Below, piece by piece: positions 1 to 24,000 of a DNA stretch of 24,000 nucleotides. The position numbers were made by a program, and so were the translations under genes. The stretch is from the NCBI GenBank assembly GCA_964548555.1, contig CAZJSY010000002.1, positions 1 to 24,000 on the forward strand, given 5' to 3'. Below the pieces are notes generated by a model. That model had not been told where the DNA came from. It saw nothing but the letters and a program-made list of their open reading frames with translations, and did no database searches. Every line of letters begins with the position of its first letter. Position 1 is the first letter of the stretch. Source of the stretch: an uncultured Burkholderiales bacterium (GTDB lineage: Bacteria > Actinomycetota > Acidimicrobiia > IMCC26256 > JAMXLJ01).

Positions 1-61
1 CTTCCTGCGAGGCGTTGCGCGCGACTCCGAGGACGTCGTAGTAGTCGCGCCGGTCCGCCAT
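1..61 (-). CDS. dnaJ: Chaperone DnaJ, first 20 codons only (gene runs off the left edge)
   Basis: The reverse complement of 1..61 reads ATG GCG GAC CGG CGC GAC TAC TAC GAC GTC CTC GGA GTC GCG CGC AAC GCC TCG CAG GAA = MADRRDYYDVLGVARNASQE, a canonical J-domain start (DYYxxLGV). Its ATG (61..59) overlaps the grpE TAA stop (63..61) as TAATG. It follows dnaK-grpE as expected. It is absent from the ORF track because it is truncated. Confidence 0.8.
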   Translation of the reverse strand, partial: MADRRDYYDVLGVARNASQE

Positions 62-609
62 TACTCCGGCGACCTCGACACCACCACCCCGGCCGGGCGA
101 AGGATGGTCTCGTCGGTGCCGTAGCCGGGGCGCACGGCGGCCACGACGGTGCGGTCGGGCGCGTCCGCCTCGACGGTGCTCACCGCTTCGTCACGTGCGG
201 GATCGAACGGCCGGCCCACATCGTCGAAGCGCGGGAAGCCGAGGCGCGCGAGCACGGCGATCGCCTGGTCGAGGACCGCGCGGAGGCCCTGGACGAGCGG
301 GCCCTCCAAATCCTCGGCGTGCTGCAGCGCGCGCTCCAGGTTGTCGACGACGGGCAGCCACTCACTCGCGGTGCGACCGCGCTCGTCCGCGCGCTCGCGC
401 GCGAGCTCACGCGCGTACCGCTTCCGGAGGTTGTCGAGGTCGGCGAGCGCGCGGGTCAGTTGGTCCTCGAGTCGTGCGACCACCTGATCCGCCGGAGGCC
501 CGCTCCGAGTGGCGTCCGCCGACTCCGCCGGCTCAGGGAGGTCCCGGTCCGCGGCGTCGGCGACGGTCGGTCCCGAACGCTCGCCCTGGTTCACGGTGCT
601 GTCACTCAT
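61..609 (-). CDS. grpE: Nucleotide exchange factor GrpE (182 aa)
   Basis: ATG at 609..607, 30 nt downstream of the dnaK stop. Disordered acidic/Pro N-terminus, then a coiled-coil LEDQLTRALADLDNLRKRYARELARERADE and WLPVVDNLERAL typical of GrpE. The position between dnaK and dnaJ fits. Confidence 0.9.
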   Translation of the reverse strand: MSDSTVNQGERSGPTVADAADRDLPEPAESADATRSGPPADQVVARLEDQLTRALADLDNLRKRYARELARERADERGRTASEWLPVVDNLERALQHAEDLEGPLVQGLRAVLDQAIAVLARLGFPRFDDVGRPFDPARDEAVSTVEADAPDRTVVAAVRPGYGTDETILRPAGVVVSRSPE

Positions 610-639
610 GTCGATCCGTTCCCGTGTCGCGGTCGCGTG

Positions 640-2547
640 TCACCCAACGGTGAAGTCGGCGTCGATGACGTCGTCGTCGCCGGACCCCGGCTGGCCTCCT
701 CCGCCGTCGCCGGGCTGGCCGGGTGCCGGACCTGCGCCCGCTCCGGCGCTTGCACCTGCGGCCGCTTGGAGTGAGTGGAAGACCTGCTGCAGCTCGCCCG
801 TCAGCTCGCGCACGCGATCGAGTGGGGCCTGGTCGCGTACGGCCTGGCGCGCGTCCGCGATGAGCATCTCGGCGCGCGAACGTTCGTGCGACGGGACGGC
901 GTCTCCGAGCTCGCCGAGTCGCCGCTCCACCTGATACGCGACGCTGTCGAGCTCGTTGCGGGCATCGACCTCCTGGCGCAGTCGCTGGTCCTCGGCGCGG
1001 TTGCGCTCCGCATCCTGGATCATCCGCTCGACCTCGGCCTGGTCGAGGTTCGAGCTCTCGCTGATCGTGATGCGCTGCTCCGCTCCGGTGTCCTTGTCAC
1101 GCGCGGAGACGTTCACGATGCCGTTCGCGTCGATGTCGAAGGTCACGTCGATCTGCGGCTCACCACGGCGCGCGGGCCGTATTCCCTCGAGCCGAAAGCG
1201 ACCCAGCGCGCGGTTGTCGGCCGCGCGCTCGCGTTCACCCTGCAGGACGACGATGTCGACGGCGGACTGGTTGTCCTCTGCGGTGCTGAACGTCTCCGTT
1301 CTCCGTGCCGGGATGGTGGTGTTGCGCTCGATGACCCTCGTGTTCACGCCACCGAGGGTCTCGAGGCCGAGCGACAGCGGTGTCACGTCGAGCAGCAGGA
1401 CGTCCTGGACCTCGCCCTTGAGCACACCGGCCTGGATGGCCGCACCGACCGCGACGACCTCGTCGGGGTTCACGGTCATGTTCGGGTCCTTGCCACCGGT
1501 GAGCCGGCGCACGAGGTTCTGCACCGCGGGCATGCGGGTGGAGCCGCCCACGAGGATGACCTCGTCGATGTCGTCGGCCGTCACCTTCGCGTCGGCCATC
1601 GCCTGCTGGACCGGGCCGAGACAGCGCTCGAGCAGGTCGGAGGTGAGCTGTTCGAACGTCGCACGCGTGACCGTCATCACGAGGTGCTTGGGCCCGTTCG
1701 CGTCCGCGGTGATGAACGGCAGGTTCACCTGGGTCTGGGTGACCGCCGAGAGCTCGATCTTCGCCTTCTCGGCCGCCTCGACGAGCCGCTGCAGCGCCTG
1801 CGGGTCCTGACGCAGGTCGATGCCGTTCTCGCGCTTGAACTCCTCGGCCATGTAGTCGACGAGGCGGCGGTCGAAGTCGTCGCCACCGAGGTGGGTGTCG
1901 CCCGACGTGGCGCGAACCTCTACGACGCCGTCGCCGACGTCGAGAATGCTCACGTCGAAGGTGCCGCCGCCGAGGTCGAAGACGAGCACCGTCTCGCTCT
2001 GCTTCTTGTCGAGTCCGTAGGCGAGTGCGGCGGCGGTCGGCTCGTTGATGATGCGCAACACCTCGAGACCGGCGATGCGGCCTGCGTCGCGTGTCGCCTG
2101 TCGTTGTGCGTCGTTGAAGTACGCGGGCACGGTGATGACCGCCTCGGTGACGCGCTCGCCGAGGAACTTGCCCGCGTCGTCGGCGAGCTTGCGCAGGATC
2201 ATCGCCGAGACCTCTTCCGGCGAGACGAGCTTGTCGCGCACCTTGAAGCGGACCGTCCCGTCGGGCCCTTCCACGACGTCGAACGTCACCGTCTCGGCCT
2301 CGTTCTTGACCTCCGCGTAGCGGCGGCCGATGAAGCGTTTCGCCGAGTAGATGGTGCCCTTCGGGTTGAGGACGGCCTGCCGCTTGGCGAGTTGACCGAC
2401 GAGCCGTTCACCGTTCTCGAGGAACGCGACGACCGACGGTGTCGTCCGCGAACCCTCCGCGTTCGGGATGACGACCGGCTGTCCCGACTCGACGGTCGCG
2501 ATCACCGAGTTCGTCGTGCCCAGGTCGATGCCGACTGCCTTGGCCAT
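640..2547 (-). CDS. dnaK: Hsp70 chaperone DnaK (635 aa)
   Basis: The track ORF 640..2640 contains [17 protein letters not shown]..., [10 protein letters not shown] and [14 protein letters not shown], which are Hsp70 signatures. The true start is taken as the ATG at 2547..2545 (residue 32 of the track ORF), preceded by GGGAGGA with a 6-nt spacer. Gly/Asp-rich C-terminal tail. Confidence 0.97.
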
Positions 2548-2655
2548 CGTCTGTCCTCCCTCGCGAGCGCGCGCGAAAAGCCACGAGCCCGTCCACACGC
2601 GGTGCCTCCTATGAAAAGCCTCGCCATCGGGGCGCTCCAACTCACCACGCGATCA

Positions 2656-2693
2656 CGTAGTTCTCCGGGGCCGGAGCCGAAGAGCGAACTACG
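2656..2693. promoter_or_regulatory. Inverted repeat CGTAGTTC-N22-GAACTACG with nested CTCCGG/CCGGAG, in the dnaK / DUF2630-like divergent promoter region
   Basis: Read directly. 2656..2663 CGTAGTTC and 2686..2693 GAACTACG are exact reverse complements. An inner CTCCGG..CCGGAG lies at 2662..2675. It sits about 110-145 nt upstream of the dnaK ATG. Function unknown. Confidence 0.3.
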
Positions 2694-2770
2694 CGTGCAC
2701 GGGATGCCGGTGTCGCCGGCGGTTCCCATACTGCGGCGATCCCAGGGCAGACGATTCAGGGAGACGCCGC

Positions 2771-3223
2771 ATGATCTCGAGACGCGCCGGTGAGGAAGGC
2801 ACTGTCGTGAACGATCGCGAAGGCGATCTCTTCGAATTGCTTTCGGAGTTGCGGACCGAACGGGAGCAGCTGTGGGCGGTCTCGCTGTCGGGCAATCTCG
2901 ACGATCGCGGTCGCAAACGCCTCGCGACGCTCGATCGTGACGTCGAGCAGTGTTGGCAGCGTCTGCGACAGCGCCGGGCGCACGCGCGCATGACCGTGAC
3001 GAACGACGTGTCGCTGCGCTTGAGTCTGCGGTGCTCCGGCACGCTCGTCCGTCACCTCGACGACGTCCCGGTGCGTTGCAGTCTTGCGGGTGACTGTCCG
3101 GGCCTGGATCGCGAGCACGCCCGCAAGCTCCGCTGCCGTGATACGGGGGATCGCTGCACCGAATGCGAGCGGATCAGGGCCGCACGTTCCCGCCGGGTCG
3201 TACAGGCCGGCTCCGACAGGTAG
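2771..3223 (+). CDS. DUF2630-like small protein with an atypical Cys/Arg-rich C-terminal extension (150 aa as read; 3' extent uncertain)
   Basis: ATG 2771 is preceded by AGGGAGA with a 6-nt spacer. Residues 15-70 (GDLFELLSELRTEREQLWAV...RKRLATLDRDVEQCWQRLRQRRA) match my recollection of the actinobacterial DUF2630 pattern (...LDQCWDLLRQRRA). GC3 is about 74-79%, lower than about 88% in hhyL. The tail after residue 72 looks unlike the family. See findings. Confidence 0.45.
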   Translation: MISRRAGEEGTVVNDREGDLFELLSELRTEREQLWAVSLSGNLDDRGRKRLATLDRDVEQCWQRLRQRRAHARMTVTNDVSLRLSLRCSGTLVRHLDDVPVRCSLAGDCPGLDREHARKLRCRDTGDRCTECERIRAARSRRVVQAGSDR

Positions 3224-3236
3224 AACCGGGTAGAAC
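3219..3236. repeat. Direct repeat GGTAGAAC x2 with 10-bp periodicity
   Basis: GGTAGAAC at 3219..3226 and 3229..3236, read directly. It is followed by the hairpin AACCGG-GGC-CCGGTT (3239..3253). The first copy contains the TAG stop of the upstream ORF. Confidence 0.4.
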
Positions 3237-3287
3237 ACAACCGGGGCCCGGTTCGGACCGACCGGGCACGGCGCACAGCAACCTGGC

Positions 3288-3319
3288 GTCGTTTTGGTAC
3301 CGGCGCGGTACCAAACGAC
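3288..3319. promoter_or_regulatory. Near-perfect 14/15-bp inverted repeat GTCGTTTTGGTACCG-GCG-CGGTACCAAACGAC upstream of hypF (operator or terminator-like hairpin)
   Basis: Read directly. The arms are reverse complements apart from one extra T in the left arm. It contains two GGTACC sites 5 nt apart. It lies 86 nt upstream of the hypF ATG and 65 nt downstream of the preceding ORF stop. Confidence 0.4.
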
Positions 3320-3404
3320 ACCTGAGGGAAGGCGGGGGGGGCGCGGTGGTTCTGGGCCACACGGCGACCGATCGCCGAGGCGGCTCGCCGGCCGCCGGCG
3401 GCCG

Positions 3405-5711
3405 ATGACGCGCGCCGACCCGCGTGTCAGGGTTCGCGTGCGCATCGAGGGCATCGTGCAAGGGGTCGGCTTCCGGCCGTTCGTCCATGGTCTCGCGACG
3501 GATCTGGGCCTCGCGGGATGGGTACGCAACGACGTGAAAGGCGTCGTCGTGGAGGTCGAGGGCGATGCCGGCGCGATCTCCCGGTTCGTCTCGTCCATCG
3601 AGGACGGCGGCCCGCCGATGGCCGTGATCGAGCGGGTCGCGAGCGAGCACGTCGAGCCGGTCGGTGCGTCGAGCTTCGTCATCGACGAGAGCGATCGCAG
3701 CGGTCAGCGCCGCGCGCTCGTGTCGCCGGACGTCGCGACCTGTCAGGAGTGCTTGCGCGAACTGACAGACCCTGCCGATCGACGGTTCGCGTACCCGTTC
3801 GTCAACTGCACCAACTGCGGCCCGCGGTTCACCATCGTCGTCGACGTTCCCTACGACCGGGCCAATACCACCATGGCCGGGTTCGCTCTGTGCGCGGCCT
3901 GCTCGGTCGAGTACCGGAATCCCGCGAACCGGCGGTTCCACGCGGAGCCTGTCTGTTGCGCCGCGTGCGGGCCGCGCATGCTTCTCGTCGACCGAACGGG
4001 CGCCCCGATGCCCGGCGCGGGCGAACCGGTTGCGGGCGCGGGCCGGCTGCTGCACGAGGACGCGGTGCTCGCCGTGAAGGGCCTCGGCGGATACCACCTT
4101 GCGGCGCTCGCATCGTCGGACGACGCCGTGCGCGCGCTGCGGGCGCGGAAGCACCGGGAAGAGAAGCCGTTCGCTGTGATGGCCGCGAACCTCGACGACG
4201 CGCGTCTGCTGTGCACCGTCGACGACGCCGAGGCCGCCGTGCTCACGAGCCCGCGACGTCCGATCGTGCTCCTTCGAAGGCGTCCCGATGCAACGGTCGC
4301 CGGGGCGGTCGCGCCGCGGAACCGCGCGCTCGGCGTGATACTGCCGTACACGCCGCTGCATCACCTGCTGCTCGCGGAGGTCGGCGCCCCCATCGTCCTC
4401 ACGAGCGGCAACGTCTCCGACGAGCCCATCGTCACCGACGACGACCTGGCGTTGGAGCGCCTGAACCCGATCGCCGACGCCTTTCTCACGCACGATCGGC
4501 CCATTCACACCCGGGCCGACGACTCGGTCACGCGCGTGTTCCGCGGTCGCGAGATGGTGGTGCGACGCTCCCGTGGCTACGCACCCGAACCCGTGACGCT
4601 GACCCACCCGGCGCCGCGCCCGGTGCTCGGGTGCGGCGCCGAGTTGAAGAACACGTTCTGCGTCGCGAAGGAAGCGCACGCGTTCGTCTCACACCACATC
4701 GGTGACCTCGAGAACTTCGACACGCTCCGGTCGTACACCGAGGGCATCGAACACTTCTGCCGTCTCTTCGACGTGACGCCGGAGATCGTCGCCCACGACC
4801 TGCACCCCGAATACCTGTCGACGAAGTACGCGCTCTCAGTCGAGGGCGTCGACCTCGTGGGCGTGCAACACCACCACGCACACATCGCGTCGTGCCTCGC
4901 CGACAATGGCACCGACGACGCGGTGATCGGCATCGCGTTCGACGGTCTGGGCTACGGGACCGACGGCACCATCTGGGGCGGCGAGATCCTCGTCGCCGAC
5001 CTTCACACCTCCGAGCGGCTGGGTCATCTCGCGACCGTGCCGATGCCCGGCGGCGCGGCCGCGATCCGCGAGCCGTGGCGCATGGCGGCGGCGTATCTCG
5101 ACGTGGCGTACGGAGACTCCGTGCCGCCCGTGCTGGACGTGATGACGCGCAACGGGCGCCAGTGGGCCGACGTGCTCGCGATCGCGTCGGCACGGATCAA
5201 CTCGCCGCTCACGTCGAGCGCCGGGCGTCTGTTCGACGCGGTCGCCGCGCTGCTCGGCGTACGTGACCGCGTGACCTACGAGGGCCAGGCCGCGATCGAG
5301 CTCGAGCAGCGCGCGGATCCCGACGAACGCGGCGCCTACGACACACCGATCAGCGACGACGGTGAGCTGGTGATCCACTCCGAAGCTCTCGTGCGCGCCG
5401 CGGTCGAGGACCTCCTCGCCGGTGCCGAGCTCGCCGCGATCGCAGCACGGTTCCACAACGGTGTGGCCGCGTTCGTGGCCGACGCTGCGGTCGCGGCGCG
5501 CGATCGCACGTCGATCGACCGTGTCGCGCTGTCCGGAGGCGTGTTCCAGAACCTGCTGCTGCTCGAGCGAACGGTGGATCTCCTGGAGCGCGACGGGTTC
5601 CGCGTGCTCGTGCACTCACGCGTGCCGCCGAACGACGGCGGCATCAGTCTCGGTCAGGTGGCGGTCGCGGCCCGTGCCGTCACGGCCGGGGCCAGTACGG
5701 GGCGTCGTTGA
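3405..5711 (+). CDS. hypF: [NiFe]-hydrogenase maturation carbamoyltransferase HypF (768 aa)
   Basis: Starts at ATG 3405 (MTRADPRVRVRVRIEGIVQGVGFRPFV = acylphosphatase-like domain). Two zinc-finger pairs are present (CQEC...CTNCGPRF and CAAC...CCAACGPR). These are followed by a YrdC-like segment (LLHEDAVLAVKGLGGYHLA) and a Kae1-like C-terminal part ending ...PPNDGGISLGQVAVA. The track ORF begins at a TTG at 3294, judged an upstream extension. Confidence 0.95.
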   Translation: MTRADPRVRVRVRIEGIVQGVGFRPFVHGLATDLGLAGWVRNDVKGVVVEVEGDAGAISRFVSSIEDGGPPMAVIERVASEHVEPVGASSFVIDESDRSGQRRALVSPDVATCQECLRELTDPADRRFAYPFVNCTNCGPRFTIVVDVPYDRANTTMAGFALCAACSVEYRNPANRRFHAEPVCCAACGPRMLLVDRTGAPMPGAGEPVAGAGRLLHEDAVLAVKGLGGYHLAALASSDDAVRALRARKHREEKPFAVMAANLDDARLLCTVDDAEAAVLTSPRRPIVLLRRRPDATVAGAVAPRNRALGVILPYTPLHHLLLAEVGAPIVLTSGNVSDEPIVTDDDLALERLNPIADAFLTHDRPIHTRADDSVTRVFRGREMVVRRSRGYAPEPVTLTHPAPRPVLGCGAELKNTFCVAKEAHAFVSHHIGDLENFDTLRSYTEGIEHFCRLFDVTPEIVAHDLHPEYLSTKYALSVEGVDLVGVQHHHAHIASCLADNGTDDAVIGIAFDGLGYGTDGTIWGGEILVADLHTSERLGHLATVPMPGGAAAIREPWRMAAAYLDVAYGDSVPPVLDVMTRNGRQWADVLAIASARINSPLTSSAGRLFDAVAALLGVRDRVTYEGQAAIELEQRADPDERGAYDTPISDDGELVIHSEALVRAAVEDLLAGAELAAIAARFHNGVAAFVADAAVAARDRTSIDRVALSGGVFQNLLLLERTVDLLERDGFRVLVHSRVPPNDGGISLGQVAVAARAVTAGASTGRR

Positions 5712-6087
5712 TCGGATCCTCCGGGAGCACGCCCGTGGAGTAACGCGCGTTCGACAAGCCGGCCGGCCGGTCCGCGCCCTGGACCCGGCGCCAGATACGA
5801 CCTGGTTCCTTCCGCTTGAAGGCGAGCATGTTGCCCTGCTGGTTGATGCTCTGCCCGACGAACTGGGTCGCCGGGTCCGGCTTCACGACCGGCCGGCCCC
5901 GTGACGACGATTGCGTCGGGCGCCCCTCGAACGCGCGGTCACCCGCCTGGCGGGCCGTCGGGCTCGCCCGCCCGACGTCGGGACCGGTGCCGTGGGCGCT
6001 CTCCCCGCCGAATGCGCCGATCGGTTCCTGGGCCTCACCGTTCCCGCCGAACGACGTCCCGCCTGTGTCTCCTTGGTCTCGAGCCAT
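5680..6087 (-). CDS. Hypothetical protein, Gly-rich disordered N-terminus plus a conserved-looking C-terminal half (135 aa)
   Basis: ATG 6087..6085 is preceded by GAAGGGG with a 6-nt spacer. GC3 is about 87% (18 of 135 codons end in A/T). It lies 60 nt downstream of hypE on the same strand. Its last 32 nt overlap the 3' end of the convergent hypF. No family recognised. Confidence 0.6.
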   Translation of the reverse strand: MARDQGDTGGTSFGGNGEAQEPIGAFGGESAHGTGPDVGRASPTARQAGDRAFEGRPTQSSSRGRPVVKPDPATQFVGQSINQQGNMLAFKRKEPGRIWRRVQGADRPAGLSNARYSTGVLPEDPINDAPYWPRP

Positions 6088-6147
6088 GTCGGACCCCTTC
6101 GTTCGATCTCAGCCGTTGGTACCCGATCCGCTCACCTGCCGAACCGG

Positions 6148-7242
6148 TCAGCAGATGCGGGGGAGCGGATCACCGATGAGCAGGTCGACGATGCGCGTGC
6201 CGCCGAACTCCGTGCGCAGCAGCACGAGGCCGGGCGGGTCGTCGCGCACGGTTCCGACTCGCGCCGCGTCACAGCCGAGCGGATGCGAGCGCAGCGCGTC
6301 GAGCGCCGCGTCCGCCTCGTTGCCGTCGACGACCGTGACGAGGCGGCCCTCGCACGCGACGTACAGCGGGTCGATGCCCAGCAGTTCGCACGCTCCCCGC
6401 ACCTCGGGCCGCACCGGCACCGCGGCCTCGTCGAGCACCACCGCGACGCCTGCCGCGGCCGCCACCTCGTTCGCGATGGTCGCGACGCCGCCCCGTGTCG
6501 CGTCGCGCAGGCAGCGGACGCCGGGCGCTGCGTCAAGCAGCTGCGCGGCGATCGCGGCGAGCGGCGCGGTATCGGAGCGCAGGTCGGACTCCAGTGCGAG
6601 CTGCCCGCGGGCGAGCATGATGGTGACGCCGTGGTCGCCGATCGGTCCCGACACGATGACGGCGTCTCCGGGACGTGCGTTCGCCGCCGCGAGCGTGACG
6701 GGCCGTTCGAGGACGCCGACCCCCGCGGTGGTGATGTAGCAGCCGTCGGCCTTGCCCCGTTCGACCACCTTGGTGTCGCCCGTGACGATCTGCACACCCG
6801 CCCGGGCGGCGGCGGTCGCCATCGACGACGCGATGCGGCGCAGATCGGCGACGGGAAAGCCCTCTTCGAGGACGAATGCCGCCGAGAGATGCAGCGGCCG
6901 CGCGCCCGACATCGCGAGGTCGTTCACCGTTCCGTTGACCGCGAGGTCGCCGATGTCGCCGCCGGGAAAGAAGAGTGGCGACACGACGAACGAGTCGGTG
7001 GTGAACGCGAGCCGCCGGCCGTCGACGGAGAACACGGCCTGGTCCTCGAGCGGTTCGAGCAACGGATTGCGGAACGCGGGGAGGAACAGCGCCTCCACGA
7101 GCGTGCGGCTGGCCTTCCCGCCCGCGCCGTGGGCCATGCTGATGCGCTCCTCACGGATCGCGGGAACCCGCCGTCGAGCACGCTCGATGCGCTCCAGAAC
7201 CTGTTGCTGCCTCGCGTCGATGTTCATGGCTCCCGGACTCAT
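6148..7242 (-). CDS. hypE: Hydrogenase maturation protein HypE (364 aa)
   Basis: Contains MAHGAGGKASRTLVE, DLAVNGTVNDLAMSGA and IVTGDTKVV, and ends with the diagnostic C-terminal PRIC. The start is chosen as ATG 7242..7240, which overlaps the hypD TGA (7241..7239) as ATGA. An alternative ATG is at 7227. Confidence 0.93.
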   Translation of the reverse strand: MSPGAMNIDARQQQVLERIERARRRVPAIREERISMAHGAGGKASRTLVEALFLPAFRNPLLEPLEDQAVFSVDGRRLAFTTDSFVVSPLFFPGGDIGDLAVNGTVNDLAMSGARPLHLSAAFVLEEGFPVADLRRIASSMATAAARAGVQIVTGDTKVVERGKADGCYITTAGVGVLERPVTLAAANARPGDAVIVSGPIGDHGVTIMLARGQLALESDLRSDTAPLAAIAAQLLDAAPGVRCLRDATRGGVATIANEVAAAAGVAVVLDEAAVPVRPEVRGACELLGIDPLYVACEGRLVTVVDGNEADAALDALRSHPLGCDAARVGTVRDDPPGLVLLRTEFGGTRIVDLLIGDPLPRIC

Positions 7243-8363
7243 CTGACCGTGGCGCGCACGCGGGTGCGGGTGAAGCGGCCGAAGTTGTAGAACGCCGCGC
7301 ACGCGCCCTCCGACGAGACCATGCACGTGCCGATCGGAGTCTCCGGTGTGCATGCCGTGCCGAAGACCTTGCACTCCCATGGTTTGATCGCGCCCTTCAG
7401 CACCTCGCCACACTGGCACGCTTTGGGATCGGCGACCCGGTTGCCCGGTATGTCGAAAATGCGCTCCGCGTCGAAGCGCGCGTACGCGTCACGCATCTGG
7501 AGCGCCGAATGGGAGATGAACCCGAGGCCGCGCCATTCGAAGTAGGGCCGAAGCTCCATGACCTCGGAGATGACGCGCAGCGCCTTGGGGTTTCCGTTCC
7601 ATGGCACGACCCGCCGGTACTGGTTCTCCACCTCCACGCGGCCGTCGTGCAACTGGTCGAGCAACATCGCGATCGCCTGCAGGATGTCCAACGGCTCGAA
7701 ACCCGCGGTCACGAGCGGACGTCCGTACTGGCGCACCACGAACTCGTATGGGCGGCATCCGATCACGGTGGAGACGTGACCGGGGCCGAGGAACCCGTCG
7801 AGACGAAGGTCGGGGGAGTCGAGGATGGCCTTGATCGCGGGCACGATCGTGACGTGATTGCAGAACACGGAGAAGTTGGTGACGTCCTCGTTCGCGGCCC
7901 GCAACACGGTCATCGCGGTCGACGGCGCGGTGGTCTCGAACCCGATCGCGAGGAAGACGACCCGGCGATCGGGGTTCTCGCGTGCGATGCGGAGCGCGTC
8001 GAGCGGTGAGTACACCATCCGGACGTCGGCTCCACGCGCGCGTGCGTCGAGGAACGAGCCCTTTCCGCCGGGCACGCGCATCATGTCGCCGAAGGTCGTC
8101 AGGACCACGTCCGGTTGCTCCGCGATCGCCATCGCATCGTCGATGCGCCCCATCGGGATGACGCAGACCGGGCAGCCCGGACCGTGTACCAGTGTCACGG
8201 TCTCCGGGAGGTAGTCCTCGATTCCGTGCTTGTAGATCGTGTGCGTATGGCCCCCGCACACCTCCATGAACTTGTACTCGCGTCCCGGTTCACAACGTGA
8301 AGCGATCTGGGCTGCGAGCGCCTGAGCCTTTCCGGCGTCGCGGTACTCGTCGACGTAGCGCAC
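7239..8363 (-). CDS. hypD: Hydrogenase maturation Fe-S protein HypD (374 aa)
   Basis: MRYVDEYRDAGKAQALAAQI, MEVCGGHTHTI, HGPGCPVCVIP and GFETTAPSTA are HypD motifs. GTG start 8363..8361 is preceded by AAGGAGGT with a 4-nt spacer. Confidence 0.95.
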   Translation of the reverse strand: MRYVDEYRDAGKAQALAAQIASRCEPGREYKFMEVCGGHTHTIYKHGIEDYLPETVTLVHGPGCPVCVIPMGRIDDAMAIAEQPDVVLTTFGDMMRVPGGKGSFLDARARGADVRMVYSPLDALRIARENPDRRVVFLAIGFETTAPSTAMTVLRAANEDVTNFSVFCNHVTIVPAIKAILDSPDLRLDGFLGPGHVSTVIGCRPYEFVVRQYGRPLVTAGFEPLDILQAIAMLLDQLHDGRVEVENQYRRVVPWNGNPKALRVISEVMELRPYFEWRGLGFISHSALQMRDAYARFDAERIFDIPGNRVADPKACQCGEVLKGAIKPWECKVFGTACTPETPIGTCMVSSEGACAAFYNFGRFTRTRVRATVR

Positions 8364-8380
8364 GACACCTCCTTCGATCG

Positions 8381-8653
8381 CTATTCCGGCGCGCTCGCCC
8401 GCAGCGCGTCGAGCTCGTCGGCATATGCCTGCCCGATGCTCTCGAGGAACTCCAACGCGTCCGCGGCCTCACGTTCGTCGATCTTCGAGAGTGCGAAGCC
8501 GACGTGGATCAACACCCAGTCGCCGGGAACGAGCGACTCTCCCTCCAGCAAGCCGATGTTGATCGTCCGCCGCACGCCGCTGACCGCAACGGTTGCCAGA
8601 TCGGGCTCCTCGTCGCGCAGCTCGACGATCTCACCGGGTATTCCGAGACACAC
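8381..8653 (-). CDS. hypC: Hydrogenase assembly chaperone HypC/HupF family (90 aa)
   Basis: GTG at 8653..8651 gives (M)CLGIPGEIVEL...GDWVLIHVGFALSKIDEREA, the HypC signature with Cys at position 2. GAGGAGG lies 4-5 nt upstream. The 134-aa track ORF is an upstream extension. Confidence 0.9.
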   Translation of the reverse strand: MCLGIPGEIVELRDEEPDLATVAVSGVRRTINIGLLEGESLVPGDWVLIHVGFALSKIDEREAADALEFLESIGQAYADELDALRASAPE

Positions 8654-8670
8654 GGGGCCTCCTCTCGCGG

Positions 8671-8778
8671 CTACATCGCCCGGATCTTGAGGTAACGCTC
8701 GAGGTCGGACCGCTGCCGGTACGCGACGTAGGCCGCCAACCCCAGCAGTGCGAGCATCATGAGCTTTCCCATCCGCAT
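8671..8778 (-). CDS. 35-aa single-pass membrane micro-protein MRMGKLMMLALLGLAAYVAYRQRSDLERYLKIRAM (not in the ORF track)
   Basis: Hand translation of the reverse complement of 8671..8778. ATG 8778..8776 overlaps the endopeptidase TGA (8780..8778) as TGATG. TAG stop at 8673..8671, 17 nt before the hypC GTG. 32 of 35 codons end in G/C. It has a hydrophobic helix followed by a basic amphipathic tail. It resembles what I recall as the DUF6893 small-protein family of actinobacterial hydrogenase loci (unverified). Confidence 0.6.
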   Translation of the reverse strand: MRMGKLMMLALLGLAAYVAYRQRSDLERYLKIRAM

Positions 8779-9281
8779 CACTCACCGTCCTTGTGTCGGA
8801 CCAGCTGTCTCGTCTCGGCCTCGAGGAGGTCGCGTACGACCGCCACCGCTTCGTCGACGGCCCGTTCCACGGCCGCGCTGAGACCGATGCCCTCGCCCAC
8901 GTCGGCCGGCTCGCATCCCACGACGAGCGTGACCGGTGGGCGCGCCTCGAGCGCGGTGAGGAGCGTGAGCACCGACACCGGTTCGAGCGAATGGCCGTCG
9001 CACATCGGGGGGTTCTGCTCCGCGGCCGCGTCGAGCTCCGCGAAGTCGGGTTGGAACACGCAGACGGTTCCGGGTTCGACGCCGCGGGGCAGCGCGTCGA
9101 CCACGATCAACGCGTCGTAGCCGTCGAGGAGCTGGTACGCAAGGTGGATGCTGCCCGTCCCGACGTCGAGAACCTCGACACCTTCGGGGAGCTGCTCGCG
9201 TGCGAGTCGTCCGACGACCTCGACGCCGAACCCGTCGTCGCCGAGGAAGATGTTGCCGACGCCCGCGACCAGGAGTCTCAC
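8778..9281 (-). CDS. hupD: [NiFe]-hydrogenase maturation endopeptidase, HybD/HupD/HyaD family (167 aa)
   Basis: GTG 9281..9279 gives (M)RLLVAGVGNIFLGDDGFGVEV..., IVVDA and CDGHSL, which match endopeptidase motifs. The GTG overlaps the upstream TGA (9280..9278) as GTGA. The 378-aa track ORF is an Arg-rich upstream extension. Confidence 0.9.
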   Translation of the reverse strand: MRLLVAGVGNIFLGDDGFGVEVVGRLAREQLPEGVEVLDVGTGSIHLAYQLLDGYDALIVVDALPRGVEPGTVCVFQPDFAELDAAAEQNPPMCDGHSLEPVSVLTLLTALEARPPVTLVVGCEPADVGEGIGLSAAVERAVDEAVAVVRDLLEAETRQLVRHKDGE

Positions 9282-10618
9282 AGCGGTTGCACCTCGTCGG
9301 GTGAGAAGTAGAGGAACCGGCCGTGCCACTGCAGGATCTCGGACGCGGGGTCGTCGTCGACCGTGACCGCGAGGTAGTGCCGGTCGTCGACGTCGGCCAG
9401 CACCGCTTCGACCGTCGCGACGCGCCCCTGGAGGAACATGTCCTGCGCGTCGGCGCGTTGCGATCCCGGGTGCAGCCGGACCCGTGATCCGCGGGCGAGC
9501 ACGACCGAACCGACGACCACGGAGTCCGTCTCGGGCGAAACGGTCGTGTCGCTCCCGGGATCCCACCACGGAACCGATGCGTCCGAAGGCTGCGGCGGCG
9601 CGCTGGTCGAGGTGGGCGTGACCGAGCGGATGGCGCCGTGGAGCCGTTCGAGCCACTCGGGCGGCATCGCATCGACCCGGTCGACGACCGCGGCCGCGCG
9701 TGGATCGGTCGCGCGGGCCGCTTCCTTCTCGTCGTCGGTCAGCGCCATCGTGCGCAACGTCAGGATCTCGTCGATCTCGGTGCCGTCGAAGAGCTCGCCG
9801 GCACTCTCCGGCGCGATCTCGGGCCGGTCGTAGAGGATGATCGGAGACGACAGCACGACCTCGCCGCCTTCGCCGTCGTCGACCAGCACGGGATACGTGT
9901 GGAGGTTGGCGCACGCCTGCGCCTCGTCACGAGCCCACTCCGGTGGGTCGAGGAGCGAGATGAAGCGCCCACCGTCCAGCGCGAGCAACACGTGGGTGGA
10001 GACGAGCGCGCGTCGTAAAGCGGTGTCGCGACCGATGGAAGGTTCAACCCGCGTCGCGTTCACCACCCGGATCCCGAGTCGGACGGCACCGAACGGGCCC
10101 GGAGTCCGCTCGGCACGAGCGCGTACGACACCCCTGACGGGCAGCTGCTCGCGCACGATACGGCCCACCTCGTGTCCGGTTCCGTCGGTCACCGGCTCCT
10201 CGTCGCGGCCCGCGGCGATCTCGAAGGGTGTTTCCCGTTCCTGGTCGAAGAGCGCCGCGAGCTCGAACGACACGTCCACCTCACGTGCGACGCCTTCGTC
10301 CCACGTGACGTACTGGTGGCCGTCGACGACGAGCGAGTCGACGGCTGTGAACCCTGACTCGACGAGCTGTTCGACGCGGCGCGCCTGCACCTGCAGGAAG
10401 CGCACACGGACGTTCAGCGTCGCGTCTTCGGCTGCTTCCAGCAGCAGCTCGGTGTACGAGAAGGTCGTCTCTCCGGCGGCCTCCGCGTAGCCCGACGGTG
10501 CGAGCACACCGAACTGCCAGCGCACCTGGTTCTTCTGCGCGGTGCTGCGGTACGGATAGAGCAGGTACCCCTCGAAGAGCACCGCGTCCGCGACCTTCGT
10601 CGCCGCGTCGAACCTCAC
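9278..10618 (-). CDS. Conserved hydrogenase-cluster protein of unknown function (446 aa)
   Basis: GTG 10618..10616 overlaps the upstream TGA (10617..10615) as GTGA. It starts (M)RFDAATKVADAVLFEGYLLYPYRSTAQKNQVRWQFGVL. A Ser/Thr/Pro linker (TPTSTSAPPQPSDAS) precedes an approximately 80-aa C-terminal module (...GSRVRLHPG...GRVATVEAVLADVDDRHYLAVTVDDDPA...GRFLYFSPDEVQPL). No cofactor motif recognised. Confidence 0.8.
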   Translation of the reverse strand: MRFDAATKVADAVLFEGYLLYPYRSTAQKNQVRWQFGVLAPSGYAEAAGETTFSYTELLLEAAEDATLNVRVRFLQVQARRVEQLVESGFTAVDSLVVDGHQYVTWDEGVAREVDVSFELAALFDQERETPFEIAAGRDEEPVTDGTGHEVGRIVREQLPVRGVVRARAERTPGPFGAVRLGIRVVNATRVEPSIGRDTALRRALVSTHVLLALDGGRFISLLDPPEWARDEAQACANLHTYPVLVDDGEGGEVVLSSPIILYDRPEIAPESAGELFDGTEIDEILTLRTMALTDDEKEAARATDPRAAAVVDRVDAMPPEWLERLHGAIRSVTPTSTSAPPQPSDASVPWWDPGSDTTVSPETDSVVVGSVVLARGSRVRLHPGSQRADAQDMFLQGRVATVEAVLADVDDRHYLAVTVDDDPASEILQWHGRFLYFSPDEVQPL

Positions 10619-11268
10619 CGGGTCTCCTCCCCGGCTTCCTTGAGGAGCCGCTCGACCGCGTCGTCCCACGTGGCCATCGCTTCGCGGCCCCGGTAGCGGC
10701 GGAGCGCGTCGATGGTTTCGCGCCGCATCAGGAGCCAGCCCTGGTTCGGGAAGAACGAGTCGATCATCTCGCGCCACACCGCCACGGGGAGCCGGACCCG
10801 CGTCTCGTGGTGCCACGGGATCTGGTGCGCGCTGAAACCGCTGTCGCCCTGCGCGAAGACCGTTCCGGAGAAGAGGAGCACCAGTGGGATCTCGCCGCCT
10901 TCCAGCGAGGCGAAGTACTTACCCCACGCGACCTCGAGGTCGTAGCTGCACGGCACGCTCAGCGTGGTCTCGACGTGGTGCGTGAATCCGGGCACGGTGT
11001 GCGACACGGATGCGAACTGCATCGGGTGCACCGTGTCGCCCCAGTGCTCCGGTACACCGAACAGGTCGTACAACGCGGTCTGCTCGGCCGCGGTGTACCG
11101 GCGCCGGCCCGGTTCGATGCGGATCTGGCAGCGCAGCGCCATCGCGTGGATCCGCTCACCCGTGCTCTCGTTGATCCGCAGACCGAAGGAGAGGGTCGGT
11201 GCGGCGGCGTACCGGTCGCTGCGTACGTCGACGCACTCGAACGACAGCTCGAGCGGCACCACGGTCAT
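10615..11268 (-). CDS. Conserved hydrogenase-cluster protein of unknown function, DUF6084-like (217 aa)
   Basis: ATG 11268..11266 overlaps the upstream TGA (11267..11265) as ATGA. It starts MTVVPLELSFECVDVRSDRYAAAPTLSFGLRI. The family name is from memory only. The 395-aa track ORF is an Arg-rich extension running through the upstream gene. Confidence 0.8.
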   Translation of the reverse strand: MTVVPLELSFECVDVRSDRYAAAPTLSFGLRINESTGERIHAMALRCQIRIEPGRRRYTAAEQTALYDLFGVPEHWGDTVHPMQFASVSHTVPGFTHHVETTLSVPCSYDLEVAWGKYFASLEGGEIPLVLLFSGTVFAQGDSGFSAHQIPWHHETRVRLPVAVWREMIDSFFPNQGWLLMRRETIDALRRYRGREAMATWDDAVERLLKEAGEETR

Positions 11269-11873
11269 GCCCCGCTCCGTTCGCGCAATGCCGCGAAGAA
11301 CCGCCCCATCTCGCCGCGAAGCTCGGAGCCGCCGTCGAACCCCTTCCAGCGCGCGCGCATGAGCCCGACCAGCTCGTAGCACGCGTCGATCGGCACGAGA
11401 TACGACGCGAAGCCGCTTCCCTCGCGGGTCACGAGCACCGCCTCGACATCGGACACGAGGTCGGTGAAGAGCGGGTCGGCGCCCGCGATCTCGTCGCACG
11501 TCTCGGGTCCGAGTGTGCACTCCGTCGCACCGGCCGGGCTCGGATAGAACGCGACGATGCGGTCGAGGACCGAGTTGCGGAAGAAGAACGCGGTCGAGAC
11601 GGGGATCTGTGCGGCGTCCCACTGGGCCGGCCCGATCGGCGACGACGCCTGATACCGGTATCGGTCGGGCACCGCGCGGTACCGGCCGCCTCCGGCTCCC
11701 GACCGTGTGAAGAGCAGCCGGCATGCGGTACACGTGCAGAGCAACCGGCGGGTGTCGGTCTCGACGACGTGGCCATGCTCGTGCGCGATCCGCTCGCCGC
11801 ACAGCTCGCAGCGCTCCTCGCGCTCGCGGGTGGTGCGCACCGGTTGCGCGAACCGCCGCAGCACCCCGGTCAT
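11265..11873 (-). CDS. Conserved hydrogenase-cluster protein with an N-terminal CxxC...CxCxxC motif, DUF5947-like (202 aa)
   Basis: ATG 11873..11871. The N-terminus carries CELCGERIAHEHGHVVETDTRRLLCTCTAC, five Cys plus three His within 30 residues, consistent with a metal-binding knuckle. The family name is from memory only. Confidence 0.8.
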   Translation of the reverse strand: MTGVLRRFAQPVRTTREREERCELCGERIAHEHGHVVETDTRRLLCTCTACRLLFTRSGAGGGRYRAVPDRYRYQASSPIGPAQWDAAQIPVSTAFFFRNSVLDRIVAFYPSPAGATECTLGPETCDEIAGADPLFTDLVSDVEAVLVTREGSGFASYLVPIDACYELVGLMRARWKGFDGGSELRGEMGRFFAALRERSGA

Positions 11874-11892
11874 GGGCGTCCCATCCGCCGCT

Positions 11893-11939
11893 CAGTTGGG
11901 ACGGTTGTCCGTGATATTGACGGGAAAGTGTCCCAACTG
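11893..11939. promoter_or_regulatory. Perfect 10-bp inverted repeat CAGTTGGGAC-N27-GTCCCAACTG with a nested AT-rich hairpin, in the only sizeable intercistronic gap of the operon
   Basis: Read directly. 11893..11902 and 11930..11939 are exact reverse complements. The 27-nt spacer contains CCGT-GATATTG-ACGG. The element lies in the 85-bp gap between the NifU-like stop (11959) and the next ATG (11873). Confidence 0.5.
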
Positions 11940-11958
11940 CCGAAGGGGTGGGGGGTGG

Positions 11959-12465
11959 TCATGCCGACGCTCCGGAGGTGCGCGTCGGGCCGAAGGTGAC
12001 CGGCACCGCGACGGGAGCGGTCTCCACCTCGACGCGGATCACCTCCGGCGCGGCCTCGAGCACCGCGGTCTCGAGCAGCGCGGCGATCGCACCGTTCGAC
12101 GCGCCGCAACCGTTTCCGCGTCCGTCGGTCCGGAACCGCGCGATGCCTTCCCCGTCGATCCCGACGAACTCGACGTCGACGCCGGCACCAGAACGAAGCC
12201 GGTGCACGGTCTCGCGGATCCGCGTGTGCGCGTCGACGGGGTGGATGCCGTGCAGCAGGAGCAACGCGGAGACGAGCTCGTCGCTCGTCAGGCGGACGGC
12301 GTCGTCGCCCAGCAGCTCCACGACACGGGTGAGGCCGGCACCGTAGAGCTCGACGAGCACTGCGACGAGCTCCTCGGCTTCGTCGCGCGCGCCGTCACCG
12401 CGTGCCGCCAACCGGTCGAGCAGCGTTTCGATCCGATCCTCCATCTCGCGCGGGTCCACCGCCAC
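11959..12465 (-). CDS. NifU-like domain protein at the HhyE position, immediately downstream of the large subunit (168 aa)
   Basis: GTG 12465..12463 lies 9 nt after the hhyL stop; an alternative ATG is at 12444. The protein has a helical N-terminal half. The C-terminal half VDVEFVGIDGEGIARFRTDGRGNGCGASNGAIAALLETAVLEAAPEV resembles the NifU C-terminal fold but carries only one Cys. Confidence 0.8.
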   Translation of the reverse strand: MAVDPREMEDRIETLLDRLAARGDGARDEAEELVAVLVELYGAGLTRVVELLGDDAVRLTSDELVSALLLLHGIHPVDAHTRIRETVHRLRSGAGVDVEFVGIDGEGIARFRTDGRGNGCGASNGAIAALLETAVLEAAPEVIRVEVETAPVAVPVTFGPTRTSGASA

Positions 12466-12474
12466 GACGGCCGC

Positions 12475-14274
12475 CTACCGGTTGTACGGGAGCATCGTGG
12501 GTGAGTGCACCTGCTCGAGCACCTTGCCCTTGCCGAGGTACATGTGCACGCCGCACGGCAGGCATGGGTCGAAGCTGCGGACGGCCCGCATCACGTCGAT
12601 GCCCTTGAAGTTCTCGGGCGGGTTCTCCTCGAAGATCGGCGTGTTCTGCACCGCGTCCTCGTACGGTCCCGGCGTGCCGTAGACGTCCCGGACGCTGCCG
12701 TTCCACGGCGTGGGCGGGTACGGGTGATAGTTCGCGATCTTTCCGTCCCGTATCACCATGTGGTGCGACAGCACGCCGCGCACGGCTTCGGTGAATCCGC
12801 AACTGATCGCCTCTTCGGGCACGACGAAGGGCTCCCACGTCTTGGTGTGTCCGGCGCGCACCTCAGAGAGCGCTTTCTCCGCGAAGTGCAGCGCGCACGC
12901 GGCCGAGTATGCCTGGAAGTAGGTGCGGGCGCGGTCGCGTTCGATGGCGTTGCTCCACTTCGGGATCTTCCACTCGAAGTGGGCCTCGGGCTTCGTCGCG
13001 GTGCGCGGCAGGTTGATCTCCACGCTGTTGCCGGTCGCCTTCACGTACCCGATGTCGACGAGTCCCGCGAGGGCCGTGGCCCAGAGCCGAGCGAGGGGGC
13101 CACCCCCGGTGTCGAGCGGCAGGTAGTCCTTCCCGTCGAACCACCGGGGAGACATCACCCAGCTGTACTTGTCGTCGAAGTCCCGCTTCTGCGGCTTGGG
13201 GATCGTGTGCTGGTTCCACGGATGACGGCGATCGACGGGATTCCCGAGCGGGTCGTGCGTGACGAAGCGCTCCTTGTCCTCCCAGTCCTCGTAATAGGAG
13301 CTGCCGAGCAGGATCCGGAGGCCGAGGTTGATGTCGACGAGGTCGGTCGTCACGAGACGTCCGTCGACCACGACACCGGGCGTCACGAACATCTTGCGAC
13401 CCCAGTTCGACATGTTCTCGTACGTGAAGTCGCAGTGCTCCGGGTCGTTGAGGCTGCCCCAGCATCCGAGGAGCACCCGGCGCTGACCGACCTGCTCGTA
13501 ACCGGGGATGGCTTCGTAGAAGAAGTCGAACAGGTCGTCGTGCATCGGTACGACACGCTTCATGAACTCGACGTAGCGCATCAAGCGCGTCAGGTAATCG
13601 GTGAAGACCTGCACCGTCCCCGATGTCCCGACACCGCCCGGATAGAGCGTCGACGGGTGAACGTGGCGACCCTCCATGAGGCAGAACATCTCTCGTGTGC
13701 TGCGACTCACCTGGAGCGCTTCGCGGTAGAACTCACCCTCGATCGGGTTGAGCGATCGCATGATGTCGCCGATCGTGCGATACCCGTGCTCGGCGGCGTG
13801 CGGTGCCTCGGTGCGGTTCGCCTGCTCGAGCACACCGGGGTTGGTCTCGCCGACCATCTTCTCGCAGAAGTCGACCCCGACGAGGTTCTCCTGAAAGATG
13901 TTGTGGTCGAACATGTACTCCGCGGCCTCGCCGAGATTGATGATCCACTCGCCGAGGTGCGGTGGTCGCACTCCGTAGGCCATGTTCTGGTTGTAGACGG
14001 AGCACGTCGCGTGGTTGTCACCGCAGATCCCGCAGATCCGGCTCGTGATGAAATGCGCGTCGCGGGGGTCCTTACCTTTCATGAAGATGCTGTAGCCCCG
14101 GAAGATCGACGACGTGCTGTAGCACTCGACGACCTTCTTCTGCGCGAAGTCGATCTTGGTGTAGATGCCGAGGCTCCCGACGATGCGGGTGATGGGATCC
14201 CACGCCATCTCGACGACGTTGGTGCCGGATTCACCCGGTCCGCTCCCACCTTCACGCCGCTCGGTGATGGTCAT
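12475..14274 (-). CDS. hhyL: [NiFe]-hydrogenase large subunit, group 1h/5 (599 aa)
   Basis: The N-terminal Ni-binding motif is ITSRICGICGDNHA. The C-terminal motif is SFDPCLPCGVH, followed by a 22-aa tail (MYLGKGKVLEQVHSPTMLPYNR) that would be the endopeptidase-cleaved extension. ATG 14274 is preceded by AGAGGAGGGA. These L1/L2 forms are the ones described for group 5/1h enzymes. Confidence 0.97.
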   Translation of the reverse strand: MTITERREGGSGPGESGTNVVEMAWDPITRIVGSLGIYTKIDFAQKKVVECYSTSSIFRGYSIFMKGKDPRDAHFITSRICGICGDNHATCSVYNQNMAYGVRPPHLGEWIINLGEAAEYMFDHNIFQENLVGVDFCEKMVGETNPGVLEQANRTEAPHAAEHGYRTIGDIMRSLNPIEGEFYREALQVSRSTREMFCLMEGRHVHPSTLYPGGVGTSGTVQVFTDYLTRLMRYVEFMKRVVPMHDDLFDFFYEAIPGYEQVGQRRVLLGCWGSLNDPEHCDFTYENMSNWGRKMFVTPGVVVDGRLVTTDLVDINLGLRILLGSSYYEDWEDKERFVTHDPLGNPVDRRHPWNQHTIPKPQKRDFDDKYSWVMSPRWFDGKDYLPLDTGGGPLARLWATALAGLVDIGYVKATGNSVEINLPRTATKPEAHFEWKIPKWSNAIERDRARTYFQAYSAACALHFAEKALSEVRAGHTKTWEPFVVPEEAISCGFTEAVRGVLSHHMVIRDGKIANYHPYPPTPWNGSVRDVYGTPGPYEDAVQNTPIFEENPPENFKGIDVMRAVRSFDPCLPCGVHMYLGKGKVLEQVHSPTMLPYNR

Positions 14275-14328
14275 GCCTGTCCCTCCTCTTCTGACCTGCC
14301 GTGCACGAGCGCGAGCCGCTGGCCCGCG

Positions 14329-15399
14329 TCACCACTGCGGCTGGTACCCCGTTCGCAGCTCCTGACCCGGCGTGCGCCACTTCGGTTCCTTGTCGACCGT
14401 CTTGGCCGTGATCGACCGCAGCGCCCGGATGAGCGGCCCGTACAGCATCCCGGTGACGCCGGTCGACACCGTGCTGCCGGGTGGCTCGTCCATGAACGGC
14501 ATGAACTTGTCGGGGAAGCCCGGCATCGTGCACGCGATGCAGATGCCGCCGACGTTCGGGCAGCCGCCGACTCCGTTGATCCATCCCCGCTTGGGGACGT
14601 TGCACTTCACCACCGGGCCCCAGCAGCCGAGCTTCACGAGGCACTTCGGTGAGCCGTACTCCACCGCGAAGTCACCTTGCTCGTAGAAGCCGGCCCGGTC
14701 GCAGCCCTCGTGAACCGTCGCGCCGAAGAGCCACGTCGGGCGCAGCGCGGAGTCGAGGGGCGGAGCCGGCGAGGCGCCCGTCACGTGGTACAGCAGATGC
14801 AGGATCGTCTCCGAAAGGTTGTCCGGATGGATCGGGCAGCCCGGCACGTTGACGATCGGCAACCCGGCCTTCGAGCGCCAGTTCCACCCGAGGTAGTCGG
14901 CGACGCCCATCGCGCCTGTCGGGTTCCCGGCCATCGCGTGGATGCCTCCGTATGCCGCGCAGGTGCCGGCGGCGATGATCGCGGTCGCCTTCGGCGCGAG
15001 ACGATCGATCCACTCGCTGGTCGTCATGGGCTGGCCGGTCTCGGGGTTGTTGCCGAAGCCGCTCCAGTAACCCTCGGGCTTGATCCGCTCGTTGGGTATC
15101 GAGCCCTCGAGCACGAGGACGAATGGCTCGAGCTCGCCGCGGTCGGCTTTGAAGAACCATTCGATGAAGGTGTCGGCACCCTGTTCGGGGCCACACTCGA
15201 AATCGATCAGGGGCCAATGGACCGCGATCTTCGGCAGGCCGGGCAGTGCACCGAGCACGATCTCCTCGATGCTCGGTTGCGTTGCCGCGGTGAGCGCCAC
15301 CGAGTCGCCGTCGCAACTCAGGCCCGCGTTGATCCAGAGGACATGGACCGTCATGTCCTGCGGGTCGGGTCTGGCCTGCTGCTCGAGCCGGGTGACCAT
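14329..15399 (-). CDS. hhyS: [NiFe]-hydrogenase small subunit, group 1h/5, no Tat signal (356 aa)
   Basis: VHVLWINAGLSCDGDS, AAGTCAAYGGIHA, NVPGCPIHPD, KLGCWGPVVKCNVP and GGCPNVGGICIACTMPGFPDKF are small-subunit Fe-S ligand regions. The start is chosen as ATG 15399..15397 with GGAGGT 7 nt upstream; alternatives are 15447 and 15354. No RRxF twin-arginine leader is present, as expected for group 1h. Confidence 0.93.
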   Translation of the reverse strand: MVTRLEQQARPDPQDMTVHVLWINAGLSCDGDSVALTAATQPSIEEIVLGALPGLPKIAVHWPLIDFECGPEQGADTFIEWFFKADRGELEPFVLVLEGSIPNERIKPEGYWSGFGNNPETGQPMTTSEWIDRLAPKATAIIAAGTCAAYGGIHAMAGNPTGAMGVADYLGWNWRSKAGLPIVNVPGCPIHPDNLSETILHLLYHVTGASPAPPLDSALRPTWLFGATVHEGCDRAGFYEQGDFAVEYGSPKCLVKLGCWGPVVKCNVPKRGWINGVGGCPNVGGICIACTMPGFPDKFMPFMDEPPGSTVSTGVTGMLYGPLIRALRSITAKTVDKEPKWRTPGQELRTGYQPQW

Positions 15400-15417
15400 G
15401 CGGGCCACCTCCCCCCT

Positions 15418-15440
15418 CCGCCCGGCCTGAAGCCGGGCGG
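15418..15440 (-). promoter_or_regulatory. GC-rich hairpin CCGCCCGGC-CTGAA-GCCGGGCGG abutting the hhyS Shine-Dalgarno sequence
   Basis: Read directly: a perfect 9-bp stem with a 5-nt loop. On the minus-strand transcript, the 3' arm is followed immediately by AGGGGGGAGGTGGCCCGC-ATG. It sits in the 90-nt gap after the SIS-fusion stop (15490). No U-tract follows. Confidence 0.4.
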
Positions 15441-15489
15441 TGCGCACGCCCGTTCTTTCTTCGAATGTGAGAGAGCTGCCGCTGCGCTT

Positions 15490-16875
15490 TCAGCGAAGTG
15501 CGGCGTGTGTCAACTGCCAAAGCACGTTGTAGACACTGGTTTGGGCTTCCTGCACGCGATGAACCGACGACGAATCGACCACGAACAAGTGGTCACAGCC
15601 CACGTCCATCATGTTCCCACCGTCGCTGCCGGCCAATCCGATTGTTTCCAGGCCGCGTGCCCGCGCGTCGCGAAGCGCACGGTTCACGTTCTCCGAGCCG
15701 CCGCTCGTCGAAATGCCGAACGCCATGTCGTGATTCCGAGTCAGCGCGGCGAGCTGACGCGCGTAGACGACATCGAAGCTGACGTCGTTCGCGAGTGCCG
15801 TCACAGTCGCGGCGTCGTCGGGCAACGAGACTGCAGGAAGGCCGCGGTCGTCCGCGCTCGTGAACAGGCGGCACAGCGCCAGCGCGTCGGTGCTGCTGCC
15901 GCCGTTTCCGAACGCGAACAGCGTCCCACCGTCTGCGAAGGCCCGCGCCATCGAGGTTGCGCACGCGATCAGCGCGCCGGCGTTCCCGTCGAGCACGTGC
16001 TCCCGCAGCACGCCGATCTCGCCGATCTTCTGTTCCGTGGAGTCGCGGACCTGGAGGTCGAGATCCTCGCCGCGGGCCTCGTTCCCGTACAGGAAGGGAT
16101 ACAGCGGCGCGAGGCCGCCGGGGTCGTCGACGCTCGGCGCTGCGATACCGATCGCCTCCGCCGCGTGCACGAGCACGCGGTCGCCGACCTCCACGTCGAC
16201 GAGGGCCACGCTGATCTCCTCATGGCCACCGGGCGTCTCGACACGTGCCATGGCGTCGGGGAGCATCTCCACGACCATGGCGGTGATGGCCTCGTCGGCG
16301 CACGCCGGACACGCTGAGCGGTTTCCTGCATCGACACGCGCGGAGCCCTCGAGGAACACGTGTACGAGCTCCCAGAGGATGTGGTACGCGGTGACCTGGA
16401 GCTCGCGAGCGATGCAACGGTCGGGTGCAGGCGCTCGCACGAGGTACTTCGCCTCGCCGGCGGCGACGCCGGGCCCACCGAGCAGCGCCACGGTCAGGGC
16501 TCCCGATTCCGCCCCGACGTGCATCGCGTTGCTCGCCACAGGGTCGGAGGCTTCGGTCGTGATCGTCATCACGATGTCGTCGGCGCGGGCGAGGACGCGC
16601 AGGGCGGCGAGATCCGCGACTGCGAGCGCGGGCAGGGCCCGCTTTCCGACGATCACAGGATGGACGAATTCCACGGCGACGTGGCGCGCGTCCGCCTCCG
16701 ACAATCCGCTACCGGCGACGAGGAGCCGGCCTCCCGCTCGGAAGCGATCTGCCATGGCGCGACACGCCTGCGTGAGTGCGTCGGCCTGGCCGAGGAACTC
16801 TGCACTCGCGGCACGTCGCTTCGCGCGGGCGTCCGCGAGGACGTCCACCACTTGACGCGGAGACGGCTCGCCCAT
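15490..16875 (-). CDS. Tri-domain fusion: degenerate SIS domain, HypC/HupF-like OB domain, GmhA-like SIS domain (461 aa)
   Basis: Residues about 265-461 match the phosphoheptose-isomerase (GmhA/DiaA) SIS pattern (FAFGNGGSSTDA, GISTSGGSENVNRALRDARARGLETIGLAGSDGG, HRVQEAQTSVYNVLWQL). Residues about 1-190 repeat the fold with degraded motifs (LVAGSGLSEADARHVAVEF, MTITTEASD, ARELQVTAYHILWELV). Residues about 196-250 (CPACADEAITAMVVEMLPDAMARVETPGGHEEISVALVDVEVGDRVLVHAAEAIG) align to HypC (C...V.E...A.V...G....V.L.LV..V.VGD.VLVHAGFAI). Confidence 0.85.
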   Translation of the reverse strand: MGEPSPRQVVDVLADARAKRRAASAEFLGQADALTQACRAMADRFRAGGRLLVAGSGLSEADARHVAVEFVHPVIVGKRALPALAVADLAALRVLARADDIVMTITTEASDPVASNAMHVGAESGALTVALLGGPGVAAGEAKYLVRAPAPDRCIARELQVTAYHILWELVHVFLEGSARVDAGNRSACPACADEAITAMVVEMLPDAMARVETPGGHEEISVALVDVEVGDRVLVHAAEAIGIAAPSVDDPGGLAPLYPFLYGNEARGEDLDLQVRDSTEQKIGEIGVLREHVLDGNAGALIACATSMARAFADGGTLFAFGNGGSSTDALALCRLFTSADDRGLPAVSLPDDAATVTALANDVSFDVVYARQLAALTRNHDMAFGISTSGGSENVNRALRDARARGLETIGLAGSDGGNMMDVGCDHLFVVDSSSVHRVQEAQTSVYNVLWQLTHAALR

Positions 16876-16885
16876 CGACGAGCGG

Positions 16886-16969
16886 CTAGGGCCGGTGCTC
16901 GTTGATACGCGCCGCGATCACGAAATAGACGACAAAGCCGATGGCGATGAACGCATAGAGGTAGCGCAT
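16886..16969 (-). CDS. 27-aa hydrophobic micro-ORF MRYLYAFIAIGFVVYFVIAARINEHRP at the head of the hydrogenase operon (not in the ORF track)
   Basis: Hand translation of the reverse complement of 16886..16969. ATG 16969..16967 is preceded by AAGAGG with a 5-6 nt spacer. TAG at 16888..16886 lies 10 nt before the SIS-fusion ATG (16875), which itself lacks a Shine-Dalgarno sequence. 23 of 27 codons end in G/C. One predicted TM helix. Speculative. Confidence 0.4.
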   Translation of the reverse strand: MRYLYAFIAIGFVVYFVIAARINEHRP

Positions 16970-17070
16970 GCGATGCCTCTTGCCTTGTTGGTCCGTATCG
17001 CCCCGCTCGCCAGTGTGCACCCTTCCCGGGGATCACCGCCAGGGGTTCGGGCCGAGGGCCTGCCGAGCGT

Positions 17071-17090
17071 CAAAGACGCCCGCGGGCGCA
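17071..17090 (-). terminator. Weak terminator-like palindrome CGCCCGCGGGCG followed by TCTTT on the minus strand
   Basis: 17077..17088 is a perfect 12-bp palindrome. On the minus strand it is followed by TCTTTGA (17076..17070). It lies 20 nt downstream of the stop of the 64-aa ORF and 100 nt upstream of the micro-ORF ATG. The short stem and poor U-tract make this a low-confidence call. Confidence 0.25.
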
Positions 17091-17107
17091 GCCGCAGCGT
17101 CGTGGCG

Positions 17108-17302
17108 TCAGTCGGCGAGCCACACGATGTCGAGATCGGTGAAGCTGGGCGTGCTTCCCTCGACCGTCCGCACGAATACGACGGCCGGAAGGTCGGGATC
17201 CTTCACGACGTGGTCGACGCTCAGTGTCCGGCCCTGATGGCGGAACCGGTCGCCCAGTCGCAGCTGTGTCACCTCGGCGAAGACGGGCGTACGTGCCGGC
17301 AT
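17108..17302 (-). CDS. Hypothetical small protein (64 aa)
   Basis: ATG 17302..17300. GC3 is about 83%. The composition looks like a globular protein (MPARTPVFAEVTQLRLGDRFRHQGRTLSVDHVVKDPDLPAVVFVRTVEGSTPSFTDLDIVWLAD). It lies 57 nt downstream of the response regulator on the same strand. No Shine-Dalgarno sequence and no family recognised. Confidence 0.4.
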   Translation of the reverse strand: MPARTPVFAEVTQLRLGDRFRHQGRTLSVDHVVKDPDLPAVVFVRTVEGSTPSFTDLDIVWLAD

Positions 17303-17359
17303 GCAGGAGATGTCGGCATCGGGACCGTCCCACCTTGAGGCGTTCGCGGTCCGGCTCCT

Positions 17360-18034
17360 TCAGGCGCTCGGTACGACCACGCCGGCCTCGTAGGCGACGA
17401 CGACGGCCTGTGCCCGGTCCCGCACGCCCAACTTCATGAAGACCCGCTTGACGTGTGTCTTGACGGTCTCGACGCTCAACGTGAGCCACTGCGCGATCTC
17501 GCGGTTCGACAGGCCCCGCGCGATCAGCACGAGAACCTCCCGTTCCCGGTCGGTGAGGCGGTCGAGTGTCTCCGCGCTCGTCGGTGACGACGACCGCTTC
17601 GCGAACCCGGCGACGAGACGGCGGGTGATCTCCGGAGTGAGCAGTGCCTCGCCACGGGCGACGACGCGCACCGCGTCCACGAGGTCCTCCGCTCGGGCCC
17701 GCTTCAACATGAATCCGCTCGCGCCGGCGCGCAGGGCCCGGTACACGTACTCGTCGTAGTCGAACGTCGTGAGGACGATCACGCGTGGCGAGGGCTGTGG
17801 CGAGCTGCGCTCGGTGATGCGGCGGGTCGCCTCGATGCCGTCGAGCTCCTGCATCTGCACGTCCATCAGCACGACGTCGGGCGCGATGTCGGCGGCCAGA
17901 GTGCAGGCCGCGACGCCGTTGTCGGCTTCGCCGACCACCGCGATGTCGGGCTCGGCGTCGAGGATCGTGCGCAGCCCGATGCGCGTGGGAACGTCGTCCT
18001 CGATGACGAGCACGCGCACGGGGGCTTCGTTCAC
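17360..18034 (-). CDS. NarL/LuxR-family two-component response regulator (224 aa)
   Basis: The receiver domain has VRVLVIEDD and VVLMDVQMQELDG. The C-terminal LuxR-type HTH has LTDREREVLVLIARGLSNREIAQWLTLSVETVKTHVKRVFMKLGV. GTG 18034..18032 overlaps the kinase TGA (18033..18031) as GTGA. Confidence 0.93.
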   Translation of the reverse strand: MNEAPVRVLVIEDDVPTRIGLRTILDAEPDIAVVGEADNGVAACTLAADIAPDVVLMDVQMQELDGIEATRRITERSSPQPSPRVIVLTTFDYDEYVYRALRAGASGFMLKRARAEDLVDAVRVVARGEALLTPEITRRLVAGFAKRSSSPTSAETLDRLTDREREVLVLIARGLSNREIAQWLTLSVETVKTHVKRVFMKLGVRDRAQAVVVAYEAGVVVPSA

Positions 18035-19614
18035 GACTGTTTCACCGGGATCCGGGCGCGCACCAGGAATCCACCCCTCCCGTCGGGACCGATCTCGATC
18101 TCGCCTCCGAGGACCGATGCGCGCTCGCGCATCCCGATGATCCCGCGGCCGTCGGTGGCATCGCCGGCGGCCGCGCGACCGTCGTTGATCACCACGAGCG
18201 CCAGGGTCTCCGGCTCATAGGCAACCTCCACATGCGCTCGCGGCTCGGCCGTGTGCTTCACCACGTTGGTGAGGGCCTCTTGCACGATCCGGAACGCCGA
18301 CCACTCCACCAGACGGGGAAGGGGCCGCCGGTCGCCGCTGATGGTCAGGTTCACGTCGACGCCGGCCCGCCGCAACGCGCCGACGAGCTCGGGCAACTGG
18401 GCGATCGAGCGACTGGGCTCGAGGTCGGGGGAGCTGTCGACGAGGCCGAGCGCAGCGTCGAGGTCACCGAACGCATCCCGTCCTGTGCTCTCGATCGACT
18501 CGATCAGCTCACGGGCCAGCGGGGGATCCCGGTCGAGCACGCGTCGCGCCCCACCCGCCTGCAACACGATCGCGTTCAGCGCGTGCCCGACGATGTCGTG
18601 TACCTCGCGGGCGATGCGCCGGCGTTCCTCGGCCGCGGCGTCGAGCGCGTCGACGCGCGCGAGCAGTCGCGCGGCCTGGGCGTTGCGCAGCGACCGCTGG
18701 GCACGGTTCCGCTCGCTCACCTCGATGGCCAGCATGAGCGCCGAGAGCAGCGCGACCGCCAGGAACAGCTGGAGGTACAGCAGTTGGGTGGCGGTGCTCG
18801 ACTCCGCCACGATGGAGTCCCTCGCGTTGCCCGACGCGACCGCGACGTCGGCGGCGACGGCCATGGCCAGGCCCGTCGTCGTGAGCACGGAGAATCCGCC
18901 GCGAAGCGCCGCCCACACGAGCACCGGCAGGACGATGTAGATGAGCGACTGGTGCCAGACGAGGATCGTCGTCAACGCAACGCCGGCGGCGAGTGCCGGC
19001 AGCGCGACGACCTCGATCCACGACACCGTAGGGTCGGTGTGGTGGCGCACCTGCTCCACCCAGGCGAGGATGCAGGTGCCGACCACCAAGACGCCCAGCG
19101 CGTCGCCGGTCCACCATTTCGTCGCGATCGACACGGCGGAATCGGACGATCCGGCAAGCGACGCGACCGTTGCGCCGATCACCGCCCCGACCACGGGGCC
19201 TACCACGACCGCGTAGACGACGTAGCGCGTGAAGTACCGGCGCATCCTCGTGTCGACCCGGTAGGTCTTCCGGAGAAGCGTCGCGCCGACGTACGGCTCG
19301 GCGGCATTCGCGACTGCGAACCCGAATGCCATCGCAAGGGATTGTCCGTGCTGGACGTCGACCGCGATCTCCGCGAGGACGATCACCGCGAGGATCCACG
19401 GCCACCGCTCCTCGGGGAGGACGGCGAGCGCCGCGAGCGTGACCCCGGCTGCGGGAAAGAACGCCACGCCCGTGGCGGCCTGGTGCTCGAGCCAGAACGC
19501 ACTCTCCGCACCGAGGACGTAGAGGATGCCGACCCCCAACACCAGGAGGGCAAAGCGCGACGCGCGCAGCTGCATCCCCGACGTCGATCTCAGGACGCCG
19601 CTGTCGCTACCCAC
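18031..19614 (-). CDS. Sensor histidine kinase: MASE1-like polytopic membrane domain, HisKA_3, HATPase_c (527 aa)
   Basis: The N-terminal approximately 300 aa hold about 8 hydrophobic helices with MASE1-like features (GVAFFPAAGVTLAALAVLPEERWPWI). This is followed by the H-box ERRRIAREVHDIVGHALNAIVLQ and the ATPase region FRIVQEALTNVVKHT...GRGIIGMRERASVLGGEIEIG. GTG 19614 is preceded by GGAAGGAAG with a 5-nt spacer. Confidence 0.9.
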   Translation of the reverse strand: MGSDSGVLRSTSGMQLRASRFALLVLGVGILYVLGAESAFWLEHQAATGVAFFPAAGVTLAALAVLPEERWPWILAVIVLAEIAVDVQHGQSLAMAFGFAVANAAEPYVGATLLRKTYRVDTRMRRYFTRYVVYAVVVGPVVGAVIGATVASLAGSSDSAVSIATKWWTGDALGVLVVGTCILAWVEQVRHHTDPTVSWIEVVALPALAAGVALTTILVWHQSLIYIVLPVLVWAALRGGFSVLTTTGLAMAVAADVAVASGNARDSIVAESSTATQLLYLQLFLAVALLSALMLAIEVSERNRAQRSLRNAQAARLLARVDALDAAAEERRRIAREVHDIVGHALNAIVLQAGGARRVLDRDPPLARELIESIESTGRDAFGDLDAALGLVDSSPDLEPSRSIAQLPELVGALRRAGVDVNLTISGDRRPLPRLVEWSAFRIVQEALTNVVKHTAEPRAHVEVAYEPETLALVVINDGRAAAGDATDGRGIIGMRERASVLGGEIEIGPDGRGGFLVRARIPVKQS

Positions 19615-19659
19615 CCGGCTTCCTTCCGCGAATGCAGGTCCGTCACGCTAGCCAACCCC

Positions 19660-19706
19660 CAGGGGTGCCGCACCAGCCACCCCTGTGAATCACTCCACAG
19701 AGTGAT
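19660..19706. promoter_or_regulatory. Two adjacent inverted repeats upstream of the kinase gene: CAGGGGTG-N10-CACCCCTG and ATCACTC-CACA-GAGTGAT
   Basis: Read directly: arms at 19660..19667 / 19678..19685 and at 19689..19695 / 19700..19706, each pair exact reverse complements. They lie 46-92 nt upstream of the kinase GTG. A related TGATCACTC with the palindromes CACGTG and GTGATCAC occurs at 19942..19957, next to the amidohydrolase RBS. Confidence 0.35.
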
Positions 19707-19966
19707 GTGCGCGTCGGTCGTCTTGACGTAGAACCGCGCGAGAGCGGCGTGGCCGGCGCGCCGGGATGCTCAGGCCGGTAGTTGGTGCGACGGGTGGGTG
19801 AGCTCGCTCGTGAACGCAACGCCTCGCCGGCCGGGCCGGACGCGTACAGGCGGCGTCCGACCGTCGCTGCGCCGGCCGCGTCGACGCCCGTCCCCCCGGG
19901 CGTCGCCGCGCGCCCCCGAGCTGGGACACACTGGTCCTCGCCACGTGTGATCACTCGGGGGGATGG

Positions 19967-21163
19967 ATGACTCGTACGGACACGACGCGGCCGTTCCCCG
20001 GGGTACGGGTGATCGACGCCGACACGCACATCACCGAGCCGCACGACCTCTGGACGTCGCGGGCACCGAGCGGTCTCGAGGAAAGGGTGCCCAAGGTGGT
20101 CGACGTCGACGGGCATCCGTCGTGGACGGTCGACGGCGTGTTCCTGAGCCGGGCCACCGCGTCGAGCGTCGTGAACCGGTCCGGTGAGCGATGTCTGGGC
20201 AGCGGCTTCATCCGCTGGGTGTTCGACGACGCGCACCCGGCCGCTTACGACGTCGGGGCGCGACTCGCGGTGATGGACGACCTCGGGATCTGGGCTCAGG
20301 TCGTCTATCCCAACATCGCCGGCTTCGGCGGCCAACGCTTCGGCGACGTCACTGACGACGCGCTGCGGCTGTTGTGCGTCACCATCTACAACGACGCGAT
20401 GGCGGAGATGCAGGACGAATCCGGCCGCCGCTTGTTCCCGATGGGTCTGCTGCCGTGGTGGGACGTCGACGCGTCGGTCGCCGAGGCGCAGCGCATCGCC
20501 GGCCTCGGTCTCCGCGGCGTCAACATGACGAGCGATCCGCAGCTGCACGGCTTTCCCGATCTCGGCGAGCGCGCGTGGGACCCCCTGTGGGAGGTGTGCA
20601 GTGATCTCGCGCTGCCGGTGCACTTCCACATCGGCGCGAGCCAGACGAGCTTCTCGTGGTTCGGTGACTCACCCTGGCCGTCCAACGGATCGGATCAGCG
20701 ACTCGCGATCGGCTCTGCGATGATGTACCTCACGAACGCGCGCGTGCTCGCGAACCTCATCTATTCCGGACTGCTCGAGCGCCATTCCCGCCTCAAGGTC
20801 GTGTCGGTCGAGAGCGGCATCGGTTGGATCCCCTTCGTGTTGGAGTCGCTCGACCACCAGATGAACGAGACGGCTCCGGGCACGATGGACTACTTGTCGA
20901 TGCGTCCGTCGGAGTACTTCCGGCGTCAGATGTACGCCTGCTACTGGTTCGAGAAGCACGACGTCGCGCACACGTTGGAGCTCCTCGGCCACGACAACGT
21001 GTTGTTCGAGACCGACTTCCCGCATCCGACGTGCCTGTATCCGAGCAGCCTGGAGCACGCCGCGCTGGGCCTCGCCGGCGTCGATCCGGCCGTGCAACGC
21101 AAGGTCCTGCAGGACAACGCGGCCGGCCTGTACCGGATCCCGCTCCCCGAGGAGTCGAGATGA
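19967..21163 (+). CDS. Amidohydrolase family 2 (ACMSD-like metal-dependent hydrolase/decarboxylase) protein (398 aa)
   Basis: VIDADTHITEP near the N-terminus (the HxH-type metal site of the amidohydrolase_2 family), then LPVHFHIG and VLFETDFPHP. ATG 19967 is preceded by GGGGGGA with a 4-nt spacer. Confidence 0.88.
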   Translation: MTRTDTTRPFPGVRVIDADTHITEPHDLWTSRAPSGLEERVPKVVDVDGHPSWTVDGVFLSRATASSVVNRSGERCLGSGFIRWVFDDAHPAAYDVGARLAVMDDLGIWAQVVYPNIAGFGGQRFGDVTDDALRLLCVTIYNDAMAEMQDESGRRLFPMGLLPWWDVDASVAEAQRIAGLGLRGVNMTSDPQLHGFPDLGERAWDPLWEVCSDLALPVHFHIGASQTSFSWFGDSPWPSNGSDQRLAIGSAMMYLTNARVLANLIYSGLLERHSRLKVVSVESGIGWIPFVLESLDHQMNETAPGTMDYLSMRPSEYFRRQMYACYWFEKHDVAHTLELLGHDNVLFETDFPHPTCLYPSSLEHAALGLAGVDPAVQRKVLQDNAAGLYRIPLPEESR

Positions 21164-22380
21164 GCTCGCTCGACGTGCGCACGCGCACCGCCGCCGGCAT
21201 CCGCGAGGTCGACACCGTCGCGTTCTTCGACGAGGAGCTGCCGGCCCTGGCTGCGGATTGTTCCGATCTTGCGGTGCCCGGTGCCATCGAGCTCGCTGCC
21301 GCGCCGTTCTGCGTCGGGACCCCGAGCGGCGCGTGGACGCTCGCGCTCGACGGCGCGACGGTTGCCGTACGCCGGGGCGACACCGGCGACGCGCGCGTGG
21401 AGCTCGACGATGACGAGGTCTCGAAGCTCGTGAACGATCTCGTCACTCCGATGACGCTCGTCGCGTCGGCGCGGCTGCGAATGCAGCGGGGCAATCTCGG
21501 CGACTTCCTGGACTGGTGGGTCGTGATGCGCGCGCTGGTCGACGGCCGTCGTGCTCACACCGCCGGGTCGCTGGCGTTCCTGGACCGTGACGGCGCGCCA
21601 CTCGACCTCGGACGCCGGTTCACGCTCGACGACGACGACGTCGAGATCGCGCACTTCCTCTGTACGGCCGGGTTCCTGCACCTCGAGGGTTGGTTCGATC
21701 CCGGTGAGATGGAGCGGATCAGTCGCGACATGGACGTGGCGTTCCCGAGTTACACGCCCGACGACGGCCGGTCGTGGTGGGCGGAGACCGCCGCCGGCAC
21801 GCGGCGTGCGGTCCGCTTGCAGCACTTCGAGGAGCACAGTGCCGCGCTGGGCGCGCTGTTGCACGACGACCGTTTCCTGCGCATCGGACGCCTGACCGAC
21901 GACGGCCATGTCGCGCCCACCACCGCCGAGGCGCTCGAGAAGCCGATCGGGGTGGTGAAGGGCATCTCCGATCTGCTCTGGCACAAGGACTGCTCGCTCG
22001 GCATGCACTCCTACACGTGCTCGGGGCTGACCGTCGGGGTGTCGGTCACCGGGGCCGGCCCGAGCTCGGGCCAGCTGTCGGTGGTGCCCGGATCGCATCG
22101 CGCGCTGGTGCAGCCCGCGCTGTACCGCAAGACGTGGGGCCTGCCACCGCGTGACCTGCCGACCCGCACCGGCGACCTCACCGTGCACTGCTCGTGCACG
22201 CTGCACATGAGCCACCCGCCGGTCAGCGAGGAGCGCCGGGTTCTCTACACCAGCTTCACGCTCCCGCCGATCGACGGCGCGGCCGTCGAGCACGAACGCG
22301 CGGTGAGCGACGTGCGCGAGCAGGCGTACAAGAAGGTGTCGCAGGAGCCGAGTCCCGTCGCCCGCGGCACTCGCGCCTGA
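21160..22380 (+). CDS. PhyH-family Fe(II)/2-oxoglutarate-type dioxygenase with an N-terminal SCP2-like domain (406 aa)
   Basis: ATG 21160 overlaps the amidohydrolase TGA (21161..21163) as ATGA. The C-terminal half has LLWHKDCSLG (HxD), LSVVPGSHR and LTVHCSCTLHMSHP (distal His), typical of phytanoyl-CoA-dioxygenase-like enzymes. The N-terminal approximately 115 aa (WTLALDGATVAVRRGDTGDARVELDDDEVSKLVNDLVTPMTL...) look SCP2-like; this is inference. Confidence 0.82.
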   Translation: MSSLDVRTRTAAGIREVDTVAFFDEELPALAADCSDLAVPGAIELAAAPFCVGTPSGAWTLALDGATVAVRRGDTGDARVELDDDEVSKLVNDLVTPMTLVASARLRMQRGNLGDFLDWWVVMRALVDGRRAHTAGSLAFLDRDGAPLDLGRRFTLDDDDVEIAHFLCTAGFLHLEGWFDPGEMERISRDMDVAFPSYTPDDGRSWWAETAAGTRRAVRLQHFEEHSAALGALLHDDRFLRIGRLTDDGHVAPTTAEALEKPIGVVKGISDLLWHKDCSLGMHSYTCSGLTVGVSVTGAGPSSGQLSVVPGSHRALVQPALYRKTWGLPPRDLPTRTGDLTVHCSCTLHMSHPPVSEERRVLYTSFTLPPIDGAAVEHERAVSDVREQAYKKVSQEPSPVARGTRA

Positions 22381-22409
22381 ATCCGTCCTTCTTCCTCGCC
22401 TTCTTCGCC

Positions 22410-22580
22410 TTACTCGCCCGGCGGTTCGCCGGTCTCGGCGAGCGCCAGCTCGAGTGCCCGGCGCATCCGCCGCGCGGCCTCGGGCGACAGGTGCACGGTG
22501 AGGCCCTCACCGCGCCGGCCGATCTCCTCGACCGTCAAGGCGACCCTCGGGACCGCGTCGTCGTAGTCGTCGCTCACCAT
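22410..22580 (-). CDS. Hypothetical small protein (56 aa)
   Basis: ATG 22580..22578, TAA 22412..22410. 53 of 56 codons end in G/C. Sequence MVSDDYDDAVPRVALTVEEIGRRGEGLTVHLSPEAARRMRRALELALAETGEPPGE. No Shine-Dalgarno sequence, so it may be leaderless. The rest of the 241-aa track ORF looks like a non-coding extension. Confidence 0.4.
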   Translation of the reverse strand: MVSDDYDDAVPRVALTVEEIGRRGEGLTVHLSPEAARRMRRALELALAETGEPPGE

Positions 22581-22874
22581 GACGGACCAGCTGCACGCGA
22601 CCGTCTCTTTGCCGCCGCCCCCGTCAGCGAGCCCTTCGTCGATCGACCGTCTCACGCGTCTCCCCAAACCTCGACCCAGGACGCCGAACGATACGCGTCT
22701 GCGCGCGGTCCCGAGCCTCCCTCCTCGCGCGCTGCGCACCGAGTGGACATTCGTTTGCCATGAAGTTGTCGACGGCTCGAAACGTGCCTGTGACACGGCT
22801 GGACGACGCTGAACGTGGGATTGACGCTGGCGAACCGAGTCGGTCGGAACCCGACGACCCTCGAGGAGTGTGCG

Positions 22875-23072
22875 ATGACCGTTGCCGGACCGCTGCCGGT
22901 GCTGCTTCCGTCGGGCACGCGGGTCGAGGTGTGCAACCGGTTCTGCCGGTCGTGGAGCGGTGGTTTCGAGATCATCGAGGCGACGTCCGACGGCTACCGA
23001 CTCCGCCGGTGCTCGGACCGCTACGAGCTCCCCGGTCGGTTCGCTCCCGAGGAGATCCGGCGCGCCTTCTGA
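22875..23072 (+). CDS. Hypothetical small Cys-containing protein (65 aa)
   Basis: ATG 22875 is preceded by GAGGAG with a 6-nt spacer. GC3 is about 88%. Sequence MTVAGPLPVLLPSGTRVEVCNRFCRSWSGGFEIIEATSDGYRLRRCSDRYELPGRFAPEEIRRAF. The track ORF start at 22815 is judged an extension. Confidence 0.55.
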   Translation: MTVAGPLPVLLPSGTRVEVCNRFCRSWSGGFEIIEATSDGYRLRRCSDRYELPGRFAPEEIRRAF

Positions 23073-23210
23073 GCGTGAACGCGGCGCGTGCGCCGCTCCT
23101 CGCCTCGCCGCAACCTGTACGGCGACGCCGGGCACGCCCGGGGGGAGTGACGTACCCGGCCGTCGCCGGAGCGTGCCCGCGTGCGACCGTGGTGACGCGG
23201 CCCTGCCCCG

Positions 23211-23399
23211 TCAGACCTCCAGCGGGCTGTCGGGTAGCAGCCGATCAACCTGGTTGAGGAGCAGGCCGAACTCGTCCCAGAGCCTTTGACGCGCGTCCGT
23301 GTCCTCGCTCAGCCGAATCGAGTCGACGACGCCGGCCGCGGCCCGCAGGCTTGCAGAGATCTGTGACAGGACCTCGTCGCCGATCGTGGTCTTGATCAC
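23211..23399 (-). CDS. Hypothetical small helical protein (62 aa)
   Basis: GTG 23399..23397. GC3 is about 85%. Sequence (M)IKTTIGDEVLSQISASLRAAAGVVDSIRLSEDTDARQRLWDEFGLLLNQVDRLLPDSPLEV. No Shine-Dalgarno sequence and no family recognised. Confidence 0.4.
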   Translation of the reverse strand: MIKTTIGDEVLSQISASLRAAAGVVDSIRLSEDTDARQRLWDEFGLLLNQVDRLLPDSPLEV

Positions 23400-23590
23400 G
23401 GCACGAGCGAACCATGCCCGTCTGTCGGCAGCGTCGCGATCGCGTTACGGGACGGTGGCGGCTGACTGCACACCAGCTGTAGGAGACACGAGCGGCGAAA
23501 TGGGGCCGGACGGCCTATTCCAGGTTCGTCTCGGTTCCTGCATCCTGCCGTGGGCGGCCTGCTGGGAGGAGGACTCCGACAGGTCAGGCG

Positions 23591-24000
23591 ATGAACACAG
23601 GTCGAAACGAACGTGGCGGTGGAGGCACCGGCCGGAACGGTGCGGCGCACCGCCTCGGGCTCGTGGGATTCGTCGTGGTGTGCGCGATCGCCGCGTCTGG
23701 ATGTTTCGTGATGCCGACCCCGGTTGCAGGCCCTGCCCCTGCGCCCTCGTCCGCGGCACCCGCGACTTCCGTTGCCGCCTCTACGGCGACGGTTCCGGCG
23801 AGCATGGTCGGATTCTCGACCGCGGGCGGCGTGCTCTGGGAGACCGACGCGCAGCTCGCAGCGGACCTCCAGGCGATCGCGGCCACCGGTGCGCGTTGGA
23901 TCCGTGTTTCGTTCGACTGGAACTCGGTGCAACCCACCACCGGTGACCCGACGCAGTCGCACTGGTCCGCCGAGGACCGTGTCGTCAACGCAGCACGCGC
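23591..24000 (+). CDS. Putative secreted lipoprotein, possibly a glycoside-hydrolase-like TIM-barrel enzyme, N-terminal 136 codons (runs off the right edge)
   Basis: Hand translation from ATG 23591 gives MNTGRNERGGGGTGRNGAAHRLGLVGFVVVCAIAASGCFVMPTPVAGPAPAPSSAAPATSVAASTATVPASMVGFSTAGGVLWETDAQLAADLQAIAATGARWIRVSFDWNSVQPTTGDP... The frame is open to position 24000. It has a signal peptide with the lipobox AASGC and a Pro/Ala/Ser linker. WIRVSFDWNSVQP resembles GH5/GH39-type N-termini; that part is inference. It is absent from the ORF track, and the 134-aa minus ORF 23584..23988 is its shadow. Confidence 0.6.
   Translation, partial: MNTGRNERGGGGTGRNGAAHRLGLVGFVVVCAIAASGCFVMPTPVAGPAPAPSSAAPATSVAASTATVPASMVGFSTAGGVLWETDAQLAADLQAIAATGARWIRVSFDWNSVQPTTGDPTQSHWSAEDRVVNAAR

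Follow-up and report, generated by a model that had tools for sequence, protein, structure and literature searches.

The hhaABC genes and their junctions

The window, by which we mean the whole 24,000-nucleotide stretch that was analysed, carries a [NiFe]-hydrogenase locus that belongs, judged by sequence similarity, to group 1h, as the first-pass annotation had proposed. Its large subunit HhyL scores 1094.5 bits against HofG of the structure 5aa5, any other solved hydrogenase reaching 152 bits at most, and the small subunit HhyS scores 543 bits against HofK of the same structure. Group 1h hydrogenases let soil bacteria live on trace atmospheric H2 and sustain them in dormancy, and they make up a large share of the biological sink for this gas; to our knowledge, their small subunits lack a Tat signal peptide that would need guarding. 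The assembly of these cytoplasmic, O2-insensitive enzymes, and the route by which their electrons reach the respiratory chain, are open questions in the field.

Three genes lie between the structural genes and a maturation endopeptidase gene, all on the minus strand. The first, hhaA (11265..11873), has an ATG start and encodes a 202-aa protein that matches DUF5947 (PF19372) over model positions 1-176 of 177 with 223.5 bits (E 2e-66, gathering score 25 bits) and is the orthologue of Cupriavidus necator PHG067. The second, hhaB (10615..11268), also starts with ATG and encodes 217 aa in the PHG068 position, matching DUF6084 (PF19562) over model positions 3-212 of 213 with 294.9 bits (E 3.9e-88, gathering score again 25 bits). 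The third, hhaC (9278..10618), starts with GTG and encodes 446 aa, for which no family was found in Pfam or NCBIfam. It runs into hupD (8778..9281, minus strand), whose product is recognised as a hydrogenase maturation endopeptidase by HycI (1.9e-18) and TIGR00072 (7e-37). Upstream of hhaA, the neighbouring gene hhyE (11959..12465, minus strand) encodes a NifU-like protein (NifU 1.1e-06) in the PHG066 position. The gene lengths and both DUF assignments agree with the earlier reading of this DNA.

The genes are joined by short overlaps, ATGA between hhaA and hhaB (11265-11268), GTGA between hhaB and hhaC (10615-10618), and a second GTGA in which the hhaC stop meets the hupD start (9278-9281). 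Long spurious ORFs are common in high-GC genomes, 118 ORFs in the window reach 80 aa or more, and GTG as the start codon of hhaC and hupD is a prediction, all of which could suggest that some or all of the three ORFs are chance frames in high-GC DNA, their overlaps produced by the choice of start codon. This reading is refuted by the E-values of the two Pfam matches, by homologues that number in the thousands, and by a gene order and overlaps kept across phyla; GC3 values of 0.86-0.92 in the three genes also speak against it, and we give it practically no credence. hhaA, hhaB and hhaC are genuine genes, and their overlaps are confirmed.

In the loci of other genomes, where an overlapping start codon was chosen wherever one was present, a 4-nt overlap is possible in 75 of 77 loci for hhaB/hhaC and in 64 of 67 for hhaC/hupD; for hhaA/hhaB the count is 35 of 77, and another 22 loci overlap there by 8 nt. 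The junction between hhyE and hhaA, overlapping by 4 nt in 71 of 75 loci elsewhere, is here an 85-nt gap (11874..11958, minus strand) and the sole uncoupled junction of the chain in this genome. The description of the block as coupled and feeding into hupD thus stands for the three genes, whereas coupling to hhyE upstream is absent. The fixed stoichiometry read from the overlaps was an overstatement.

Protein families and domain architecture

HhaA carries a candidate metal-ligand motif, CxxC-x7-HxH-x10-CxCxxC, in the codons for residues 22-51 (11721..11810, minus strand); the motif is our own description of the DUF5947 ligands and is not defined by Pfam. Its seven residues (C22, C25, H33, H35, C46, C48 and C51) are invariant in 76 aligned sequences, and the pattern, with x7 or x8 in the first spacer, recurs in 75 of 75 homologues, PHG067 and the Methylocystis protein among them. 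The first-pass annotation had rightly noticed this Cys/His string, but its CxxC-x19 spacing was wrong, as 20 residues separate C25 from C46. A search of the HhaA sequence for the ferredoxin motif CxxCxxCxxxCP found none, and the rubredoxin and 4Fe-4S ferredoxin Pfam models had no match in 30 HhaA homologues at E-values up to 5; given the CxxCG and CxxC knuckles, a rubredoxin-like site is nevertheless conceivable. HypA, a small [NiFe]-maturation protein, likewise has CxxC pairs and His ligands, a combination that HhaA shares with the HypA/HybF nickel metallochaperones. The likeness ends there: the HypA model PF01155 matched neither HhaA nor its homologues, the confidently predicted HhaA fold had no detectable relative in the PDB, and, with two HypA genes and HypB present outside the window, we dismissed the idea that HhaA stands in for HypA.

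DUF6084, the family of HhaB, comprises 1921 representatives at 50% clustering. HhaB has no invariant Cys or His, and a search of the HhaB and HhaC alignments for conserved redox-cofactor ligands found none.

HhaC is built of two modules, as had been supposed from its linker, because the AlphaFold model, linkers of variable length and genomes with split modules all point the same way. The N-terminal module (residues 1-332; 9623..10618, minus strand) has a beta-rich core at about residues 40-245, flanked by segments 1-35 and 255-330 that are strongly conserved yet of low confidence in the model. An S/T/P-rich linker follows at about residues 333-357 (9548..9622, minus strand), pLDDT falling below 50 for residues 321-357, and the length of this linker varies across the alignment of homologues. 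The C-terminal module (residues 358-446 plus the stop codon; 9278..9547, minus strand) is an SH3-like beta-barrel according to Foldseek. In four genomes of one family HhaC matches as two pieces split at the linker, and in locus L090 the modules are read as separate ORFs, the C-terminal one being a 103-aa gene.

The C-terminal module, modelled with moderate confidence (pLDDT ~63-91), matched PetP, the SH3-fold peripheral subunit of the cyanobacterial cytochrome b6f complex, in two entries (7r0w_V, probability 1.00, TM 0.78, rmsd 2.4 Å; 2n5u, probability 1.00, TM 0.67), and was the only part of HhaC for which Foldseek returned anything credible. Matches of the beta-rich core to viral gB, fluorescent proteins and lectins were dismissed as low-TM noise. 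PetP and the module share a small SH3-like barrel (rmsd 2.3-2.4 Å), but identity is just 16-19%, the fold is generic, and we see no sign of common ancestry or function; PetP, for its part, is a subunit in its own right, belonging to an electron-transfer complex.

Searches across the trio gave little else. A PDB sequence search with HhaA, HhaB, HhaC and PHG067 matched no chain, and Pfam scans of 18-30 homologues per protein at E-values up to 5 revealed no recurrent weak match, nor did NCBIfam. The HyaE, HupH/HyaF, rubredoxin and HypC models did not match the trio or its homologues at the same threshold. Profile-profile comparison among the three families detected no relationship (probabilities at most 0.3%), and a 98-column alignment of HhaA and HhaB that looked suggestive was not significant. 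No segment of transmembrane-level hydrophobicity was found in any of the three proteins.

Distribution, gene order and fusions

The three ORFs are almost certainly hhaA, hhaB and hhaC, a trio of accessory genes peculiar to group 1h [NiFe]-hydrogenases and described as three highly conserved group 1h-specific proteins of unknown function (PMC5900883). To call the block undescribed, as the first-pass annotation had, was therefore too strong, since it is named both as hhaABC and as PHG067-069; its view that the counterparts in other group 1h loci lack an assigned function holds, as our literature search found no paper giving hhaABC one. PHG067-PHG069 of the C. necator H16 plasmid pHG1 and MSMEG_2717-2715 of M. 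smegmatis belong to the same families in the same order and context. The pHG1 locus reads hofK-hofG-NifU-DUF5947-DUF6084-hypothetical-protease, with stops and starts overlapping as in the window. HhaA is 42% identical over its full length to the protein in the PHG067 position and has the same Cys/His motif, and HhaC is 40% identical, also over its full length, to the one in the PHG069 position (468 columns, E 5e-89). Nothing essential differs between the loci, the local oddity being the 85-nt gap in place of an overlap. HhyE has a single Cys in this genome, a local peculiarity in a family whose homologues have one to eight (n = 73), yet PHG066 also has only one.

The order hhyS-L-E-hhaA-B-C-hupD is kept in about 80 loci and on two proteobacterial plasmids (Cupriavidus and Methylocystis); the scan covered the best 80 loci, almost all from Actinomycetota, and for other phyla the sources were the literature, plasmid records and protein names. 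A HhaC homologue follows DUF6084 and precedes the protease gene in 77 loci. Among 301 genomes of the phylum, DUF5947 occurs in 35, DUF6084 in 35 and HhaC in 36. A group 1h HhyL (at least 63% identity) is present wherever DUF5947 or DUF6084 is, and HhaC is likewise confined to genomes with such an HhyL, aside from one fragment at a contig edge. The approximately 263 genomes that lack a group 1h HhyL gave no match to HhaA, HhaB or HhaC, nor were trio members found in genomes whose only near-full-length match was a [NiFe] large subunit at 40-44% identity. The strict co-occurrence with group 1h that the earlier reading had put forward thus held in this sample, and no gene set other than hhaABC is known to be specific to group 1h. 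In one genome all four of hhyL, hhaA, hhaB and hhaC are disrupted, a case of co-decay.

The block is occasionally broken, with HhaB missing from three loci (L050, L057 and L092) and HhaA from one (L093). Where loci are rearranged, hhaA stays with hhyE in four of four cases (L050, L057, L060 and L092) and hhaC still adjoins hupD in L050, L057 and L060. Methylacidiphilum fumariolicum SolV has no homologues of the trio, and its group 1h enzyme is active with high affinity (PMC7174314). Possession of the full trio is not a requirement for a group 1h locus.

Gene fusions link the same neighbours. Among the best 120 matches, at least 36 protein clusters (formed at 90% identity) have full-length HhaC fused to full-length HupD, through differing linkers. 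These fusions occur in Acidimicrobiales and Ilumatobacteraceae, include an Acidimicrobiales form in which the C-terminal module is joined directly to HupD, and in one instance sit in an otherwise standard locus; they come from one clade and could stem from a single event or from very few. Rarer were fusions of HhyE to HhaB (P0185, P0268 and L093), of HhaA to HhaB (P0138 alone), and an intact HhaB-HhaC fusion (P0148/P0275). Five other apparent HhaB-HhaC fusions were discarded as frameshift products in which the second half of HhaB is out of frame. The protease fusion is a functional linkage, without telling which step is served.

Assembly, electron transfer or repair

On balance, the sequence evidence inclines us to regard the trio as soluble cytoplasmic assembly or maturation factors and not as permanent subunits of the enzyme. 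Maturation and electron transfer had been offered as equal options in the first-pass annotation, both readings stand as candidates, but the gene fusions now favour maturation. Consistent with it are the position of the trio between the structural genes and hupD, the overlaps conserved in about 80 loci and on the Cupriavidus and Methylocystis plasmids, the strict co-occurrence and co-decay, and the lack of both cofactor ligands in HhaB and HhaC and transmembrane-level segments. In C. necator, PHG066, PHG067 and PHG070 were induced together with hypE2 and hypF3 (PMC4377017). The only group 1h structure matched, 5aa5, gave HofK and HofG alone and the trio matches no PDB chain; the crystallised enzyme therefore does not contain the trio as a stable component. 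Against maturation stand the loci without HhaB or HhaA, and the activity of the SolV enzyme, which means that the trio is not universally required for group 1h maturation (PMC7174314). The set of Hyp proteins, with HypC, D, E and F encoded in the window and ordinary HypA and HypB elsewhere in the genome, also counts against this role, since it leaves no known maturation step vacant.

The invariant Cys5His2 site of HhaA would suit a redox centre equally well. HhaA could be a redox partner with an Fe(Cys)4 or Fe-S centre that takes electrons from the distal cluster of HhyS, with HhaB and HhaC as scaffolds to the membrane or quinone pool in place of the missing cytochrome b. The seven invariant ligands, CxxCG-type knuckles included, would fit such a part, an electron-acceptor role has been suggested for PHG067 (PMC6883350, citing Schafer et al. 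2013), and group 1h operons have no cytochrome b, leaving membrane association and high affinity unexplained (PMC7174314, PMC6883350); the trio also lies within the structural operon and is induced with hhyLS (PMC6776052). We nonetheless consider this coupling role unlikely, for a single-turnover protease is an odd partner for a permanent scaffold, neither HhaB nor HhaC offers cofactor ligands or transmembrane-level hydrophobicity, and the HhaA motif, unlike the ferredoxin CxxCxxC...CP, drew no rubredoxin or ferredoxin model. PHG067 matches no PDB chain, the matches to 5aa5 were to its HofK and HofG chains only, L093 lacks HhaA, and M. fumariolicum oxidises sub-atmospheric H2 without the trio genes (PMC7174314). 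The trio might instead protect, repair or store the finished enzyme, with no part in first assembly or electron flow; it would stabilise or reactivate the enzyme in long aerobic dormancy, for example by restoring metal to clusters damaged by O2 or otherwise mending them. Group 1h enzymes operate in long-lived cells under starvation and in air, stationary phase brings co-induction of the genes (PMC6776052), activity of the isolated M. fumariolicum enzyme is lost once H2 is gone and traces of O2 are present (PMC7174314), and metal ligands in HhaA beside a NifU-like HhyE would be of use in such a task. Nothing specific speaks for repair, however, no known repair domain was found in the trio with Pfam or NCBIfam, and fusion to an endopeptidase that works on the still unfinished enzyme speaks for biogenesis, which makes this a rather improbable role.

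If the trio does serve maturation, the fusions and neighbourhoods suggest a chain of mutually binding proteins, HhyE-HhaA-HhaB-HhaC-HupD, in which HhyE is a probable partner of the HhaABC module. The invariant Cys5His2 set of HhaA would coordinate a cluster, or else a single metal ion or a pair of them, two rubredoxin-type knuckles perhaps forming a Cys4 site and H33, H35 and C46 a second. HhaB would be a ligand-free adaptor, and HhaC would dock on or recruit HupD, which would cut the conserved 21-24-residue C-terminal tail from pre-HhyL. This tail is unusually conserved (MYxGxGK-x5-H[S/T/V]P). A more speculative extension, possible but which we hold only tentatively, is that the five proteins form an aerobic maturation complex dedicated solely to group 1h, with HhaA as a new kind of metallochaperone and the SH3-like module of HhaC presenting the HhyL tail to the protease; the step served may be a different one.

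The O2-tolerant group 1d enzymes offer a precedent in arrangement. The maturation proteins of the C. necator MBH (HoxL/O/Q/R/T/V) and of E. coli Hyd-1 (HyaE/HyaF) are likewise encoded by enzyme-specific accessory genes beside a dedicated endopeptidase gene, in or just after the structural operon, but have no detectable sequence relationship to the trio. HoxR, on which aerobic maturation depends, is a Cys4 protein of the rubredoxin type and may be an analogue of the CxxCG knuckles of HhaA. The window itself holds one more ordinary copy of the trio, an abundant known unknown: HhaC alone has at least 8000 homologue clusters, a family of thousands with no Pfam model. Whether the trio helps to make the enzyme or connects it to the membrane bears on the heterologous production of air-stable hydrogenases, and the fusion evidence predicts that loss of HhaC would affect HupD-dependent processing of HhyL.

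Operon layout and families of the hhaABC genes

The hydrogenase operon is carried on the minus strand of the window, in which GC content is high (about 0.64–0.73); the source is a draft genome with 536 contigs and an estimated completeness of 91%. It comprises hhyS (14329–15447, small subunit), hhyL (12475–14274, large subunit) and the NifU-like gene hhyE (11959–12465), then hhaA (11265–11873), hhaB (10615–11268) and hhaC (9278–10618), which translate to 202, 217 and 446 residues, and lastly the endopeptidase gene hupD (8778–9281), all on the minus strand. HhyL scored 1094.5 bits against HofG of the crystallised Cupriavidus necator "actinobacterial" hydrogenase (5aa5) and at most 152 bits against all other solved [NiFe] large subunits, HhyS scored 543 bits against HofK, and on these scores the window enzyme belongs to group 1h, as the first-pass annotation had it. 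The Hyp set is complete: genes for HypC, HypD, HypE and HypF lie inside the window, those for HypA and HypB in other parts of the genome.

The three genes between hhyE and hupD are far beyond chance open-reading frames. Their junctions are ATGA at 11265–11268 (hhaA/hhaB), GTGA at 10615–10618 (hhaB/hhaC) and GTGA at 9278–9281 (hhaC/hupD), exactly the overlaps described from the first reading, GC3 in the proposed frames is 0.86–0.92, and a GGAG-type Shine-Dalgarno sequence lies a few bases 5′ of each internal start. Two of the three families are Pfam domains of unknown function, both correctly anticipated: HhaA matched DUF5947 at 2e-66 and HhaB matched DUF6084 at 3.9e-88. The third, HhaC, matched no Pfam and no NCBIfam model, yet its family is very abundant in soil, with at least 8000 homologue clusters at 90% identity, all labelled hypothetical. 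In the window, hhaA is uncoupled from hhyE by an 85-nt gap (11874–11958), whereas a 4-nt overlap is available at this junction in 71 of the 75 other loci compared; the gap might hold a processing site, an attenuator or an internal terminator, by which the accessory genes would be expressed at a lower level than the structural genes.

To call the block undescribed, as was done at first, was too strong, since its homologues already appear in the literature. In Thermomicrobium roseum, three genes downstream of hhyLS are named "the conserved hypothetical proteins hhaABC" and are induced 5.5-fold in stationary phase (PMC6776052), and in C. necator, PHG066-069 are listed as ORFs of unknown function adjoining hofKG and the protease PHG070 (PMC4377017). 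The order on the C. necator plasmid pHG1 is small subunit, large subunit, NifU, DUF5947, DUF6084, a 476-aa hypothetical protein and protease, with all stops and starts overlapping, an order shared by a plasmid of Methylocystis parvus; window HhaA and HhaC share 42% and 40% full-length identity with their pHG1 counterparts. Our literature search found no paper giving the trio a function. The window genes belong to a gene set that is already recognised, though uncharacterised.

Conservation of order and co-occurrence with group 1h

In the neighbourhood survey that the first-pass annotation had proposed, a single scan of GTDB species genomes with an HhaC alignment as query gave at least 592 loci. 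The survey used the best 80, and nearly all of these with enough flank showed the order hhyS-hhyL-hhyE-hhaA-hhaB-hhaC-hupD. A 4-nt overlap was found at hhaB/hhaC in 75 of 77 loci, at hhaC/hupD in 64 of 67 and at hhaA/hhaB in 35 of 77 (with an 8-nt overlap in 22 more), counts which record that an overlap is available, as the start picker favoured an overlapping start codon wherever one was present.

We then searched 301 genomes, sampled evenly across the phylum, for HhyL, DUF5947, DUF6084 and HhaC. HhyL was present at ≥63% identity in 36 genomes, with fragments in two more; DUF5947 was found in 35, DUF6084 in 35 and HhaC in 36. Every DUF5947- or DUF6084-positive genome was a group 1h genome, and HhaC was likewise confined to these, except for one contig-edge fragment (G280). 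No trio matches were found in the ~263 other genomes of the sample, which include genomes whose sole near-full-length match was another [NiFe] large subunit at 40–44% identity. Homologues widespread outside hydrogenase loci, named by the first-pass annotation as one finding that would refute its proposal, are therefore not seen in this sample.

This second class of [NiFe] large subunit, with 40–44% full-length identity to HhyL, was present in over a dozen genomes of the sample (for example G017, G159, G232, G254, G113 and G048), and DUF5947 or DUF6084 accompanied it only where the genome also had a group 1h enzyme. In one genome (G225, contig C9, 95462–100687), hhyL, hhaA, hhaB and hhaC are all broken by stops or frameshifts, and this group 1h locus is decaying as a unit. 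On contig C9 of genome G092, a TGA lies inside hhyL, and hhaB is split.

Natural fusions and rearranged loci

A search of 1.84 billion protein cluster representatives with the DUF6084 profile gave 1921 matches and, together with two follow-up searches, revealed several natural fusions. The clearest joins HhaC to HupD, and of the best 120 matches at least 36 clusters show it; these proteins of about 600–680 residues, from Acidimicrobiales and Ilumatobacteraceae, contain an entire HhaC and, C-terminal to it, an entire endopeptidase, with varying linkers and identity to the query down to 50%. In one surveyed locus (L085), the HhaC-HupD gene sits in an otherwise standard arrangement and overlaps the DUF6084 gene by 4 nt. 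HhaB-HhaC fusions with both parts intact (P0148/P0275) are rarer, HhaA-HhaB is a single case (P0138), and in P0185 and P0268 the HhyE N-terminal domain is fused to HhaB (35% identity to window HhyE, E 7e-06).

Several other seeming HhaB-HhaC fusions were discarded as frameshift products. In four unrelated cluster representatives (P0198, P0248, P0276 and P0277), the frame changes at one shared place in hhaB, just past LLFSGTVF, to that of hhaC, and stays open into the hhaC gene; the most likely cause is errors of assembly or sequencing, enriched by the 50% clustering.

The trio can be broken up. The order is permuted in three loci (L050, L057 and L092, the last from genome G264), with hhaC first and then hhyS-hhyL-hhyE-hhaA, and HhaB is absent from all three; hupD directly follows hhaC in L050 and L057, and was looked for but not found in L092. 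HhaC still adjoins hupD in the rearranged loci L050, L057 and L060, and hhaA accompanies hhyE in all four rearranged loci (L050, L057, L060 and L092). In a further locus (L093; G108, contig C308, 2226–3824), HhyE runs through a ~70-residue Arg/Asp/Gly repeat into HhaB as one open frame, with neither an HhaA gene nor a stop codon between them. The L093 HhyE bears a CHGCPSS motif, and the contig end falls within hhaB. In L057, hypD and hypE follow hhaA. The HhaA proteins of L050, L057 and L092 are the most divergent (37–39% identity), with the full Cys/His motif kept.

Protein features and likely role of the trio

In HhaA, residues C22, C25, H33, H35, C46, C48 and C51 are invariant in 76 sequences, C165 is conserved at 95%, and the motif CxxC-x7/8-HxH-x10-CxCxxC occurs in 75 of 75 homologues, PHG067 included. 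The Cys/His string first described is thus present, at residues 22–51, although the C25–C46 gap is 20 residues and not 19. HhyE, by comparison, has between one and eight Cys and zero to three CxxC motifs in 73 homologues (loci L003–L084; approximate counts, as some starts may be mis-set), which makes HhaA the predicted constant metal-binding element of the block. HhyE of the window and PHG066 of C. necator each have a single Cys. The AlphaFold model of HhaA is confident (pLDDT 90.8, pTM 0.85) and places an alpha/beta domain after a small beta-hairpin/knuckle region.

On balance we lean towards the trio being transient assembly factors, which would work with the NifU-like HhyE on one side and with HupD, the processing protease, on the other. 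The alternative that they are permanent electron-transfer subunits draws on the invariant Cys5His2 site of HhaA, which could be a redox centre; we regard it as unlikely, as the fusions and the adjacencies kept in rearranged loci weigh against it, as do the structural comparisons, in which PHG067 had no match among PDB chains and only the HofK and HofG chains of the crystallised C. necator enzyme (5aa5) were matched. Against transient assembly factors stand the complete Hyp set already present and the active, high-affinity group 1h enzyme of at least one organism without trio homologues, Methylacidiphilum fumariolicum SolV (PMC7174314). A role in protection or repair appears improbable, less likely than electron transfer. 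The metal bound by HhaA and the subunit served by the trio are matters of inference.

The alignment of HhaB has no invariant Cys or His; in that of HhaC a single Cys is invariant, as are many acidic and aromatic residues. No hydrophobic segment of transmembrane strength was found in HhaA, HhaB or HhaC. The HhaC model (pLDDT 72.8) has a confident beta-rich core at about residues 40–245, an S/T/P linker (321–357) that is disordered, and, at the C-terminus, an SH3-like barrel whose structure aligns with PetP (probability 1.00, TM 0.78). Residues 1–35 and 255–330 are the best conserved stretches, yet they are modelled with low confidence, a hint that they may fold on a partner. The two-module architecture proposed for HhaC is borne out in family f22, where the modules match as two pieces in four genomes (G298, G276, G164 and G139): in the G298 locus (L090; contig C62, 5433–6792), each has its own gene (348 and 103 aa), with one base between the two, and the smaller gene overlaps hupD by 8 nt.

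At its C-terminus (12475–12543 in the window), HhyL carries a short extension after DPCLPCGVH, of 21–24 residues, with one of 28, across 81 loci. This tail, M-[YFSN]-x-G-x-G-[KR]-x5-H-[STVM]-P, is unusually conserved in Actinomycetota and Proteobacteria and could serve in recognition by HupD and/or HhaC.

Follow-up and report, generated by a model that had tools for sequence, protein, structure and literature searches.

The hydrogenase locus and its fusion gene

The window, i.e. the whole stretch of 24,000 nucleotides that was analysed, contains a [NiFe]-hydrogenase locus in which a single open reading frame (ORF) with an ATG start encodes a protein of 461 amino acids (aa). As stated in the first-pass annotation, the gene is located directly upstream of hhyS, which is followed by hhyL. 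The features of the locus and the modules of the fusion are as follows:

15490..16875, minus strand: whole gene, a fusion of SIS-N, CxxC-type HypC-like module and SIS-C (461 aa; ORF, Pfam and NCBIfam domains, AlphaFold2 model)
16345..16818, minus strand: SIS-N module, about residues 20-177 (SISN HMM, 185 bits; residue mapping over 120 family members)
16681-16683, 16669-16671 and 16381-16383, minus strand: GmhA-type metal/catalytic residues H65, E69 and H165 of SIS-N (mapping)
16132..16317, minus strand: HypC-like OB barrel, about residues 187-248, five strands without a C-terminal helix (PF01455; HYPCX HMM, 107 bits; Foldseek)
16294..16311, minus strand: C189-P-A-C192-A-D194, the C-x-x-C-x-D motif of the CxxC-type HypC subfamily, invariant in 11 of 11 inserts
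16165-16167 and 16156-16158, minus strand: barrel residues H237 and E240 (H in 145, E in 129 of 149 representatives)
16084..16104, minus strand: LYPFLYG, a family-specific motif that opens the SIS-C module, with invariant Y259 and P260
15496..16092, minus strand: SIS-C module, about residues 262-460 (SISC HMM, 292 bits; phmmer; Foldseek; residue mapping)
15895-15909, within 15685-15714, and 15550-15552, minus strand: retained SIS-C sites GNGGS, STSGGS phosphate loop and Q442
14329..15447, minus strand: hhyS, which encodes the small subunit of the [NiFe]-hydrogenase and immediately follows the fusion on its downstream side (Pfam Oxidored_q6 and NiFe_hyd_SSU_C)
12475..14274, minus strand: hhyL, group 1h/5 large subunit (matches HofG of R. 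eutropha, 5aa5_C, with 1094 bits)
8381..8653, minus strand: canonical hypC (MCLGIPG...) of the same cluster (Pfam 82 bits; NCBIfam TIGR00074 76.5 bits)
7239-8363: hypD, which together with the following hypE comes after the canonical hypC (ORF domain scan)

Based on ORF domain scans, the hydrogenase set of the window comprises hhyS, hhyL, hupD, hypC, hypD, hypE and hypF, and the fusion is adjacent to these structural and maturation genes; heptose-pathway genes were not found among the window ORFs scanned. The 461-aa protein is part of this locus rather than a housekeeping GmhA, as it reaches 148 bits with the NCBIfam gmhA equivalog, for which the cutoff is 209. The standalone hypC is genuine according to both of its profile matches, and the true start of hhyS is likely the ATG near 15399, which is preceded by GGAGG.

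The three-domain architecture that had been read from the sequence is supported by Pfam and AlphaFold2 alike. Pfam assigns SIS_2 (PF13580; 8.4e-23) to two stretches of the protein, SIS (PF01380) to residues 375-423 and HupF_HypC (PF01455) to residues 196-242 (31.5 bits; gathering score 28.5), thereby placing a HypC/HupF fold in the region of residues 190-255, where it had been predicted. The three family HMMs match the one ORF in the order SISN, HYPCX, SISC. The full-length AlphaFold2 model (pLDDT 89.5; pTM 0.85) exhibits five beta strands at residues 197-244 that are flanked by two alpha/beta domains, and the middle part is accordingly HypC/HupF-like in sequence and fold. The motifs highlighted by the first-pass annotation are all present in the protein, namely AGSGLS (54-59), ITTEASD (105-111), CPAC (189-192), VGDRVLVHAAEAI (230-242), GNGGS (323-327), ISTSGGSENV (388-397) and VQEAQ (441-445).

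Complementary SIS halves and a CxxC-type HypC-like module

The SIS (flavodoxin-like alpha/beta) fold is documented by Foldseek matches to 2xbl, 2x3y, 1tk9 and 5i01 (E about 1e-11 to 1e-9; TM 0.85-0.93 on the target). SIS-C is related to the GmhA of B. pseudomallei both in sequence (phmmer 1e-24) and in structure (2xbl; E 5.6e-12, TM 0.85), and its GmhA-like motifs are indeed retained: the phosphate loop, the serine of GNGGS and the equivalent of Q172 are kept in 120 of 120 family members. The equivalents of H61 and E65 have been lost from SIS-C, and their positions are occupied by A333 and L337 in the window protein. The H180 equivalent is N450, versus a histidine in 115 of 120 relatives, and this position is part of a site that is presumably dead. 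SIS-N has a degenerate phosphate loop (ITTEASD) and lacks the glutamine according to the residue mapping, but it has kept the ligands corresponding to H61, E65 and H180 in 120 of 120 family members. The losses of the two halves are hence complementary, and the earlier notion that SIS-N is a degraded pseudo-enzyme or scaffold needs to be revised. The full GmhA residue set (H61, E65, H180, Q172 and the S119-T120-S121-S124 loop) is found in neither half alone and only in their combination.

The active site of GmhA is built across protomers (PMC5387315, PMC7705670, PMC11056994): H61, E65 and H183 from one monomer and Q175 from its neighbour ligate the zinc ion (PMC5387315), and the substrate loops reside on the same monomer as the glutamine (PMC7705670). 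Because GmhA draws the two residue sets from neighbouring monomers, SIS-N and SIS-C should rebuild a composite site, and the conservation pattern indicates that they probably restore one complete GmhA-like site. Since part of the site is missing from each half, there would be at most one composite site per N/C pair.

The insert between the two SIS halves is a member of a distinct, mostly free-standing HypC subfamily. Taken alone it matches PF01455 with 35.7 bits (gathering score 28.5), and the same profile is found in 11 of 11 inserts. Modelled alone, it forms five strands (pLDDT 91.9), and its top Foldseek match in the PDB is the HypC of T. kodakarensis (3vyt_A; E 5e-4, TM 0.87 on the target, rmsd 1.4 A, 31% identity), which stems from a structure of the HypCDE complex and ranks ahead of generic OB folds. 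The TIGR00074 score of the domain stays below the cutoff of 48 bits both in the whole protein (17 bits) and in isolation (21 bits). Its closest relatives are free-standing proteins of 60-115 aa. The idea that the insert was copied recently from the hypC of the same cluster was rejected, as there is no BLASTP similarity between them (E = 11).

The hallmark of the subfamily is the internal C-x-x-C-x-D motif, which is conserved across the 149 representatives (C in 132 of 132, C in 136 of 136, D in 138 of 139) and located in a flexible linker of the window protein (pLDDT below 50 at residues 185-194 of the full-length model). The essential cysteine of HypC occupies position 2 and becomes N-terminal once the methionine is removed (PMC12134894). 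This residue, on which the chemistry of HypC is based, is absent from the HypC-like module, whose cysteines C189 and C192 are internal; in the profile alignment the HypC cysteine falls opposite D194, with C192 two residues upstream. The first-pass annotation was hence right about an internal position of the cysteines within CPAC, but this position is not due to the fusion: it is equally internal in 120 free-standing relatives, where the median distance between the N-terminus and the start of the motif is 20 residues.

The three-module cassette and the origins of the fused form

A sequence search retrieved 4652 homologues of the 461-aa fusion, and the insert-bearing form accounts for 11 of the 120 best ones. 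Judged by the SIS sequence, its nearest relative in the genome set is a Frankiaceae MAG (L040; 63% identity in the best segment). We classified 85 sources with the three HMMs (SISN, HYPCX, SISC), and the order SIS-N, CxxC-HypC-like, SIS-C proved to be invariant. The modules are encoded by three ORFs in 54 sources, by two ORFs with the HypC-like module joined to SIS-N in eight or to SIS-C in three, and by a single ORF in nine; 11 sources have no HypC-like module. The window protein shares both the module order and the complementary residue pattern that define the cassette. Separate SIS-N, HypC-like and SIS-C genes are usually translationally coupled, with a 4-nt stop/start overlap at 53 of 56 junctions between the first two. 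Hydrogenase or hyp genes are present within 10 kb in 74 of 82 loci across phyla. The cassette accompanies group 1h hydrogenases, Huc/group 2a enzymes, including the Huc-type clusters of mycobacteria, and a third class, for which the identity of the large subunit is 39-42%. A single-SIS version occurs in proteobacterial hyp operons. The earlier notion of a step that is specific to the hydrogenase class of the window is not supported by these data.

The HypC-like module is not obligatory, because it is missing from 11 of the 85 cassettes and a relocated copy was found within 10 kb for one of ten. Under Rosetta-stone complementarity a free CxxC-HypC gene is expected near SIS loci without an insert, and within 10 kb, on flanks of limited length, it was present in one of ten such loci (L040), the copy being more divergent. 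In Pseudonocardiales, no hydrogenase gene was found within 10 kb of five split pairs that lack a HypC-like gene. A canonical hypC is located immediately upstream of SIS-N in six of 80 loci and additionally on a plasmid of M. intracellulare, and there is a weak possibility that the N-H-C order stems from tandem duplication of a hypC-SIS unit.

In Cupriavidus necator (pHG1) and Mesorhizobium the operon reads hypF-hypC-SIS-hypD-hypE-hypA-hypB, i.e. one SIS gene is inserted exactly between hypC and hypD. Its product unites both residue sets in one chain and starts with LYPFLHG in either organism. The pHG1 gene is missing from the hyp gene lists of two cluster studies (PMC3702609, PMC4377017).

The survey confirmed that the fused form recurs and is not an isolated invention, and the single ORF is the rarest arrangement (9 sources versus 11 with two and 54 with three ORFs). 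An assembly or frameshift artefact that joined two or three separate genes has to be considered, given that most relatives are split and that a 4-nt overlap requires just one indel for a fusion. However, the single ORF is kept by five protein clusters with 60-67% identity (P0002-P0006) and by three independent contigs from different samples (64-67% identity) with the identical synteny of MASE1 kinase, LuxR regulator, fusion, hhyS and hhyL, and it is therefore not a sequencing artefact. Single-ORF forms are also present in at least two other lineages (L001 and the Thermoleophilia group L012, L019, L025, L038, L039 and L042), and an artefact is considered highly improbable. A neighbour-joining tree of the concatenated SIS halves, calculated without support values, suggests that the single-ORF form has arisen independently at least three times.

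Proposed role and comparison with known systems

[NiFe]-hydrogenases of the groups 1h and 2a consume atmospheric H2, on which they allow soil bacteria to live. In the global hydrogen cycle they constitute the main biological sink, and they are under development as O2-insensitive catalysts. The assembly of their cofactor in air is only partly known, and a review of [NiFe]-cofactor biosynthesis from 2025 makes no mention of a SIS or GmhA protein (PMC12134894). Gene content and residue conservation lead us to propose that the gene of the window probably encodes a hydrogenase-specific accessory (maturation) factor, in which all modules of a conserved three-part cassette are fused. The SIS-N/SIS-C pair would be arranged like neighbouring GmhA protomers, with the metal ligands H65, E69 and H165 of SIS-N and with Q442, GNGGS and the STSGGS phosphate loop of SIS-C forming one composite site that may bind, and probably acts on, a phosphorylated sugar, while the reciprocal site would be dead. 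The HypC-like barrel, which has kept the histidine of HypC (H237) and carries the internal C-x-x-C-x-D on a flexible arm in place of the N-terminal cysteine, might bind metal or provide a docking module, by which the SIS enzyme would be connected with the HypC/HypD stage of Fe(CN)2CO assembly, or alternatively with the large-subunit precursor. The fusion would fix the 1:1:1 stoichiometry of a complex that is composed of three proteins elsewhere. The position of the SIS gene between hypC and hypD in Proteobacteria would place its function at the HypC/HypD step, and an accessory role at this step is the likeliest one; it is plausible that the fusion marks an uncharacterised step of maturation. 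The natural three-way fusion is the strongest genomic argument for the three parts acting as one complex.

The interpretation as an ordinary heptose-pathway GmhA that happens to be located next to hydrogenase genes is in line with the family name "D-sedoheptulose 7-phosphate isomerase" in the source genomes and with GmhA enzymes as the best PDB matches. We nevertheless regard it as highly improbable: the protein stays below all five GmhA/DiaA equivalog cutoffs (TIGR00441 with 148.3 of 209.45 bits, NF010546, NF001628, NF010547 and NF008138 for DiaA), neither domain has a complete site, the linkage to hydrogenase and hyp genes extends across phyla, the protein is fused to a HypC-family domain and the window ORFs scanned contain no heptose-pathway genes. 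The subthreshold GmhA scores would also fit a non-catalytic scaffold or metabolite sensor, in which the SIS pair binds a phosphosugar, as in RpiR/MurR-type sensors, or nothing, as in DiaA, in order to gate or organise HypC-type chaperones and, for example, to tie maturation to the carbon status. DiaA, a GmhA-fold protein that does no more than bind DnaA, is among the fold and sequence matches, and the residue mapping shows that one of the two sites must clearly be dead. Moreover, Hhy-type enzymes are induced by starvation (PMC4377017 for AH; PMC6883350 for Hhy). The strict conservation of the GmhA residues H, E, H and Q over two polypeptides nevertheless goes beyond the needs of ligand sensing, and the single-SIS forms of Proteobacteria retain every catalytic residue, which leaves this explanation unlikely.

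A bolder enzymatic explanation is that the composite site is a working metalloenzyme that makes or activates a small-molecule component of the NiFe(CN)2CO cofactor in the presence of air. The CO ligand or a C1 precursor, released from a metal-bound enediol of a ketose phosphate, would be the most attractive product, and it would be passed to iron at the CxxC/His site of the HypC-like domain prior to its transfer to HypCD. The hydrogenases of groups 1h and 2a, with which the cassette occurs, are O2-insensitive enzymes of aerobes, the SIS gene of Proteobacteria separates hypC from hypD at the stage of Fe(CN)2CO synthesis, the chemistry of GmhA proceeds via a metal-bound enediol (PMC7705670) and the metabolic source of CO, apart from the HypX route, is unsettled (PMC12134894). 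We found no precedent for the release of CO by a SIS enzyme, however, and C. necator pHG1 possesses HypX (hypX = PHG018, PMC3702609) in addition to the SIS gene, so that the two are not mutually exclusive; ligand synthesis hence appears rather improbable. If true, the cassette would be a HypX-independent route for the hydrogenases that oxidise atmospheric H2 (Hhy, Huc, AH).

In place of a vague "gmhA near hhy", the analysis thus yields three statements that are open to testing: the two SIS genes would encode complementary parts of one enzyme-like unit, which has a single composite site; this unit would work with a dedicated, previously undescribed CxxC-type HypC paralogue; and the operon position in Proteobacteria would put it at the HypC/HypD step. 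The fusion provides a convenient single polypeptide for biochemistry, and tractable hosts are available with C. necator pHG1 for the single-SIS form and with mycobacteria for the cassette in Huc-type clusters.

The presence of "gmhA" genes in hydrogenase loci has previously been reported for groups 1h/5 and 2a (Eichorst 2018, PMC5900883; Frankia, PMC11879354, citing Islam 2020; GmhA of A. ferrooxidans, PMC7735108). They represent the same kind of SIS gene in the same context, linked to our family by gene order and family name rather than by alignment. The relatives in these loci comprise tandem-SIS genes of about 420 aa as well as split SIS genes; the reports designate them putative phosphoheptose isomerases, and the upstream gene is "hypothetical" in one of them. 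Our full-text literature search retrieved no description of the HypC-like module, of the split and complementary SIS halves or of the fusion.

Among characterised proteins, GmhA itself (EC 5.3.1.28; 2x3y/2xbl of B. pseudomallei, 2i22 of E. coli) shares the SIS fold with both halves of the window protein and about 31% identity with SIS-C, including the GNGGS and S-T-S-G-x-S loops and the Q-E motif, and each of its metal ligands (H, E, H and Q) has a counterpart in one or the other half of the window protein. Unlike GmhA, which is a homotetramer of the heptose pathway, the family studied here consists of two diverged halves, either in tandem or as a heteromer, and the window protein is encoded in a hydrogenase locus and carries a HypC-like domain in its linker. 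HypC, HybG and HupF (PF01455; 2z1c and 3vyr-3vyu of T. kodakarensis HypC) have the five-strand OB barrel and the G-D-x-V-L-V-H-x-x-x-A motif with the HypC histidine in common with the insert, whereas the latter lacks the N-terminal Met-Cys and the C-terminal helix and has the internal C-x-x-C-x-D instead. Two SIS domains in one chain are also present in the isomerase domain of GlmS, a tandem SIS pseudo-dimer that Foldseek aligns across both domains of the fusion (TM 0.5-0.58 on the query; 9-12% identity), but its chemistry and partner domain are different and there is no inserted OB domain. DiaA, the DnaA-initiator-associating protein of E. coli, is a precedent for a GmhA-fold protein whose task is to bind another protein and not to catalyse a metabolic reaction, but it is a homotetramer without a link to hydrogenases, and the family of the window protein keeps catalytic-type residues. 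The proteobacterial counterparts H16_RS31885 (C. necator H16 pHG1, presumably PHG074) and MCHK_8346 (Mesorhizobium huakuii) exhibit about 42% and 36% identity to the SIS-C region, share its LYPFL[HY]G start and the AVEF[VL]HPV motif with the window protein and are each encoded directly after a HypC gene. They differ in having one SIS domain with both residue sets, presumably as homo-oligomers, in the lack of a fusion and in their partner, which is a canonical MCLGIPG HypC and not one of the CxxC type.

Domain structure and surroundings of the fusion gene

The SIS-HypC-SIS fusion gene is followed on the minus strand by hhyS, hhyL, a NifU-like gene, DUF5947, DUF6084, a conserved hypothetical gene, a HycI-type protease gene, canonical hypC, hypD and hypE. 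HhyL of this group 1h [NiFe]-hydrogenase (Hhy) scored 1094 bits against the R. eutropha group 1h/5 enzyme (5aa5_C). hypA and hypB were not found among the window ORFs scanned; in-cluster copies occur in the related loci L001 and L003, on C. necator pHG1 and in Mesorhizobium.

Features of the window
640-2640, minus strand: dnaK (HSP70, 825 bits), antisense to the ORF 775-2793
775-2793, plus strand: ORF matching Pfam PF10712 ('NAD-specific glutamate dehydrogenase', 6e-146)
8381-8653, minus strand: canonical hypC, between the HycI-type protease gene and hypD
9278-10816, minus strand: conserved hypothetical protein (512-aa ORF; real protein probably ~420-450 aa)
12475-14274, minus strand: hhyL, after hhyS
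14329-15447, minus strand: hhyS, after the fusion gene
15490-16875, minus strand: fusion gene (ORF, 461 aa)
16886-16969, minus strand: uncalled, hydrophobic 27-codon ORF MRYLYAFIAIGFVVYFVIAARINEHRP
17360-18034, minus strand: LuxR-type response regulator, directly upstream of the hhy operon
18031-19614, minus strand: MASE1/HisKA_3 histidine kinase, directly upstream of the hhy operon
Plus strand: hypF

All motifs quoted in the first-pass annotation are located in the translation of the 461-aa ORF. Pfam recognizes SIS_2 in two stretches (8.4e-23) and, between them, HupF_HypC (residues 196-242; 31.5 bits versus a gathering score of 28.5), and the NCBIfam gmhA equivalog reaches 148 bits, under its cutoff of 209. 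The AlphaFold2 model, based on an alignment of 54 homologues (pLDDT 89.5, pTM 0.85), comprises a five-stranded beta unit (197-244) and two alpha/beta domains, with the CPAC-bearing residues 185-194 as a low-confidence linker. In Foldseek the SIS parts matched GmhA (sedoheptulose-7-phosphate isomerase) structures (E ~1e-11, TM up to 0.93 on target) and also the tandem-SIS isomerase domain of GlmS. The insert modelled alone (pLDDT 91.9) has T. kodakarensis HypC of the HypCDE complex as its top PDB match (3vyt_A; E 5e-4, TM 0.87 on target, rmsd 1.4 A, 31% identity). The OB domains of proteasomal ATPases, IF1 and other generic OB folds rank below HypC. The HypC-like fold proposed for residues 190-255 is thus present.

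The 27-codon ORF, which has no Pfam match, is preceded by AAGAGG ~9 nt upstream and stops 10 nt short of the fusion gene's ATG. It is kept as MRYVYAFIAIAFVVYFVIAARINERRQ in L088 (22/27 identical) and MRYVYAFIPIAFVVYFVIAARINEHRP in L089 (24/27 identical), and the cut end of L090 shows its C-terminal part; the adjacent fusion proteins of these relatives are only 64-67% identical. The ORF probably encodes a genuine small membrane peptide belonging to the hhy operon. L088 and L089 likewise carry the kinase/regulator pair upstream of their fusion genes; the pair is a candidate dedicated regulator of the window hydrogenase. The protein of 9278-10816 has no Pfam or NCBIfam family; its gene, placed between the DUF6084 and maturation protease genes, is syntenic with a 498-aa gene of L003 and with H16_RS31865 of pHG1. 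dnaK and grpE (61-2640, minus strand) adjoin the hypF side of the cluster, and the ORF 775-2793, antisense to dnaK, is almost certainly a dnaK shadow ORF rather than a gene.

A CxxC-type HypC subfamily and complementary SIS halves

A search of 5.8 billion proteins retrieved 4652 relatives of the fusion protein, the named ones being labelled 'D-sedoheptulose 7-phosphate isomerase'. Of the top 120, 109 have two SIS domains in tandem within ~420 aa, joined by a linker of 6-43 residues, and only 11 have the ~60-aa insert. Scanned alone, all 11 inserts match PF01455 (best E 6.3e-11), and C189, C192, D194, H237 and E240 (window numbering) are invariant in them. The insert profile, searched against 1.84 billion representative proteins, gave 1015 matches at E <= 1e-3 (217 at <= 1e-10). 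The great majority of the top matches are stand-alone proteins of 60-115 aa that show the pattern C-[IV]-T-C-[SAG]-D ... S-V-A-L-V ... G-D-x-[VI]-L-V-H-A-x-E-A-I; two-domain forms (SIS-N plus HypC-like, or HypC-like plus SIS-C) also occur.

Over 149 representatives, conservation is 132/132 for the first Cys, 136/136 for the second, 138/139 for the Asp and 145/149 for the His, with a third Cys at most 10 residues upstream of the motif in 95/132. A median of 20 residues separates the C-x-x-C-x-D motif from the N-terminus, and a median of only 8 residues follows the barrel, which therefore lacks the HypC-type C-terminal helix. The NCBIfam HypC model gives the domain 17-21 bits (cutoff 48) versus 76.5 for the window canonical HypC, and no pairwise similarity was found between the latter and the insert. 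Aligned by profile to T. kodakarensis HypC, the insert has D194 at the position of the essential N-terminal Cys and C192 two residues before it; H237 corresponds to the HypC His. Judged by sequence, the CxxC-type domain is a distinct HypC subfamily. A Frankiaceae MAG (L040), whose SIS cassette has no HypC-like module, carries a more divergent, second CxxC-type HypC (CITCGDVAV...HCRD...VGDHLLVHAGVAL; 8682-9236, minus strand) beside canonical hypC, which suggests at least two subtypes.

E. coli GmhA residues mapped onto both halves of 120 family members
H61: SIS-N, kept 120/120; SIS-C, lost (Asp, Glu or Ala)
E65: SIS-N, kept 120/120; SIS-C, lost (Thr or Leu)
H180: SIS-N, kept 120/120; SIS-C, kept 115/120 (window: N450)
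E173: SIS-N, kept 120/120; SIS-C, kept 120/120
Q172: SIS-N, Lys or Arg; SIS-C, kept 120/120
S55, D94: SIS-N, variable; SIS-C, kept 120/120
S119-T120-S121-S124: SIS-N, degenerate; SIS-C, kept 120/120

The earlier reading of the N-terminal SIS domain as simply degraded has to be revised, as it keeps H61, E65 and H180 throughout, complementary to SIS-C. GmhA sites each draw residues from several chains (PMC11056994), with N53, G55, S121-S126 and Q173 from one monomer and the catalytic Glu from the other contacting the substrate (PMC7705670), so that the split of retained residues corresponds to the exact set expected for one complete site. From sequence and published GmhA structures, this site would be formed by SIS-N (H65, E69, H165) and SIS-C (Q442, GNGGS, STSGGS), and the reciprocal one appears lost.

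A conserved three-module unit in hydrogenase maturation loci

A one-genome-per-species scan found 579 relatives, whose best 80 loci were taken with 10-kb flanks. These derive from Amycolatopsis, Streptosporangium, Micromonospora, Pseudonocardia, Streptomyces and Mycobacterium, but also from Thermoleophilia, Acidimicrobiales, Chloroflexota and Gemmatimonadaceae. Three HMMs (SIS-N, N; HypC-like, H; SIS-C, C) applied to six-frame ORFs of 85 sources showed an invariant order N, H, C with varying ORF structure.

Cassette forms in 85 sources
Three ORFs: 54
N-H fused, C separate: 8
N separate, H-C fused: 3
One ORF: 9 (window; L001/L002; six Thermoleophilia/Nocardioidaceae loci)
Without H module: 11

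The N stop and H start overlap by exactly 4 nt in 53/56 junctions, and H-to-C junctions are mostly overlaps or short gaps; the separate ORFs are real, translationally coupled genes that one indel is enough to fuse. Several independent fusions are suggested by a tree without support values. The fused form of the window is itself conserved: an NCBI assembly and two JGI metagenomes contain contigs that encode single-ORF proteins with 64-67% identity and the same synteny. Of ten cassettes without the HypC-like module that were checked, only one has a relocated CxxC-type copy within reach. That the N-H-C order arose when a hypC-SIS unit was duplicated finds support in few lineages.

Hydrogenase or hyp genes lie within 10 kb in 74/82 distinct loci, and large-subunit identity to HhyL falls into three bands (69-88%, 39-42%, 25-30%), so that more than one hydrogenase class is involved. 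In a M. intracellulare plasmid cluster with a group 2a large subunit (~1070 bits against M. smegmatis Huc, 7utd), the order is hypF, hypC, a 236-aa protein (SIS-N plus CxxC-HypC), SIS-C, hypE, hypC, hypD; the database name of the 236-aa protein arises because Pfam sees its HypC part only. This arrangement agrees with the Frankia order 'hypC2b, hypothetical protein, gmhA, hypE2, hypC2a, hypD2' (PMC11879354). The gene upstream of gmhA is 'hypothetical' there, and its M. intracellulare equivalent encodes SIS-N fused to the CxxC HypC-like domain. In a Pseudonocardiales clade, five split SIS-N/SIS-C pairs (L053, L054, L056, L061, L080) lack the HypC-like module, and their 10-kb flanks contain neither hydrogenase nor hyp genes; these pairs could be paralogues that have taken on a different role, or could lie far from their partners.

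Putative role and the single-SIS form

The cassette is a conserved, co-translated and sometimes fused unit of hydrogenase maturation loci that combines complementary conservation of a GmhA-type site with a HypC-fold module retaining the HypC His. The SIS halves may pair as a pseudo-dimer that has a single site for metal and phosphosugar; two such tandems together would give a GmhA-like tetramer in which two sites are live. The HypC-like barrel, which carries a flexible arm rich in Cys, might bind metal and/or dock on HypD or the large subunit, and the operon position in Proteobacteria suggests a role for the unit at, or close to, the HypC/HypD step. We favor this account as a whole with some confidence. 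That the unit is instead a non-catalytic scaffold or sensor seems unlikely, and a part in ligand synthesis, such as CO supply, rather improbable. An ordinary GmhA is very hard to reconcile with the equivalog score below its cutoff, and a fusion artefact is about as hard to uphold given the identical synteny of single-ORF forms on independent contigs.

'gmhA' in group 1h/2a loci has already been published (PMC5900883, PMC11879354, PMC7735108). Our full-text literature search turned up no account of the CxxC-type HypC module, the complementary SIS split, or the coupled three-gene cassette or fusion, and GmhA and SIS are both absent from a 2025 review on how the [NiFe] cofactor is made (PMC12134894). 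The cassette, its function being putative, should be of real interest to hydrogenase-maturation specialists.

In Proteobacteria, a single SIS gene lies between canonical MCLGIPG hypC and hypD (hypF-hypC-SIS-hypD-hypE-hypA-hypB; pHG1, M. huakuii). The pHG1 gene H16_RS31885 (NC_005241.1, 69693-70382) follows hypC2, overlaps hypD2 by 4 nt and should be PHG074 by numbering (hypC2 = PHG073, hypD2 = PHG075). Neither PMC3702609 (0 occurrences) nor PMC4377017 includes it among the hyp genes listed. The hyp set of the C. necator group 1h/5 enzyme (AH), cloned as hypF3C2D2E2A3B3 without the SIS gene, matured the soluble hydrogenase ten-fold less well than the cognate set (PMC3702609), which is a non-cognate test and says nothing direct on the SIS gene. 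The single SIS proteins of C. necator H16 and Mesorhizobium huakuii share the family-specific LYPFLHG N-terminus and carry GNGGSSCDA[AS]H[IV]AVEF[LV]HPV, STSGNS and HR[VI]QE; with both residue sets in one chain, they represent the unduplicated state.
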